Counted from the stretch's first letter, positions 1-64,000 are shown. The stretch is 64,000 bases of DNA from an uncultured Candidatus Bathyarchaeia archaeon (GCA_964623205.1 CAZUQX010000006.1:45354-109353), one strand, 5' to 3'. Notes: generated from the letters alone by a model not told the origin. Translations and numbers: made by a program.

Positions 1-751
1 TCTAGCATCAAAAGCAGACATTTGCTTTAGGGTATTTCATACCGAATGGAGAGGATTGGGGTATGTAAGAGACTTAGTGGTTAAAGAAACTAATGGAAAA
101 TATATTGTTTGGGTCGATGGAGACATGATTTTACCACCGGATCATGTACGGAAGCAGGTTGAGTTCATGGAAAGAGAACAGAAAGTAGGAATTGCCAAGG
201 CCAGATACGGGACTCAATTTCAAGAAAACTTTGTTGGTTTCTTGGAAAATGCCGCAAGTTGGGCGATTGACTTCAAATACGGAGGACGGGAAACCACTAT
301 GCCTCTTGGCACTGGAGGGTGTATCTATAGGGTGGACGCTATTAGGCAAGTAGGTGGTTTTGACGAACACTTGAAGGGTGTGGGTGAAGATCAAGACGTT
401 GAATTCCAAATCAGAAGGGCGGGCTGGTTACTTTACCGTGGAGCATCAGCCTTTTTTTATGAAAAGCGTAGGGAAACTTGGAAGTCTTTGTGGAAAGAGT
501 ATTTTTGGCACGGTTATGGAGGACATTTTCTTTTCAAGAAGAATAGCCGTTTAATCCCATTATATAAGCTAGTTCCTCCAGCAGGTTTTTTGGCTGGTGT
601 ATGGTATTCCATGTTTGCGTATAGAGCAACTGGTCGGAATCTAGTGTTCTTGCTACCAATACAATATTCTTTCAAACGAACAGCTTGGTTCTTTGGTTTT
701 ATTAAGAGTCAAATAGATGACTTTTTCGGTCGTCTGAAAAAAGGGTTGTAA
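1..751 (+). CDS. Family-2 glycosyltransferase, 5'-truncated at the window edge
   Basis: Frame 2 is open from nt 2. The upstream residues 'RVFHTEWRGLGYVRDLVVKETNGKYIVWVDGDM' align with the downstream paralogue 'KIFHTSWKGLGHVRNIVAENAKGEFILWVDGDM'. A GT2 'GEDxD' motif (GVGEDQDVEF) is present, followed by C-terminal TM helices. Confidence 0.8.
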   Translation, partial: LASKADICFRVFHTEWRGLGYVRDLVVKETNGKYIVWVDGDMILPPDHVRKQVEFMEREQKVGIAKARYGTQFQENFVGFLENAASWAIDFKYGGRETTMPLGTGGCIYRVDAIRQVGGFDEHLKGVGEDQDVEFQIRRAGWLLYRGASAFFYEKRRETWKSLWKEYFWHGYGGHFLFKKNSRLIPLYKLVPPAGFLAGVWYSMFAYRATGRNLVFLLPIQYSFKRTAWFFGFIKSQIDDFFGRLKKGL

Positions 752-781
752 CAAGTCTCCAAGAAGCGTGAGTGCTCTACA

Positions 782-1690
782 ATGAAGCCCAAGGTTACCA
801 TCGGTATTTGTGTAAGAAATTGTGAGGATTTAATTGGAGAGAGTGTCGAAAGCATTATGAACCAGGATTTTCCCCACGAGCTCATGGAAGCGATTTTTGT
901 AGATGACGGTAGCGAAGATAAAACCTTATCAATTATCCAAGAACTTGTTTCGAATATTGGAATTCAGTCTAAGATTTTTCACACCTCTTGGAAAGGTTTG
1001 GGCCATGTACGAAACATAGTAGCTGAAAATGCTAAAGGTGAATTTATTCTTTGGGTTGACGGTGACATGGTTCTTGAGAAAGATTTTGTAGGAAAGCAAG
1101 TTGAATTTATGACGCAGCACCCTGAAGTAGGAATAGCAAAAGGAAGACAAGCCTTAGAACCTGGAGGCAATTTACTCAGCACTTTAGAAACATACGCACG
1201 TGCTGCGGGCAGAAATATAGATTACAAATCAAAAAAAGCTCGATCAAAGGCTCTCGGAACAGGCGGGGCCATCTATCGAACTAAAGCTCTTAGGAAAGCA
1301 GGCGGCTTTGATGGAAACTTGAAAGGTTACGGCGAAGATTTTGACCTTGAACTTAGAGTCAGAGGAGCCGGTTATTCTTTAAGTACAATTGACGCAAAAT
1401 TTCTTGATTACGAGAGATATGGATTAACGTGGAAAGGTCTGTGGAATAGATATTGGCTTCGGGGATACTACATTTATTCTTTTTTTCAAAAAAATAGAGG
1501 AATACTTAAGCATTACAGATTGTTTCCTCTTGCTGCCTTTCTATTAGGGCTTATTCACGCTTGTGCTCTATTTAAACTAACGCGTAAGAAGGCGGTTTTT
1601 TTATTGCCCCTTCAGTACGTATTTAAAATGACGGCTTGGTATTTTGGTTTTATAAGACATTGGATGGATTCCCAGGAGCATAGAATCTGA
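782..1690 (+). CDS. Family-2 glycosyltransferase (tandem paralogue of the preceding gene)
   Basis: GT2 hallmarks are present: 'VTIGICVRNCEDLIGESVESIMNQ', 'FVDDGSEDKT', 'WVDGDM' and 'GYGEDFDLELR'. A C-terminal membrane segment follows. Confidence 0.85.
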   Translation: MKPKVTIGICVRNCEDLIGESVESIMNQDFPHELMEAIFVDDGSEDKTLSIIQELVSNIGIQSKIFHTSWKGLGHVRNIVAENAKGEFILWVDGDMVLEKDFVGKQVEFMTQHPEVGIAKGRQALEPGGNLLSTLETYARAAGRNIDYKSKKARSKALGTGGAIYRTKALRKAGGFDGNLKGYGEDFDLELRVRGAGYSLSTIDAKFLDYERYGLTWKGLWNRYWLRGYYIYSFFQKNRGILKHYRLFPLAAFLLGLIHACALFKLTRKKAVFLLPLQYVFKMTAWYFGFIRHWMDSQEHRI

Positions 1691-1846
1691 AGGATATATC
1701 TTCCGAAGTTTGTACCTTTAGAATTGTGGCAGGAAGACACCAGAACTTTGAAGTGCGTATATTTGTTTATCAAAAACTTGTAAGCGCCATTAATGGCATT
1801 AATTTGCGGAATTTTATATGTTAATGAAAAATGGGGGAAATTTGGT

Positions 1847-2557
1847 ATGAAGAATAGAGTTGTTGTATTTGCCCCTCATCCTGATGATGAAATTTTGGGT
1901 TGTGGGGGAACAATAGCTAAGAAAATAAGCGAGGGGTATGAAGTCATCATTGTTTTCTTGACCGATGGTAGATATGCATTTTCTGAAATGCTAAATATAG
2001 ATACAGACCCGACACCAAGTGAACTGAAGGAAATTAGAAAAGAAGAAGCGAAACGAGGTACAAAGCTTCTTGGCATATACCCAGAAAATTTAATCTTTTT
2101 AGATATAGAAGATGGCAAACTCGGAGAAAATGAAGAAGTAGCTGGAAAAAGAATCGCTGAAATATTAAGTAAAAGTTTACCTAAGGAGGTCTATTTCCCC
2201 CAAGAAAGGGAGTTCAATCATGATCATGTCGTCACAAATAGATTGGTAAAACGCGAGATTAGCGGATTTCATCCTCGTCCGGTTGAATATCAATACGTAA
2301 TTGGTTGGGTATATCCGCTTAACTTAGTGGCAAATGTTCTGCCAAAATATCTAAATGAATTAATCTTTTCTAAATTTCTAAAACTTGATAAATGTCACAT
2401 TGATATTTCGGATTTTCTCTTTGTAAAAAAAGCAGCATTGCAGGAATATCAAAGTCAGATAAACATATTCTCAAATAAACAAAGAGGGCCCGTGTTAGGG
2501 AGGTCTTTTCTTAAGAGGTTTTTGAAGACCGAAGAAGAGTTTTTTATTCATCAGTAA
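1847..2557 (+). CDS. PIG-L/LmbE-family N-acetylglucosaminyl deacetylase
   Basis: 'VVVFAPHPDDEILGCGGTIAK' is the PIG-L signature. I place the start at ATG 1847, behind GGGGGA; the ORF itself opens at 1793. Confidence 0.8.
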   Translation: MKNRVVVFAPHPDDEILGCGGTIAKKISEGYEVIIVFLTDGRYAFSEMLNIDTDPTPSELKEIRKEEAKRGTKLLGIYPENLIFLDIEDGKLGENEEVAGKRIAEILSKSLPKEVYFPQEREFNHDHVVTNRLVKREISGFHPRPVEYQYVIGWVYPLNLVANVLPKYLNELIFSKFLKLDKCHIDISDFLFVKKAALQEYQSQINIFSNKQRGPVLGRSFLKRFLKTEEEFFIHQ

Positions 2558-2638
2558 CCGAGAAACGCTTGCACTGGGTTTTAATGGTTTAGTAAGATGT
2601 TGTTTGAAAATACAGATGAACGAGCATCTGCTAAAGTA

Positions 2639-2650
2639 ATGCGCGCGCAT
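2639..2650. repeat. Intergenic alternating-GC palindrome
   Basis: ATGCGCGCGCAT, a perfect 12-bp palindrome, lies 82 nt after the stop at 2557. Confidence 0.8.
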
Positions 2651-2729
2651 GGTAATCGTGCTTGCCAAGACAACGTTATGTCAACAAAAACACTGTTAGT
2701 CTGTTTGTAAGTTAAATGGAGGAAAAAAC

Positions 2730-3782
2730 TTGAAGATAGGTATAATAGGTTGTGGTGGAATCGCTCCTCTTCACCTGCGAGCATATCAAAAACTGAAAGA
2801 TGTCAAGGTTGTAGGGTTATGCGATCTAAATCTAGAGAAGGCTCGGAATCTCGCAGCACAGTTCAAAATCGAGAAGACCTTTAGAGGCTACTGGGAGATG
2901 TTTGAAAAAGAAGAATTAGATTTGGTTGATATATGTACTCCGGTTATGACCCATGCTCAAATAGTCTGTGATGCAGCTAAAGCCGTTCCAGCAATTCTAG
3001 TGGAAAAGCCAATGGCGCTCAATGTCCCTGATTGTGATAAGATGATAAAAGAAGTGGAAAAGCATGGAAGTAAACTTTGCATAGGTCATAACCAGATTTT
3101 CTCTCCGAATGTTCAAAAGGCAAAATCTATAGTAGACTCAGACGCGTTTAATTTGTTTTGCTTCAGAACTACCCAAAAAGAAAGTTATGAGATACTTAAA
3201 GCACAAAAGTTAGCGCCAGCATGGAATGTTTCACCTACCCATGGTGGAATTCTATGGGAGGTCTGCTGTCACCTAGCCTATCTTCAGCTGCATTTCTTGC
3301 CGGATATCAAAGAGGTCTATGCAGTTGGCAACAAAGTAAAGTATCCAGTCTACGATGATTTTGCGGTACTTCTGCGAACAACAGAAGAACGTTTTGGCAT
3401 AATTGAACTTTCATGGCTGTCACACGAGACTGAAACAGTTTATGAACTAAGGGATACTAGTGGAAGAAGAATGCAAATTCACTGGGAATATGACTATTTC
3501 TTAGAGAACAATGGAAAGCCTCCCTACACTGTTGGTAATGTAATAAGAGGTTTTTGTGCAGATGAAAAACGGAATTTGCATAAATGGTACAATTTTGTAT
3601 CATGTTATCTTCATAAGGGGAAGTTATTACCTACATCTAATCTTATTAGTAGCTACATCAATTCCATAAAAAGGGATTTACCTTCACCCGTTTCACCAGA
3701 ACATGGAAGAAACACTGTAAATCTCCTAGAGTGTATCAAAAAGTCTTTAGATGAGAAGCGATCTGTGACAGTGAAGGGGTAA
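2730..3782 (+). CDS. Gfo/Idh/MocA-family NAD(P)-dependent (sugar) oxidoreductase
   Basis: N-terminal Rossmann motif 'MKIGIIGCGGIAPLHLRAY' and 'ILVEKPMA'. The TTG start sits behind GGAGG. Confidence 0.8.
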   Translation: MKIGIIGCGGIAPLHLRAYQKLKDVKVVGLCDLNLEKARNLAAQFKIEKTFRGYWEMFEKEELDLVDICTPVMTHAQIVCDAAKAVPAILVEKPMALNVPDCDKMIKEVEKHGSKLCIGHNQIFSPNVQKAKSIVDSDAFNLFCFRTTQKESYEILKAQKLAPAWNVSPTHGGILWEVCCHLAYLQLHFLPDIKEVYAVGNKVKYPVYDDFAVLLRTTEERFGIIELSWLSHETETVYELRDTSGRRMQIHWEYDYFLENNGKPPYTVGNVIRGFCADEKRNLHKWYNFVSCYLHKGKLLPTSNLISSYINSIKRDLPSPVSPEHGRNTVNLLECIKKSLDEKRSVTVKG

Positions 3783-3810
3783 GGTGCTGTTTCATTCGTT
3801 AAAAAAAGAG

Positions 3811-3820
3811 GTGCGCGCAC
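3811..3820. repeat. Intergenic alternating-GC palindrome
   Basis: GTGCGCGCAC, a perfect 10-bp palindrome, lies 29 nt after the stop at 3782, between convergent genes. Confidence 0.8.
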
Positions 3821-3883
3821 GGTTGTGGGTGGGGATATTATCCATGTTGTGAATAATATAATTATCGAATCATTTATTTCATC

Positions 3884-5188
3884 TTAAGGCGTTAATTCGA
3901 GTGTTAAAGGATGAGGATAAGGATAAGGCGTAAAAATAAATCCGTCATCTTCCATGTTTGGTGCACGAAGGAAGTAGTCAACATTTTCAACATAATCCAA
4001 GCTAATCCCCCAATTTTCACTGTTACCCCAAATATAACTGTCATGGACTAAACATTTAGTTGGTTCTGGATTGTCCCAACTTCCACCAACAAGAGTCCAA
4101 TATGAACCATCATTTGTGTTACCAGTGATTATTGATGCTCCACCACGTTGACGAATAGCCTCATAGTTATATCCATCTTCGCAGTTAAGAAATGTGTTAC
4201 CGTAAACTTCTATTGCTCTGGTTCCAACAGCATCGTATGTTCCGTGAGCGTCTACGTCACCGAAACCGAAACTTGAATCAATAGTATTGTATCTGAAAAC
4301 ATAATGATAACCGTCACCTGAAGCAACACAATGTCTCCATTTGCTGAAGTAGTTGTCTTCAATGAATGTTGTGTAGCTAGTATAATGACCAAAAACGTTA
4401 GTTACATCATCATCCCAATATTCCGCATGAACTTTACCAAGCTGGATAGCATAATCAACCATTCCTGATGCACCATACGGCTCAGGAACACTGTTTGTTG
4501 TAACGAACCTATTGTGGTCAATGACTCCATTGCAGTAAGTTCTTCCTGCACCGTCTACATCTCCGTACCATCCAGCCCAAATGCCTCCGCCAGAAAGCTC
4601 ATAGAATCCACAATGGTCTACTCGATAGTCCATAACATCAGAAAAGATTACTCCTTTTGAACACATATAATCAATGGAATAATCATGCACTCTTTCTCCA
4701 ATAATGCGTATGTTAGCAAACCGTGTCGTTATACTTGAATCGGCATCTCCATAAAAGTAGAACCATGATGAACCTTGAATACTTGGGTGCAATTCTGGAA
4801 TAAGCCATGAACATCTAAGAGTTGTAGCCCAAGATGTAGGTATCCCATCTGAGCCTAACGTTGGCGATGCACCAATAATATTTACTCCAGCAGGAACCAT
4901 AACAAGTCCATAATCTCCCACACCATACCACTGACCCACAGGAGTAAAATCGAAAGTTCCAGCAGGAATATACACTGTGCCTATACCGCCATGTGCTACA
5001 ATCCAGTCTACTGCCTCTTGAATGTCTCTTGCTGAACCACTTGCTGCAGTCACACTCGCAATTGATATTTGACCACTACTTGTCAGAATGATACTGCTTG
5101 TCAACGAAGAGACCACAGGATGTATGAAAAGAGTCCCAGCAAGTACCGTTAAAACCACGATTATCGGCCAAAACTTGCTTTTACGCAA
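3884..5188 (-). CDS. Secreted right-handed beta-helix (pectate-lyase-fold) protein, probable glycan-active enzyme
   Basis: N-terminal signal or anchor 'FWPIIVVLTVLAGTLFI'. 'IQEAVDWIVAHGGIGTVYIPAGTFDF' is typical of pectate-lyase-superfamily N-termini. The protein is rich in Gly/Asn/Asp repeats. Confidence 0.5.
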   Translation of the reverse strand: MRKSKFWPIIVVLTVLAGTLFIHPVVSSLTSSIILTSSGQISIASVTAASGSARDIQEAVDWIVAHGGIGTVYIPAGTFDFTPVGQWYGVGDYGLVMVPAGVNIIGASPTLGSDGIPTSWATTLRCSWLIPELHPSIQGSSWFYFYGDADSSITTRFANIRIIGERVHDYSIDYMCSKGVIFSDVMDYRVDHCGFYELSGGGIWAGWYGDVDGAGRTYCNGVIDHNRFVTTNSVPEPYGASGMVDYAIQLGKVHAEYWDDDVTNVFGHYTSYTTFIEDNYFSKWRHCVASGDGYHYVFRYNTIDSSFGFGDVDAHGTYDAVGTRAIEVYGNTFLNCEDGYNYEAIRQRGGASIITGNTNDGSYWTLVGGSWDNPEPTKCLVHDSYIWGNSENWGISLDYVENVDYFLRAPNMEDDGFIFTPYPYPHPLTLELTP

Positions 5189-5510
5189 TAACCTCGTTTC
5201 TCCAATATTCTCTTATAACCTAAGGGTTAAACTTTTTCGATTCTGTGTAATAATGTTCACATGTTCTTCAAGTAAATATACACTATGGTATATAATAAAT
5301 ATTTTGTCTTAAGAGACCATAAATGAGTGGGATGACCAAAAAATTATTAGCAAAGATAGCCAACTCGCCTTTCAGAGATTATTCTTACAATGTAATACTA
5401 CGTATCGGGGCTAGAATATTTACAAAAATATTTTCAAGTCGCGGGAATAGCTAGCTAACTTGTTATTTTCCCACATTTAGTAATTTTGACGATGCCAAAA
5501 GGGCGTTGAG

Positions 5511-6713
5511 GTGAAACAGAGCTTGCGTGTTCTTTTTCTTTCGGTTGGTGATCCTTTTGCGGGTGGATCTGGCGTGGGGACACATCTAAGTGGTCTTTCT
5601 CGATCTCTTAGCAAGTTAGGTTGTGAAGTACATATATTGGCTTTGAACTCGAGAAACACTGATCGGATTGTTAATGGAGTTCATATGCATTATCTTAATC
5701 CTTTTTTTAACATACCTCTTAACATTCCATTAGTTAAAGGCTTAATTTTTAATTTTCTGTGTTTTAGAGAAGTTAATAGGTTATGCAGTAAATATAAGAT
5801 AGATATTGTTCATGGTCAGAGTCCTTCAAGTTACGGATACGCAATATTACGTAGAGGTGATGTACCGTTTGTTGTTACTCTACATGCCACATCGTTCGGT
5901 GAAATCGAAGCATGCCTTGATGTACATCTTTCGTTCTTAAACAAAAATTTTATCATTGAAGCTGTATCTGAAATGTTATTGACTTTTCTAACTTATATAG
6001 AGTATAAATGCGCTGACAAGGTTATAGGGGTCAGCAAAGCTACTGCTGAGGAAGCAGCAAGATTTTACCATTTATCTAAAGAGCGTATTGTGGCTATTTA
6101 CAATGGAATAGATTTGCCAAGTTTTACTGATTTTCGAGTAGAAAATGAAAAAGAAGAGCATACAATTTTGTCTGTGGGCAGGTTTACATGGAGGAAGGGG
6201 TTTAAGTATTTGATCGAGGCGATACCTAATGTTTTGTCAGAATATCCCGATGCCAAACTACTTTTAGTTGGTGATGGTGACCAAAGGCCGTCTTTGCAAC
6301 GGCATGTTAGGAAGCTTGGAGTCGAAAATTCTGTGCTTTTGTTGGGCAAGGTTTCATTACAAAAACTTTATTCCTTGTATTGTAAGGCAAGTGTATACGT
6401 TCATCCAGCCATATACGAGCCCTTAGGTATCACAATTCTGGAGGCGATGAGTATGGGAAAGCCAGTCGTAGCAACAAAGATTGGAGGGATACCCGAAATA
6501 GTCACAGATGGAGTGGAAGGGTTATTAGTTGAGCCTGGGAACAGTTTGCAGATTGCGAGGGCTATAAATAATCTTTTTTCAGATTCATCGTCCAGAAGAA
6601 GATTTGGAGTAAATGCGAGGGAAAGAGTTGAGACCGAGTTTACATGGGAAGCAATTGCCCAAAAAACCCTTGAATTTTACACGAAGTTACTAAATGATGG
6701 GAAAAATGACTAG
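5511..6713 (+). CDS. GT4 (group-1) glycosyltransferase
   Basis: 'EPLGITILEAMSMGKPVVATKIGGIPEIVTDGVEGLLVEP' is the GT4 E-x7-E region. An alternative TTG start at 5523 lies 8 nt after GAGGTGA. Confidence 0.85.
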   Translation: MKQSLRVLFLSVGDPFAGGSGVGTHLSGLSRSLSKLGCEVHILALNSRNTDRIVNGVHMHYLNPFFNIPLNIPLVKGLIFNFLCFREVNRLCSKYKIDIVHGQSPSSYGYAILRRGDVPFVVTLHATSFGEIEACLDVHLSFLNKNFIIEAVSEMLLTFLTYIEYKCADKVIGVSKATAEEAARFYHLSKERIVAIYNGIDLPSFTDFRVENEKEEHTILSVGRFTWRKGFKYLIEAIPNVLSEYPDAKLLLVGDGDQRPSLQRHVRKLGVENSVLLLGKVSLQKLYSLYCKASVYVHPAIYEPLGITILEAMSMGKPVVATKIGGIPEIVTDGVEGLLVEPGNSLQIARAINNLFSDSSSRRRFGVNARERVETEFTWEAIAQKTLEFYTKLLNDGKND

Positions 6714-6754
6714 CGTGCTCACCAAGGTTTATTTGCGTGCACACCTTGCAGCTG

Positions 6755-6768
6755 CTGCGCGCGTGCAG
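6755..6768. repeat. Intergenic alternating-GC motif
   Basis: CTGCGCGCGTGCAG lies 42 nt after the stop at 6713. Confidence 0.7.
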
Positions 6769-6827
6769 ACTGTAACAACTTGATATACGCACTGATTTGC
6801 TAGACGATAGGTGGGGATAGAGAAGCT

Positions 6828-8078
6828 TTGGATATTCTTCACGTGGTCGCTTTATATCTCCCCTCAGTTGGTGGAACAGAAATTCACACTCGTGAATTGT
6901 CCATTGAGCTTGCAAGGCTTGGGCATCAGGTTTCAATTTTCACAACCGATGCAGTATATCTTAGTGACATGTTTCCTAAAATCGGATATAAAACCCAATG
7001 CTTGGGAGAAGCAGTCTTCACTGATTCCAACACTGTTGTTTACCGCTTCCATATAACCAACTCTTTGTTTGTAGCTTTTGTTATAAAGTGTTTGAGTGTA
7101 GCTTGTGATAGCATTGGAAATTTAGGACTATTCCAGTCAGATGTCTCCAATTATGTTACGGCTTTGCAAAACTCACCTTTTGTTCCAAAACTGTACTTCA
7201 AGTTGATCAAATCAACCCACATTGATGTTGTTAATAGTACACCGTTTCCTTTTGGTTACTTGCTGTTTCTGAAAAAAATATGCGAAAGAAAGCGGATTCC
7301 TTTCATAGTAACTCCAAGGGCACATACTATGTCATGGCTTTACGCACAGTCTTTTTTGTTGAAAACAGCGAGAGAATCAAACGGGGTAATAGCTTTAACG
7401 GAACATGAAAAGGCGTTTTTCGTTGAAAAAGGAGTATCCAATGATAAGATTTTTGTTACAGGTATTGGTATTCACCCCGAAAGTTATCAGAAAGGTGATT
7501 CTGTCTCATTTAAGGCAAAATACGGAATTTCTCAGGATTCTAAAATTATATTGTTTATTGGAAGAATAGATGAAGGTAAGGGCGTTGGGCTTTTACTTCG
7601 AAGCATGGAAATTGTTTGGAAAAGAATACCAGATGTTTATCTCGTTCTTCTAGGCAGATCTACAGAAGGAACATCAATGATAAGAGATCTTGTTCAGGAT
7701 GAGAAGAGAATTATAATCTTACCCGACGCTAATGAAAGAACAAAAAACGATGCGTTGTCTTCCTCGGATTTTCTTGTCCTTCCGTCAATTTACGAGTCTT
7801 TTGGAGGAGTCTTCTTAGAGGCATGGTCAGCAGGAAAACCTGTCATAGGCTCTAGAACACCAGCAATAAGCTGTGTTGTGGACGATATGGTTGACGGATT
7901 ATTAGTGTCTCCAAAAGAGAAGAGTGAATTAGCAGAGAAGATAATTTATCTTTTGGAGAATGAGGATGAAGCTAAGAGAATGGGCGAGAGAGGCAAAGAA
8001 AAGGTTCTAAGAAACTATACATGGGAGATTATAGCCAAAAAAACACTCGAAGTGTATGAACATGTATCCAAGAAGTGA
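6828..8078 (+). CDS. GT4 (group-1) glycosyltransferase
   Basis: 'YESFGGVFLEAWSAGKPVIGSRTPAISCVVDDMVDGLLV', plus the N-terminal 'MDILHVVALYLPSVGGTEIH'. Confidence 0.85.
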   Translation: MDILHVVALYLPSVGGTEIHTRELSIELARLGHQVSIFTTDAVYLSDMFPKIGYKTQCLGEAVFTDSNTVVYRFHITNSLFVAFVIKCLSVACDSIGNLGLFQSDVSNYVTALQNSPFVPKLYFKLIKSTHIDVVNSTPFPFGYLLFLKKICERKRIPFIVTPRAHTMSWLYAQSFLLKTARESNGVIALTEHEKAFFVEKGVSNDKIFVTGIGIHPESYQKGDSVSFKAKYGISQDSKIILFIGRIDEGKGVGLLLRSMEIVWKRIPDVYLVLLGRSTEGTSMIRDLVQDEKRIIILPDANERTKNDALSSSDFLVLPSIYESFGGVFLEAWSAGKPVIGSRTPAISCVVDDMVDGLLVSPKEKSELAEKIIYLLENEDEAKRMGERGKEKVLRNYTWEIIAKKTLEVYEHVSKK

Positions 8079-8153
8079 TACACGTAGCGAGAGCATAGAA
8101 TAGGGAGAAGACAAAGAATTGGTCAAACAGTTTGCATCAAGAGGGGTTAATTG

Positions 8154-9221
8154 ATGGAACTCGATAGAAATATTAGAGTTTCATATTTCACACATCCAGT
8201 CGCCTTTAACATCTTCGGCGGGGCTGAAATCCAGATACTGAAGACAAAAATGTATCTGGAAAAGTTGGGAAATTCGTCTATTAAACTGTTTGATGCCTTC
8301 CATGATAACATAGAAGATTATGATATACTTCATAATTTCCAAATGAGTTCAGAATCTCTTCCCTTGTTCAGACTAGCTAAGCTAAAAGGGAAAAAAACTG
8401 TTCTTTCGCCTATTTACTGGGAGTCATCTCCTCCGATTTTGCATAAAATTGGTCCTACAGCTTTTTTCCGACTTTATTCGAATTGGAAGACCTACAGAAT
8501 TCCTGCATTTTACGAATTGTATCCATTTAAAGATTTCCTTGAATTGGCAGACATTGTGCTGCCGAATTCTCGAATCGAGGCTGCACTCCTATCAGTCAGA
8601 TTTCGCGTGAATCCAAAAAAGTTTTTTGTTGTTCCTAACGGGGTAGACAAGAGATTCTTGGAAGCAAAACCTGATTTATTCGTTGAAAAATATGGTGTGA
8701 AAGACTTTATATTATATGTAGGCAAAATAGAAGAGAGAAAAAATGTGTTAGCACTTCTGAAAGTTTGCAAAGAAATTGAACTACCAACAATAATAATCGG
8801 GGATGGGCATCCATTTAAAATAGATTACTTTATGAAATGCAGAAAGATCATCGAATCCAGTCGTAGCATACAATTTATTAGTTCTCTTTCGCATGATTCT
8901 GAAGAACTACGTTCAGCTTATGGCGCTGCAAAGGTTTTTGTTTTGCCAAGCCTCTATGAAACACCTGGTTTGTCTGCTTTGGAAGCTGGATTGGCGGGCT
9001 GTAATTTGGTCATCACTAGGGGAGGATCCACTACAGAATACTTTAAAAATCATGCGTTATATATAGATCCAGCTTCAAAAGAAGATATAAAGAAGAAAAT
9101 TTTGGAAGCCTACGAGAGACCAAAGAATAACGTACTCAAGGAACATATACTAAATAACTATACGTGGGAAAAAACGGCTAAAAGAACTCTGGATGCGTAT
9201 AATTTAACGCGCGCGCAATAA
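8154..9221 (+). CDS. GT4 (group-1) glycosyltransferase
   Basis: 'YETPGLSALEAGLAGCNLVITRGGSTTEYF'. The ATG at 8154 sits behind GAGGGG. Confidence 0.8.
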   Translation: MELDRNIRVSYFTHPVAFNIFGGAEIQILKTKMYLEKLGNSSIKLFDAFHDNIEDYDILHNFQMSSESLPLFRLAKLKGKKTVLSPIYWESSPPILHKIGPTAFFRLYSNWKTYRIPAFYELYPFKDFLELADIVLPNSRIEAALLSVRFRVNPKKFFVVPNGVDKRFLEAKPDLFVEKYGVKDFILYVGKIEERKNVLALLKVCKEIELPTIIIGDGHPFKIDYFMKCRKIIESSRSIQFISSLSHDSEELRSAYGAAKVFVLPSLYETPGLSALEAGLAGCNLVITRGGSTTEYFKNHALYIDPASKEDIKKKILEAYERPKNNVLKEHILNNYTWEKTAKRTLDAYNLTRAQ

Positions 9222-9243
9222 GGCATTAAATGCGCGCGCGCAT
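9208..9243. repeat. Pair of (GC)n tracts able to form a 9-bp all-GC hairpin across a stop codon
   Basis: CGCGCGCGC (9208-9216) and GCGCGCGCG (9232-9240) are separated by 15 nt. The second tract lies inside the 14-bp palindrome ATGCGCGCGCGCAT (9230-9243). The stop codon is at 9219-9221. Confidence 0.8.
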
Positions 9244-9390
9244 AAAAGTAGGCGCCAAAGTCTTTATCTTTGTATAAGAATCTGGAAAAATTTTATAAAT
9301 TTTCAATAATTAAACTACTGTTAAGTTAATATGTTCAACGGTTATGTTGTCTAAATGGTTTCGTTAGATTGTAAAAGGGGTTAAAAATTA

Positions 9391-12282
9391 ATGCGAAAAA
9401 ATAGGTTAAAAAGCGTCCTACCTCATCTTGTTGTGTCATTGTTGATTTTAACTTCTTTGAGCGTTTACTATTCTCCATTGGGAATAGCAATAAGAGAAGT
9501 TGAGGCAAGTCAATCCGTTTCAGTCAACTGGTATTATAGTGGATGGCAATATCGAAAAGAACATAACATCATCATGGGTGCGAACGTTACGGGTGACCCT
9601 CTTTTCTATGATGTTTCTAATAGTTGGACAACGATCCAGGGGAATCCTGCTGAGAGGCATAATTTCCAACCAGTTCACAATACGGCGATTATGGAGGTCA
9701 ACAAAGTGGTTGACGGGGCAACCCGAAAATATTTGGCATATGACTCTGATCCCGATGGTTTAGAAATAAGACTTTACTTCACGAATGACATTGATGGTTC
9801 TTGGACGGCTTATTCGGGAAACCCAATTCTAGGATCAAGTTCGTATCTTTATAGGTGGCCTTCGGTTGCTTATGTTAATGGAACTTTTCATATGTTCCTA
9901 ACAGATCGAACAAGCAATACCATAGAAAGATGGACAAGTACTGATGGAATTAACTTTAATTTTCAAGAAAATGTTCAATCGGGAACTACAGGAGAAAACA
10001 CTAAAAATCCCTTTATATGGCTTAATCCTAATGATAACAAATGGTACCTATATTGGCATGATGCACGCGGGGCGCAAAGGGATCTATACGTTAGAAACGC
10101 CACAAATATTGAGGATTTAGACGCAGCAAACGATACCACAATTCTTAGCCGAAGCATTCCTTTTGGTGGACCATCCATAATGTATTACAACAACCAATAC
10201 TGGTTGCTAGCAGAAATTTTGCAATACGGAAAATGGAAAACAGCAGCATACTATTCGACGACATCTCCATCCTCAGGATTTATTGAATGCGATAACTCGC
10301 CTATTCTGAGCGATGACGAATGCTGTCCAATGCTTCTTTTAAATCCAAATCAAACTCGAGCCTACTTGTTCACTACCAGAGATAGTTCGAGATGGTATCA
10401 AGATACTCGAGAAGTTTACATAAATAAGACAGAGGCGCCAGACCTTCTTGACTATCAGATTAGAATCATGGCTTATTATGGAAGCGGAACTGACAGCGGA
10501 GAAAAAGTTTACTTAAATGGGCATCCAAGAACAGATTTTGGTGATGTCCGTTTCACATGGTTCAATTCTTCATCCGGCTTAGAGGTTGGATGTGATTATT
10601 GGATTGAGGAGTTGAAAATGAGTGAAAGTGCACTGTTTTGGGTTAAAGTTCCAAAAATATCCGGTAAAGGCAATAGCACAATATACATTTATTATGGGAA
10701 AAGTGATACGGCAACAACAAGTAATGGAAATAACACATTCGACTTTTTTGACGATTTTAGCGGAACTCTAAGCAAATGGGTAGTGATAGATGGAACGTGG
10801 CAAATAGAAAACGGAGAACTCAGTTCCCAAACCACTACTTTTGGTCAGCGCATCAGAGCTAGTGGGTTCACTTTTGGCAATCACAGTGTTCATGTTAAAA
10901 TAAAGTGGATTTCTGGCTCATATTTTGAGTCCGCCATAGAAGTGAGAGGACAGTCGCCAAGCGAGCAAAGTGATGGGTATTTTACATTTCTGAGTGCATA
11001 TCCTTATTTAGACAGGTATAGAATAGCTAAAATGTCAGGTGGTTCAGAAACAACTATTGAGGGTACAGGAGCTACGAATCCTTCAAAAGATTTTTGGTAT
11101 AATTGCGTGTTCAAACTTTATGGAAATACACTGAAAGGGAGTGTCGATCCGCTTTACTCAACGCAAATCGCAGGAACTGATAGTGCCTTCCGTAGCGGTA
11201 CTCTATGTCTTCTTCACTGGTCTATGTATGCGGAACATGTGCATTACGATGATTTATTTGTTTGCAAATACTTCGATCCCGAGCCCGCTCATGGCAATTG
11301 GGGAAGCGAAGAAACAGGTGAGTACGTTTTAATAGATCAAACATTTGTTAGCGATGAAAGAGCAGATATAGGCAGTATTCAAACGATTGGATTCCATGCT
11401 AAATGGAACAATATTGGTTCTGACGTGGTTGGAGGCAACATTTACGTTAATGGTACTAACTACGTTACAAATAGCACAGGATGGGTAGCCTTCAACGTCA
11501 ACTCACCCCTCGTCGGAAAAGACATTTGGATCGTCACAGAAGTCAACTGCAGCGGCATAACCATGTACATGCAAACAGCCCAGCCTCCAAGCATAATCTG
11601 GGACCGAATAAAAATCACAGAAGGAGAAACCACAAAAGAATCCCTAACCTTAGGCGAAACCGCAACTATTTGGTTCAAAGCCATATACGAATACGACAAC
11701 ACCGCCTTCACCAGCACAAACGGAACCCTCTACCTAAATGGATCCCCAATGACATGGTCCGCTACCAACACACGATGGGAATATACATACACCGCAACCT
11801 CCGCCGGAACAGCAACCTTCACAATCTCAGAAGTCTATGACAGTTCCCAAGGCTTAACAACAATCAACGACACAGTAGGAACCCAAACCATAACAGTCTG
11901 GTCAACACCATTCTCAATAATTACTAACTCAACGATCTCCGAATTAACTTTCAACTCCACAAGCAAAACAATAACCTATATAGTAAGCGGACCAACAGGA
12001 ACCATAGGTCACACAAACGTAACAATAGTAAAAACCCTGATAGAAGACATAAACGACTTAAAAGTTTACATCGATGGAAACGAAATAAACTATACAATCA
12101 TCGACACAGTATCTTCATGGCTAATACACTTCACCTACACGCACAGCACACACAAAGTTATCATGGAGACAGGGTCGTTGCATACCAACGCATCATATGC
12201 ACTTTTACCTTACTCAGCTATAATCTTTATAATAGTTGTAATACTGCTAGTTCGTAAAAGAATTACTCGAAAGATACGCTAA
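9391..12282 (+). CDS. Large membrane-anchored surface protein: beta-propeller GH-like N-domain + DUF2341 + LamG/DUF1080-like + Ig-like repeats + C-terminal TM anchor
   Basis: An N-terminal signal peptide is present. The DUF2341-like stretch is 'DVRFTWFNSSSG...DYWIEE...ALFWVKVPKISGKGNSTIYIYYG'. The LamG-like stretch is 'FDDFSGTLSKWVVIDGTWQIENGEL'. The C-terminal half has many N-x-S/T sequons. The C-terminus is 'AIIFIIVVILLVRKRITRKIR'. Confidence 0.7.
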   Translation: MRKNRLKSVLPHLVVSLLILTSLSVYYSPLGIAIREVEASQSVSVNWYYSGWQYRKEHNIIMGANVTGDPLFYDVSNSWTTIQGNPAERHNFQPVHNTAIMEVNKVVDGATRKYLAYDSDPDGLEIRLYFTNDIDGSWTAYSGNPILGSSSYLYRWPSVAYVNGTFHMFLTDRTSNTIERWTSTDGINFNFQENVQSGTTGENTKNPFIWLNPNDNKWYLYWHDARGAQRDLYVRNATNIEDLDAANDTTILSRSIPFGGPSIMYYNNQYWLLAEILQYGKWKTAAYYSTTSPSSGFIECDNSPILSDDECCPMLLLNPNQTRAYLFTTRDSSRWYQDTREVYINKTEAPDLLDYQIRIMAYYGSGTDSGEKVYLNGHPRTDFGDVRFTWFNSSSGLEVGCDYWIEELKMSESALFWVKVPKISGKGNSTIYIYYGKSDTATTSNGNNTFDFFDDFSGTLSKWVVIDGTWQIENGELSSQTTTFGQRIRASGFTFGNHSVHVKIKWISGSYFESAIEVRGQSPSEQSDGYFTFLSAYPYLDRYRIAKMSGGSETTIEGTGATNPSKDFWYNCVFKLYGNTLKGSVDPLYSTQIAGTDSAFRSGTLCLLHWSMYAEHVHYDDLFVCKYFDPEPAHGNWGSEETGEYVLIDQTFVSDERADIGSIQTIGFHAKWNNIGSDVVGGNIYVNGTNYVTNSTGWVAFNVNSPLVGKDIWIVTEVNCSGITMYMQTAQPPSIIWDRIKITEGETTKESLTLGETATIWFKAIYEYDNTAFTSTNGTLYLNGSPMTWSATNTRWEYTYTATSAGTATFTISEVYDSSQGLTTINDTVGTQTITVWSTPFSIITNSTISELTFNSTSKTITYIVSGPTGTIGHTNVTIVKTLIEDINDLKVYIDGNEINYTIIDTVSSWLIHFTYTHSTHKVIMETGSLHTNASYALLPYSAIIFIIVVILLVRKRITRKIR

Positions 12283-12302
12283 CATTCGGTCTCAAAATGC
12301 TG

Positions 12303-12312
12303 TGCGCGCGCA
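12303..12312. repeat. Intergenic alternating-GC palindrome
   Basis: TGCGCGCGCA lies 21 nt after the stop at 12282. Confidence 0.8.
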
Positions 12313-12478
12313 GCTTATTTATTCGGTAGTTGAGTCCAGATTTTTAGAAAAAGAAAACCGTGAAGGCAATCGACCTCTTGTCATGGCCCCTTTTCCAAAT
12401 CGCTTCACTGCCATGCTACACTTTATGTCCAGAAGATTGCCTGCACAAATGCTGGATCCATTCGAGTATTTGCTGGAA

Positions 12479-12487
12479 GTGCGCGCT
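12479..12487. repeat. Intergenic alternating-GC motif
   Basis: GTGCGCGCT, in the 12283-12569 spacer. Confidence 0.6.
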
Positions 12488-12569
12488 CAAAAACTTAGGC
12501 ATGATGCAAACCGAGTAGAAACACGCTCAGCAAGCGCAACAAGAATACCGTGGAAAAGAAGTGTATAAC

Positions 12570-13676
12570 ATGAAAATTGCGATTGTGCTTGGAACAAGAC
12601 CTGAGATCATCAAGTTCTCTCCGATAATTCGCGAATGTACTCGGTTGGATCAAGACTTTTTCATCCTCCACACGGGACAACATTACTCTTATAAAATGGA
12701 CAAAATCTTTTTCGAGCAACTTGAACTGCCTGAAGCCAAACACAACCTTGACATAGGCTCTGGAACGCACGCGGAACAGACAGGAAAGATACTTATCGGG
12801 ATAGAAAAGGTCCTCGTCAAAGAAAAACCCGAAGTGGTTTTGGTTGAGGGCGACACCAATACTGTCCTCGCAGGTGCCCTAGCCGCAGCAAAGCTCGGCA
12901 TCAAAATTGGCCACGTCGAAGCCGGCTTAAGAAGTTATGACAGGCAGATGCCTGAAGAAATAAACAGAATCCTTGTAGACCACTGCTCAGACTTACTGTT
13001 TGCCCCTACCCAAAAGTCAAAGAACACACTACTAGCTGAAGGAGTTCCAGAAAACAAGATATTCGTAACTGGCAACACCATCGTAGACGCTGTCTGCCAA
13101 AACATAGAACTAGCTACAAATAAGGGAATAATACATAGCAAGCTTGACTTGAAGCCCAAGAATTACTTCCTAGTCACCATTCACCGCCAAGAAAGCGTCG
13201 ACAACAAGCGAAGGTTTCAAGGCATATTGAAAGGACTAGAAAGAGTCAGCGAAAAATTCGCCTTTGACGTTATCTATCTAATCCATCCAAGAGCCAAAAA
13301 AAGACTTATAGAATTCAAGCTCGAAGCGAAAGGTATAAGAATTATTAGCCCTCTCGACTACATGAGTTTCCTTTACCTTGAAAATAACGCGGAACTTGTT
13401 TTGACGGACTCTGGCGGTGTTCAAGAGGAAGCATGCATCCTAGGTGTTCCATGTGTAACCTTAAGATACAATACAGAAAGACCCGAGACTATAGAGGTTG
13501 GAGCGAATGTTCTAGCAGGCGCAGATCCTGATGAGATTGTCAAAAAAACAGAACTTATGCTGAACAGGAAGAATAAATGGAAAAATCCTTTTGGCGACGG
13601 CCAAGCCGGGAAAAAGATAATTCAAATATTGTCGAAAGAAACTAATGAATCAACTGAAACCACTTGTACGCTCTAG
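12570..13676 (+). CDS. wecB: UDP-N-acetylglucosamine 2-epimerase (non-hydrolysing)
   Basis: 'MKIAIVLGTRPEIIKFSPII', 'HVEAGLRSYDRQMPEEINR' and 'TDSGGVQEEA' are classical WecB/MnaA motifs. Confidence 0.9.
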   Translation: MKIAIVLGTRPEIIKFSPIIRECTRLDQDFFILHTGQHYSYKMDKIFFEQLELPEAKHNLDIGSGTHAEQTGKILIGIEKVLVKEKPEVVLVEGDTNTVLAGALAAAKLGIKIGHVEAGLRSYDRQMPEEINRILVDHCSDLLFAPTQKSKNTLLAEGVPENKIFVTGNTIVDAVCQNIELATNKGIIHSKLDLKPKNYFLVTIHRQESVDNKRRFQGILKGLERVSEKFAFDVIYLIHPRAKKRLIEFKLEAKGIRIISPLDYMSFLYLENNAELVLTDSGGVQEEACILGVPCVTLRYNTERPETIEVGANVLAGADPDEIVKKTELMLNRKNKWKNPFGDGQAGKKIIQILSKETNESTETTCTL

Positions 13677-13823
13677 TTTTGGTTAGTCCATGCTCAATCG
13701 TGGTGCGTGCACAGGACGGACTCAGACTTACAAACAATAGCTCAAACAATTAGCAATAAATATAGTTAGGACAACGCACAGAGCCACTTGAGTATTCAGG
13801 GGAAATAAGCGAGGATAAGCAAA

Positions 13824-15962
13824 ATGTCTGCAAACCGTAGTTGGAAGTCACACAGTTTCTTAGCGCTAGTGTTGATTTTGCAGGTCATGGTTTTTTTAGT
13901 GGTATATGCAAACATTCCAATTGCTCGAGTGGTCGTTTGTTTTCTTTACCTTCTGTTTGTTCCAGGTGTTGTTATCCTTAAACTTTTTGCGCTGAAGACT
14001 CTGGACATCTCTGAGAAAATTCTCTTTTCTGTAGGTCTAAGTATAGCTTTTCTAATGTTCATAGGCGTCGCCATAAACGAAATAGGAAAACTAGTTGTCT
14101 CCAATCCCCTATCGCTTAATCTACTACTACTAGCTATTAACTCTGTCTTATTGTTTGCTGCCTTTATAGGCAACAGTCGGAGCACTGACTCAAGTTTGGC
14201 AAATACACAGCAAACAAAATTTTCGAGATATGTATTTCTGATTCTGCTATTTATTTCACTTTCACTATTGGGTTCGTTTGGAATTCTAAACGTTAATTAT
14301 TCCGGAAACAACTTCTTAATTCTTCTTTTGATAGTCGCATTTTGTATTATTGTTTCTTTGGCCCTTTTCAGTGAAAAATTTGTTCCTTCTAACATTTATT
14401 CGCTCCTTTTGTTGGTTATATTCATCTGCCTACTGCTTTTTGTGGGAAGTGCACTGGTCACACCCTATATTACTGGAACAGGAGACACAACTATTGAATA
14501 TTATGTTTTTAGACTAACTGACCAGCGTTGGAATTCTCAATTTCCAAGCAACTTCGCTTATTATTTTAGAACTGACACTTACTACTCTATGATAAGCATA
14601 ACAATTCTGCCTACAATATTCTCAACCATTACTGAGATGGACCCTATTTTTCTCTTTAAATGTCTTTATCCAATTGTTGTCTCTTTCACAGTAATAGGAA
14701 CCTACAAATTATATCAAACCCAAACAGACAAGAAGACAGCATTCTTGGCAACTTTCTTTTTTATTGCTATCTCGTTCGGAAAAGGAATGGGCTCATCAAA
14801 GCAGCTAATTGCAGAGCTGTTTTATGTTCTACTATTCTTAACACTACTTAAGAAGGACATCCCTCTTCTAAAAAGAAACCTTCTGCTCATAATTTTCGGC
14901 ACGGCGCTAGTACTATCCCATTACAGCCTAGCATACATTTTCCTTTTCAATATTTTTGTTTCATTTCTTATTTTCGTGTTCTTGCATTATAGCAAAATTG
15001 GTAGCACTAATATTTGGCAAGCAAAAATACCATTGACTTTTATCGCGCTCTTTTCAATAATTACGTTTGCTTGGAATGTTTACATCAACAGGTCAGCAGC
15101 TTTCTATCCCTTAGTTGAGACGTTTGATATAGTAACAAAAAACTTAGGGCAATTTTTCAATCCTGCCTCTAGAGGTACAGCTTTGACAGGTTTGGGTGTG
15201 GTTCAAACTCCTACGATTTTTTACAGGATTAGCAGTATTCTGTTCATATTTACAGAGATCCTGATAGTAATCGGTTTCATTAAACTCCTAATCAGCAAGA
15301 ATAAAACTTCAAAATTTGGAATCAACTATAAGGTTCTTGCTACTATAAATATGGCTATTATCGCAACAAATATACTGCTCCCAAGTATTGCAGATACTTT
15401 ATTAATGGCGAGATTTTACCAGATAACACTTATTATACTTGCTCCTTTGGCGGTTATAGGCGGAAAAGCAATTCTTGACTTATTACTGAAACACCGCTTC
15501 CAAAAATTCTATACGGTTGCTCTTGCTCTTTTGATATTTATTCCCCTCTTTATGTTTCAGACACAATTTGTATATGAGGTCACTGGAGACCAAAGCTATT
15601 CTCTTGCTCTAAGTGGGTATAGGTGGAATTCAACACAACTATATTATAACACTATTTCTACTCAAAAAGTGGCCGGCGCCCAATGGATAACAGACAACGC
15701 TAATTCTTCATCAAATATCTTATATTCAGACCGTTCTTCGCTTTCAGGAGTTCTAATAGCCCACGGCATGAAAACAGGGCGTGACATATATGATTTATTA
15801 GGCACGACAGCACTTGCTTCGAATGCTTTCATATATATTGCTGATGCGGAATTAGTAGATGAAGGATACATTCTCAACACGACTCTAGTGTCACCAATTC
15901 TTGAAAAACAAAATAAAATTTACTCAAATGGCGAAAGTGAAATCTATAATAGTTACGGTTAA
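13824..15962 (+). CDS. Large polytopic membrane protein (DUF2206-like; possible GT-C glycosyltransferase or glycan polymerase)
   Basis: The 712-aa protein has roughly 15 or more hydrophobic helices followed by a soluble domain of about 120 aa at the C-terminus. It sits inside the glycan cluster. I found no AglB WWDYG motif. Confidence 0.5.
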   Translation: MSANRSWKSHSFLALVLILQVMVFLVVYANIPIARVVVCFLYLLFVPGVVILKLFALKTLDISEKILFSVGLSIAFLMFIGVAINEIGKLVVSNPLSLNLLLLAINSVLLFAAFIGNSRSTDSSLANTQQTKFSRYVFLILLFISLSLLGSFGILNVNYSGNNFLILLLIVAFCIIVSLALFSEKFVPSNIYSLLLLVIFICLLLFVGSALVTPYITGTGDTTIEYYVFRLTDQRWNSQFPSNFAYYFRTDTYYSMISITILPTIFSTITEMDPIFLFKCLYPIVVSFTVIGTYKLYQTQTDKKTAFLATFFFIAISFGKGMGSSKQLIAELFYVLLFLTLLKKDIPLLKRNLLLIIFGTALVLSHYSLAYIFLFNIFVSFLIFVFLHYSKIGSTNIWQAKIPLTFIALFSIITFAWNVYINRSAAFYPLVETFDIVTKNLGQFFNPASRGTALTGLGVVQTPTIFYRISSILFIFTEILIVIGFIKLLISKNKTSKFGINYKVLATINMAIIATNILLPSIADTLLMARFYQITLIILAPLAVIGGKAILDLLLKHRFQKFYTVALALLIFIPLFMFQTQFVYEVTGDQSYSLALSGYRWNSTQLYYNTISTQKVAGAQWITDNANSSSNILYSDRSSLSGVLIAHGMKTGRDIYDLLGTTALASNAFIYIADAELVDEGYILNTTLVSPILEKQNKIYSNGESEIYNSYG

Positions 15963-16054
15963 GTCCACTTTTATATCTATCAAAAATGAGTAATGTCATA
16001 TAATCATCTAGTTGTTATTTACTATTGATCCTGAATATTGGGTAGTGGTGAATT

Positions 16055-16765
16055 GTGAAGGACAGGAGTGTGATTGCTGACTGGGAGAAATATGCGGAAA
16101 GATATATTAAAAATAAACCTGTGGATGATCCAGTGCACAAGGATAGACTTAGGATTCTGAAAAATTTTTCTGATAATAAATCAGTTATTGATATTGGATG
16201 TGGACCGTTTGAGCCTCTATTGATTGCAAATAATTCAGGAGTTGTTGCCACGGATGTGAGTCATAAAGCTCTTTTACATCTAAAGAGGGAGGGCTTCAAA
16301 GGTGAACTGGTTTTGTGTGATGGCAGGGAGCTCCCATTCAAAGAAGGATCTTTTCAGATGGCTGTATGCTCAGAAGTTATTGAACATATCGATTCTAAAG
16401 ATTTTAAACGTTTAGTGAAGGAGAGTACTCGCGTATCCTTATTTGTTGTTTTAACAACTCCTAATTGCAGTTACGGACTAAAAATTATGGATTCAACACA
16501 CATAATGTTTTATACGGTGAGAACTCTTCGGGAAGCGCTTGGATCAAACTGGGAAGTATGTGTTAATAATAAAATGTTCCCGGATCCGTTACTACAATTT
16601 ATGGAAGGCGTTTTCGGTATTCCATATAACAGTCCTACATTGCAAAAAAATAAATTTGGCCAACTTATTTATTATTTGTTTTATTTTTTTGATACGGTAG
16701 TAGCATATAGACTTTTCAGGAGATTAGTTAGAGGAACTTATTTGTTTGCAATCTACAAGAAATAA
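16055..16765 (+). CDS. Class I SAM-dependent methyltransferase
   Basis: Motif I 'VIDIGCGPFEP' and post-I/II 'LPFKEGSFQMAVCSEVIEHI'. Confidence 0.8.
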   Translation: MKDRSVIADWEKYAERYIKNKPVDDPVHKDRLRILKNFSDNKSVIDIGCGPFEPLLIANNSGVVATDVSHKALLHLKREGFKGELVLCDGRELPFKEGSFQMAVCSEVIEHIDSKDFKRLVKESTRVSLFVVLTTPNCSYGLKIMDSTHIMFYTVRTLREALGSNWEVCVNNKMFPDPLLQFMEGVFGIPYNSPTLQKNKFGQLIYYLFYFFDTVVAYRLFRRLVRGTYLFAIYKK

Positions 16766-17072
16766 TTAAAAGTAAAAAAATGCTTTCACATATTACTATC
16801 TGCTTTCGAGAAAGGATTCTCAGTTCTACGTGTGAAATCATTAGGTCATTAATTTAGGCAATAAACTACTAGAAAACGCGAAATATAGAATTTACTTGAG
16901 AATCACTTTTAATCTTTCTGACTTAGAAATGAGAACTACAAAAAATGAAGAATATATAAACTCCTTCAGGATTCTTCAACTTATTATTAGGAATTAGAAT
17001 CAACAACATGCATTCTGGATGCAACCCAAACAATTTTAAATTTTGTCGGAAGTCAATCATAGGAGAAAGATT

Positions 17073-18017
17073 ATGCGTAAACTATTGCTAACATTTGATA
17101 TTGAAGATTTCATCAATACCAACGCAATATATGCGCTAAGAACTGTCTTGGAGCTGCTAGAAAAACACAAATTGAAAGGACTGTTTTTTATTACTGGGCA
17201 CATGGCTGAAAAACTCACAAACTTCCCAGACATTCTAGACCTACTCATGAATCATAAAATCGGCTTCCACTCATCCGCTCACTCGGTTCGACCAATAATT
17301 CCAGAGTACACTGACGTCAAGAATTATCGTCAAGCCTATTCAGTTTCTTTAGAGAGAGAAACAGCACATATCAACCCACTAACTGGGAAAGTCGAAGGAG
17401 AAGGCGGAATTTACTTTCTTCGAGACCTCTTTTCTCCTAAAAAAATAGAAGCCTACCGCGCTCCTGGAAACTGTTGGACCCCGCCACATTTAGAAGCATT
17501 GGTTGACCTAGGCATAAAATTCGATTTTTCTTCCAATATCATAACCTCAACACCAGTCAATTATAGAAGAGTTACTTTCTTCCCTTACCCCTTTATTCAA
17601 GAATGGGAAGGCGACCTATCACAGTATAAATGCTTCTTATGGGCAATCTTAAAGCATAAAATTACCGTTTTTGACTTGCATCCCACGTTAGATGTAAACG
17701 AAGATTTATGGGATTCGATTTACTTCAGAGGAAACCCGCCAACTCTTCTAAAAGTTCGCAAAAAACCTCTCAAAGAAGCTATGTCACTTTTCGCGAGATT
17801 TGAATTATTATTGAAGCAAATCAATTTTCTTCGACATACCAGATTAATGGAAGCGGATACCAATCTAAGCACATCAAATAGAGACTTAACTATGAATCAA
17901 AATGATGTACAGAAATGTTATATGAGGAGCATTGTATGGCCAAAAAAATTTTTTAACTATCGCCCAAAATTCATTCGTAATCATTTTTACGAGTTTTTTG
18001 AATCTGCTTGTTACTAG
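17073..18017 (+). CDS. Divergent polysaccharide deacetylase (CE4-like)
   Basis: 'LLLTFDIEDF' resembles CE4 motif 1 and 'GFHSSAHS' matches the H-S/T-x-x-H motif 2. The ATG at 17073 sits behind AGGAG. Confidence 0.55.
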   Translation: MRKLLLTFDIEDFINTNAIYALRTVLELLEKHKLKGLFFITGHMAEKLTNFPDILDLLMNHKIGFHSSAHSVRPIIPEYTDVKNYRQAYSVSLERETAHINPLTGKVEGEGGIYFLRDLFSPKKIEAYRAPGNCWTPPHLEALVDLGIKFDFSSNIITSTPVNYRRVTFFPYPFIQEWEGDLSQYKCFLWAILKHKITVFDLHPTLDVNEDLWDSIYFRGNPPTLLKVRKKPLKEAMSLFARFELLLKQINFLRHTRLMEADTNLSTSNRDLTMNQNDVQKCYMRSIVWPKKFFNYRPKFIRNHFYEFFESACY

Positions 18018-18073
18018 GAAATGAATGGGAATTTTTCGTTGACGAAAGTAGACCATTTTCAGAAGGTATAATC

Positions 18074-19198
18074 TTGCGAGTAATCATGGTTACCCCGTGT
18101 TACTATCCAGTTAAAGGCGGTACAGAAATCGTTGTTCAAAATCTCTCAAAATTACTCAACGAAAAAGGTATACACACAGATGTCATGACTTTTAACATGG
18201 ATCAAAAATGGTATCCTAAATGCACAGGAAAGATAGAAAGGGTCGATGGAATCACTGTTTTTAGAATTCCTGCGATAAACTGGTTACCTATTACGCATTC
18301 GCCTAGAATTAGTTTAGGAGTGAACCTAATTCCCGGAAGATTTAGGCATATATTCAAAGAATACGACATTATTCATTTTCATGAAGCAGACTTCAGCTTT
18401 CCATTGTTTTCGGTTTCTACTAGAAAACCAAAAATATTTCATTTACACGGAATTAATGCTGACTTCTTTAAAAGGTATCATCTAAACAGATTTATATTAA
18501 AACATACTGCGGATTTATATCTCTCAATATCCAAGCAGATGATCAAGGATCTAATCGATTTAGGCATACCCGAAGGAAAAATCGCTTATTTGCCCAATGC
18601 AGTGGATGTTAAATTTTTTACTCCTAAAAAAGAGAAAGAAGACAACCTACTTTTGTTCGTAGGAAGAATAGAACCTAACAAAGGTTTACATGTTCTGATA
18701 GACTCTTTACGTTATCTCAAAAAATCAATTCATTTGGTTATTATCGGCCCTATAGCTTGGAGTCGTGATTATTTTCACGATTTATTCGACAGAAGTATAA
18801 AAAAAATAAATCAGGAAGGAATACACAAAATAACATATTTGGGTCCTCGGAATCATGAAGATTTATTAGAATGGTATCAAAAAGCATCAATCTTGGTTTT
18901 GCCCTCATTTACAGAAGCATTCGGCATTGTGCTTCTAGAAGCCCTCGCATGTGGAACACCCGCAGTATCAACACGGGTAGGAGGAATCCCTGAAATTGTT
19001 CAAAACCATGAAAATGGAATCTTGGTTCCACCAAATAATCCGTTGAAATTAGCTGATGCAATACAGTATCTAATAGATAACAAAGACGTAAGAAATAGAA
19101 TGGCCAAGAAAGGCAGAATATGGGTTGTAAAAAATTTTTCATTAGATGTTATCACAGAGAGACTCTGCAATATCTACCAAAATATGCTTAATCAATAA
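18074..19198 (+). CDS. GT4 (group-1) glycosyltransferase
   Basis: 'FTEAFGIVLLEALACGTPAVSTRVGGIPEIVQNHENGILV'. The N-terminus is 'RVIMVTPCYYPVKGGTE'. The start is TTG 18074 or ATG 18086. Confidence 0.85.
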   Translation: MRVIMVTPCYYPVKGGTEIVVQNLSKLLNEKGIHTDVMTFNMDQKWYPKCTGKIERVDGITVFRIPAINWLPITHSPRISLGVNLIPGRFRHIFKEYDIIHFHEADFSFPLFSVSTRKPKIFHLHGINADFFKRYHLNRFILKHTADLYLSISKQMIKDLIDLGIPEGKIAYLPNAVDVKFFTPKKEKEDNLLLFVGRIEPNKGLHVLIDSLRYLKKSIHLVIIGPIAWSRDYFHDLFDRSIKKINQEGIHKITYLGPRNHEDLLEWYQKASILVLPSFTEAFGIVLLEALACGTPAVSTRVGGIPEIVQNHENGILVPPNNPLKLADAIQYLIDNKDVRNRMAKKGRIWVVKNFSLDVITERLCNIYQNMLNQ

Positions 19199-19239
19199 TA
19201 TCAGTAAGAATTTGGCTGACATTCACTATAAAAAGTACA

Positions 19240-20172
19240 TTGCTCGAATATATAGCTGCTGAGAGGAACCCTAATTTGAGTTTGGTTAGTTTTGTTAAAA
19301 TTCGAAAAAACACAATAGATTCATTGAGGCAATCTGTTCTTGAATCATTAAACCTGATAGGCTACTCATTCAAAAAGGAAATTAAGAATGTTGTTATTAA
19401 ACCTAACATGTGCTATTACTGGGACTACACAACAGGACAGACCACAGACCCAAAATTCGTAGCCGCACTAATCGACGTAATCCGAGATCAGATTTCAACC
19501 AATGTAAATATCTCTATTGTGGAAGCAGATGCCTCAGCCATGAGGTGTAAATATGCATTTAAAATACTCGGTTATGAAAAGATGGCAAAAGAGTATAATG
19601 CAAAACTAGTGAATCTATCGAAAGATAAGAGCGAAAACGTCGATGTTTCAGTTGACGGGCAAAGCTTCCAGTTTATGTTGCCTCAAACCATTCGAAACGC
19701 TGACCTGCGCATTAATGTCCCAAAAATCAAATATATGATGATTACAAAAATTTCAGGTGCACTAAAAAATATTTTTGGTTGCAATCCAGTTATATCGAAA
19801 TATCAATTTCATCCACGAATAGACGAAACAATAGTCGCCCTCAACAAAATCATGAACTTTAACCTCTGTATCCTAGACGGCATAATCGTCGCGGGAAGGA
19901 AGCCTTCTAAACTTGACTTAATACTAGCTAGCCAAGATACGGTATCACTTGATGTAGCAGCAACAAAACTAACAGGCACAAATCCGAAATCGGTTCGACA
20001 TATCATGCTGGCCAACAAGGAAGGATTAGGGAATGCCTCGTTCATAGCAAAAGGAGAAAATCCAAAGTTTTTTGAAAAAAGATTTCCAAGAAAAAGATTG
20101 AAGGATAAAGTCTTACTTTCTGGATATAAATTTGCCTTGCGGACTGGTTTATTAGACTCTGAAATGTTGTAG
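19240..20172 (+). CDS. DUF362-domain protein
   Basis: 'VVIKPNMCYYWDYTTGQTTDPKFVAALIDVIRD' and 'LDGIIVAG' match my recollection of the DUF362 pattern. The start is uncertain (TTG 19240 or 19282). Confidence 0.5.
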   Translation: MLEYIAAERNPNLSLVSFVKIRKNTIDSLRQSVLESLNLIGYSFKKEIKNVVIKPNMCYYWDYTTGQTTDPKFVAALIDVIRDQISTNVNISIVEADASAMRCKYAFKILGYEKMAKEYNAKLVNLSKDKSENVDVSVDGQSFQFMLPQTIRNADLRINVPKIKYMMITKISGALKNIFGCNPVISKYQFHPRIDETIVALNKIMNFNLCILDGIIVAGRKPSKLDLILASQDTVSLDVAATKLTGTNPKSVRHIMLANKEGLGNASFIAKGENPKFFEKRFPRKRLKDKVLLSGYKFALRTGLLDSEML

Positions 20173-20186
20173 AGGAGCAAAATCAA

Positions 20187-21179
20187 ATGAATAAAATAAG
20201 ATTAGGCTTGATTGGTTTAGGATACATAGGTAAAGTTCACCTTCGAAACTGTCTAAAGCTAGATTCTGTTAAGCTCGTAGCAGTTTCAGATGTCTCAAAA
20301 AAAGCCCTAAACCTTGCTAAAAAAAAGGGAGTAAAAAAAACCTATAGCGATTACAAAATGCTCTTAATCGACGACAGTATTGATGCTGTCATAATAGCTT
20401 TACCCACTTTCCTTCACTTTCCTTGTGCTATAGAAGCCGCAAAAGCAGGGAAACACATAATGCTAGAAAAACCATTAGCTAAAAACGTAGCAGAAGGAAA
20501 AGAAATTATATCAACAGCCAAGAAGAACAATGTCAAACTAATGGTTGCATATCCCTTCAGATTCTCTTCTCCCTTTCAAGCTCTTAAATACAGAATCGAA
20601 AAAGCTGAATTTGGAGAAATACCGATCGCATACGCAACGAACATAGCATCGGGGCCATTTTTCCACAGAGCTGAGAGACACATACCCCGTCCAATCCCCG
20701 AATGGTGGTTTAAAAAAGAATTCACAGGCGGGGGGGCTCTCATCGACCTAGGTAGCCACATGATAAATTTGGTACGCTGGTATTTCGGCGAAGTTAGCAA
20801 CGTAAAAGCACATCTTGGGCACAAATTCGGATTTGACTTTGAAGATCACGCAAGTTGCATTGTCCAATTCACTTCAGGAACAAAAGCCATCATTAACGTA
20901 GGCTGGTTTTCCCAAAAAACCACGTTAGAAATCGAACTTTTCGGAACCGTCGACCATGCCTTTGCAAATCACACTCCACCAAGTAAAATTATCGCAGCAA
21001 TCAAGCTTATTTTTAGGAGGACTCCGGAATATTTTAAGCCGCATTTTAAAGAAATATCACACTTTATTGACTGTATACAAAAGAATTCACAGCCATTACC
21101 ATCAGGCGACGACGCACTCAAAGACTTAAAAGTAATTGAACAAGCATACAAAAACCAGATATATTTAGATTCCAGTTGA
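20187..21179 (+). CDS. Gfo/Idh/MocA-family oxidoreductase
   Basis: 'IRLGLIGLGYIGKVHLRN' and 'HIMLEKPLA'. GAGGAG lies upstream of the ATG. Confidence 0.8.
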   Translation: MNKIRLGLIGLGYIGKVHLRNCLKLDSVKLVAVSDVSKKALNLAKKKGVKKTYSDYKMLLIDDSIDAVIIALPTFLHFPCAIEAAKAGKHIMLEKPLAKNVAEGKEIISTAKKNNVKLMVAYPFRFSSPFQALKYRIEKAEFGEIPIAYATNIASGPFFHRAERHIPRPIPEWWFKKEFTGGGALIDLGSHMINLVRWYFGEVSNVKAHLGHKFGFDFEDHASCIVQFTSGTKAIINVGWFSQKTTLEIELFGTVDHAFANHTPPSKIIAAIKLIFRRTPEYFKPHFKEISHFIDCIQKNSQPLPSGDDALKDLKVIEQAYKNQIYLDSS

Positions 21180-21299
21180 CTCACAGAGCTCATTAGTGCG
21201 AACATAACTTTCTCCTTTCTTCGAACAATACCAAAAACCAGAGGTAGCTGAAGCTCCAAGATTTCATGCAATATGTCCCAATGTAGGTGGAAAACATCC

Positions 21300-22904
21300 A
21301 TGGAAAAAGCGTTGAAAATGGGAAAAGTCTCAGCAACCGGAAGTTTTCAACTGTTTGTTGGTGTGGCAACGTCCAGTGTAATAATGGCCGTTGGAGCAAT
21401 AATTTTGGCAAGACTGTTGTCACCTGCAGAATACGGGCTTTACACAGTGGCTTTGATTCCTTCAATGATGATAAATCTCTTCCGAGATTGGGGAGTGAAC
21501 TCCGCTATGGCAAAATACGTCGCACATTCTAGGGCGGCAGAAAAGAAGGAAAATGTACGCGACATAATAGCTGCAGGACTGATTTTCGAAATCTCAACCG
21601 GACTGGCCTTGTCGCTTCTATCAGTATTCCTCGCAGGCTCCATTGCCTCAACAATCTTTCATAGACCAGAGATAGCACCTCTAATATCCATAGTTTCCAT
21701 CACAATATTCTCAGGCTCATTATTAACAGCGGCTCAATCGAGCTTCGTTGGCTTCGAAAGAATGGAATTGCAAAGCATTACTCTCATCTGCCAAGCCGTA
21801 ATAAAAAGCGTGCTGGCACCACTACTAGTACTCCTAGGATTCGGAGCCCTAGGAGCAGTTCTAGGTTACACCCTCTCGTTTTTAGTCGCCGGTATCATCG
21901 GTTCTACCATACTATACTTCATTCTATTTAGGAATCTGAAAATAACCAAAATCAACCGATCCAAAACATTGAAAACCCTAAAGACCATGTTACATTACGG
22001 AGTTCCCCTTTCAATTTCATCTATCGTAGGAGGATTCCTACTACAGTTCTACGGTTTCATGATGGCATTCTACTGTAGCGACATAATGATAGGAAATTTC
22101 CAAGTCGCAACCAATTTTGCAATCCTCCTAACCTTTTTTACAATTCCAATATCAACCGTACTCTTCCCCGCCTTCGCAAAACTGGACCCACAAAACGAAC
22201 CCCAACTTCTCAAAACAGTCTTCACGTCCTCCGTGAAGTATACAACCATGCTTCTTGTACCCGCCACAGCAGCTATAATGGTCTTGTCAAAATCAATGGT
22301 TAGCACATTGTTTGGGGAACAATGGATTCATGCACCATTCTTCCTCACCTTATACGTTATAGGCAATCTGTTCTCAGGTTTCGGCAATCTAAGCATGGTA
22401 AACCTCTTAACCGGTCTCGGAGAAACCAAAACGCTAATGAAGCTGAGCTTGTTGACGCTGGTAATCGGTCTTCTACTAGCCTTTCTGCTGATCCCTCACA
22501 TGGGGATCGTAGGTGTCATACTTGGAAGTTTTTTTTCTGGTTTACCCAGTATGTTTTTGGGACTTCATTGGATCTGGAAATGCTATAAAGTCAAAGCAGA
22601 TTGGGAATCATCTGCAAAGATATTTGCAGCATCAATGATCGCAGCTGCAACCACCTATCTATTCCTAAACTTACTCAATACTGCTGAATGGTTAAGGCTT
22701 ATGACTGGTGGAATCGTTTTCTTAACCTCCTATATCATCGTAGCCCCGTATATAAGAGCAATCGTCCAAGATGACATCACCAATCTAAAACTCGCATTCT
22801 CCGGTCTGGGCTTCATTTCTAAGATAGCAAATCTGTTACTCGGCGTAGCAGAAAAAGTGGCTGGAATTAGTTCTGTGAGGAAAAAGAGTGAAAATATTAA
22901 ATGA
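21300..22904 (+). CDS. Oligosaccharide/polysaccharide flippase (MOP superfamily, Wzx-like)
   Basis: The protein has about 14 TM helices and an N-terminus of the type 'KGKVSATGSFQLFVGVATSSVI', typical of polysaccharide-biosynthesis (PST) transporters. The ATG at 21300 lies 9 nt after AGGTGG. Confidence 0.75.
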   Translation: MEKALKMGKVSATGSFQLFVGVATSSVIMAVGAIILARLLSPAEYGLYTVALIPSMMINLFRDWGVNSAMAKYVAHSRAAEKKENVRDIIAAGLIFEISTGLALSLLSVFLAGSIASTIFHRPEIAPLISIVSITIFSGSLLTAAQSSFVGFERMELQSITLICQAVIKSVLAPLLVLLGFGALGAVLGYTLSFLVAGIIGSTILYFILFRNLKITKINRSKTLKTLKTMLHYGVPLSISSIVGGFLLQFYGFMMAFYCSDIMIGNFQVATNFAILLTFFTIPISTVLFPAFAKLDPQNEPQLLKTVFTSSVKYTTMLLVPATAAIMVLSKSMVSTLFGEQWIHAPFFLTLYVIGNLFSGFGNLSMVNLLTGLGETKTLMKLSLLTLVIGLLLAFLLIPHMGIVGVILGSFFSGLPSMFLGLHWIWKCYKVKADWESSAKIFAASMIAAATTYLFLNLLNTAEWLRLMTGGIVFLTSYIIVAPYIRAIVQDDITNLKLAFSGLGFISKIANLLLGVAEKVAGISSVRKKSENIK

Positions 22905-22981
22905 TTACCATTATATATACAGTATAATGAGCTCGCGCCTTTTATATTATCAACTCTACTAAAATATGCAAGTGTGGAACT

Positions 22982-23491
22982 ATGAGTAGAATCCGTTCCT
23001 TCATCGATTTTTTTAGATCTTTGGATAAAAAAGTATTGTTACTATTAATTGTCACTTTATCATCTATTGCCATCACTACTATAATACCTATATTATTAGT
23101 CAAGCACACAGATATATACATCCCAAGCATCGGAACCATAAAGACAATAGGTGTCGAAGCTTACTGGGACCGCGACAATGAAAACAAAACAGAAACAATA
23201 GACTGGGGCACAATCTGGATTAGGACATCAAAAAACATGACACTTTACATACGCAGTGTCAGTAACTATGAAGTAACTCTAAAGCTTAATGCGACAAACT
23301 GGATCCCCGCCAGAATTGCAGATTACATGACCTTATCTTGGGACTACAATGGAATGTCCATCAATCCAGGCGAAATTATCCAAGTAACACTGATTTTGTC
23401 AACTTCTTTTTCCGGTTCTTTCGTTAACTATCTGATCATCAACGATGTACAAAGCTTCTCCTTCGACATTCACATCGTCGCTTATGAATAG
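22982..23491 (+). CDS. Small exported/anchored beta-sandwich protein, paralogue A
   Basis: An N-terminal hydrophobic helix is present. The core 'GTIKTIGVEAY...IDWGTI...YIRS...NWIP...LSWDYNGMSINPGEIIQVTLIL...FSFDIHIV' aligns with the protein at 28627-29088. Confidence 0.6.
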   Translation: MSRIRSFIDFFRSLDKKVLLLLIVTLSSIAITTIIPILLVKHTDIYIPSIGTIKTIGVEAYWDRDNENKTETIDWGTIWIRTSKNMTLYIRSVSNYEVTLKLNATNWIPARIADYMTLSWDYNGMSINPGEIIQVTLILSTSFSGSFVNYLIINDVQSFSFDIHIVAYE

Positions 23492-23493
23492 AT

Positions 23494-23504
23494 TGCGCGC
23501 GCGG
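23494..23504. repeat. Intergenic alternating-GC motif
   Basis: TGCGCGCGCGG lies 3 nt after the stop at 23491. Confidence 0.75.
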
Positions 23505-23611
23505 ATCTAGAGAGTGGCACCTATAGAAGTTTCTTCTAGTTCCAATTTCCTTAAATGCTTAAATATACATACACAATTCTTAAGTTTCCATGGGCTTTAT
23601 GGGTATGTAAG

Positions 23612-24463
23612 ATGAAAAAACGTTTATCCTTCCTTCTCATTATTTTAGTCTTAATACTTATAGTCTCAACCAATATTATAAATGTGACTGCAGTTCAATT
23701 TTGGCATAAAGATACAACTACCAAAGGCAACTGGATTGAAAACGTTGGTGGCACATGGGTTAAAAATTATGGCCAAGACGGTTACATATTGTCCGCATTT
23801 GATTCACAGGGCCACAACAATGACGAATGGCAACAGAGCTTTGATAGAAAGAGCCTGCCACCCTACATAACCAATTACACGGTTTCAGGAACTGGAGGAG
23901 CGAGCCCATTGTCACCAGGAACCGCTGGAGTATACACCGTAGCTGCCCCAACCTCAGACGAGAGGGCTTTGATAGACCCAGATATTCTAGGCCACCCAGA
24001 CGTTCTAGACAAGAGAAGGGACACACACTGGTTCACCACCCCCAACGACCACCCAGACACAGTGCTCACAGTGGAATTGGAATTTTCAGGGACTGCACCT
24101 GAAAAAGTTTTCCACCTGTCGCTTTATTTCTTGAACACTGATCAAAACAATAAACTTAACGTCACAGTATCTGACGAAGAGCCTTTCGGTGCTCCACAAT
24201 CGTGGTCAGTAGTGATCGAACCTGATGAGGCAAAGACAGGGGTATACCTAGTGTTCACGGTCTATGGCCCCACAAAATTAGAAATAAGACTGTTTCCTGA
24301 AAATAATTACAATCCCTGCATTTCCGGAATATTCATTGATTCAATAACCTTGCCGTCCCACGTTATTCCCGAAGTTCCCTTAGGCACAGTATCAGCATTA
24401 ATTGCATGTTTTATACCGCTAATGCTGCTGAAAAAAATAAAAAGAAAACATGCAAGTGAGTAG
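23612..24463 (+). CDS. Secreted protein with HVIPEVP-type (PEF-CTERM-like) C-terminal sorting signal
   Basis: The signal peptide is 'MKKRLSFLLIILVLILIV'. The C-terminus is 'SHVIPEVPLGTVSALIACFIPLMLLKKIKRK'. Confidence 0.7.
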   Translation: MKKRLSFLLIILVLILIVSTNIINVTAVQFWHKDTTTKGNWIENVGGTWVKNYGQDGYILSAFDSQGHNNDEWQQSFDRKSLPPYITNYTVSGTGGASPLSPGTAGVYTVAAPTSDERALIDPDILGHPDVLDKRRDTHWFTTPNDHPDTVLTVELEFSGTAPEKVFHLSLYFLNTDQNNKLNVTVSDEEPFGAPQSWSVVIEPDEAKTGVYLVFTVYGPTKLEIRLFPENNYNPCISGIFIDSITLPSHVIPEVPLGTVSALIACFIPLMLLKKIKRKHASE

Positions 24464-24539
24464 TGACTCCAATTTCGAAAAAGCCATTGTTGTTAGTCAC
24501 TTTCTATAAGTTAAACCTAAGGAGGGAATAATAAACGAA

Positions 24540-26579
24540 ATGTCTAGCGTATTTCGAAGCATACTCTTAAAATTTAAGAAACATTATCTTCTTGTACTCT
24601 CAGCTATTCTAATTCCGCTAATGATTTTGATTGTATATTCGCAGGACCTTTCTATCCTAGTCAACGAAGCTTTGCATAGTGAAGCAGTAAGCCATGTCGT
24701 TCTTGTTCCATTTTTAATTTCTTATATCGTGTACAGGAAAAGAGATGTAATCAGGGCTACTTCTGAATTTGAGAAGCTACGGCAGCGTTCAAGAACATCT
24801 GTCTTAACTGAGGTTGTCGGCATAAGTTTCTGTCTCTCTGCTTTTCTAATATATTGGTACGGCTCATCTACCTTCAATCCACTAGAATATCACCTTATCT
24901 CTCTTCCCATATTCCTTACAGGCATATTGCTCATCCTTTTTAACCTGAAAATGGTCATTATACTCATCTTTCCAATTCTGTTTCTGTTGTTTCTCATACC
25001 AATCCCCACGGAAATAACATACACAGCAGGAGCGTCAATTGGAAACTTTGCCACACAAGCCTCTTACACATTACTCAACACGTTTGGTCTGCCCGTAGCT
25101 CTGCAATCTGCTTATGGACCTCCAACAATTACAGTCAACACTCCTTCTGGCGCACCAATGCTATTTGCCGTAGATTTAGCATGTTCAGGAATCTATTCAT
25201 TAATTGCGTTCATAACGTTTGCCACTTTTTTAGCCTATATCATTCAAGGTTCACTCCTCAAAAAGGCTGGTTTATTTCTTCTTGGTTTCATAATATTGCA
25301 ACTACTAAATGTCATTCGAATATCCACAATTGTGGCGGTTGGCTACTGGTTTGGCGAAGAAATTGCCATGGCAATATTCCATGTGGCAGCAGGATGGATT
25401 CTCATCTTCGGTGGAATATTGCTGCTCCTACTGATTGGTGAAAAGCTTTTACATCTCAAAATATTTCGCGGTTCAAATGAAACCCCCTCATGCTCCAAAT
25501 GCATCACCAGCCTCCAAAAACAAGAACTATTCTGCTCATACTGTGGAAAATTTCTTAAAAACTTGAAAGTTCCAATAAAAATTTCAGGACGATTTTGGGT
25601 AAAGGTTACGGCTCTGCTGGTTGGTCTATTTCTAGTTGCTTCGAGCATACAAGCGCCAGTATTCGCTTTTGCCCAAGGATTAACGTTTACAAATCCCAAC
25701 TTGGAAGATAGTACTGAAGTTTTCCCAGAGTTTACAGGCTACCAATTGATTTTTCTTTATCGAGACGCTGAATACGAAAAACTAGCTAACCAAGATGCTT
25801 CACTCCTCTATGCTTACATACCTCTAAACATGTCCACACCAACAGTTTATGTTGACATAGGAGTTGCAGATTCGATAACTAATCTCCATAACTGGGAAGT
25901 ATGCTATGTTACCATGCAAATTTCGCAGGGACGTCAACCATTGGTATCAGTGCTCGATTCTAGGGACATTCAAATTGTGGAAAACCCTCCTATAATCGCC
26001 CGCTACTTCGTCTTCGACAGCCTTGAAAATTACACTCAAATTACTCTCTATTGGTACGAAAAAGCGTTGTTCAACACAGGCCTCACTGTTGAATCAAAAT
26101 ACGTTAGAATAAGCCTGCTAATTCTAGCACCAGATTCAACAACATACCCCATACATGAGGAAACATTACTGCAATTTGCGCTGTCAATTTCAACATTTTG
26201 GGAACCGCTAAAAACACAATCCATTCTTTCTCTAAGCGTTCCTCTTCAGCAATTGCTCCTTGGTGCCTCAATACTTTCCATAATTGTCATCGGGACTACC
26301 CAATACACGCAAAAAGGGAGAAAAAAAATGAGCAACCTAAAGATTTTTGAAAGATTCATTCAGCCGAGTGAAAAGATGCTATTTCAAATTGTAAAGAAGG
26401 CAAATGAAAGAACTGGAGCTTCAACTAGAGAAATTGCTCACGCTCTTGAACAAGCCACAAGCAAACCCGTTGAATCAGAGGAGTTAATTCGTATGTTAAA
26501 GCATCTGCAAGAAAATGGGCTTGTAGAAATTGATATCATAACCAAAAATGATGAGCCGCAACTTGTTTGGAAGCCCTAA
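24540..26579 (+). CDS. Archaeosortase-family protein fused to a zinc ribbon, an EpsI-like ectodomain and a C-terminal wHTH
   Basis: The signature residues appear in context: 'VDLACSGIYS' (Cys215), 'LLNVIRIST' (Arg260) and 'FHVAAGW' (His281). These are followed by 'CSKC-x10-CSYC', a TM helix, the EpsI-like 'SITNLHNWEVCY', another TM helix, and a tail containing 'GASTREIAHALEQ...NGLVEIDI'. AAGGAGGG lies upstream of the ATG. Confidence 0.8.
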   Translation: MSSVFRSILLKFKKHYLLVLSAILIPLMILIVYSQDLSILVNEALHSEAVSHVVLVPFLISYIVYRKRDVIRATSEFEKLRQRSRTSVLTEVVGISFCLSAFLIYWYGSSTFNPLEYHLISLPIFLTGILLILFNLKMVIILIFPILFLLFLIPIPTEITYTAGASIGNFATQASYTLLNTFGLPVALQSAYGPPTITVNTPSGAPMLFAVDLACSGIYSLIAFITFATFLAYIIQGSLLKKAGLFLLGFIILQLLNVIRISTIVAVGYWFGEEIAMAIFHVAAGWILIFGGILLLLLIGEKLLHLKIFRGSNETPSCSKCITSLQKQELFCSYCGKFLKNLKVPIKISGRFWVKVTALLVGLFLVASSIQAPVFAFAQGLTFTNPNLEDSTEVFPEFTGYQLIFLYRDAEYEKLANQDASLLYAYIPLNMSTPTVYVDIGVADSITNLHNWEVCYVTMQISQGRQPLVSVLDSRDIQIVENPPIIARYFVFDSLENYTQITLYWYEKALFNTGLTVESKYVRISLLILAPDSTTYPIHEETLLQFALSISTFWEPLKTQSILSLSVPLQQLLLGASILSIIVIGTTQYTQKGRKKMSNLKIFERFIQPSEKMLFQIVKKANERTGASTREIAHALEQATSKPVESEELIRMLKHLQENGLVEIDIITKNDEPQLVWKP

Positions 26580-26779
26580 TGTCGAAGGTCCATGTCAAAA
26601 AGACGCTACCTCTTTGTGCTTTGTCTATTCGTATGGAATTATTCGGTGACGGTACATCCATATAGAAAATCGGAATACCTTACTCGAAAACTATTCTATA
26701 ACATTGAGGCCACTTTTCTATATATCTTAAAATACTCAAAGTTTCGTAGGATACACAAAGCAAAAACAGAGATAGAAAA

Positions 26780-27235
26780 ATGAAGAAAATAATGTTTCCA
26801 TTAGTTACGCTATTACTGGCGTCCTTTCTGCTGATAGGCATGGCTCAAGCTGTGTCTGTTGTAGTTACCACTCTCCCAGAGACGATGATCTCTGGAGAAT
26901 CAACAATAATAACCGTCACTTGTGATGTAGAAGCTTCCGGGTCAATAACGGTCTATACCCCTTCTGGCGATCCATACGCAGTACCCATAGCAGTATCAGC
27001 AGGGGGTTCAGATTCAGCAACGTATCCCGATGACTTCCTAGGCGCAAGCTCAAGTGAGATTGGAGAATATGAGGTTACCGTCGTCCTCAGTGGGGAAGAA
27101 TTCAAAGCGAGTTTCTGGGTATCCTTTGGAGTGCACATGGTGCCTGAGATTCCGATAGTTGGAACGGTTGGTGCCATAGCAGCTATGTTGTCAGGCCTCG
27201 GACTTTTCATAGTCAGAAAAAGAAGACCAAAATAA
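26780..27235 (+). CDS. Small secreted protein with HMVPEIP-type C-terminal sorting signal
   Basis: The signal peptide ends '...LLIGMAQA'. The C-terminus is 'VHMVPEIPIVGTVGAIAAMLSGLGLFIVRKRRPK'. The core 'YPDDFLG...EIGEYEV' is shared with the protein at 33811-34416. Confidence 0.7.
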   Translation: MKKIMFPLVTLLLASFLLIGMAQAVSVVVTTLPETMISGESTIITVTCDVEASGSITVYTPSGDPYAVPIAVSAGGSDSATYPDDFLGASSSEIGEYEVTVVLSGEEFKASFWVSFGVHMVPEIPIVGTVGAIAAMLSGLGLFIVRKRRPK

Positions 27236-27435
27236 GCTGCAACTAAGTTAGTGTTACTACTTCCCACTGGAATTTTCTATAAGCACACGCTTTTTTTCTG
27301 ACATATTAGACTACCGAAGGCTTAAACTTATTCTCCTCACAATAAAGTCTTTAATATCTAAGGGACTATCAGATTCTCCAGAAGCCGTAACATTAAAAAT
27401 TAGAGATTACAATATACAATCAAGGATGCGTTTCA

Positions 27436-28332
27436 ATGACCCCCTCTGCTACTAAAGCTTTAGAAGATTCACAGAAAGAAAACGAGCGGTTAAAGCATGA
27501 AATGCTGAGGTCCAAAAAAATTCCTTCTAACAAAATCGGAATTGCATTACTAATCATTGGAGCACTGCCGCTCTCCCTTTCCATCATAGCTTCATCAACG
27601 ATTCTGCTTCCCGCTTCCATCATAGCTTCCTCAACGACTCTTACTTTTATCGGGTTAGCACTGACATTCTGGGGAATCCTATTCCTCTTCGCTAGACCAA
27701 CTAAATTCGTAAGAAGTAATCTCTTGGATTCCACCGCCATCTCATCCTACACCACAATCGATCGAATAATAGATGACCTGAACTACAAGGGAAAATGCAT
27801 ATACATACCGCCATATCCCAAGGAAGCATACATCCCAGAACACATGAAAGGACTAAAAGAAATGATCGTCTTCATTTCAGCTAAAAAAACCACAGGCATC
27901 CCCACTATAGAAGAAATGGCAAAAAAGCAATTTTTAGTCAAAAATCCTAAAGGAATATGCATTACACCTCCAGGTTCGGGTCTCGTAAGCCTTTTTGAAA
28001 GTGAATTGAAAAGGAACTTCACAGAGATCATTCAGGAGAGCCTTTACGAGAGTTTACAAACAGTCATCGTGAACAATTTAGAATTAGCTAGCAACTTTGA
28101 GGTCAATCCTGAAAACGAACTAATTCACGTAACAATCACCAATTCAGTCTACAACGACCTCTACTCCAAAGAACAGAAACTGAAAAGCGTTAACACTGTT
28201 GGATGCCCATTAACAAGCGCCATAGCATGTGCCCTAGCCAAAACAACTGGAAAATCTGTGACCATAAACAAGAATAACATTTCTCCGGATTTAAAAACCG
28301 TTGAAGTATGGTATCAAACCTTAGAAGGTTAG
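27436..28332 (+). CDS. Membrane protein of unknown function (N-terminal coiled segment, 2-3 TM helices, soluble domain of about 200 aa)
   Basis: ATG start. The TM region contains an in-frame 36-nt tandem duplication ('SIIASSTILLPA' / 'SIIASSTTLTFI'). I recognise no family motif. Confidence 0.5.
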   Translation: MTPSATKALEDSQKENERLKHEMLRSKKIPSNKIGIALLIIGALPLSLSIIASSTILLPASIIASSTTLTFIGLALTFWGILFLFARPTKFVRSNLLDSTAISSYTTIDRIIDDLNYKGKCIYIPPYPKEAYIPEHMKGLKEMIVFISAKKTTGIPTIEEMAKKQFLVKNPKGICITPPGSGLVSLFESELKRNFTEIIQESLYESLQTVIVNNLELASNFEVNPENELIHVTITNSVYNDLYSKEQKLKSVNTVGCPLTSAIACALAKTTGKSVTINKNNISPDLKTVEVWYQTLEG

Positions 28333-28336
28333 ACTA

Positions 28337-28543
28337 GTGGAATTTCCTCTTTCTATGTCAGACATTAGCCTTTGGATAGCAGTCATGGCAATAATTTTGC
28401 TTATAACCTCCGAACTCATAGCTCAACACTCAGATACCTTCGGAGACTTCGCCATAGACAAGACACGACTGCGCCTAGTAGCTCTTATACTAGGCGCCTC
28501 ATTCTTGGTCACAGTGATAATGCGAATATTTTCACCATTTTAA
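28337..28543 (+). CDS. Small 2-TM membrane protein
   Basis: The GTG start lies 5 nt after the previous stop. The two hydrophobic helices are 'LWIAVMAIILLITSELIA' and 'LVALILGASFLVTVIM'. Confidence 0.4.
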   Translation: MEFPLSMSDISLWIAVMAIILLITSELIAQHSDTFGDFAIDKTRLRLVALILGASFLVTVIMRIFSPF

Positions 28544-28552
28544 TCCCAAATC

Positions 28553-28562
28553 ACGCGCGCAC
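28553..28562. repeat. Intergenic alternating-GC motif
   Basis: ACGCGCGCAC lies 10 nt after the stop at 28543, between convergent genes. Confidence 0.75.
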
Positions 28563-28626
28563 TAAAGTATGATTTACCAATTAAAAAAAATATCAGGAGG
28601 GAGTTCGACGCATGGAACTCCTACAT

Positions 28627-29088
28627 TTAGCCGCTTCCAACTATTGTGATGTCGAAACTAAAGGTTGTTATACCCTCAATGCTTGCTGACACAATTAACG
28701 TGAACGTAACTTGGATCACATCATCCGGGTTGAGTGTCTGCCCGCCGTAGTCCCAGCTGAGTTCTAGGTAACCTGAAGCAGCTGAGGGGTTCCAGTTCGA
28801 GGTGTACATCGATAGCGTCGATGGACCGGTTCCTTCGCATCTAATGTAACATACAAAATTTTGGCTTGATCCTGGCTCGAGTGTTCCCCAAGGAATGGAA
28901 GTTACTGGAGTTGTGCACGCGGCATTCGAATAGACACCGACTCCAATAGTCTGTATCGTTCCTGAACTCGATAATGTTTTAGTCGTTTGGAGTGCAGGGA
29001 ATGCTTGACCCACTAAAGTTATAACCAATGTGTAGGCAGCGATTATGACTATGGAGCCTGTGAGTATTGCTTCCTTCTTTTGCATCAA
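28627..29088 (-). CDS. Small exported/anchored beta-sandwich protein, paralogue B
   Basis: 'GTIQTIGVGVY...IPWGTL...YIRC...NWNP...LSWDYGGQTLNPDDVIQVTFTL...FSFDITIV' aligns with the protein at 22982-23491. Confidence 0.6.
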   Translation of the reverse strand: MMQKKEAILTGSIVIIAAYTLVITLVGQAFPALQTTKTLSSSGTIQTIGVGVYSNAACTTPVTSIPWGTLEPGSSQNFVCYIRCEGTGPSTLSMYTSNWNPSAASGYLELSWDYGGQTLNPDDVIQVTFTLIVSASIEGITTFSFDITIVGSG

Positions 29089-29420
29089 CTACACCTTTTG
29101 TTATAATATATATTAAGACTTAATAAACGTTTTTGTGTAAATGGGCTACACATATACAGATCTTTTCACATTCCAAAAAATCAGGCACTATACATTAAAA
29201 AAGAGTTAATACGTGGATAAATTCGATTTCAGCATATCTAGTAAATTTATTGGTTAAGGGAGGTTAAATTAAACCGTAGTTTCCATTAATTTCCTTACAA
29301 CTTTCCAAAATTATTCTCGGTATTTTCAATTCCATACGGAAATCACACTTTGGCCGCGCAGTAGTGTTAATATTTGTCAACAAGAATAGGTGAGCATTAA
29401 GATGATTGAGGAAACAGTTT

Positions 29421-30020
29421 ATGTATGCTGTTGGACACTTTGCTCTAGGCTACCTAACCGGAAAACTCACATCCAAATCATTAAATGTCAACATTAATCT
29501 CCCATTGGTGTTCCTCGCATCCGTTTTTCCTGACATCGATCTTCTGATACCTGGTTTGTATCATCGAGGACCCCTTCATTCTGTGATAGTTTATTGCCTC
29601 CTCTTCCTTCCTATATTTCTACTCTACAGAAAAAGAGCCGCCCCTTATTTTGTGGCGGTAATCCAGCATCTCATCATCGGAGACTACATAACAGGCGGCA
29701 CACAATTACTATGGCCTGCATCCAATTACATGTATACCTTGGACATTGGAATAGAAAGTCTAACCAACATTGCCCTTGAATGGGTTCTCTTCCTCGTTTC
29801 CATTACGTTTATGTTCAAAACAAAGGACGTTTTGTCACTATTCAACCACCATTCATCAAACCTGATCCTATCCGTGCCAGTCTTGACCGTTCTCTTGCCT
29901 ACAGTCATAAGTTTCCCCATGTACGTTCCCTTAGCATTGTTCATCCCCCACCTTGTCTATCTAACTCTTTTTAGCTACTCCATTCTCTTAGATTGGAAAG
30001 AAATTCTGAAAAAAACCTGA
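29421..30020 (+). CDS. Membrane-bound metal-dependent hydrolase-like protein (DUF457/YdjM-like)
   Basis: 'MYAVGHFALGYLTG', 'FPDIDLLIPG' and 'HRGPLHS' sit between TM helices. The ATG lies 8 nt after GAGGAA. Confidence 0.5.
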   Translation: MYAVGHFALGYLTGKLTSKSLNVNINLPLVFLASVFPDIDLLIPGLYHRGPLHSVIVYCLLFLPIFLLYRKRAAPYFVAVIQHLIIGDYITGGTQLLWPASNYMYTLDIGIESLTNIALEWVLFLVSITFMFKTKDVLSLFNHHSSNLILSVPVLTVLLPTVISFPMYVPLALFIPHLVYLTLFSYSILLDWKEILKKT

Positions 30021-30268
30021 AAAATAATTAGCCGACATTTTACAACACTAACCAACTATTACTGGCTAATTTTGCTTCATCTTTTCTAATTGGTAAGTAT
30101 CTCCGGGCTACTCTGCCCTAAACAAGACGGCGACCGGCGATACTCCAGTGGAAACGCTAAATTTTTTCTGAGCGATAACCAAGCACGTTAATTCAATATC
30201 TACCAACGTTTATTAACACTAACGATCAAATCTACCGTGCGGAAACCTAACCATTTCAGGAGACCAAG

Positions 30269-31234
30269 ATGATGATTAAAGTCGGTGTCGTCGGACTTGG
30301 GTTCATGGGCTCTGCCCACGCTAGGGTTTACAGCCAACTGAAAGGATGCGAGTTAGTCGCTATTTGTGATAACAATCGAGAGAAAAAGCACCTGGCAAAA
30401 ACGTACAACTGCAAATTTTTTGAGAATATTGAAGATTTTTTCGGGGAGAATTTAGATGCAATGAGTGTCTGTACCCCAACCTCCACACACAAAGAGGTGG
30501 TCATAGGAGCTTTAGAGAACGGAAAACATGTACTCGTCGAAAAACCCTTAGCCGACAGCTTGAGAAACGGCGAAGAAATTGTGAAAAAAGCGGCCAAACT
30601 GGACAGGTTATTGGCTGTAGGATACATTGAAAGGTTTAATCCCGCGGTTAGTAAGCTAAAGGAAATTGTGGATTTTTCTGAAGTGTATTCCACAGTTTCT
30701 ATCAGGTTCGGTCCATTTCCGCCAAGAATTAAGGATATAGGCGTATTTTTAGATTTGGCATCACATGAAATAGACATGTTAAGTTATCTCACAAAAATTC
30801 AACCAGAGGTTCTCTATACTCACGTTTCCAGCAGTTCAAACAGCATTTTTGAAGATTATGCGTATATTTCGTTGAAGTACGGGCATATACATAGTCACAT
30901 TGAGACAAGCTGGCTCCCTAACTATAAACTGCGTTTTATTCATCTATATGGAAACGAAGAGTTTTACACCCTAAATTATGCTCAACAAAATCTAAAAACC
31001 AATAGACCTCCACCAGAAGCCAAAATGGAACATGGAAACTGGAAAGATATCTTGTGGCTATCCAGAAACGTTGAAGAAGACATACCAGTTTCATCAAATG
31101 AACCACTAGAGCTGGAATTGAACTGCTTTATCGAATCCGTAAAAAGGAATGAAGTGTTGGACCCGCTTTGTAATACGCAGGACGGGCTTCAAATATTAAA
31201 AATTGCAGAAAGCGCATTCAGTAAACTTAAATGA
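30269..31234 (+). CDS. Gfo/Idh/MocA-family oxidoreductase (sugar-nucleotide dehydrogenase-like)
   Basis: 'IKVGVVGLGFMGSAHARVY' and 'HVLVEKPLA'. Confidence 0.8.
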   Translation: MMIKVGVVGLGFMGSAHARVYSQLKGCELVAICDNNREKKHLAKTYNCKFFENIEDFFGENLDAMSVCTPTSTHKEVVIGALENGKHVLVEKPLADSLRNGEEIVKKAAKLDRLLAVGYIERFNPAVSKLKEIVDFSEVYSTVSIRFGPFPPRIKDIGVFLDLASHEIDMLSYLTKIQPEVLYTHVSSSSNSIFEDYAYISLKYGHIHSHIETSWLPNYKLRFIHLYGNEEFYTLNYAQQNLKTNRPPPEAKMEHGNWKDILWLSRNVEEDIPVSSNEPLELELNCFIESVKRNEVLDPLCNTQDGLQILKIAESAFSKLK

Positions 31235-31351
31235 GAAACAAAATGGGTAACAGTAGGCTTCTGCAGTCAAATAGGGAATTTTCAATCTTCAAGCTTAGTA
31301 GTTATCAAGCGCTTAACTATCTTCGTATCTTCTCAAAAATTTGGATTCTGT

Positions 31352-32515
31352 CTATTGTTTCCAACCTTTCTTGAAGGGTGATATTTTTCTTAATCGTTCT
31401 ACTGCTTTTGGTACTACTTCCAGAACGTAATTAACGTCTTCTTTTGTAGTGTATTTTCCTAAAGAGAGTCTTAGGGAGCCGTGGGCTTCTTGGGGCTTCA
31501 GTCCTATAGCCAGCAAGACATGACTTGCTTCGAGGGAATCAGAAGAACACGCTGAACCTGTTGAAGTGGATACACCTACCATATCTAGCTGCAAGAGTAA
31601 AGATTCTCCCTCGATATAACCAAACCAGAAACTGGTGTTGTTAGGCAGCCTTTTTGTTAAATGGCCATTCAGATGTGTATCCTCTATCTTCAAAAGACCC
31701 TTTATCAGCTTGTCCCTGAGGATGATCTGTTTTTTAGCATCCGAAGCCATCTCTTTCTCTTGGATTCTAACCGCTTCCGCGAAGCCAACAATTCCGGCAA
31801 CGTTTACTGTTGATGATCTACTTCCGAACTCATGTCCTCCTCCATGCAACAGGGGCTCAATTTTTGAGCCTTTCCGCACATACAGTCCACCAACCCCTTT
31901 TGGGCCATACATTTTGTGGGAGTTAATGGATAACAAATCAATGTTCATCCCCTTAACATCGATGGGAAGCTTGCCGAAACTCTGGGCAGCGTCTGAGTGA
32001 AAGTATACGCCTTTCTCTCTGCAGAGTTTTCCTATTTTTGCGATGTCCTGTAATGTGCCTATTTCGTTGTTGGCATGCATTATCGAAACTAAGATCGTGT
32101 CTTTTCTTATCGCGATTTCTAACTGGGTTAGATTGACAAATCCAAATTTGTCTACTGGGAGACGGGTGATTTCGAATCCTTGCTTTTCCAACCAACGAGC
32201 AGGTTCGAGAACAGAGTGATGCTCTATCGAGGACACTATTATGTGCTTTCCTCGCTTTCTATTAGCGAATGCGACTCCCTTCAATGCCATATTGTTGGAT
32301 TCTGTAGCGCTACCCATGAATATAATTTCATTAGGTTCAGCGTTCATCATTGCTGCGACGACATTTCTGGATTCGTCTAAAGCTTTTTTTGCTTCTCTGC
32401 CCTGTGTGTGCAGAGACATCGTGTTTCCATATTTTTCACTGAAGTAAGGTCGCATGGCTTTGAGAACTCTAGGATCAACTGGTGTAGTTGCGGCATAGTC
32501 CATGTATACGTTCAT
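31352..32515 (-). CDS. Cysteine desulfurase (NifS/IscS, class V aminotransferase)
   Basis: 'MDYAATTPVDPRV', the PLP-lysine region 'SINSHKMYGPKGVGGLYVR', and the active-site loop 'STGSACSS'. Confidence 0.9.
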   Translation of the reverse strand: MNVYMDYAATTPVDPRVLKAMRPYFSEKYGNTMSLHTQGREAKKALDESRNVVAAMMNAEPNEIIFMGSATESNNMALKGVAFANRKRGKHIIVSSIEHHSVLEPARWLEKQGFEITRLPVDKFGFVNLTQLEIAIRKDTILVSIMHANNEIGTLQDIAKIGKLCREKGVYFHSDAAQSFGKLPIDVKGMNIDLLSINSHKMYGPKGVGGLYVRKGSKIEPLLHGGGHEFGSRSSTVNVAGIVGFAEAVRIQEKEMASDAKKQIILRDKLIKGLLKIEDTHLNGHLTKRLPNNTSFWFGYIEGESLLLQLDMVGVSTSTGSACSSDSLEASHVLLAIGLKPQEAHGSLRLSLGKYTTKEDVNYVLEVVPKAVERLRKISPFKKGWKQ

Positions 32516-32751
32516 GGTGTAACACGTAGAGACATAACACCGTTATAGCTATTTAAATTTACCTTGGCGACAAACATCACCAACTAAAGTTTCTGTAATA
32601 TCTATCCTACCGGTAATTCTGTCGGAATAATCAGAAGAACCCGACTATCGGCGGATACCTAGTGAATACCATGATGTATTCCCTGTGGCGTCTGTTTTCT
32701 GGGGTTTATGGTCACTGTTAAATCGTATGATGTCCCTAATACTTCTGTAGG

Positions 32752-33234
32752 TTGTTGGTTTTGAGGTTCATAGCTGATGGCATGCTCGGCAAATTAACCC
32801 GATGGCTTCGCATGCTCGGGCACGATGTCAATTACTTCAGGTCCACTGATGACAAAAAACTTGTTGAAATGGCAAAATCTGAGAAACGGGTTCTACTGAC
32901 ACGCGACCTCAAGCTCTACCAGCAAGCTGCTACCCAAGGAGTAGAAGCAATCTTGGTTGAGGCAACAGATGAAGCTGAAAAACTCGCTGATCTCGCTAAC
33001 CGATTCAATTTCAAATTGGAAATTGACTTAAGCGTTTCCCGTTGCCCAAAATGCAATACAACAATCAAACCTGTTTCTAAAGAGACAGAGATGCATCAGA
33101 TACCCGAAGCAACATCCACGCACTACAACAATTTCTGGAAGTGTCCACAATGCGGTCAGGTATATTGGCAAGGGGCTCACTGGAAGAAAATAGAAAAAAC
33201 TCTAAAAGAAGCAAACGACAGGCTTCTAGTCTGA
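32752..33234 (+). CDS. Mut7-C (DUF82) PIN-like RNase-domain protein with C-terminal zinc ribbon
   Basis: 'FIADGMLGKLTRWLRMLGHDV', followed by 'CPKCN...CPQCGQVYWQGAHW'. Confidence 0.75.
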   Translation: MLVLRFIADGMLGKLTRWLRMLGHDVNYFRSTDDKKLVEMAKSEKRVLLTRDLKLYQQAATQGVEAILVEATDEAEKLADLANRFNFKLEIDLSVSRCPKCNTTIKPVSKETEMHQIPEATSTHYNNFWKCPQCGQVYWQGAHWKKIEKTLKEANDRLLV

Positions 33235-33631
33235 GCCGTCGTTTCACAATATTTGAAATCCCGTTTTATTAGCTGTTCTTCTTCTACGTAATGCTTATTT
33301 GAATCTCCTCTGATTCTCTCAAAGATATCAATGCTGAAACACAAAGAATGGGGAGGTGAAACCGTTTGATTGAGGAAGACTGGGGAGAAGATAAAGATGA
33401 GGAGGACGAGGAGGACGAGGAATGGTGAAAAAGGACAGAGACAAGCAGATTATTTCAAATTTTTTAATTTACAATATCTCTTTTCGCCGTTTGAACGAAA
33501 TCAAGAAACGGACGATTTGTTCCTGCAGCATTCTTTTCTCTTGCGTCTGTGTATAGAACCGTTATAAAAGAGCGTTGTTCTGTAATGAAAATTGTTAAAA
33601 TTTGATCCATTAGTTGTAACTTCTAGTCCCC

Positions 33632-33640
33632 CGCGCGCAC
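33632..33640. repeat. Intergenic alternating-GC motif
   Basis: CGCGCGCAC, in the 33235-33810 spacer. Confidence 0.7.
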
Positions 33641-33751
33641 ATTAACAGAAACTTTGGTTTAGGGGATTAAAAATTAATTTTTTTCTCTCTGTCTGTTTCT
33701 CTGTATGTCTGTCAAAAAATAGTGTTTGAACTCTTCGGGATTGTACAGAAG

Positions 33752-33761
33752 GTGCGCGCAG
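33752..33761. repeat. Intergenic alternating-GC motif
   Basis: GTGCGCGCAG lies about 50 nt downstream of the minus-strand gene that ends at 33811. Confidence 0.7.
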
Positions 33762-33810
33762 AATATTCATTAGAAATCAGCAGGAATACCAGTTTAGCAA
33801 TAGCAATCCT

Positions 33811-34416
33811 CTACTTGGATTTCACTCGTTTTATGACTGCTAGCGCTGGAATTGCACTAATCATTCCCAATAATGAAACTATTGTACCTACAGGAACTTC
33901 AGGTATGACATGAACAAGAAATAGAGTACAATCGAACGCTGTTTCAAAGAGGCAGCAACATTCTCCATCTTCCCAAGAGATGAAAGCAAAAATTACTTTA
34001 TATTCACCCATTAATTCTGTGCTTGGCCCCCCATTGATACCATTGAAATCATCCGGAAAAACCACGGTTTCACTTCCTCCTCCTGCATCAGGAAAGCTAA
34101 CTACCTTAAAAGAAACAATTTTCCCTCCTATCTTATCCGCGAGCTCTGTCTGAATATTACTTGGTAAATTGTTGTACAACGCTTTAAGAGCCGGATGAGC
34201 GCCGAGAAAGTCCATCCAAGGTGTTCCTTCAGCTGGTTGAACAACAATTAATATCCCGATTCCCCTTTCGTTTGCCATGACAGTTATGTTCTGATCTTCA
34301 AGTGGCATAATCTCAGTATTTTCGACACTAACATCAACATCTAAAGAAGCGTATGCTACAGAAGAGAATATGAGAATTAATAATGGAATAGCTGCTGCTA
34401 AATATCTTGCTTTCAT
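33811..34416 (-). CDS. Secreted protein with HVIPEVP-type C-terminal sorting signal
   Basis: The signal peptide is 'AAAIPLLILIFSSVAYA'. The C-terminus is 'VHVIPEVPVGTIVSLLGMISAIPALAVIKRVKSK'. Confidence 0.7.
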   Translation of the reverse strand: MKARYLAAAIPLLILIFSSVAYASLDVDVSVENTEIMPLEDQNITVMANERGIGILIVVQPAEGTPWMDFLGAHPALKALYNNLPSNIQTELADKIGGKIVSFKVVSFPDAGGGSETVVFPDDFNGINGGPSTELMGEYKVIFAFISWEDGECCCLFETAFDCTLFLVHVIPEVPVGTIVSLLGMISAIPALAVIKRVKSK

Positions 34417-34644
34417 CCTATTATCCCAATTTAACGTTATATGTTCTTAATCGGTATTTAAATGCCAATAGTGAAATCTTCTAGAAAATCATGTGCAAAA
34501 ACTATCGCATTCCTTGGTTTGCTTTTGCGTTAGGCGATCATTCATGTTAAGCATAGAAAATTAGTCTATATTTTCTATAAACAAAATCCATTAAAAGTTA
34601 CATATAAAAAATAAATAAACTGGAAGTAAGGACGGAGAGAATTT

Positions 34645-35226
34645 ATGAAAAAATTTGCCGGTTTATTGATTATTCTGGCGTTAGCCGTAACAGTGTTTGC
34701 TGGAATATCAACTTCAGTTAATGCTGTGGTGATAGATGGTGACTATAAAGTCGAGCTTGTTAGTGTAGTTTACAATCCAGGCACAAACCTACAAAATTGG
34801 ACATACAACATATCCTGTATAAATAGCCCTGGAATAAGCCACATTATCTTTGAATTCAAAGAGATTTGCGACCCCCCGCTTTCAGCAATAGATGATGCTG
34901 GTCCTCCTCCTGTAGAAATCTCAGAAGATTATGACGACGACGATCCGACGACTGGCAAAGTTGGAATAAAGTTTGACGAACTCGAAATGGAACCTGGTGA
35001 ATGGACATTAGTGTGGTTCACTTTGGTAGGAGAATGGCCTGTTGGATCAATTGAAGTGTGGGTTAAAGCAGCAAATGACGTTTTAGTATCCGGTATAGTT
35101 GACGGACCAGAATGTATTCCTAACCATGTTATTCCTGAAGTACCCTTCGGTGCTGTCATGGCAAGCGCGTCAATGCTGGTTGCGTTAGTAGCTTATTCGA
35201 TATTGCGCAAAAGAAAAATTCAATAA
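34645..35226 (+). CDS. Secreted protein with HVIPEVP-type C-terminal sorting signal
   Basis: The signal peptide is 'LLIILALAVTVFAGISTSVNA'. The C-terminus is 'NHVIPEVPFGAVMASASMLVALVAYSILRKRKIQ'. Confidence 0.7.
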   Translation: MKKFAGLLIILALAVTVFAGISTSVNAVVIDGDYKVELVSVVYNPGTNLQNWTYNISCINSPGISHIIFEFKEICDPPLSAIDDAGPPPVEISEDYDDDDPTTGKVGIKFDELEMEPGEWTLVWFTLVGEWPVGSIEVWVKAANDVLVSGIVDGPECIPNHVIPEVPFGAVMASASMLVALVAYSILRKRKIQ

Positions 35227-35240
35227 CCGCATCCTATTTT

Positions 35241-35250
35241 TCGCGCGCAT
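35241..35250. repeat. Intergenic alternating-GC motif
   Basis: TCGCGCGCAT lies 15 nt after the stop at 35226 and is preceded by TTTTT. Confidence 0.75.
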
Positions 35251-35370
35251 AGGGCGATTAAATGGGAATGTGGTTTTTTTCCGGATATATTGTTCAATAA
35301 TGTTAATTCAATTCTCTTGATGCTAAACTAAATGGGAATATAGTAAAAAGTGTGGGGTAAAGAGAAAAAA

Positions 35371-35646
35371 TTACCCTGGCAGTAGCCATTTGAGGGGTAT
35401 GTCTTGGTATGTTCCGTCTGGGAGGGTTCTTCGGATAGTGAGAGGAAGTGTCTTCGTATCTAGCTCCAAGAGCGCGATGTCAATAGGACCGGCGCGGGCT
35501 TCTGGAGACTGGATAATGATGGGAGCGCCCATAGCAATCTGTAGGGCCCTAGCTCCTACTATCCGAGCTCTCTCAAACCGAGTCAGTTTAGAAGGCCCGA
35601 TGGAAACTTCGGTCTTCTCGCTCGTTTCTCTAGAACGCTCCTGCAC
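35371..35646 (-). CDS. rpoK: DNA-directed RNA polymerase subunit K (Rpo6)
   Basis: '[23 protein letters not shown]' is the Rpo6/RpoK core. The only in-frame starts are GTG 35646 and GTG 35691, and both overlap the thermosome 3' end. Confidence 0.85.
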
Positions 35647-37306
35647 CTGGAGGTCCCATTCCCATTCCGCCCATTCCTCCCATTCCACCACCGCCTGGTG
35701 GCATTGGAGGAGTCTTCATTTTTCCTGAAGCTATTACATCATCAATCTTTAGGATCAAAGTCGCGGCTTCGGTACAGGATTTGATAATCTGCTTTTTAAC
35801 CACTATGGGCTCGAAGACACCAATTTTTTCCATGTCTCCAGCTTTGCCAGTGTTGACGTCAACTCCTGCCCAAACTTCTCCCTTCTCATGGTGAGCTCTT
35901 AATTCAGATATAATGTCAATAGGATCAAGTCCAGCGTTCTCGGCTAACGTGGTGGGTATTGCTTCAAGAGCCTCGGCGAACTGCATGACCGCGAGTTGTT
36001 CTCTTCCAGGAAGCGACTCGGCGTATTCCCTGAGAACTTTTGCGACCTCCATTTCTGGTGCACCGCCTCCAGCCATAATCTTTGGTTCCTCAACCACATC
36101 TCTTACAACACAGAGGGCATCATGTAATGAACGTTCTGCCTCGTCAACTATTCTCTCGGTTCCTCCGCGTATGAGAATTGTGACCGCCAGCGGATTTTTG
36201 CATCCTTCTACGAAGGTCATCTTGTCGTCGCCGATTTTCCGTTCTTCTACGAGTTGGGCGTAACCTAGGTCTTTCGCGTTCAAGTCATCTATGTTTGTGA
36301 CAACTTTTGCGCCTGTTGCCTTAGCTAAAGCTTCCATATCTGATTTTTTTACTCGGCGAACCGCTAAAACATTCTTCCTAGAGAGGAAGTGTTGAGCTAG
36401 GTCGTCAATGCCTTTTTGGCAGAGGATGACTGTTGCGCCTTTGGCGACAAGCTTCTCCACCATATCTTTTATCATATTCTCTTCTTGTTTGAGGAAAGCG
36501 TCCATTTGCTCTGGGCTTTCAATATTTATTTTTGCGTCGAACTCGGTTTTCTCAATCTCAAGGGCAGTATCTATCAAAACGATTTTTGCTTTCTCCACCC
36601 TTTTTGGCATGCCGGAGTGAACAACCTCTTTGTCAAGAACTATGCCGTTTATGAGTTTTGTATCTGTAAGGGACTCACCAGGTTTTTTCTCCACATTGAC
36701 GTTGTCAATATCCACTTTATAGCCGCCTCCAGTCTTTACGGCAACTTGGAGAATCGCCGAAGTAGCAATCTCACCTAGATATTCCCTACTTCCTGCCACC
36801 AGCTTGCTAGCCATGGAGGTCATGGCAACTTTCTCGATGGCCTTTTTGTCGGTGGGACTGATTGTTATCGCGATTTTTTCTAGAGTTTCTAGCGCTTTGT
36901 CAGCGGCTTTTCGGTATCCGTCGATGATGACTGTTGGATGAACATTTTTGTCTATGAGAGTTTCAGCTTTTGAAAGAAGTTCTCCTGCTATTATTACAGA
37001 ACTGGTTGTGCCGTCTCCCACTTCGTCGTCTTGGGTTTTGGCAACCTCCACCATCATCTTGGCGGCGGGGTGTTGAATATCCATTTCGTCTAGAACTGTG
37101 CGTCCGTCGCTGGTTATAGTTACGTCTCCGAAACTGTCTACCAGCATCTTGTCCATTCCTCTTGGTCCAAGGGCGCTCTTTACTGCTTCAGCTACTATTT
37201 GCGCAGCCATTATGTTGGCGTGCTGGGCTTCTTGCCCTCTTGACCGGGATGCTCCTTCACGGAGTATGAGAACAGGTGTTCCAGCTAATCCAGAAGACAA
37301 TCTCAA
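35630..37306 (-). CDS. ths: Thermosome subunit (group II chaperonin)
   Basis: '[39 protein letters not shown]', 'VGDGTTS' and the C-terminal '[11 protein letters not shown]' tail. The TTG start sits behind AAGGAG. Confidence 0.95.
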
Positions 37307-37349
37307 TCATTTCTCCTTATTTTGTTTCGGAACACTAGAAAATGCCTTG

Positions 37350-37359
37350 TAAATATAAA
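37350..37359 (-). promoter_or_regulatory. Candidate TATA box of the thermosome promoter
   Basis: The minus strand reads TTTATATTTA about 45-50 nt upstream of the TTG start. This spacing fits a leader of roughly 20 nt that carries the SD. Confidence 0.4.
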
Positions 37360-37372
37360 CATTGCTGTGGAG

Positions 37373-37423
37373 GGAACTGTTTCGTCTGCGTCGGATTGGT
37401 AATCTGGTTTTTTTCGTCGGATA
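37373..37423. repeat. Left terminal inverted repeat of the IS
   Basis: GGAACTGTTTCGTCTGCGTCGGATT... The first 25 nt are identical to the reverse complement of 39774-39798. Overall about 46 of 51 positions match. It contains two CGTCGGAT sub-repeats. Confidence 0.85.
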
Positions 37424-37657
37424 GTTGGGTTACGAAGAGTCTTTATTGTTAACACAAGTTTTAAGCTGTAAAATGGGTATAGAGAAATTAGTGAGCAAAA
37501 AGGGGGATAATTAAGTTGGGTGAGAAAATTAAAAACACTTTGTCAAAAATAGAAGCAGAAATTAAAAAAGAATCGAGAGTAGCACGTGGTTATGGATATT
37601 ATCAAAAAGTAATTTTGGTTGATAGAGTTATGGAAATTATTGAAAAACACTTTGAAA

Positions 37658-38800
37658 CTATCTAAGTCCTTTTTTACTTGCATTCTGGATTAGAGTTTTC
37701 CACTTGTTCTTGCCTTCTATCTTTATTCCGCATGCATCGGCAGGTGTTTTCCCATCTAGTCCTTCGTGTTCTCTAATAAAATTGTGGTATATTTGATAGC
37801 CTCTAAGAATTGGCGTATCTTTGTTTTTCAATCCTCTCATGACCTTTTCTCTGTCTCGGATTTCACCGTTTAGGCGTTCCATTTTGTTGTTGTTCATGTC
37901 ACCTTGAATCTTGATATGACGAATATGCTTGGTTCTTGGGTAGCGAAGAGTTCTAAATTCTTTTTTGTATGCGATATTGTAAGACCTGAGTCCATCGGTT
38001 ATCAGGGTTTCAGGTTTCTTTCCAGTTACCTTTTTGGCTAGTTGAAAGAGTGTTCTTGCGTCATGTTTGTATTTGGTTTCAGCAACTTCTTGAGCAATCC
38101 AGTAACGAGTTTCATCATCCATTATGGCAAAGACGTATTTCATGTCGCCTTTGAATTTCATCCAAAGCTCATCTGCTCTCCAAGTGTCAGACACATTAGG
38201 AGTTAGTTTCTCGATGTATTTTTCCATTAGTCCGATGTACTTCTTTATCCACTTGTAAACTGTAGAATGAGCAACTTCTACTCCAAGAAGCCTAAGCGAT
38301 TTCTGAGTATTCCTAAGTGATTCTCCGCTAAAATAAAGTTGCATAGCTGTCGTTATCGCCTGTGGGTTGTGCTTCATGCGTTCAAATCCAACATTGAAGG
38401 AGAAGTATTTCCTACAGTTTCGGCAATAGAACTTCTGTATCTCTCCATGCTTGTTATGGCGAACCCCATCCTTCACTATGTCGGTTGATTTACAGTAAAT
38501 GCAAGAAGAAACAGTCGTTATTGGAGTTATCCGCTTGGACTCAACCTTTTTCCTTAACGCTAAACTAAATTCCACTGCAAAGATGTGTTTGCACTTGACA
38601 TGGCGGTAAATGTGGTCGGGGCAACTGCACATCCAACCAATGCTAGATTTCAAAACTTCGTATTTGCCGTTACCCGATTGGCTCTTAACCTCAAAAACAG
38701 ACTCCTCAAAAATCGCCACTTGACCACGAAGATGAGCTATCTCTTTTCCCCGTTCTTCACGAGCTTTAAGTTGTGCAGTTGTTATCATTCCATTCACCAC
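37658..38800 (-). CDS. DDE transposase, IS6-family-like, with N-terminal SWIM-type zinc finger
   Basis: The SWIM-like motif is 'CSCPDHIYRHVKCKHIFAV'. The DDE core comprises 'WRADELWMKFKGDMKYVFAIMD', 'LITDGLRSY' and 'NNNKMERLNGEIRDR'. Confidence 0.8.
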   Translation of the reverse strand: MVNGMITTAQLKAREERGKEIAHLRGQVAIFEESVFEVKSQSGNGKYEVLKSSIGWMCSCPDHIYRHVKCKHIFAVEFSLALRKKVESKRITPITTVSSCIYCKSTDIVKDGVRHNKHGEIQKFYCRNCRKYFSFNVGFERMKHNPQAITTAMQLYFSGESLRNTQKSLRLLGVEVAHSTVYKWIKKYIGLMEKYIEKLTPNVSDTWRADELWMKFKGDMKYVFAIMDDETRYWIAQEVAETKYKHDARTLFQLAKKVTGKKPETLITDGLRSYNIAYKKEFRTLRYPRTKHIRHIKIQGDMNNNKMERLNGEIRDREKVMRGLKNKDTPILRGYQIYHNFIREHEGLDGKTPADACGIKIEGKNKWKTLIQNASKKGLR

Positions 38801-38921
38801 ATATCTCTCTATCTCTATAAATACACAAGTAAGTATATAAGCTTTCCCCTATATCTCCACAAACCTAAAACTTTATATGTGGATAGCTATACAAGTGTTA
38901 ATGGTGATAGATTTGGGAAAG

Positions 38922-39077
38922 ATGAATATAGTGCTAAGTGATGAATTGGAAGAAAAATTCCGAAAAGTTGTCTTTCAAAGAAAAGGAATGAAAAAAGGCA
39001 ACATCAGCAAAGCATTGGAAGAAGCAATTAAACAATGGATGGACTATTTCCCATCAGAAAAATGCAAGAGGGAATAA
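38922..39077 (+). CDS. Ribbon-helix-helix (CopG-like) small protein, IS passenger
   Basis: 'MNIVLSDELEEKFRKVV...KGNISKALEEAIKQWM' fits a beta-strand plus two helices. I take the internal ATG at 38922 as the start. Confidence 0.5.
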   Translation: MNIVLSDELEEKFRKVVFQRKGMKKGNISKALEEAIKQWMDYFPSEKCKRE

Positions 39078-39078
39078 T

Positions 39079-39570
39079 GTGAAAAACAATGGTAAAGAGA
39101 TTAAACCTGAGGCGACCAAATCAGGCACATCCCAACAACAAGAGAACACTCTCTTTTCTGCAAAAGAAGTTAAGGTGATAGTAAAAGATTTTGTAGCAGC
39201 TTTTATTTCTGGGCAAGTTAAAATCAACTTTCCTGATTCAAAAAGCATTTTTGATTTGCGCAAAGAAAAAGGAGAAAAAACGACTTCGGAAGAGGCATGT
39301 AAGCAAATGTTAGAAATTAAGACATATTTTCTTAAAAATGTTGGAATATGTGCCGGAACTACGAAGGCTACTCCAGAGGAACAGGAAAAGGCTCTTAATG
39401 AGGTGTTTTCAGATTTAATCGCATATCGTATCAGTAATCGAATAGATGGTGTCTTTATTGAATATGCATTGGAAGCTAGAATAAAGAGACTTGAAGAGGG
39501 CATAGATAAAGTAAACAATCTCGTAAAGGAAATTGTCGAGTGGATTATGAACCAAGTTGTTGACAAATAG
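39079..39570 (+). CDS. Hypothetical protein, IS passenger
   Basis: The GTG start lies 1 nt after the previous stop. The composition is K/E-rich and looks like a real protein. The antisense ORF 39054-39599 is S/L/F-rich and was rejected. Confidence 0.5.
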   Translation: MKNNGKEIKPEATKSGTSQQQENTLFSAKEVKVIVKDFVAAFISGQVKINFPDSKSIFDLRKEKGEKTTSEEACKQMLEIKTYFLKNVGICAGTTKATPEEQEKALNEVFSDLIAYRISNRIDGVFIEYALEARIKRLEEGIDKVNNLVKEIVEWIMNQVVDK

Positions 39571-39829
39571 ACTCTTTTGTCCAGAATGCAAATCTCCATT
39601 AACCCGTTATACTCGTGGAGATTATATAGAAAAAATCTGCTGGAACTGTGGGTACTATATATCTAATTCCCCAGCCTATCAGTCCAATCCAGAAATGTTC
39701 AGAAACCTAGTTCGAGATAATCCGACAAAATTTTTAAAAAAATTTCTTATCCGACGGAAAAAACCATATTTTAAATCCGACGCAGACGAAACAGTTCCCT
39801 GTGGAGGGTTCTGTAAAGTCTTCGGCTGA
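39557..39829 (+). CDS. Small zinc-ribbon protein, IS passenger; its 3' end reads through the right TIR
   Basis: 'CPECKSPL...CWNCGYY'. The ORF continues across the TIR and TSD to a stop at 39829. Confidence 0.4.
   Translation: MLTNRLFCPECKSPLTRYTRGDYIEKICWNCGYYISNSPAYQSNPEMFRNLVRDNPTKFLKKFLIRRKKPYFKSDADETVPCGGFCKVFG
39748..39798. repeat. Right terminal inverted repeat of the IS
   Basis: This is the reverse complement of the left TIR, ending ...AATCCGACGCAGACGAAACAGTTCC. Confidence 0.85.
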
Positions 39830-40046
39830 CGGGAATTCCTGTGAAAATCGGTTCATTGAAAATTTTTGTAAAAAAGGACTTAACAGAATCCGTTAGTAAC
39901 AAGGGTCATAATTACAAACAGAAATGTACATTCAATGGTTAAAACAAAAATAGTCAATTTGTTGTCTGAAAAACTTTTTCCAAAAATAATGTGCGGTTTT
40001 TGGATTAAATCTCTCCAGAATATCCTAAAAGTTTTCCAGATGTATC

Positions 40047-40054
40047 TGCGCGCA
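40047..40054. repeat. Intergenic alternating-GC palindrome
   Basis: TGCGCGCA lies about 25 nt downstream of the minus-strand gene that ends at 40078. Confidence 0.7.
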
Positions 40055-40077
40055 TAAAAATTTAAGTGAATGGGAAT

Positions 40078-40719
40078 TCAGATCAGGACCTCGGTTATCG
40101 GTTTAAGTAATTTTTTGAAATATTTTTTCCAAGCTAATTGCAGTTGAGCCTCTGTCTCATTAACCGGCTGTTCTACTAGAGGTAACTTTCCCTTGATGCT
40201 TGTTCCGGCTACCGCTGCTAAGTCGAACGGATCAAAATCATACTTTTTAGCCAAGTGTTCTAGTCTAAACTGTCTAAGGTCCTTTGCCCGAATCTCCCTA
40301 CCTAATAAAGGAGACAAGTTTTCACGAATTATCTTATTTATCGTTACGCGAGTCAAATCAAACTCCAATTTCTTATTTCTTAGTTTGCGTTTCGCCAGAT
40401 CGCGGGTCCATGGTTCAAAACTTGGATGGGTAGGCAAAGCAATTATCTTGTAAGAAGGAAAACTTTGGCGTCTCATTGCAAGAGCTAGAGCGATGAGTAG
40501 AACGTCTTGCTTTTTTTTGAATTTGGAAAGCCAAGACCTCATAAATATTCCATAGGGTTTTGTGGTTTGGTTCTGCAGCTCTGATGGTGTAGTTCTTGTG
40601 CATATCTCGCTAGGTCTAGCAGCTGTTAAATACAACAATTTAATAAGCTCCCCATCGCGTAGACCCAACACATGATCAACCGCCTCCCGAAACCTACAGA
40701 AATCAACAGCTTTAACCAT
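40078..40719 (-). CDS. Divergent tyrosine-recombinase-like (integrase catalytic-domain-like) protein
   Basis: 'LLYLTAARPSEI' resembles integrase box I (Arg). 'DLRQFRLEHLA' resembles a degenerate H-x-L-R-H. The canonical GH...Y region is not clear. Confidence 0.4.
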   Translation of the reverse strand: MVKAVDFCRFREAVDHVLGLRDGELIKLLYLTAARPSEICTRTTPSELQNQTTKPYGIFMRSWLSKFKKKQDVLLIALALAMRRQSFPSYKIIALPTHPSFEPWTRDLAKRKLRNKKLEFDLTRVTINKIIRENLSPLLGREIRAKDLRQFRLEHLAKKYDFDPFDLAAVAGTSIKGKLPLVEQPVNETEAQLQLAWKKYFKKLLKPITEVLI

Positions 40720-41473
40720 CTCCTGCCCCTTAGCCTATTCTTTTTTCCTTATTGATAAATATTTGCCAGTTAGATACTGACTGGCATTTCCTTATCATTT
40801 ATCGAGAAGAAAAGCCCAAAATGGAGAGAACTCGAGTATATAACTAAGTATCTATAAAGGGAGGGAAACGTTGTCTCTAAGCCAATTTTCATGGAAACCC
40901 AGAGAAAAATAAGCTACAAGGTCATCTATTGATGTAGATAGGCCTTCAGGTTTGTTGGTCTATCCCCTTATCTTTAATAATTAAATTGATATTGAAAGAC
41001 CTATAGTTTAGGCAGGGGTTTAGGTTAGGCTTCTGTTGTAAAAAGAGTGAGATGAAGTCTTTATGCAATAGAACTAGTGTGGCAAAGTAGATAGGTGCAA
41101 GTCTAGGATGTTTTTTTGATCTAGTTGAAAGGTAACTCTTCTTAGTTGGATTGTCCATTGAAAAAGATAGTGTTTGAATGGTTGCGCGTGTTGTTTGTAA
41201 AATAGTTAGGAAAGAATAGAGCATCTTTCTGTGCTTCCACAGGTAAGGCACCAACCGTTAGTTAGATCGTTTGAAATGCTGTAGTATGGGTATGTCCCGA
41301 GGTTAAACGCAAATAATTGTTTGATGGTGTGAACTTCTCCTTTTTGGTGAAGATTGTTTGAAGAAATTTGAAGCCGTGGAGAATGTTTCAATTAGAATAA
41401 GCTTATGACCGTGCGGTTCTCATTATAGTTACTTAGAAAATGAGCTGACCAGTGGGTATATCTAGACCTGAAA

Positions 41474-42820
41474 TCACTCCACGCGCTCCAACTCGAACTT
41501 CAAAGCTTTTCGTTTCTTTTTTATGCCTTTCTTTTGGTCAAGTTTTTTCTTGGCTTTGAACAATGCTTTCACGACATCCGGTTCCCGCTTGGTGAAGAGA
41601 AAGACCCCCTTAGTACGAGTTTTAGCTCCTGTCATTTCCATGCCGTATGCATGTAGATCTTCCTTCTCTACAGATTTCATGAGATCTAAAAAGGGGTCCA
41701 GTTTTTTCTGCATCTCATTTAACTGCGTTTTCACTTCATTGATTTCCTTGTCTCTATCCATCAATTTCTTCTGTGCCTCATCCAGTTCTTCTCTAAGATC
41801 TCTGATTTGCCCTACAGTTTCGCTTGAGGTTTTGGTTTCGATACTGAGATGAGGAGCTGCCAATTCTGCATACTGTTTTCTGTGGTGTTCTGGATCCATG
41901 GCTCGGTAGTGATCCTGAACTCCGACTTTGTGTCCCATCCAGAACTCGGAGAACTCTTCTCCTGCATTATGGGCATACTTCTCGAAGAATTTTCTGAGAC
42001 TGTAAAGCCTTAATTCGCTTGGCTTGCCTTCCCGAACTTCAAACTCTAATACTCCGGTTTTTTTAAGTTTTCTTGCAGTCTTATTGAATTGAGATGAAAA
42101 GGCTGCAGTTTTCAATGGAGTGTTTTTGGACCCTGATCTCACGAAGAGGTAACTGTCTCGAGTGACATTTCTGGTTTTTAAGTAGGACTTCAAATTTTGA
42201 ATGGCTTCTAAGCCAATGAAGGAAAAGTAACTATGGTATCTTCCCTTGGCTATTTCACGTGGAACATCAATTTTAACAGGACTTTCTTCCATCAAGAGCC
42301 TTTGATATTCAATATGCTTGATCTGCAACCTGCACAAGGTAACAGGTCTGAGTCCACTCTGAGCCATTACAGCATAGAATGCTCGGTCCTTTGGCAGAGA
42401 GATACTCATGATAGCAGAGATCTCTTCTCGCCTGATATCACGATTATGATACTCGAAATGTCCCTGGGCTGTTGGGATAAAACCGATGTCTATTCTGTTA
42501 TGCTTATAAAAGCTCTGCGGCACCCCCACCATGCTTCTGATTGTGCTGTCAGCTAAGCCCCTTTCTCTCAATGAGATTATCCACTCTTTAATCTCGTCTG
42601 CAATCTTGTCCCTGAATTTTCGAAGTTCATTAAAATCCTGTATGCCCTTATACTCGGCTAAAATTTCCTCTGCAGTCCTGCCAATAAACTTGAGGTATAG
42701 GTCAATGCACCGACGATAGTTGACTTCCGTGGCTTTAGACCCGCTGCCCGAATAGGCTACACTAATCAGCCATTTTTCGATCGGATCATGCTTTAGTTGC
42801 GTCAAATCGTCCTGACCCAC
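41474..42820 (-). CDS. Tyrosine recombinase / phage-type integrase with C-terminal coiled-coil extension
   Basis: 'SGLRPVTLCRLQIKHI' (Arg), 'LYSLRKFFEKYA' and 'FWMGHKVGVQDHYRA' (His/Tyr region). The C-terminal tail is K/E-rich. Confidence 0.75.
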   Translation of the reverse strand: MGQDDLTQLKHDPIEKWLISVAYSGSGSKATEVNYRRCIDLYLKFIGRTAEEILAEYKGIQDFNELRKFRDKIADEIKEWIISLRERGLADSTIRSMVGVPQSFYKHNRIDIGFIPTAQGHFEYHNRDIRREEISAIMSISLPKDRAFYAVMAQSGLRPVTLCRLQIKHIEYQRLLMEESPVKIDVPREIAKGRYHSYFSFIGLEAIQNLKSYLKTRNVTRDSYLFVRSGSKNTPLKTAAFSSQFNKTARKLKKTGVLEFEVREGKPSELRLYSLRKFFEKYAHNAGEEFSEFWMGHKVGVQDHYRAMDPEHHRKQYAELAAPHLSIETKTSSETVGQIRDLREELDEAQKKLMDRDKEINEVKTQLNEMQKKLDPFLDLMKSVEKEDLHAYGMEMTGAKTRTKGVFLFTKREPDVVKALFKAKKKLDQKKGIKKKRKALKFELERVE

Positions 42821-43065
42821 CTAAATGTAATGAATGGGGAGGAATGGGATATATAAAAGTTTACTGCAAAGCAAAGATAAGATATAAAGTTTACTGGTGC
42901 AATTTCTTTTCCAAAGTGGAATATCGGCAAAAAACGGCGAGAAAGAACACATGAGTCATAACCCTTACAAACTGCATTGCGTGGTGGGCATATTTTTGGT
43001 GAATAATTGGGTAATAAAAGCTAATAGGAACAATAGCAAAAATTAATCAAGAACGGGTGTCTGTT

Positions 43066-43434
43066 ATGAGTATTTCTCGTATACCCATCAGATTCGTTGT
43101 AGAGGGCATAGGTAAGGCGGAGGGGGAACTTGTTCGTATTCGCTCTCCGAGGACTGTAGATGCTATAACCAGAGCGCTTCCGATTGAAGGTCTGGCAGCC
43201 CTGTGGCAAGAAGAAGTTTACTTTGATATCCCTGTGAAGATGGGGAGTGAAAAGGCTTCACCTACAGTGGAGAAGGGAGCCCTTGCTTACTGGCCAATGG
43301 GAAAGGCTTTCTGCATCTTCTGGGGTGAAACACAGCCTTACAGTCCCGTCAACATTATTGGTAACGTAACCAAGAATCTAGAATTGTTCGAACGTGTGAA
43401 GAGTGGAACAAAAATCATTGTAGAAAAAAGATAG
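43066..43434 (+). CDS. Cyclophilin-like-fold protein (TM1367-like family)
   Basis: 'IPIRFVVEGIGKAEGELVRIRSPRTVDAI...GALAYWPMGKAFCIFWGETQPYSPVNIIG' matches my recollection of the small cyclophilin-like archaeal family. Confidence 0.55.
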   Translation: MSISRIPIRFVVEGIGKAEGELVRIRSPRTVDAITRALPIEGLAALWQEEVYFDIPVKMGSEKASPTVEKGALAYWPMGKAFCIFWGETQPYSPVNIIGNVTKNLELFERVKSGTKIIVEKR

Positions 43435-43642
43435 TTGCCCCTCTCAAGAAGGCGGATTGGCTGAGATCACAGTTCTTGCATATGCTGTCTAATACTTGTA
43501 CAATGTCATTTGACTGGTTGATCGTAACGTTTTTTATTTAATATCTACTACTTGTAGTATTACGATAACTATTACTTTTACTGGTGCAATTACTTGTAGT
43601 ATTAGTTTTAATATTTGATATTTTTAGTGAATTGTCTTTTTC

Positions 43643-43650
43643 CGCGCGCC
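43643..43650. repeat. Intergenic alternating-GC motif
   Basis: CGCGCGCC lies about 10 nt downstream of the minus-strand gene that ends at 43660. Confidence 0.7.
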
Positions 43651-43659
43651 CCCATTTAG

Positions 43660-44430
43660 CTAATCGTCAATGGGATACTGTGGCGAGTCCAGGGCTGTGA
43701 TCCACAATATTTCAAAATAATCTTGGAGTGCTTCTACTAAAGCGGTGTTGTTTGACCATAAAACAGAAGCTGATTTCATAGCCAATGATGGCGTGGCGTT
43801 CATGTACAAGTCTTTCCTATCATATATTCCCATGCGAAATCTGGGAACAGTTGGAACATATCTGACATGGATGGAGAAATTTTTCTGCACACGCAAGCAC
43901 GCGCGTGCTGATTGCTCGTCTTCAAGTTTATCAAGGATTACCCGTATTTTCACACCTCTCCCCAAGGCTTCTTTGAATAATTTCTCTTGATTAATCAGCC
44001 AAGGACAAAAATTACTGCTTGAAGAAATATAATCAATGCTCTTTTGAGCGTTCTCAGTTGCCCTTACTGCACAGGTGACTAATGCTTCTTTTCCGGAAAG
44101 CAAAGAGAAATGAGCCGCCTCTTGCTGAACTGTCGGTTTTCCGCTATCCGCGAGATTTTGGATTATTTCTTTTGTTAGCGCCCGCAATTCGTTAGTTTCT
44201 TCAACTTTCCTTTCCAGCAAAATGGATAACCCTTCATCTATTGGGATTGCTCTGAAGCTAACTGGCCTAGAGATTATTTTTTCAACCAAACCCAATTTTT
44301 GAAGACTGTCTGCTAACCTGTAGATATCCTGCCTAGAAACCTTTGAAACTTTTGATATTGCATTTACCGTGGAAATCCCTGATTGAACAAGGGTGAGGTA
44401 AACTCTAGCTTGGCAAGAAGTAAGTCCCAA
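43660..44430 (-). CDS. TrmB-family transcriptional regulator
   Basis: 'LGLTSCQARVYLTLVQSGISTVNAISKVSKVSRQDIYRLADSLQKLGLV' is a TrmB wHTH. The C-terminus 'YFEILWITALDSPQYPIDD' parallels that of the protein at 62070-62894. See the finding on the start codon. Confidence 0.8.
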   Translation of the reverse strand: MGLTSCQARVYLTLVQSGISTVNAISKVSKVSRQDIYRLADSLQKLGLVEKIISRPVSFRAIPIDEGLSILLERKVEETNELRALTKEIIQNLADSGKPTVQQEAAHFSLLSGKEALVTCAVRATENAQKSIDYISSSSNFCPWLINQEKLFKEALGRGVKIRVILDKLEDEQSARACLRVQKNFSIHVRYVPTVPRFRMGIYDRKDLYMNATPSLAMKSASVLWSNNTALVEALQDYFEILWITALDSPQYPIDD

Positions 44431-44810
44431 ATTAGTTAAGGTTTCAACGGTTTCTTTCTGAACTTAAAACACCCTCCTAGATTGCTCTTTAATATATAAT
44501 TCGCAGTAGGCAGGTTTAAATTTTTCGAGTATTGTCAATCGGAGTTCGACGTACTAACATCATTGAATGAAAAATCTCATGAAAATAGTCCGCAGAATAT
44601 GCGGATTTTTTAATGTTTATTTGAATCTGTGAAAAAAAGTAAAGGGCATCTACCGATACATATCTACGAAGTCGGCGAATACGCAGGGATTTTCATATAT
44701 GGAGATTGCCCATCGAGATTGTGCCAACTGCTATCGCTGGCGGCTATCTCGTGGGCTATGATGTTGGTAAGGTATTCATCAGTATACTAGGATGTGTCGT
44801 CAGTTTTACT

Positions 44811-45152
44811 CTAAGCACCATTTAGAATGATGTTTTTTAGGAGGTCTATGATTGGTCCATTTGCCTTCATTAAGGATTCTAACGTGTGTTCTCCAGTTTC
44901 GGTTAGCTCATAAACTCTTTTCTTTGTGCTCCATGTGCCTTTTATCAATCCGTCTCTCTCTAGGGAATATAGGAGGGCATAAACTGTTCCTGAGCTTACC
45001 AGGATTCCGAATTTTTTGTGAATGTAACCGATGGCGTCATAACCGCTCATTGGACCGTTTCGTAGTTCGGATAGTATTAGTAAATCCATGAATGATTTGA
45101 CAGTGCGTTTCTCTAGCTTCTTCACGAGGCTGTTTTCCATTTTAAGCTCCAA
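44811..45152 (-). CDS. PadR-family transcriptional regulator
   Basis: 'DLLILSELRNGPMSGYDAIGYIHKKFGILVSSGTVYALLYSLERDGLIKG'. The TTG start lies 7 nt after AGGAGGTGA. Confidence 0.85.
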   Translation of the reverse strand: MELKMENSLVKKLEKRTVKSFMDLLILSELRNGPMSGYDAIGYIHKKFGILVSSGTVYALLYSLERDGLIKGTWSTKKRVYELTETGEHTLESLMKANGPIIDLLKNIILNGA

Positions 45153-45353
45153 AACTAATCACCTCCTTTTTTTGACGGATGTGTTTTTTTCTCCATATTT
45201 GATACTTCCATAGTTTTTGCGTTTTTTACCGTTTTTACGATATTAATTGCGAAACTTAATAAGTGTTATGAATTTGGAATCAAGTTCTGATCAGAATAAA
45301 TCTAAAACTGCGATTCCCGACTTTAATTTCGGGATCAGCTGGGGTTTATTGGG

Positions 45354-46049
45354 TTAAAGCCGTTTGCAAATATATTCACAGTATGGGGTAGCGTTCGCCA
45401 TACACTTCGTCCGGATAATTTTCATCTTTCCCCTAGTAACATTAGCAAGTCCTTCATGAACGCCTTCGTGAAACACGTCACAGATTATTTCTGGCCACAT
45501 TTTCGCTAGTTCAAAGAGAACACAATTGTGGACACGATAAACTATCTTATCGCTGTCGATCTCCATGATTTCTGGCTCATAACCAGATTCTTCAAGATAT
45601 TTTGCAATATAAAAATCTTTGATATCCTTCAATGACCACGTTTTCAGTTGGTTTTCTAATTCTATTTGCTTAAATAAGCGCTCGCCGCTTTCAACTCCAA
45701 GCTTCCTATACGTTTCTTTAATTAGGTCTAATTCAAGCGGGGATTGCTGGATTGCTTTCATTAACAATTTGGAGAATTCGAGATAGTTGCGTTTGGGGTA
45801 TCCGACTTGGTGTCCGCTTTTGGAGAGCTCATAGTAGCTTTTTGGTCTTCCTCCGGTTCCCATTCTTCTTTCTTTTAATTTGATGAATCCTGCTCTCTCT
45901 AGGGTGTGTATGTGTTGGCGAATGGAGGTGGGTTGAAGACCTAGGAGGTCCGAAATCTCTTGGATAGTTAAGGATTTCCTCAGTAATAGCTTTAAGATTT
46001 CGAGACGGTTTTTGTTTGCTAGAGCTTGGTATTCTATTATTTGGTTCAT
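45354..46049 (-). CDS. ArsR-type wHTH regulator with a Cys-containing C-terminal sensor-like domain
   Basis: 'ALANKNRLEILKLLLRKSLTIQEISDLLGLQPTSIRQHIHTLERAGFI'. The C-terminal part, '...CDVFHEG...CMANATPYCEYICKR', is unassigned. Confidence 0.7.
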   Translation of the reverse strand: MNQIIEYQALANKNRLEILKLLLRKSLTIQEISDLLGLQPTSIRQHIHTLERAGFIKLKERRMGTGGRPKSYYELSKSGHQVGYPKRNYLEFSKLLMKAIQQSPLELDLIKETYRKLGVESGERLFKQIELENQLKTWSLKDIKDFYIAKYLEESGYEPEIMEIDSDKIVYRVHNCVLFELAKMWPEIICDVFHEGVHEGLANVTRGKMKIIRTKCMANATPYCEYICKRL

Positions 46050-46390
46050 TGTTTGGTTCTGTGTAGACTACTCTAGTTTTAACTAATATTTCTTTTTCTC
46101 ACAAGCCTAATTTTTCTATGATTCATAGACACATTGCAATCGATTTCACGCGTATCTTTGATCTGCTAATGGAGAAACTGAACCTGCGCATCTGTAAAAG
46201 GTAATTTGAAACAACTAAAATGTTGCCACAATACTATGATCAGTTTGATGTGCCCCGCAAGTATTTTTAGTAACTAGGAACATATCGCTATATCGCGCTA
46301 GTCCGATCTGAAATTTCATGTGTATAGAAAGTTAATTTGAAGTAGGAGGGGGTATGAACGTTACGTCCAGATCAACAAGAACTTAGGAAA

Positions 46391-49300
46391 TTGGAAGAGA
46401 GATACTGGAAGCTGTTTGATGAGGCGCTAGATGCTATTTTTGTGGTTGATGCTGAAACAGGGATTTTGGTTGATTGTAACCGTGCAGCAACAAAATTGGT
46501 TGGTAGAAAGAAGTCAGAGATAATTGGTAGGCATCAGCGTACTCTTCATCCTCAAAAAGGAACCAAGGATGGTTTCACCAGAGGTTTCAAAAAGCTTCGT
46601 GACGAAGATCCATCACAGGTTCTTGAGGCACAGGTCATTACCAAAAACGGAGAAATCAGAGAAGTTGCGATCAAAGCTAGTGTCTTCGAACTTGAAGGAA
46701 AGAGATTTCTACAGGGGACATTCCGGGACATCACTGAACGCAAAAAAGCAGAAGAGAAACTTAGAGAATCTGAAGAGAAGTATAGTAACTTAGTTGAGAA
46801 CTCCCAAGATTCCATTGCGATAGTGGATTTTATGGGGAATGGTTTGTTTGCCAACGAAACAACAGAAAGGTTAACGGGTTATACACCGGCAGAGGGGAAG
46901 GGAATGAACATAAGAGCGCTCATTCCCAAGAAGTTATGGCCAAAGACTGCCGCGCTGCTACTTAAAGCGAGAAGTGGAAAGCCAATCCCCTTTTTTGAGT
47001 ATGAGTTGAAGAGGAAAGACGGAACAGTTGTTCCAGTTGAGACTGGAGGTCAGGCGATCTTCAAAGATGGGAAACCTGTGGCTGTACAAATCATAACCAG
47101 AGATATTACAGAACATAAGAAGGCAGAAGAATCTATTCGGATATCAGAGGAAAAATTCAGGAAGATTTTTGAGAACGCAAGTGATTGCATAGTATATTTG
47201 GATAAGTCAGGCAGAATTCTTGATGCAAATAGAAAGGCTTTGCAGGTTTTTGGTGGATCTAGAGAAGAAGCACTAGGGAAGCACTTCACCAAATTGGCAA
47301 TAATCTCTCTTGAAGAGGTCCCGACACTCCTGAGGAACTTTGAAAACATTCTTTCTGGAAAAAAAGTTACTCTAGATGTAACCATCAAGAACAAAAAGGG
47401 CCAAAAGATACCGCTAGAATGTTCAGCTTCTGTTACTAAAATGGGTAACACATCCACGATAACAGTCATTGCAAGAGATGTCACCGAACGTAAAAGAGCG
47501 GAAAAAGCTCTTGCAGAGAGTGAGTTGCAGTATCGGAGTCTTGTTGAAAATGTGGGTGCAGGGGTAGCTATAACAGACTTGGAAGGCAGATTTGTTTTTG
47601 TCAATAGGGCTCTCTGTAAAATGATTGGTTACTCTAAAGAGGAAATGGTTGGCAAACCCTTCGCTGACTTTCTTCATCCAGAAGATAGGAAATGGATACA
47701 ACAGATATTTTTGGAGAGTTGGAAAAACCCTGGCCGAACACTTGCAATTGAATTTCGTGTGATACATAAGAGGGATCACGTTATCCACATGTATTCCTGC
47801 CCAACCGCGACTATTGATAACAACAAAATCGTTGGATTCAACGCTATCATCTCAGACATCACAGAACGCAAAAATGCAGAGGAGGCTCTCAGGAAGAGAG
47901 AAAGTGATTTACGTAGGGCTCAGCAGATTGCTCGCTTCGGAAGCTGGGTTTTTGATCTGAAGACTGATCGTGTAGAATTTTCTGATGAGATATTCAATAT
48001 CCTTGGAATAACAAAAGAACAGTTCAACGGTACACTTGAGTGTGCCATCAACCTCGTCAAACCTGAAGACCGAACGAGAGTGCAGAAGTGCTATGAAGAC
48101 TTAGTAATTCGACACAAACCCGTGTCAATGGAGTACTCGATTATACGTCCAGATGGCTCTGTGCGCCATCTTTGGGGAAACGGTGAAGTTGAGTTTGATA
48201 AAAAGGGCGATCTACGATACATAATCGGCACGGTGCGGGACATCACAGAGCGCAAGAAAGCAGAGGAAGCGGCGGAGAAAGAGCGGCAGGAGCTTGACCG
48301 AATTATTGATTCTTCGCCAATCATAATTTTCTACAAAGATAACGAAGGAAAATTCTTACGCGTTAATCAAGCGTTTGCTGAAGCGCTCGATTTAAGTAAA
48401 GAAGAATTTTTGGGAAAAACAGTTTTTGACTTCTATTCTCCCAAGATTGCACAAAGCATGACAAAAGACGACACAGAGGTTTTTGAGTCAGGGCGTCCCA
48501 AACTTGGCATAATAGAGCAGTATGAATCCGCAAGGGGTATTAGATGGGTTCAGACAGATAAGATTCCTATAGTTAAAGAAAACGGCAGTGTAATCGGTCT
48601 CGTAGGCTTTGCACAAGACATTACGGAACGCAAGAAAATAGAAAATAGATTGAGGATAAGCGAGTTTAAGTTTCGCACGGTCGCGGATTTTACCTATGAT
48701 TGGGAATATTGGCTGGCCCCTGATGGTACTTTCGTTTATATGTCTCCTTCATGCGAGAGAATAACTGGATACAAGCCTAAAAAGTTTATTAAAAACCCGA
48801 GACTGCTACAACAGATAGCCAATCCCGAAGACGCAGCAGCCGTTGACGCCCATTTTGACTTGTTCAACTCAGAAGAAGTGAATGAACTTGAATTTCGAAT
48901 CAAACATCGAAATGGCGAAACCCGCTGGGTTCACCATCTTTGCCAGCCCGTTTTTAATCATGAGGGCAAGTTTTTGGGACGGCGAGCCTCAAACCGAGAC
49001 ATAACTGAACAAAAAAAAGCTGAAAAAGAAAAAACTAATTTGCTGCATGAACTGGGCGACTACGTCAACAAACTTGGTTGCCTTTACGAAATCTCAAAAC
49101 TTGCTGAGGATCCAAACATCTCGCTAACAAAATTTCTTACACAAACAGCTAATCTGCTACCTTTGGCATGGCAATGGCCAGCCATTACACGCGCAAGAAT
49201 CGTCTGGAAAAAAGATGAATACAAATCACGAGACTTCAATGAAAGTAAGTGGAAACTAGAATCTAAAATCAAGATACAAGGAAAAAATGTTGGAAGCGTT

Positions 49301-50197
49301 CAAATATATTACCTAGAAGAAAAGCCAATGTCTGATGAAGGCCCATTTCGCATGGAAGAGAGGGAATTAATGGATGTTGTCGCAGAAAGGCTTGGAAAAA
49401 CGATTGAACGCCACGAACTGAATGAAACCATCAGGAAATACTCTGAACACTTAGAAGAGTTGGTTAGAGCAAGAACCAAGAAACTTGTGAAGACCCAGAA
49501 ACAACTCTTCAGGTCTGAGAAACTGGCTGCTATGGGCGAATTATCTGCTATGGTGGGACACGACCTGAGGACTCCCATGCAATCAATAATGGTTACCTCA
49601 AGCTACCTCAACGAAATAATCCCCCAATTAAGCGATTCAAAACTAAATCGCGAAAAAGCAATTGAAGTACTTAAACATCTCAATGATTCAGTGCAATACG
49701 CAGACCAAATAATCATGGACATGCAAGAGTTTTCGCCACGCAGAAAACCAAAAATCCACAAAATTAGTTTAAACACAACAATCAAAAAAGTTATTGCACA
49801 AACTAAAGTACCCAAAAAAACATTAATTATAACTGAGCTAGCCCGCCTTCCACGAGTAGAAACAGATAAGGAAATGATACAGAGAGTTTTCACGAACTTA
49901 ATCACAAACGCAATACAAGCAATGGATGAAAAAGGAACGCTTACAATTTCAACCAAAAAAACGGACAAATCCGTTGAAATAAGTTTCAAAGACACAGGCT
50001 CTGGCATCCCAAAAGAACACCTCAAAAAAATCTTCTCAGCACCATTCACCACAAAAACAAAAGGCATGGGCTTCGGTTTACTCATTTGCAAGAACTTCGT
50101 TAAGATTCTTGGCGGCAACATCATAGTAAAAAGTAAAAAAGGAAAAGGATCAACATTCAAGGTTAAATTGCCCATTCGCCAGAAGGAGAAGAGGTAA
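46391..50197 (+). CDS. Multi-PAS sensor histidine kinase (7 PAS/PAC modules + GAF-like + HisKA + HATPase_c)
   Basis: There are seven modules, each ending in '(R/S/Q)D(I/V)TE(R/H/Q)KxxE'. The H-box is 'MVGHDLRTPM'. The N and G boxes are 'NLITNAIQAM', 'DTGSGIP' and 'GMGFGL'. Confidence 0.9.
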   Translation: MEERYWKLFDEALDAIFVVDAETGILVDCNRAATKLVGRKKSEIIGRHQRTLHPQKGTKDGFTRGFKKLRDEDPSQVLEAQVITKNGEIREVAIKASVFELEGKRFLQGTFRDITERKKAEEKLRESEEKYSNLVENSQDSIAIVDFMGNGLFANETTERLTGYTPAEGKGMNIRALIPKKLWPKTAALLLKARSGKPIPFFEYELKRKDGTVVPVETGGQAIFKDGKPVAVQIITRDITEHKKAEESIRISEEKFRKIFENASDCIVYLDKSGRILDANRKALQVFGGSREEALGKHFTKLAIISLEEVPTLLRNFENILSGKKVTLDVTIKNKKGQKIPLECSASVTKMGNTSTITVIARDVTERKRAEKALAESELQYRSLVENVGAGVAITDLEGRFVFVNRALCKMIGYSKEEMVGKPFADFLHPEDRKWIQQIFLESWKNPGRTLAIEFRVIHKRDHVIHMYSCPTATIDNNKIVGFNAIISDITERKNAEEALRKRESDLRRAQQIARFGSWVFDLKTDRVEFSDEIFNILGITKEQFNGTLECAINLVKPEDRTRVQKCYEDLVIRHKPVSMEYSIIRPDGSVRHLWGNGEVEFDKKGDLRYIIGTVRDITERKKAEEAAEKERQELDRIIDSSPIIIFYKDNEGKFLRVNQAFAEALDLSKEEFLGKTVFDFYSPKIAQSMTKDDTEVFESGRPKLGIIEQYESARGIRWVQTDKIPIVKENGSVIGLVGFAQDITERKKIENRLRISEFKFRTVADFTYDWEYWLAPDGTFVYMSPSCERITGYKPKKFIKNPRLLQQIANPEDAAAVDAHFDLFNSEEVNELEFRIKHRNGETRWVHHLCQPVFNHEGKFLGRRASNRDITEQKKAEKEKTNLLHELGDYVNKLGCLYEISKLAEDPNISLTKFLTQTANLLPLAWQWPAITRARIVWKKDEYKSRDFNESKWKLESKIKIQGKNVGSVQIYYLEEKPMSDEGPFRMEERELMDVVAERLGKTIERHELNETIRKYSEHLEELVRARTKKLVKTQKQLFRSEKLAAMGELSAMVGHDLRTPMQSIMVTSSYLNEIIPQLSDSKLNREKAIEVLKHLNDSVQYADQIIMDMQEFSPRRKPKIHKISLNTTIKKVIAQTKVPKKTLIITELARLPRVETDKEMIQRVFTNLITNAIQAMDEKGTLTISTKKTDKSVEISFKDTGSGIPKEHLKKIFSAPFTTKTKGMGFGLLICKNFVKILGGNIIVKSKKGKGSTFKVKLPIRQKEKR

Positions 50198-50203
50198 TAA
50201 CCG

Positions 50204-50773
50204 ATGAAAGACAAAACCAGCATCCTAATAGTAGAGGACGACCCAAGCTTGCGAAAAGTTTGGAAAGTCTTCTTTGAAAATAAAGGATATATTGTTGAAA
50301 CTGCAGAAAACGGAAAAAATGCAATCCAAAAATCAATGCTCAAATTTTATAATGTCGCACTTATAGACATCAAATTGGGAGACATTGAAGGCACAGAAGT
50401 ACTTACAAGCATGCACAAGAAATGGCCAAAAATGGTGAAAATCATCGTCACCGGATATCCAAGCCTAAGAAATGCTGTTAAATCATTAAACTATGGAGCC
50501 CACGCATATTTAATCAAACCATTCAAACCCGAAAAGCTAATGGCGATTATAGAAGAAAAACTGGAAGAACAAAGCGCTTTAATTCGTGCAGAGGAGGCAC
50601 TTTATCAGCTTACCTCGAGAGGACACTTGGCGATACTAGTAGATCGACTAGAGACAGATAACATCCTCGAAAAAGCAGATGAAACTACAATTCAAGAACT
50701 TTTGTCAGCCTTAAAAAAGGCACTATCAAGTATTGAAGAACAAATCTCAGACCAGAAAAAACCAGAACATTAG
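50204..50773 (+). CDS. Response regulator (REC domain plus a helical tail of about 65 aa; no recognisable output domain)
   Basis: 'ILIVEDDPSL', 'ALIDIKLGDIEG' and 'KIIVTGYPS...AYLIKPF'. The start lies 7 nt after the kinase stop. Confidence 0.9.
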   Translation: MKDKTSILIVEDDPSLRKVWKVFFENKGYIVETAENGKNAIQKSMLKFYNVALIDIKLGDIEGTEVLTSMHKKWPKMVKIIVTGYPSLRNAVKSLNYGAHAYLIKPFKPEKLMAIIEEKLEEQSALIRAEEALYQLTSRGHLAILVDRLETDNILEKADETTIQELLSALKKALSSIEEQISDQKKPEH

Positions 50774-51369
50774 GTACCCTAAGTAAAAAGTCCAATACTT
50801 TAAGTTAAGTTATCTCTACTATCTTACAAAACTTAATGCACACACAATACTTGTCAGACGAGGAAAAAAATAATCGCTAAAGGTGCATTGAAGCTTTATC
50901 CAGAACTGGAATCCCCAATAAGATCAAGCCGGTGAAGGGTCGGTAAAACATAGAACTGGGAAGCAAACAAGCTAAGAAGTCAAGTTGAGCCATTAAAATT
51001 CAACAGTTATATAGATCCTCAAAAATGGTTGTTCACTAAACGTTGGAGACATCACCACATCTCCCGCAAATCCCCTTTTCTTTCTCAGGGTTGTTGATAG
51101 CTTCTCCAAGCGTCAGGGTTTTGATATTTTACCTTGAGGCTATCGTAGGCAAACATTGAATGTAGCCATTCTTGGAACGCTTTGTTTGAGCGCTTCATTG
51201 ACGACATTTTAGATCAGCAATTAAAGGTTTTCATGATGAATATATGGATTAACTCGAACACAGAAATATATCAAAAAGCAGAATATGTTCATAGGCTAAC
51301 TCTTAACAGAAGTTTTGGCAGCCTTCGCAGCTCCACAAATAAAGAAACTCAAAGACAATAGTGAAAACG

Positions 51370-51843
51370 TTATGGAAATGGTTGTTCTTTCCATTTTTTT
51401 AGGTTTTCTTCACATTTTTTCTTTATGTTTTGGTCGTTGCTTTTGTCTTTTAGGGCTTCAATGAATTCGATACGCTTGTTTACAGCCCGCACTTCTCCAG
51501 TCTCGTAGTAAAGCCTTCCCTCAATAAAGTCCTTCATCTGCTGAGCCTTCTGAATAATAAACCCAGCATCATCAATAGGGTCATCGAGAGCTTTCACGTT
51601 AAACCATACAGCTACCTCCTGCTCGCGAAGCTGACTTAACCCATCGATCTCACGGATAGTCCTAATATAGGCCCGCAGAAAATCGTAGTACCCCGCAGTT
51701 TTAATCAGTTCTAAGGCTTCCTCAACCTTACCCACAAAATCTGAACTTCCATCCACCCTTAAATCATGCTTGTAGCCCTTCTCGATAAGGGCGCGAGCCT
51801 TCCTCACTTCTTCAACAGTGTAAACTCTCTCTGGAAAATCCAC
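51370..51843 (-). CDS. Hypothetical protein
   Basis: The GTG start lies 7 nt after GGGGTGG. The composition looks coding. I recognise no motif. Confidence 0.5.
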   Translation of the reverse strand: MDFPERVYTVEEVRKARALIEKGYKHDLRVDGSSDFVGKVEEALELIKTAGYYDFLRAYIRTIREIDGLSQLREQEVAVWFNVKALDDPIDDAGFIIQKAQQMKDFIEGRLYYETGEVRAVNKRIEFIEALKDKSNDQNIKKKCEENLKKWKEQPFP

Positions 51844-51866
51844 TTTTCGTCCACCCCGATAATTAA

Positions 51867-52193
51867 TCAGCTTAGAAGCTTGTAAATCTTAAGGTTCTTT
51901 CCTCCAGAGACGTACTCAACCATCTTTCGCCGCTCTAACTCTTTAAGGAAATTTTTTGCTAAGCTCAAACGTATGTTAAAGCGTGCAGCCACAACGGAAG
52001 GAGTAAGAACCTTCATCCCTTTCAGGTCTCCCAATACTTTTTTGCTATTGATATCGGGCATAGTCAAGCCAACGCTCTTCTTTGCTGGGGGTGGTGCGCC
52101 TGTCTTGCGTTCTTTTCGTTTCTCTTCTTTAGGAGCCTTTGGTTTTGTCATTTGCTTGAGGGACTGTTTCTTTTTTCCACTGCCCATGATCAT
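51867..52193 (-). CDS. rps25e: 30S ribosomal protein S25e
   Basis: A Lys-rich N-terminus ('GSGKKKQSLKQM...KEEKRKERK') is followed by the wHTH 'LTPSVVAARFNIRLSLAKNFLKELERRKMVEYV'. Confidence 0.8.
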   Translation of the reverse strand: MIMGSGKKKQSLKQMTKPKAPKEEKRKERKTGAPPPAKKSVGLTMPDINSKKVLGDLKGMKVLTPSVVAARFNIRLSLAKNFLKELERRKMVEYVSGGKNLKIYKLLS

Positions 52194-52241
52194 TTCACCA
52201 AAGTTTTGAAGAAGAACCGCTCCTTATAGCCTTTCCTCCTT

Positions 52242-53729
52242 CTAGGCTACAGCGCCAATATCGATCTTATGCTTCTCTCGCCACTCTTTCAGGGGCGTCC
52301 CCATCTTTTCCTCAACTTTCGTTCTGTGAATAGAGTTCATGGTACAGAAGGGAATAATTCTGCCATCAGGCACGGCATAGTGGATACAGCATCTTTGAAC
52401 TCTTTCCAAATCGAAGTTGTAGGGATCCATGAAATGCATAGAGGAGATTAGAAGCATTTTTCTGTGAAGGGTTCCCAAGGATTCGTAGGAACCAGTTCTC
52501 AGAATAGGCAAGAGATATTTTCTCAGCAAACCAAACTTAATATGACGAAGGGCTCCTATCAAGCGTAATTTTGCTTTTCTCTTGTGCCCCTTCGCAGCTT
52601 CCTCGTAGACCTTTTCCATGCTCTTTATGAACTTTTCAACATTGCCGTATCGGTTGATTGGAATCATATCGTCGCCTTCAACAAAGGCGTAGGTTGCCAT
52701 ACCACAGTGAGGGTGGGCGGTAAACTCTACGTATCGTTTATCCCGCAGGGAGCCAACTGCTCGAGATATTGGGACAACACTGGGCACTGGAAAGAAATCG
52801 GAGACCTTTATCTTTCCATCTGTCTGTTCTTCAACGAGCTTCATGAAGTCGGGGATCGTTATTCTCATTTTTTCTCGTTCCTCTTCAGGGATTCTGCCGC
52901 AGATGGATACGGGTTGAACGTTCACGCATCGAATCAAATCGAAGTTCTTGATCGCGAATCGAATAATGTCTCCCAGCTGATGGTCATTGACACCCTTAAC
53001 CAATGTGACGACTAATACTATGCTGAGTCCAGCTTCACGGCAGTTTTCAAGAGCCTTCATTTTAACGTCAAGAAGGTCTACTCCTCGCGTGAACTTGTAG
53101 ACATCCGAGGTTAAACCGTCAAACTGGAGATACACTGTGCTCACTCCAGCCTCAAGCAGACCACGACAATAGTCCACGCTCTGAGCCAGCCGGAGACCGT
53201 TAGTGTTAACCTCTACATGATGAAATCCCAGTTCTTTGGCTTTCCGTACAAGATCGAAAAGGTCTTGCCGAATTGTAGGCTCGCCTCCCGAAAACTGTAA
53301 TGCTGGAGGCGGAACTGGGTCGTTGCTTCTGAGGTTTTCAAGCATCCCAACGATTTCCTCTTTCGATGGTTCATAGACGTATCCTGCTGCTGCTGCGTTG
53401 GCGAAACAGACTGGACATGTCAAGTTGCATCTGTTGGTTATGTCAATGATGGCGAGGGCTGTGTGGGATTTGTGTTGGGGGCAGATGCCGCAGTCGTAGG
53501 GGCAGTCAAGTTTCGTTTCAGTTCGAGGATTTAGAAGTCCATCACCGTCGCACCTGAGTTTTTCAGCTCGTTGATATTGTTCGTAGTCCGACCAGTAAAT
53601 TTCCCTGAACTTTCCGTGTTCCGGGCATTCCTTCTCGATGTAAACCTTGTTGTCTTCTTCGAATATGATGGCGTCTAAGACTTGTAGGCATTCTGGGCAT
53701 ATGCTTTTTGTCTCTTTGATGACTCGCAA
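52242..53729 (-). CDS. Radical SAM protein, MJ0619/Tes (GDGT-MAS / tetraether-lipid synthase)-like
   Basis: The N-terminal rubredoxin-like motif is 'CPEC...CPEHG'. An auxiliary cluster motif 'CPYDCGICPQH' is present. The radical SAM motif is 'CNLTCPVC', followed by 'LQFSGGEPT'. The length is about 495 aa. Confidence 0.65.
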   Translation of the reverse strand: MRVIKETKSICPECLQVLDAIIFEEDNKVYIEKECPEHGKFREIYWSDYEQYQRAEKLRCDGDGLLNPRTETKLDCPYDCGICPQHKSHTALAIIDITNRCNLTCPVCFANAAAAGYVYEPSKEEIVGMLENLRSNDPVPPPALQFSGGEPTIRQDLFDLVRKAKELGFHHVEVNTNGLRLAQSVDYCRGLLEAGVSTVYLQFDGLTSDVYKFTRGVDLLDVKMKALENCREAGLSIVLVVTLVKGVNDHQLGDIIRFAIKNFDLIRCVNVQPVSICGRIPEEEREKMRITIPDFMKLVEEQTDGKIKVSDFFPVPSVVPISRAVGSLRDKRYVEFTAHPHCGMATYAFVEGDDMIPINRYGNVEKFIKSMEKVYEEAAKGHKRKAKLRLIGALRHIKFGLLRKYLLPILRTGSYESLGTLHRKMLLISSMHFMDPYNFDLERVQRCCIHYAVPDGRIIPFCTMNSIHRTKVEEKMGTPLKEWREKHKIDIGAVA

Positions 53730-53814
53730 TTTGACACCACTGATAGGGGTAATATTTTTAAGCTGTTGCAGAGCCTATAAGAACATTTCCAAACTTTTCA
53801 GAAGGTGAAAAAGG

Positions 53815-54579
53815 TTGTCTACGCCTGTCAGCGAAGATGCAAAAAAAGCTCTGCGCCAAGTCGGATTAACAGAATATGAGACCAGAGCATATTTGATCTT
53901 GCTTGAACGTGGTGTCATGACAGCCAGCGAGGTTAGCGAATACAGTGGCGTTCCATATTCCAAAGTTTATGAAACACTAAATTCCCTTGAGAGAAAGGGC
54001 TGGATCGAAGCTGAGCGTGGTAGGCCCAGCCGCTATTTTCCAAAAGCTCCTTCTGAAGCGTTGGAAGCTGCTAGACTACGCTTGGAAGACATGGTGAACG
54101 GTTGGAAGCGTGTTGTTTTGGGAGAGCTTCAGCCTCTGTATGAAAGGCGGGAGCTACTGGAGAAGCCTGACATCTGGATTCTGCGAGGCGAATTCAGCAT
54201 CTTGGCAAAGTTGAGGGAGATGCTGGGCGTTGCCCGAAAAGAGTTGATGATAGCTGCGCCTGCTTTTGCGAAAGATTTTGTGGATGCTTTTGCTGCCGTT
54301 TTGGGTCAGCTGCGGGATAGTGGGGTTAGTGTTCAGGTTATGATGGCTGGGGATTGGGATGTTAAGAAAATTGCGGAGGTTGGGGAGACTAGGGTGCGGG
54401 ACGGTTTGTTTGGTGGAGGAGTGATCGTGGATGGCAAGGAGGCACTTCTCTTTCTGGGCGAGGCAGAGACTGGAGGTAGTTATTCAGGTTTGTTAGTTAT
54501 CTGGAGCAAACATATAGGACTAGTGAAATTTGCCCGAGAATACTTCCAACTCCTATGGGACACAGCACAACCAACCTAA
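53815..54579 (+). CDS. TrmB-family transcriptional regulator
   Basis: 'LRQVGLTEYETRAYLILLERGVMTASEVSEYSGVPYSKVYETLNSLERKGWI'. The TTG start sits behind AAGGTGA. Confidence 0.85.
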   Translation: MSTPVSEDAKKALRQVGLTEYETRAYLILLERGVMTASEVSEYSGVPYSKVYETLNSLERKGWIEAERGRPSRYFPKAPSEALEAARLRLEDMVNGWKRVVLGELQPLYERRELLEKPDIWILRGEFSILAKLREMLGVARKELMIAAPAFAKDFVDAFAAVLGQLRDSGVSVQVMMAGDWDVKKIAEVGETRVRDGLFGGGVIVDGKEALLFLGEAETGGSYSGLLVIWSKHIGLVKFAREYFQLLWDTAQPT

Positions 54580-54739
54580 CACATTTAACTTCACATATTA
54601 GGAACCTAATAATACTTCATTGTTGAAAACTAGCTTTTTTCTGTTTTTCCAAGCAAGTTAATGATTTGTTGTCTTAAAGGTTGTTGATAAAAGAAAAGAA
54701 TTTAATAGTTGGACGTAAGGAATTGACGGAGAAACTGCG

Positions 54740-55093
54740 GTGAGTATGATGGATTTTTGTCCAGACTGTGGAACTCGTTTGATTTCTAAACGTGAAGGAG
54801 AAGGAACGAAGGGCGCCCTCCAGATTGTATGTCCCAAATGTGGTTATAAAAAACCGGGGAAACACCAACCTGTTGTTACACCCAAGAGCATAAAACGTCC
54901 TCGCAAAGAATCAATAACAGTGATTGGAAAAGAACATCAAATACGAACTCTACCAACCGCTAGAAAAACCTGTCCAAAATGCGGCAACAACCTTGCTTAT
55001 TTCTGGCAAGTGCAAACTAGAGGCGGCGATGAAGGCTCAACACTATTTTTCAGATGCACAAAATGTGAACACACATTCCGAGAATACACCTGA
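54740..55093 (+). CDS. tfs: Transcription factor S (TFS; RpoM/TFIIS-type)
   Basis: The N-terminal zinc ribbon is 'FCPDCGTRL...CPKCG'. The C-terminal ribbon is 'CPKCGNNLAYFWQVQTRGGDEGSTLFFRCTKCEHTF', which carries the acidic DE loop. Confidence 0.9.
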   Translation: MSMMDFCPDCGTRLISKREGEGTKGALQIVCPKCGYKKPGKHQPVVTPKSIKRPRKESITVIGKEHQIRTLPTARKTCPKCGNNLAYFWQVQTRGGDEGSTLFFRCTKCEHTFREYT

Positions 55094-55137
55094 ACACTGG
55101 AGAAAGTCGTAGTTTTAAAAATGGAGAGCGTTTCTGG

Positions 55138-55386
55138 GTGGGAAGAACCGACAGCCAAAACGGGCAACGATTAACCCTGAGATGCCCATCTTGTAAGCGT
55201 GTCCTCAGAATCTACTACCAGAAAAAAACTGTTGCTTCTCCCGCCAAACTGGTTGTACTCAACGGTTCTGTGCATCAAACAGAACAGACCAGCAGAATTC
55301 ATGTTCGCTGTAAATGTGGCAGCAAAGCGATTTTTGAGAGGCAATCACCTGACATAAGCAGATATGGATGGAGACGTATTTTATAG
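55138..55386 (+). CDS. Small zinc-ribbon-like hypothetical protein
   Basis: 'CPSC...(x36)...CKCG'. GTG start. No other support. Confidence 0.3.
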   Translation: MGRTDSQNGQRLTLRCPSCKRVLRIYYQKKTVASPAKLVVLNGSVHQTEQTSRIHVRCKCGSKAIFERQSPDISRYGWRRIL

Positions 55387-55440
55387 CTTCAGGTCAAAAA
55401 GACTTAACATCATGACTATAAAATCAATGAATGATGTGAA

Positions 55441-56379
55441 ATGAGCAGAAAAGTTGCTGCTTTCCTAGCTGTTTTACTTATTGTTTCTTCCACCAGCATC
55501 TGGCTCGCATCTACTGCAACATCCCAAAACTCGACAAATGTTACAGTGCACTTCATCGATGTTGGGCAAGGCGACTCGATATTCATTGACACGTCAAACA
55601 TGGACGTGTTGATAGATGGTGGCTCCGCATCAGCATCTTCGATAGTTCTCAATTATCTCGATAGCTTAAGCATAACGCACATACACCTGATTGTTGCAAC
55701 ACACGCGCACGAAGACCACATTGGCGGGCTCGTTGGCGTCCTAGAATCCACCATAACCGTGGATAAGATACTAGTCAACAACCAAACACACACTTCCGCT
55801 ACATACACAAACTTCATGACTTTGGCGCAGAGTCACACGGTAACAGTGGCGCAACGAGGACAAACCTTCACATTAACTGAGACTGCAAACTTAACCGTGT
55901 TCAACCCAGTTCAACCCCTAGAATTTACAGACCACAACGACAACAGCGTCGTAGTTAAACTTCAAGCAGGCAGCACGAACTTCTTGTTCACAGGAGACGC
56001 AGAAGCAGACGCTGAGCAGAGCATGCTTGATGCTGGTTTAGCCCTTCAATGTGACCTATTGAAAGTTGGGCATCATGGAAGCGACTCCTCTACAACCCAG
56101 GCTTTTCTTGATAGCGTAGAACCATCACACGCCATTATAAGCGCAGGAGAAGGCAACTCCTATGGTCATCCACACAATGAAACAATACAGAAACTGCTTT
56201 CGAAAGGTGTGACAATTTATGGAACCCACGTTTCAGGAACAATAATAGCCTCAACAGATGGAACAACAGTAACATTTCCAGATAACCCGCAACCCATACC
56301 AGAGTTCAACATAAGCCTGATCCTGCCAGTCTTTATGATAATGACACTACTGGTAGCAACAATCTACAGAAAAAAATAA
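55441..56379 (+). CDS. Exported MBL-fold (ComEC-type beta-lactamase domain) hydrolase with PEF-CTERM-like anchor
   Basis: 'VHFIDVGQGDSIFI', 'ATHAHEDHIGG' and 'LKVGHHGS'. The C-terminus is 'PIPEFNISLILPVFMIMTLLVATIYRKK'. Confidence 0.8.
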   Translation: MSRKVAAFLAVLLIVSSTSIWLASTATSQNSTNVTVHFIDVGQGDSIFIDTSNMDVLIDGGSASASSIVLNYLDSLSITHIHLIVATHAHEDHIGGLVGVLESTITVDKILVNNQTHTSATYTNFMTLAQSHTVTVAQRGQTFTLTETANLTVFNPVQPLEFTDHNDNSVVVKLQAGSTNFLFTGDAEADAEQSMLDAGLALQCDLLKVGHHGSDSSTTQAFLDSVEPSHAIISAGEGNSYGHPHNETIQKLLSKGVTIYGTHVSGTIIASTDGTTVTFPDNPQPIPEFNISLILPVFMIMTLLVATIYRKK

Positions 56380-56437
56380 TTTTGTATGTCATTCACACTA
56401 TTTTCGTATAACTTAAATTAGCGAGTGCCATAATCTT

Positions 56438-57082
56438 TTGGCTATGAGTTCCAGTAGATCGCGTAGACGTAGACCCCGCAAAAAGAAAAGCCACAAGAAA
56501 ATAATGCTAATTGCAGTTTTTCTGGTTGTCGTTGCTGTGATAATTGTGGTAGCCAGTATTATGGGCAATACCGAACCAGTAACTACCGAAACAGAACAAC
56601 CAATGAAAGTTCGGCTTGTAACAAGTAAGGGAGACATCGTGATCCAGTTGAGAGATGACATGCCAATCACAACAGAAAATTTCAGGAATCTGGTTGACGA
56701 AGGAGTTTACGACCACACAATTTTTCACAGAGTAATGGATGGTTTTATGATTCAAGGGGGGCAAGTAAACCAGTCGGTACCTTCGATACAGGATGAATTT
56801 TCGAACGATAACCGGAATCTTAGGGGCACCATAGCTATGGCAAAAAAAGCTGATCTAACCACTGGACAGGTTGTGCCAGACTCGGCAAGCAGCCAATTCT
56901 TCATTAATGTCGTAAACAACAGCAACGAAAATTTTGACGGAGACTACTCCGTTTTTGGGACAGTAACCGAGGGGATGGATGTTGTCGACGAAATCGCAAA
57001 AGTCGATGTAATTGTAGATGCAGAGAATGATCATAAGCCAGTAGAAGACGTTATAATATATGTAGCAACACTTGAAGAATAG
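56438..57082 (+). CDS. Membrane-anchored cyclophilin-type peptidyl-prolyl isomerase
   Basis: A basic N-terminus and a TM helix ('IMLIAVFLVVVAVIIVV') precede 'FHRVMDGFMIQGG' and 'SQFFIN'. Confidence 0.85.
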   Translation: MAMSSSRSRRRRPRKKKSHKKIMLIAVFLVVVAVIIVVASIMGNTEPVTTETEQPMKVRLVTSKGDIVIQLRDDMPITTENFRNLVDEGVYDHTIFHRVMDGFMIQGGQVNQSVPSIQDEFSNDNRNLRGTIAMAKKADLTTGQVVPDSASSQFFINVVNNSNENFDGDYSVFGTVTEGMDVVDEIAKVDVIVDAENDHKPVEDVIIYVATLEE

Positions 57083-57250
57083 AACCCACACACGTTGTTA
57101 ACTCGTCTAGTATAACTTTAAAAATAGTCACTGTCAGCTTTCAGTTCTCTGAACTACCGTTTCCCCAAAATTGCCACACTATGTTTAACGAAAGTTTATA
57201 TGCATCAATTTCAAGTATGGACAGAAGTTTAACAATAAGAGAAGAGTATA

Positions 57251-57829
57251 ATGGTTGATAAACTGGCCAATCCAGCGCCTCTAGGGCTATTGGGTTTCGG
57301 AATGACAACAGTGCTTCTGAATCTGCACAACGCAGGCTTCTATCCCCTAGGCAGCATGATACTTGCCATGGGACTGGTATATGGTGGGTTAGCGCAGGTA
57401 ATCGCTGGAATAATGGAGTACAAAAAGGGCAACACATTCGGCACCCTTGCTTTCAGTTCTTATGGCTTATTCTGGTGGTCCCTGATTATCCTAATATTGC
57501 TTCCCAATGTCACAATCTTTTCTCCTGCAGTTTCAGCTGCCACGGACGAGGCTATGGCTGCATATTTCTTCATGTGGGGCATGTTTACTCTAGTGATGTT
57601 CTTTGGTACATTGAAAACCAATCGGGGGCTACAGTTCGTCTTCAGCAGCTTAACTGTGCTGTTCTTTTTGCTGACGATTGTACGACTCACCGGCAACGCA
57701 GACATAACAATGATAACTGGATATGAAGGAATAATCTGTGGAGCAAGCGCCATCTACACAGGCTTGGCGGAAGTTTTGAATGAAATTTATGGAAGAACAG
57801 TTCTGCCGTTATGTCCAGTAAAAAAGTAA
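57251..57829 (+). CDS. satP: GPR1/FUN34/YaaH-family succinate-acetate channel
   Basis: The family signature '[23 protein letters not shown]' is present, along with 6 TM helices. Confidence 0.85.
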
Positions 57830-57921
57830 AGACGTGCACTAGACAAGTTTTTTACATGTTTACTCCCATTTGTTACGTAGGGAGCCAAAGATTCGGTTAA
57901 TCTTTCAGGTAGGTTGTAGAT

Positions 57922-58458
57922 TTGGATAGATTTCTGTACAAAAAAGAAATTTTGATTGATGACTCCGGATGGGGCGACCTAATTTTAGGCGTTGTGATAG
58001 GTGCTCTGAAACTTCCAGACCGCAAATACATGGAACGTAGGATTCCCATTTCCTCCTTTCAGGCCCCTAACTTCCAGAACAAAAAGTATCTGGATGATGC
58101 AGCGAAAATTGCAGAGGAAATCGTTGAGGTGATGCAACCCGACAGGGAGACTGTCTTCAGGGTCTGTTCAGGATATGTCCTCATCAGTATACGTAAATAC
58201 TTGAGGAATCAGGGATTCAGGGTTGAGGAAATTGAAGTTACCGGCGAACTTCAGGAGATGGTTGAAAGAAGCTTCGTTCACTGGTGTAAAGAGGTTGGAG
58301 CACCTGCGGAAAGTCTGAAGGGAAAACGAAGCTTCAACACATTTTTTGAGTGGGTTGCGGAAAAGCCTCATCTCAGAGAGAAACTTGTGAAGACAGGGTG
58401 GAAGAGCTGGAACCAAAGATGGCGCGAAAAGGCTTACCGGATCCATTTTGGAAAATAA
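57922..58458 (+). CDS. Hypothetical protein
   Basis: TTG start. The N-terminal 'ILIDDSGWGDLILGVVIGAL' is reminiscent of the RNase HII 'IDEAGRGPVIGPLV' motif, but I found no further catalytic motifs. Confidence 0.45.
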   Translation: MDRFLYKKEILIDDSGWGDLILGVVIGALKLPDRKYMERRIPISSFQAPNFQNKKYLDDAAKIAEEIVEVMQPDRETVFRVCSGYVLISIRKYLRNQGFRVEEIEVTGELQEMVERSFVHWCKEVGAPAESLKGKRSFNTFFEWVAEKPHLREKLVKTGWKSWNQRWREKAYRIHFGK

Positions 58459-58476
58459 ATGAATGTGAATACAATC

Positions 58477-59184
58477 CTATTCAATTAATGTCAAGAAATC
58501 TTCCCTGATATAGTTGATGAGTTCGTCTTTAGTGCTTTTGCTGAAAAGGGTTACTACGCTGTTTCGTGTGATTCCCATAGTGAGTCCACGTTTTTGTGCC
58601 TCAAAGACAACATACCATATTTGCCCGTGTTCAAGATAGTCTTGGTAGAGCTGAGTGTCAGCAATGTCTGATCCAGCTAAACAGAGCTTCTCTACTCCAG
58701 GTATGTCGATTTGGTCAAACCATATGAGCCTTGTTGCCTGCGGATTTGACTCATGAAGCTCCTTAAGCGTTTCATGCGGAATCCTTACCTCCACTATCGC
58801 TCTTGCCGTTATGAAAAGAATCTTGCTGAGCTTGTTAGCCACATGGCTCGTCAACAGCTTTTTGACTCCCCGAGCCACCGAAGGCGCTACCACAATCAAG
58901 AAAGTTCGGTTCTCGAAACGGGTTATCCAGAAAAGAGCCTCCTCAGTAACAGGAGCCTCAACTAACTTGCGGCGGTAGTAACGTCCCCGCACAAAATCCG
59001 TGCTGAAAACCCCAGACACCAAATTTTCTTTCAGGCTAAGGTCCAAAATTTCCGTTACCAAACTCACTGTTTCTCCGTCACTCTTTTCGTAGCTCTCCTC
59101 TTCACGGAAATCTTTCAACTTCTGAATCATCAAGCCAAAATTGGCTTCTTCTTTGATCTCGAAGACTTTAGCGGGTAGAACCAT
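58477..59184 (-). CDS. Hypothetical protein
   Basis: ATG start. The composition looks coding. I recognise no motif. Confidence 0.45.
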   Translation of the reverse strand: MVLPAKVFEIKEEANFGLMIQKLKDFREEESYEKSDGETVSLVTEILDLSLKENLVSGVFSTDFVRGRYYRRKLVEAPVTEEALFWITRFENRTFLIVVAPSVARGVKKLLTSHVANKLSKILFITARAIVEVRIPHETLKELHESNPQATRLIWFDQIDIPGVEKLCLAGSDIADTQLYQDYLEHGQIWYVVFEAQKRGLTMGITRNSVVTLFSKSTKDELINYIREDFLTLIE

Positions 59185-59615
59185 TTTTTAATTAACTCCT
59201 ATCTTAACTTTTATTGTTGAATTTACTTCCACTTATTACATAACATATTTACAACATCTAATTTTTCTCTATATGGGGGGGAGGGGTTGTAAGTAAATAA
59301 AAGGTGAAAAACCTTTCTAAAAAGCCTTTTTCATTTTCGCCTAGCAAGTTCTTTATCCAAGTTGCTTTTCACCCTTAATTATACAAAAAAATGTGCAGAT
59401 TTCAAATAGGGTACTAGTCAAATCGTTTTTCCCCTAGATAATGAAAGAAAGGGGGTTTGCTGAGGCTCCTTCACGGGCAAACTAGGAGATAAAGAAAATG
59501 AAAAATCCCAAGCAATTGCTTTTGGGTAAGTTTCATTTTTCCGTGATGGAACCTTTTCAGCCCCTCTTTTTCTTCCGATGCATTACTCCCAATAAAAAAA
59601 GGGAGGGAAATTGGT

Positions 59616-61862
59616 TTATTTTCGTTTTTTGAGTATCCAGTAGGCTGCTATGCCGATGACTGCGACGACTGCGACTGCTGCTATGATGGCTACTTCTGTG
59701 CTGATCAAAGGTGCTTCTGGTTCAGGCTCGATTGGCCCTGCTGGTTCTGCTGCTGGTCCCACTCCTACTGCTGTTGCGTCGTATGATGAATAATATGATT
59801 CGGTGCCTGCGAAGGATGCAATTATGGAGTACGCGCCTTCCTCTGTCGGTGTCCACAGTTTGATGTATATGCCGTTCGCGTCGCTTGTTACTGTGCCAAG
59901 GTCAACCCATTCACCATCTGTACGCACAGCCGTCAAATGGACTGGAACTCCTGTTAGGTCGCTTGGGCATGGTTTTTGCATGTATAGGTATTCCATCCAC
60001 TCGCTCATGTATTCATCAGCTATTGCTGGAGTGCCTGCAGCAGGAATACCGAGGCAAGTATCTCCGGGAGACTGGTCGGTTACAGTGCCTTCAATCAATA
60101 CGGTTGATCCCTTTGCAGTAACTTTGGGTGAAGCTGTGACTGTGGTGGCGGTTTTACCCTTGCCGAAGCAGTATAAGGACCCGTCGTACTCATTGGAGCT
60201 TACGAGATAGCCATCCGCGATGAGCTTTTCTGATCCGCCCCCGAAAGCTATACTCCATATTTCATCGCCTGTTTCAGCATTGAGAGCATAGAGCTTATTT
60301 CCTCTCAGGTATGGTTGAGTGGGGGTGTGTTCACTTGTGCCCGCATAGATCTTTCCGTCGGCAATAGCAGGGTAACCCCAAAACGCCCAGTGACCGTAGG
60401 GGGTTTCGGTAGTGTCTCCACTGTAGAACTTCCACACTGTTTTTCCTGTCTCAGCATCGAACGCATAGACGTGTCCATCGTAGCTCAGTCCGTAAACTTT
60501 GCCGTAAGCGACGCCTGTGGCATAAGCCCAGAAACCACCCCAAGGATAGTCTGCAGGCTCACTTTCCCATACCACGGCTCCTGTATAGACATTGTAGGCT
60601 TTGAATGTACGGTGGAAAGCATCAGCCCAGAAAAATTTTTCATATCCAGCTGCTCCGGTACTCATAAATTGGTAGTCTCGTGTTATGTTCCACAGAATTT
60701 CCCCTGTGGTCGCGTTAACAGCGGAACTCCAATACTCCCCAAGATACGCTAAAGTAAGTACGTCTCCTTGAGCCAAGACGCTCATGCGATTCACTGTTGT
60801 GTTCCAAACTATGTTACCTTCAAAGGTCTCGCTGCGCCCGTTTAAATCCCACTTAATTAGATGTCCAATAGGACTGGCCCATGTTCTATCTGTCAACACC
60901 ATGTAAAGGTAATCATCATGAATAATTCCGCCAGGTGAAGCGCCAGAAAACGAAAAGGGTGACGGTATGCCCGTAGTACGCTTCGTCTCTAGTCCTGTTT
61001 CCGCACTATACCGTACAAAATTTCCACCAAGTGCCCATATGTGGGCTTGCCCGGTACCGGGTGGTTTTTGAATATATAGTCTTCCTGAAGCAGGCACAAC
61101 CCATAGCTCTTCTCCAGTACGCAAATCCAAGCAGTGCATCCCGTCCGCTTCAATGTAATAAACTCTTCCAGCCACGATCATTGGAGCAGCGCCTTGACTG
61201 TAACTTAAACTACCAGACTCCCCTCCGATGAGACCTGATATGCCTATCGGCTTTTTCCATACTATGTGGGCACTGTTTGGCGCTTTGCTGTATGGTTGGT
61301 AACAAGAGCTATTTGAATTGCCACGTGTCATGAGCCAGTCTCCTCCTAGCACATTCCATTCTCTGTTTTCTGGGTTTATCGGTCGCTCCCAGTAACCCTC
61401 TGGAAGTTCGACTGCTGGGAATGCGGGGGGCACCATTTCCGTCTGTACGGTGAATTTGAATGGTGGACTATCGGCGCCTTTGTGGTATTCGTCTCCAGCC
61501 CAGCTCAACATGGCACTCCATGTGCCGGTTTGGTCGGGGGTGTACACTACCCAGATCGTTCCGGACGCATAGGAGTCGTAAGGCCCTAGGGTTTCGGTAG
61601 TTCCGGTGGGCTTTGTTATGGTAACATAAAAGTCATGGTAGATAAAATCCCTAGCTTCGTCTGGATGGGGGATAATCCATGCGTTAATCAAAACGTTCTG
61701 ACCAAGCCCTATAGTTTCAGGATTTACATTCATGTAGGCGAAGCTATCTTCCTTCTGCTGAGCAACAGCGGTTGGCAAAGCAACAAATGTAGCAGCAAAT
61801 GTTAACGTTAGAATTAAAGCGATTGTAGTAACCTTTGCTTTATTTGTTGAGTGTTTCATCAT
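59616..61862 (-). CDS. Secreted PQQ-like beta-propeller repeat protein with C-terminal TM anchor
   Basis: A signal peptide is present. Repeats occur of the type 'KLYALNAETGDEIWS', 'HVYAFDAETGKTVWKF' and 'MHCLDLRTGEELWVV'. The C-terminus is 'PEPEAPLISTEVAIIAAVAVVAVIGIAAYWILKKRK'. Confidence 0.8.
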   Translation of the reverse strand: MMKHSTNKAKVTTIALILTLTFAATFVALPTAVAQQKEDSFAYMNVNPETIGLGQNVLINAWIIPHPDEARDFIYHDFYVTITKPTGTTETLGPYDSYASGTIWVVYTPDQTGTWSAMLSWAGDEYHKGADSPPFKFTVQTEMVPPAFPAVELPEGYWERPINPENREWNVLGGDWLMTRGNSNSSCYQPYSKAPNSAHIVWKKPIGISGLIGGESGSLSYSQGAAPMIVAGRVYYIEADGMHCLDLRTGEELWVVPASGRLYIQKPPGTGQAHIWALGGNFVRYSAETGLETKRTTGIPSPFSFSGASPGGIIHDDYLYMVLTDRTWASPIGHLIKWDLNGRSETFEGNIVWNTTVNRMSVLAQGDVLTLAYLGEYWSSAVNATTGEILWNITRDYQFMSTGAAGYEKFFWADAFHRTFKAYNVYTGAVVWESEPADYPWGGFWAYATGVAYGKVYGLSYDGHVYAFDAETGKTVWKFYSGDTTETPYGHWAFWGYPAIADGKIYAGTSEHTPTQPYLRGNKLYALNAETGDEIWSIAFGGGSEKLIADGYLVSSNEYDGSLYCFGKGKTATTVTASPKVTAKGSTVLIEGTVTDQSPGDTCLGIPAAGTPAIADEYMSEWMEYLYMQKPCPSDLTGVPVHLTAVRTDGEWVDLGTVTSDANGIYIKLWTPTEEGAYSIIASFAGTESYYSSYDATAVGVGPAAEPAGPIEPEPEAPLISTEVAIIAAVAVVAVIGIAAYWILKKRK

Positions 61863-61913
61863 TTTCTTTTTTCTCCTTTTGTTGATAACCGTGTTTTAGT
61901 TATTGTTCCTCTT

Positions 61914-62006
61914 AAAGTTTAGCATGTGATAATGATACAGACAAAAAGTTTAGTATGTGATAGTCACACAGACAAAAAGTTTAGCAAGTAATAGTCACAC
62001 AGACAA
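61914..62006. repeat. Three tandem 31-bp direct repeats in a divergent promoter region
   Basis: The units are at 61914-61944, 61945-61975 and 61976-62006. The consensus is AAAGTTTAG(C/T)A(T/A)GT(G/A)ATA(ATGAT/GTCAC)ACAGACAA. Units 2 and 3 carry GT(G/A)A-TAG-TCAC inverted half-sites. A T/A-rich box (TTTTTTATATTAG) follows. Confidence 0.9.
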
Positions 62007-62069
62007 CTTTTTTATATTAGTTATGAGAAACACATCACTAAGGAGACAGGACTATAAGAGGGTGTCTTT

Positions 62070-62894
62070 TTGTTTGAGCAAGAGGCGGTTGAAACGCTGT
62101 GTGGTTTGGGTTTAACGTTGAATGAGGCAAGGGTTTACTTTGCGCTTATTCAATGCGGCGTGTCATCGGCAAAGACTGTTTCAAAGTTTTCAGGCGTTAT
62201 CCGACAAGACGTTTATCGCGTGATGCCGAAGCTGCAGCAGAAGGGGCTGGTTAACCGGGCATTGACGATTCCTGCAGTGTTCGACGCAATTCCCCTTGAA
62301 GATGGCGTCTCAATTTTGATGGAAAAAAGAAGAAAAAGAACAGAGGAGCTGCAGCAAAAAACAGCAGTACTAGTCGATAATCAAAAAAATAACCACCGAA
62401 AATTTTCTGGGGGGGAACTGGAGCCGGAGTTTGTTGTAATTCCCGGTGATGAAGCGTCTATTAAGAGAAAGAAAATGGCGATTGATGCTGAAAGATATGT
62501 AGATAATGTAATTTCTAGGAAGCGTTTTGTGTCTGGGCTCTCCTATTATGGTGAACTGACATTGAAGAGGTTAGAGAGGGGTGTAAGGTACAGGCTGATC
62601 ACAGAGATGCCTGGAGACGGGGAGATTTTGCCGAAGATTTTCCAGGATTTGAGGGAGCATCCACTGTTCAGGTTGAGGTATGTTACAGCGTCGCCTAGGG
62701 CATTTATGTGTGTTATTGACAACCGGGAGGTGCTTTTCAGCGATCCTGCAGCGTCACCTTTGGAGTATACGTGTTTGTGGTCTAAAAACCCAAGTTTGCT
62801 CGCAGTACTCCATGATTACTTTGAGTTAATGTGGATCACGGCAATGGAGACTCCGCACTACAGCGTCGACGATGAGCAGACAGCTCAACTTTGA
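62070..62894 (+). CDS. TrmB-family transcriptional regulator
   Basis: 'LGLTLNEARVYFALIQCGVSSAKTVSKFSGVIRQDVYRVMPKLQQKGLV'. The TTG start lies 5 nt after GAGGGTG. Confidence 0.85.
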   Translation: MFEQEAVETLCGLGLTLNEARVYFALIQCGVSSAKTVSKFSGVIRQDVYRVMPKLQQKGLVNRALTIPAVFDAIPLEDGVSILMEKRRKRTEELQQKTAVLVDNQKNNHRKFSGGELEPEFVVIPGDEASIKRKKMAIDAERYVDNVISRKRFVSGLSYYGELTLKRLERGVRYRLITEMPGDGEILPKIFQDLREHPLFRLRYVTASPRAFMCVIDNREVLFSDPAASPLEYTCLWSKNPSLLAVLHDYFELMWITAMETPHYSVDDEQTAQL

Positions 62895-63091
62895 AGTCCC
62901 TTTTCTGCTTTTTTCACTGCCTCTGTCTCAGCAATGTAATTTAATGAATTATTTGGTGCGCGGGCGCATCACCTGAAGTTTAAATTACTATTTCCACCTA
63001 CAAACACTTTGTGGTCTAGACTTTAAAGGTTCTGCGCAGGTTTACAAGTGACATGTGCAGAAGATGAAAAGCAGCTATGAATAGAGGGGGA

Positions 63092-63280
63092 TTACCTGCG
63101 TCTTCTTCTGCGTCTGCTACCGGGTTTATATTGACCGCTGTCCCTGCTTAAGATGAAGCGTTTATAGTAAGAACTGCGGTTGTTAACTCTTGGAACTGAA
63201 GAATGCCTCTCCCTTGCTTCTAGTTTAGGAGTTATGGATCTGACTTTGCCCGCCTTAGACAATGAACCGTGTGATGGCAC
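63092..63280 (-). CDS. rps30e: 30S ribosomal protein S30e
   Basis: '(V)PSHGSLSKAGKVRSITPKLE...PRVNNRSSYYKRF' matches the eS30 core (compare eukaryotic 'HGSLARAGKVRGQTPKV...RRMQYNRRF'). I use the internal GTG at 63280 rather than the ORF-track ATG at 63340. Confidence 0.7.
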   Translation of the reverse strand: MPSHGSLSKAGKVRSITPKLEARERHSSVPRVNNRSSYYKRFILSRDSGQYKPGSRRRRRRR

Positions 63281-63416
63281 AATCTCACATCCTCTTGATT
63301 TTCGGTAAAAAATACTAGAGGTAGAGGTTCTTATAAACATTCACAACTCTAAGCTCTACTAAACATATATCTTTGAGAAAAATAATTCATAACCACAGCA
63401 CTAAGGGTGAACCCGA

Positions 63417-64000
63417 TTGAGAGAAGCGATAATCTTAGCTGGAGGAGAAGGATGGCGACTAAAACCCGCAACGTGGGTTCCAAAACCCCTCCTGAAAATA
63501 AACAAGAACACCTTGATTGACCACCAGATAGAGTGGCTTCGTTCCCACGGCTTCGACAATGTAATCGTGGCATCCAACAGAACAGACCTCACAAAGCAAC
63601 CAGTCATCTATTCCTTGGAAAAAGAGAATTTGGGAACTGGAGGTGCAACAAAAAAAGCCTTTGAGCATATCAAGGGAAAAGTAGCTTATGTGATGAATGT
63701 GGATGACCTTGTCTTCTATGACCCCAACGAACTCTTCGACTACGCTGGTAAGGGAGCTGGATTACTTCTGGCGAAGCCCCAAATACCCTTCGGTAAAGTA
63801 ACCCTTCAGAACGGCATAAATGTCATCAGATTTCAACAGAGGGAAACCCTTGACTTCTACGTCAGCACGGGCCATTACGTCTTCAAGAGGAGTGTAGTTG
63901 AAAAAATCTTTCCAGACAATGGCGACTTCGAATTTACCGCTATGCAGCGTTTGGCGGACAAAAAGATGCTTCAGGGCTACACATACCATGGAATGTGGTT
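63417..64000 (+). CDS. Sugar-phosphate nucleotidyltransferase (NTP_transferase family), 3'-truncated at the window edge
   Basis: This gene is not in the ORF track because it has no stop in the window. The TTG at 63417 follows an in-frame TGA. The translation 'REAIILAGGEGWRLKPATWVPKPLLKI...NLGTGGA' contains the G-x-G-x-R-L nucleotidyltransferase motif. Confidence 0.75.
   Translation, partial: MREAIILAGGEGWRLKPATWVPKPLLKINKNTLIDHQIEWLRSHGFDNVIVASNRTDLTKQPVIYSLEKENLGTGGATKKAFEHIKGKVAYVMNVDDLVFYDPNELFDYAGKGAGLLLAKPQIPFGKVTLQNGINVIRFQQRETLDFYVSTGHYVFKRSVVEKIFPDNGDFEFTAMQRLADKKMLQGYTYHGMW

Follow-up and report, generated by a model that had tools for sequence, protein, structure and literature searches.

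The divergent spacer and its tandem array

Within the window (the whole 64-kb stretch of DNA that was analysed, with a G+C content of 41%) a gene for a 748-aa PQQ_2 beta-propeller protein (ORF at 59616–61862, minus strand; Pfam PQQ_2, E = 2.6e-23) and a gene for a 274-aa TrmB-family regulator (62070–62894, plus strand; Pfam PF01978) lie divergently on either side of a 207-nt intergenic spacer. The central part of this spacer, between two TATA-like boxes, holds a 93-nt array of three head-to-tail 31-bp units (61914–62006). The PQQ protein combines a signal-peptide-like N-terminus, the PQQ_2 beta-propeller, an Ig-like segment and a C-terminal membrane anchor, and has 776 homologues at E ≤ 1e-30, mostly from Bathyarchaeia, of which the best is 48% identical. 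The regulator gene begins with a TTG codon at 62070, a start with which those of its homologues agree. We take the PQQ gene to be the divergent partner of the regulator gene and likely its main regulated target.

On the PQQ side, the ATG is preceded by a Shine-Dalgarno-like GGAGA (61872–61876, minus strand), represented by TCTCC/TCACC in the orthologous spacers, and further upstream by a weak TATA-like box (61909–61916, TTTAAGAG on the minus strand) that shares its last bases with the beginning of unit 1. In the alignment the orthologues have TTTAAAAG or TTTAATAG (minus strand) in its place, and the distance of ∼54 nt between the box and the start codon compares with 30–70 nt for other window genes; we infer that this box is the TATA of the PQQ promoter. 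On the regulator side, the box that had been reported immediately downstream of the array was indeed found at 62008–62020 (plus strand; TTTTTTATATTAG, core TTTATATT at 62011–62018) and is the putative TATA box of the regulator gene, preceded by a BRE-like GACAAC at the end of unit 3 and followed by a Shine-Dalgarno-like GAGGGTG (62058–62064, plus strand) 5 nt before the TTG start. Boxes reading TTTATATT and TTTAAATA sit 30–70 nt upstream of many window genes, and the orthologues show TTTTTATA or TTTATATA straight after GACAA(C). Additionally, CTAAAC (minus strand) and GACAAC (plus strand) resemble the A-rich pre-TATA context of other window promoters, and 7–9 nt, at the expected BRE positions, separate each box from the dyad arms. 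In the orthologues a single module lies between the equivalent A/T boxes, which are 37–39 bp apart. In this putative promoter geometry, which predicts TSSs near 61885–61890 (minus strand) and 62040 (plus strand), the 31-bp unit would consist of the BRE of the PQQ gene, a dyad, the BRE of the regulator gene and the first bases of the PQQ TATA. The arrangement of divergent genes with BRE/TATA-like elements on both sides of a conserved site is that of a bidirectional promoter. Pseudo-promoters at the unit junctions (GACAA followed by AAAGTTTAG) were considered and rejected, as the A/T stretch at the junction fits the TATA consensus of the window genes poorly.

The three tandem units that the first-pass annotation had described are genuine and far exceed what chance would give. 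For 61914–62006 Tandem Repeats Finder gives a period of 31, 3.0 copies, 88% matches and 0 indels, with a score of 144 that makes the array the top tandem repeat in the 64-kb window (the runner-up scores 61). The consensus 31-mer AAAGTTTAGCATGTGATAGTCACACAGACAA, allowing up to 3 mismatches, matches within the window only at 61914, 61945 and 61976, and gave 0 matches in 100 dinucleotide-preserving shuffles. Pairwise, units 1–3 differ at 4, 3 and 5 of their 31 positions, a mutual divergence of 10–16%, and the fact that they are not identical to one another makes an assembly artefact unlikely; the identical spacer, with the identical three units, is also present in a separate Logan assembly (run SRR14802572). 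Inspection of the sequence revealed no partial fourth unit on either flank of the array. The earlier statement that the repeats fill the divergent spacer is true of the interval between the TATA-like boxes, but the array takes up just 93 of the 207 intergenic nucleotides.

Unit 1 (61914–61944, plus strand; AAAGTTTAGCATGTGATAATGATACAGACAA) keeps the left arm TGTG(A) of the dyad at 61925–61929, and its right arm is degenerate (CACA to GATA). Unit 2 (61945–61975, plus strand; AAAGTTTAGTATGTGATAGTCACACAGACAA) carries the only intact dyad, TGTGA-TAG-TCACA, at 61956–61968 with its centre at 61962. Unit 3 (61976–62006, plus strand; AAAGTTTAGCAAGTAATAGTCACACAGACAA) keeps the right arm (T)CACA at 61995–61999, and here it is the left arm that is degenerate (TGTG to AGTA). 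The motifs noted earlier, GTGATA in units 1 (61926) and 2 (61957) and inverted half-sites in units 2 (TGTGA-TAG-TCACA) and 3 (GTAATAGTCACA), are thus present as described. The unit centres lie at 61931, 61962 and 61993, and the 31-bp period (∼2.95 helical turns) sets all three on about the same helix face. The phased operator array proposed for the locus therefore holds as far as phasing is concerned, but what is phased is one full site and two half-sites.

The dyad core TGTG-N5-CACA has a single occurrence in the 64-kb window, in unit 2. A search for further sites had been suggested, and searching the window with the 31-mer, the dyad and the right-hand half returned the array itself and nothing else; with a single dyad in 64 kb, no regulon can be defined. 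The two other genes with a TrmB HTH (43660–44430 and 53815–54579) had been said to lack such arrays, and a repeat scan of the window likewise found nothing comparable upstream of either.

A conserved single-copy element and its candidate regulator

Five orthologous loci, in which the regulator is 57–64% identical (L055/L056, L057, L059, L060 and the contig-cut L058), carry the element once, in the same spacer. It reads ...GTAGCATGTGTT(A/G)GTCACACTGACAA..., followed by the TATA box; the individual versions are TTTTAAGATGTAGCATGTGTTAGTCACACTGACAACCTTTTTATTG (L059), TTTTAAAATGGAGTTTGTGTTGGTCACACTGACAACTTTTTATGG (L060), TATTAAACCGTAGCATGTGTTGGTCACACTGACAACTTTATATAAAA (L055/L056) and TTTTAAAGTGTAGCATGTGTTAGTCACACTGACAAAATTTTTATAAA (L057), and the version on the cut contig (L058) ends in ...TGACAATTTTTTATAG. 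A pattern search found exactly one match to the module per orthologous locus. When the orthologous spacers were aligned with the window array collapsed to one unit, the best-conserved 25-column block of the spacer and gene starts proved to be the module itself, with 21 of 25 columns invariant against 43% overall, a conservation equal to that of the HTH-coding DNA. A block that is conserved at such protein divergence points to purifying selection on a cis-element, and this conservation bears out the earlier proposal that the unit is a cis-regulatory element of the divergent pair.

The dyad common to the window and its orthologues is TGTG-N5-CACA, and the orthologue arms are only 4 bp long. In all three window units a T to A change at unit position 16 extends the dyad to TGTGA-N3-TCACA. 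This core is flanked by BRE-like sequences; the flanks GTAGCA and CTGACAA are among the most conserved parts of the module, and within the central 13 bp between the BRE positions GTG..GTCACA is invariant across the orthologues. When the best inverted repeats of 19 spacers were compared with shuffles, the 5+5 dyad of the window was not significant as a palindrome (p = 0.94), and most of the others were individually non-significant too. Because such a palindrome is no better than chance in an AT-rich spacer, we do not count palindromicity as evidence and rely on conservation; the module is probably bound by a regulator.

The adjacent regulator matches the TrmB HTH (PF01978, E = 7.4e-15, residues 12–77, above the gathering score), and a Pfam search of its 274 residues gave no match to Regulator_TrmB (PF11495). 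Its family comprises 15 proteins in a database of 5.8 billion, the best of them 64% identical, and nearly all genome matches to the family are from Bathyarchaeia, which assigns the window to a Bathyarchaeon. A profile built from these 15 homologues can be aligned end to end with TrmBL2 (5bpd/5box, E ∼3e-10), whereas the alignment of the same family to TrmB (3qph) covers query residues 8–192 only. The AlphaFold model (pLDDT 83) consists of a winged HTH, a long helix (76–111) and an alpha/beta domain, and in Foldseek it matches TrmBL2 first (E = 3e-15), then TrmB 3qph (9e-12) and then PLD-fold proteins (1e-7). The lack of a sugar-binding barrel, together with a full-length alignment to TrmBL2 only, marks the protein as a TrmBL2-type member of the family and not a sugar-sensing TrmB; in its predicted architecture the winged HTH is followed by the long amphipathic dimerisation helix and the PLD-like domain known from the TrmB family. 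Y50 is the DNA-contacting tyrosine in the recognition helix of Pfu TrmB and TrmBL2 (PMC4158304). The corresponding Y49 is invariant in the 15 homologues and aligns with the TrmBL2 tyrosine, and the Asp that comes next is replaced by Arg.

The pairing of this regulator with a PQQ gene is conserved across Bathyarchaeia. It was found at L002, L009–L011, L013–L015, L018, L021, L026–L029, L042, L056 and L065/L066, the regulator gene being physically tied to the spacer in ∼20 loci, and wherever the contigs reach far enough the divergent gene encodes a PQQ_2 propeller protein. The window module is absent from the spacers of the more distant Bathyarchaeia loci, each of which has a dyad of its own near the PQQ-side A/T box: TGTAAG-N5-CTTACA and AACTGTAA-N7-TTACAGTT in L002 and L061, GGTGGAG-C-CTCCACC in L011, L015 and L021, TAAGTAC-N5-GTACTTA in L009, GGTCG-N5-CGACC in L010 and GGACTG-N7-CAGTCC in L065. 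These distant dyads were partly picked by eye, and the argument from them rests on recurrent position, conservation within clades and co-variation. With regard to position, 11 of 17 loci have the dyad centre 69–75 nt away from the PQQ start codon, and unit 1 lies at the ancestral 69 nt; the distance of the dyad centre from the regulator start is more variable, from 58 to 156 nt. With regard to co-variation, members of a sub-clade share their dyad, and a change of dyad goes with a change of recognition helix (RQDVYRVMPKLQ against REYVYKIMPNLQ and RPDVYRTLSKL; with variable residues, RQDVYRVMPKLQ, REYVYKIMP(N/Q)LQ and RPDVYR(T/A)LSKL). That the dyad changes where the recognition helix changes makes the adjacent TrmB-family protein the natural candidate for binding the repeat units. 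Across clades with different dyads, GCTTGTA recurs at the PQQ-side BRE position.

Triplication, unit decay and competing readings

Tandem arrays are absent from all 21 related spacers, each of which holds one copy of the element or none, so that the array itself, as opposed to its unit, is not conserved and the system can work without three copies. Over 32 upstream regions and 22 spacers, neither Tandem Repeats Finder nor a 20-mer direct-repeat scan detected another array; outside the window the best 20-mer direct repeat has at least 5 mismatches, against 2 within it. Judged by this comparison, whose nearest database relatives reach 64% identity for the regulator and 48% for the PQQ protein, the array is a triplication of the conserved module that is specific to this lineage, and one that is ASYMMETRICALLY decayed.

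The number of differences from the orthologues is 4–7 positions for unit 2, 6–11 for unit 1 and 5–10 for unit 3, which makes unit 2 the copy nearest to the single-copy element. The derived change of unit 2 is confined to position 10, while those of unit 1 fall at unit positions 19, 21 and 23, where they turn the right arm CACA into GATA, and those of unit 3 at positions 12 and 15, where they turn the left arm TGTG into AGTA. All five outer-unit changes are thus within positions 12–23, at sites invariant in four orthologues and unit 2, and none of the 18 flanking positions has changed in either outer unit; the chance of such clustering is (12/31)^5, or ∼0.009, with numbers that are small. Units 1 and 3 have each lost the promoter-distal arm, and the arms that were spared (61925–61929 and 61995–61999) are BRE-proximal and adjoin the BREs. 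The resulting array is symmetric about 61962, running from half-site to full site to half-site with centres 31 bp apart, and the triplication has pushed the two promoters 62 bp further apart.

The reading that we consider somewhat better than even is that a regulator-bound BRE-operator-BRE module was triplicated and that a full site and two half-sites are now loaded cooperatively. According to this model, the 13-bp dyad of each 31-bp unit would be bracketed by two BRE-like sequences, one directed towards the PQQ gene and the other (GACAA) towards the regulator gene. In the single-copy state a lone dimer of the TrmBL2-type regulator would lie against the two BREs and govern both genes simultaneously. 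In the lineage of the window the module would have been duplicated twice in tandem, the middle copy keeping a full and probably high-affinity site and the outer copies keeping the half-site next to each BRE. The regulator would then occupy unit 2 first, and as its concentration rises in-phase protein-protein contacts (31 bp, ∼3 turns) would load the weak half-sites of units 1 and 3, so that the PQQ gene and the regulator's own gene would both respond more steeply to regulator concentration. There are precedents for such elements among TrmB-family systems. At the P. furiosus MD promoter a TACT half-site works at ∼8-fold more TrmB, and MalR has two 8-bp repeats 33 bp apart (PMC4158304); TrmBL2 is a tetramer that binds DNA cooperatively (PMC4877046).

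In the TrmB family, motifs upstream of BRE/TATA go with activation and motifs downstream with repression (PMC4158304). Regulator binding, its cooperativity and the sign of regulation are all predictions here, and we favour activation over repression only slightly, given a site upstream of BRE/TATA and a weak PQQ TATA; from sequence alone, occlusion of TFB is equally possible. Several points speak against the cooperative model: chance alone yields a palindrome as good, none of the 21 related spacers has the array, 64 kb contain a single dyad, the degenerate copies are those nearest the promoters, a pattern that may equally well reflect the decay of redundant copies, and much of the conserved block may be BRE or basal-promoter sequence and not regulator contact.

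A more far-reaching version of cooperative loading, which we think unlikely, is that the array has evolved as a dosage switch, in which a sharpened central dyad nucleates a TrmBL2-like oligomer that spreads in phase to the BRE-adjacent half-sites, and that Bathyarchaeia contain many private cassettes of PQQ gene, TrmBL2-type regulator and operator. If true, the shared operator would provide ultrasensitive bidirectional control of a surface PQQ protein and of its own regulator, the TrmBL2 architecture, known as that of a nonspecific chromatin protein, would also serve sequence-specific local regulation, and a first handle would be gained on the control of the expanded PQQ-protein families in an uncultured group.

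The main rival to cooperative loading is neutral tandem duplication, in which unit 2 is the sole working operator and units 1 and 3 are decaying by-products of slippage or unequal recombination that bring no regulatory gain. We regard this as possible but doubtful. It accounts for the lack of conservation, a single copy being present in every related spacer that has the element; the outer units are disrupted at positions that are invariant elsewhere, and the 10–16% divergence among the three units is what unconstrained copies would be expected to show. However, if the outer copies were free to decay, it is not apparent why the five changes should all fall in the dyad region while the 18 flanking positions stay untouched, nor why the BRE-proximal arms should be exactly the ones retained. 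The triplication also left a distance of 31 bp between the one intact site and each BRE/TATA pair, a costly step should adjacency matter; a geometry of 69–75 nt is conserved.

It is rather improbable that the module is simply basal promoter sequence (back-to-back BREs and the spacer between them) or the site of an unlinked factor. The conserved GTAGCA and CTGACAA flanks at the expected BRE positions would fit such a view, as would the recurrence of GCTTGTA at the PQQ-side BRE position in spite of different clade dyads, the 4-bp arms of the orthologues and the non-significant palindrome. The invariant GTG..GTCACA of the central 13 bp, however, sits between the BRE positions, the dyad switches with the recognition helix while its position stays fixed, and the regulator gene is tied to the spacer in ∼20 loci, all of which argues against this view.

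A contingency locus, at which slippage alters copy number, promoter spacing and thereby expression of the surface protein, seems very improbable. The setting would suit it, since the tandem repeat sits in a promoter whose surface protein belongs to a family that is highly expanded in Bathyarchaeia (PMC11697101), but both assemblies contain the same three copies, with no copy-number variants found in them, and the divergence between the units suppresses slippage.

Still less weight can be given to the link that had been drawn with the Thermococcales TGM operators (TATCAC-N5-GTGATA), by which the units would be sites of a sugar-sensing TrmB/TrmBL1-like regulator. This link was suggested by the GTGATA of units 1 and 2 and by the TrmB HTH of the regulator, and it fails on several grounds: GTGATA is not conserved, the orthologues having GTGTTA or GTGTTG; the arms of the conserved TGTG-N5-CACA core, GTGA...TCAC with a 3–5 nt spacer, point the opposite way to TCAC...GTGA (PMC4158304); and the regulator is without the sugar-binding barrel and faces a gene for a PQQ propeller protein, not a sugar-metabolism gene. 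Finally, a function other than as protein-binding DNA (structured RNA, a CRISPR-like array, replication-origin boxes or iterons), to which a tandem repeat with a short internal inverted repeat might point, can be set aside, since the window has no Rfam match or tRNA, the fold z-score against shuffles is +0.84, no spacers separate the units, and the element is tied as a single copy to one gene pair in many genomes.

Comparison with known archaeal operators

In kind the locus is an ordinary object, an operator in a divergent promoter that has been tandemly amplified in one lineage, and as such a modest variation on gene control; by analogy, the element would work like known archaeal operators next to BRE/TATA. 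What is particular to it is that a protein of TrmBL2 architecture appears to act as a local, sequence-specific regulator, that the whole BRE-operator-BRE module is triplicated in one lineage and that the cassette of TrmBL2-type regulator and PQQ propeller recurs across Bathyarchaeia. The one-copy and three-copy states amount to a natural experiment, from which it could be learned how archaeal promoter control is reshaped when a whole BRE-operator-BRE module is duplicated in tandem, and the pattern of a full central site with promoter-proximal half-sites leads to concrete, testable predictions. The analysis also exposes a conserved cassette of Bathyarchaeia, in which the genes for a secreted PQQ-propeller protein and a TrmBL2-type regulator diverge from a common spacer, with a lineage-specific dyad ∼70 nt ahead of the PQQ start codon. 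Surface proteins with PQQ domains have undergone a huge expansion in Bathyarchaeia, with a proposed action on lignin or humics, and the Bathy-6 genomics paper describes this expansion without mention of regulators (PMC11697101). For a group in which genetics is almost absent, the operator/regulator pairs offer well-defined material for binding studies in heterologous systems.

The best full-length match to the regulator by both structure and profile is the archaeal chromatin protein TrmBL2 (P. furiosus PF0496, T. kodakarensis TK0471). It shares the winged HTH, the long helix, the PLD-like domain, a length of ∼264–274 aa and the lack of a sugar-binding barrel, and is a cooperatively binding tetramer (PMC4877046). 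Identity is ∼20%, however, and in contrast to TrmBL2, which is abundant and largely sequence-nonspecific, the window protein is tied to one divergent target with a lineage-specific conserved dyad, which is what a local, specific regulator would be expected to show.

The TrmB operators of P. furiosus and T. litoralis (TM and MD, TACT-N3-AGTA, with a TACT half-site; PMC4158304) resemble the element in the winged HTH of the associated regulator, in having a short dyad with a 3–5 nt spacer at or next to BRE/TATA, in combining full sites with half-sites of lower affinity, as predicted here, and in the linkage of regulator gene and target. Here, in contrast, the dyad is TGTG-N5-CACA and lies upstream of BRE/TATA and not over it, the protein has no sugar-binding domain, the target is a PQQ gene and the sites form a 31-bp tandem array. 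MalR is likewise a TrmB-family protein with repeated motifs approximately three helical turns apart upstream of a promoter, and autoregulation has been proposed for it (PMC4158304); its motifs, however, are short direct repeats ∼100–140 nt upstream and not duplicated 31-bp modules abutting a BRE, and it has an effector-binding domain. The TGM regulon of TrmBL1/Tgr is comparable in that a TrmB-family protein is served by an inverted repeat whose position relative to BRE/TATA decides between activation and repression (PMC4158304). It differs in sequence and arm orientation, GTGATA being a lineage-specific coincidence at our locus, and as a regulon, with its motif at the promoters of many sugar-metabolism genes, it differs from the single locus in the 64 kb examined, where TGTG-N5-CACA occurs once; the module is likewise present once per orthologous locus.

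Outside the TrmB family, the nearest parallel is Ss-LrpB of Sulfolobus solfataricus, an Lrp-family protein whose own control region contains three regularly spaced 15-bp semi-palindromic boxes that are bound cooperatively with wrapping of the DNA (PMC1802622). Both systems have three regularly spaced, related sites upstream of a regulator gene, and for the window we propose that unequal sites would likewise be filled cooperatively, although the Ss-LrpB boxes are not a head-to-tail duplication and cooperativity at the window array is so far a prediction. Like the Ss-LrpB control region, the array has three similar sites, spaced by a near-integral number of helical turns. Whereas each Ss-LrpB site is a full semi-palindromic box, both arms of the dyad are present in unit 2 only, so that here it is the central site that is best.

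A recurrent divergent regulator/PQQ cassette

A TrmBL2-type regulator of the TrmB family, divergently paired with a secreted protein of the PQQ_2 beta-propeller type, forms a cassette that recurs in Bathyarchaeia metagenomes and MAGs. The comparison was made on the intergenic spacers that precede the TrmB match at the related loci L002, L009-L011, L013-L015, L018, L021, L026-L029, L042, L056 and L065/L066, and each sub-clade carries a dyad of its own, the short inverted repeat that is the candidate regulator site, ∼70 nt before the start codon of the PQQ gene. A study of Bathy-6 genomics (PMC11697101) describes the PQQ expansion and reports no regulators.

At one of these loci (L021) the regulator gene adjoining the PQQ gene is cut down to a 62-codon remnant (3296-3484), which consists of a few N-terminal residues and the C-terminal LWSNNPSL...W motif region with the junction partly out of frame, and the dyad upstream, GTGGAGCCTCCAC, is still intact. 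The cassette at this locus may be one whose regulator has been lost. At the distant locus L018 (2020-2085), where the regulator is 34% identical, the dyad is GTAAGTC-TAAT-GACTTAC and is flanked by TTTTAGCATGTG on the left and CAAAAAGTTGTCATGCAGACA on the right, strings similar to two parts of the array of three tandem 31-bp units in the window's regulator/PQQ spacer, its left end and its unit junction. This likeness could be due to chance or to common promoter (BRE/TATA) constraints.

Regulator relatives with other partners

Some relatives of the regulator, at 35-38% identity, are divergent from non-PQQ genes. The partner is a BPL_N-like domain protein of 619-647 aa at L007 (3991-5934) and L008 (3986-5845), and a FkbM-type methyltransferase at L023 (4711-5745) and L025 (4814-5842). 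PQQ genes are therefore not the only partners of this regulator family.

Other regulatory genes of the window

A second TrmB-family gene (window 53815-54579) matches both TrmB HTH and Regulator_TrmB, and is divergent from a gene (52242-53729) whose radical-SAM product carries an HMPTM-type zinc ribbon. The gap between the two is only 85 nt, and neither a repeat nor an obvious dyad was seen in this spacer. Elsewhere, at 46391-50773, a very large sensor histidine kinase of 1268 aa, with about 6-7 PAS domains and HisKA/HATPase, is immediately followed by a stand-alone receiver-domain protein of 189 aa, and an ArsR/TrmB-like HTH gene (45354-46049) is divergent from this stretch.

A second tandem repeat and a mobile-element-like stretch

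Among the window's tandem repeats, the second best (51380-51420; period 21, 1.9 copies, score 61), GGTTGTTCTTCACATTTTTTTA, is located at the 3′ end of an unannotated minus-strand ORF (51370-51843) that is without a Pfam match. Positions 37658-42820 form a mobile-element-like stretch, in which small unannotated ORFs lie between an IS240-type DDE transposase (37658-38800) and a phage-integrase-family protein (41474-42820), both on the minus strand. A phage-integrase gene is also present at the related locus L055, directly downstream of the orthologous regulator.
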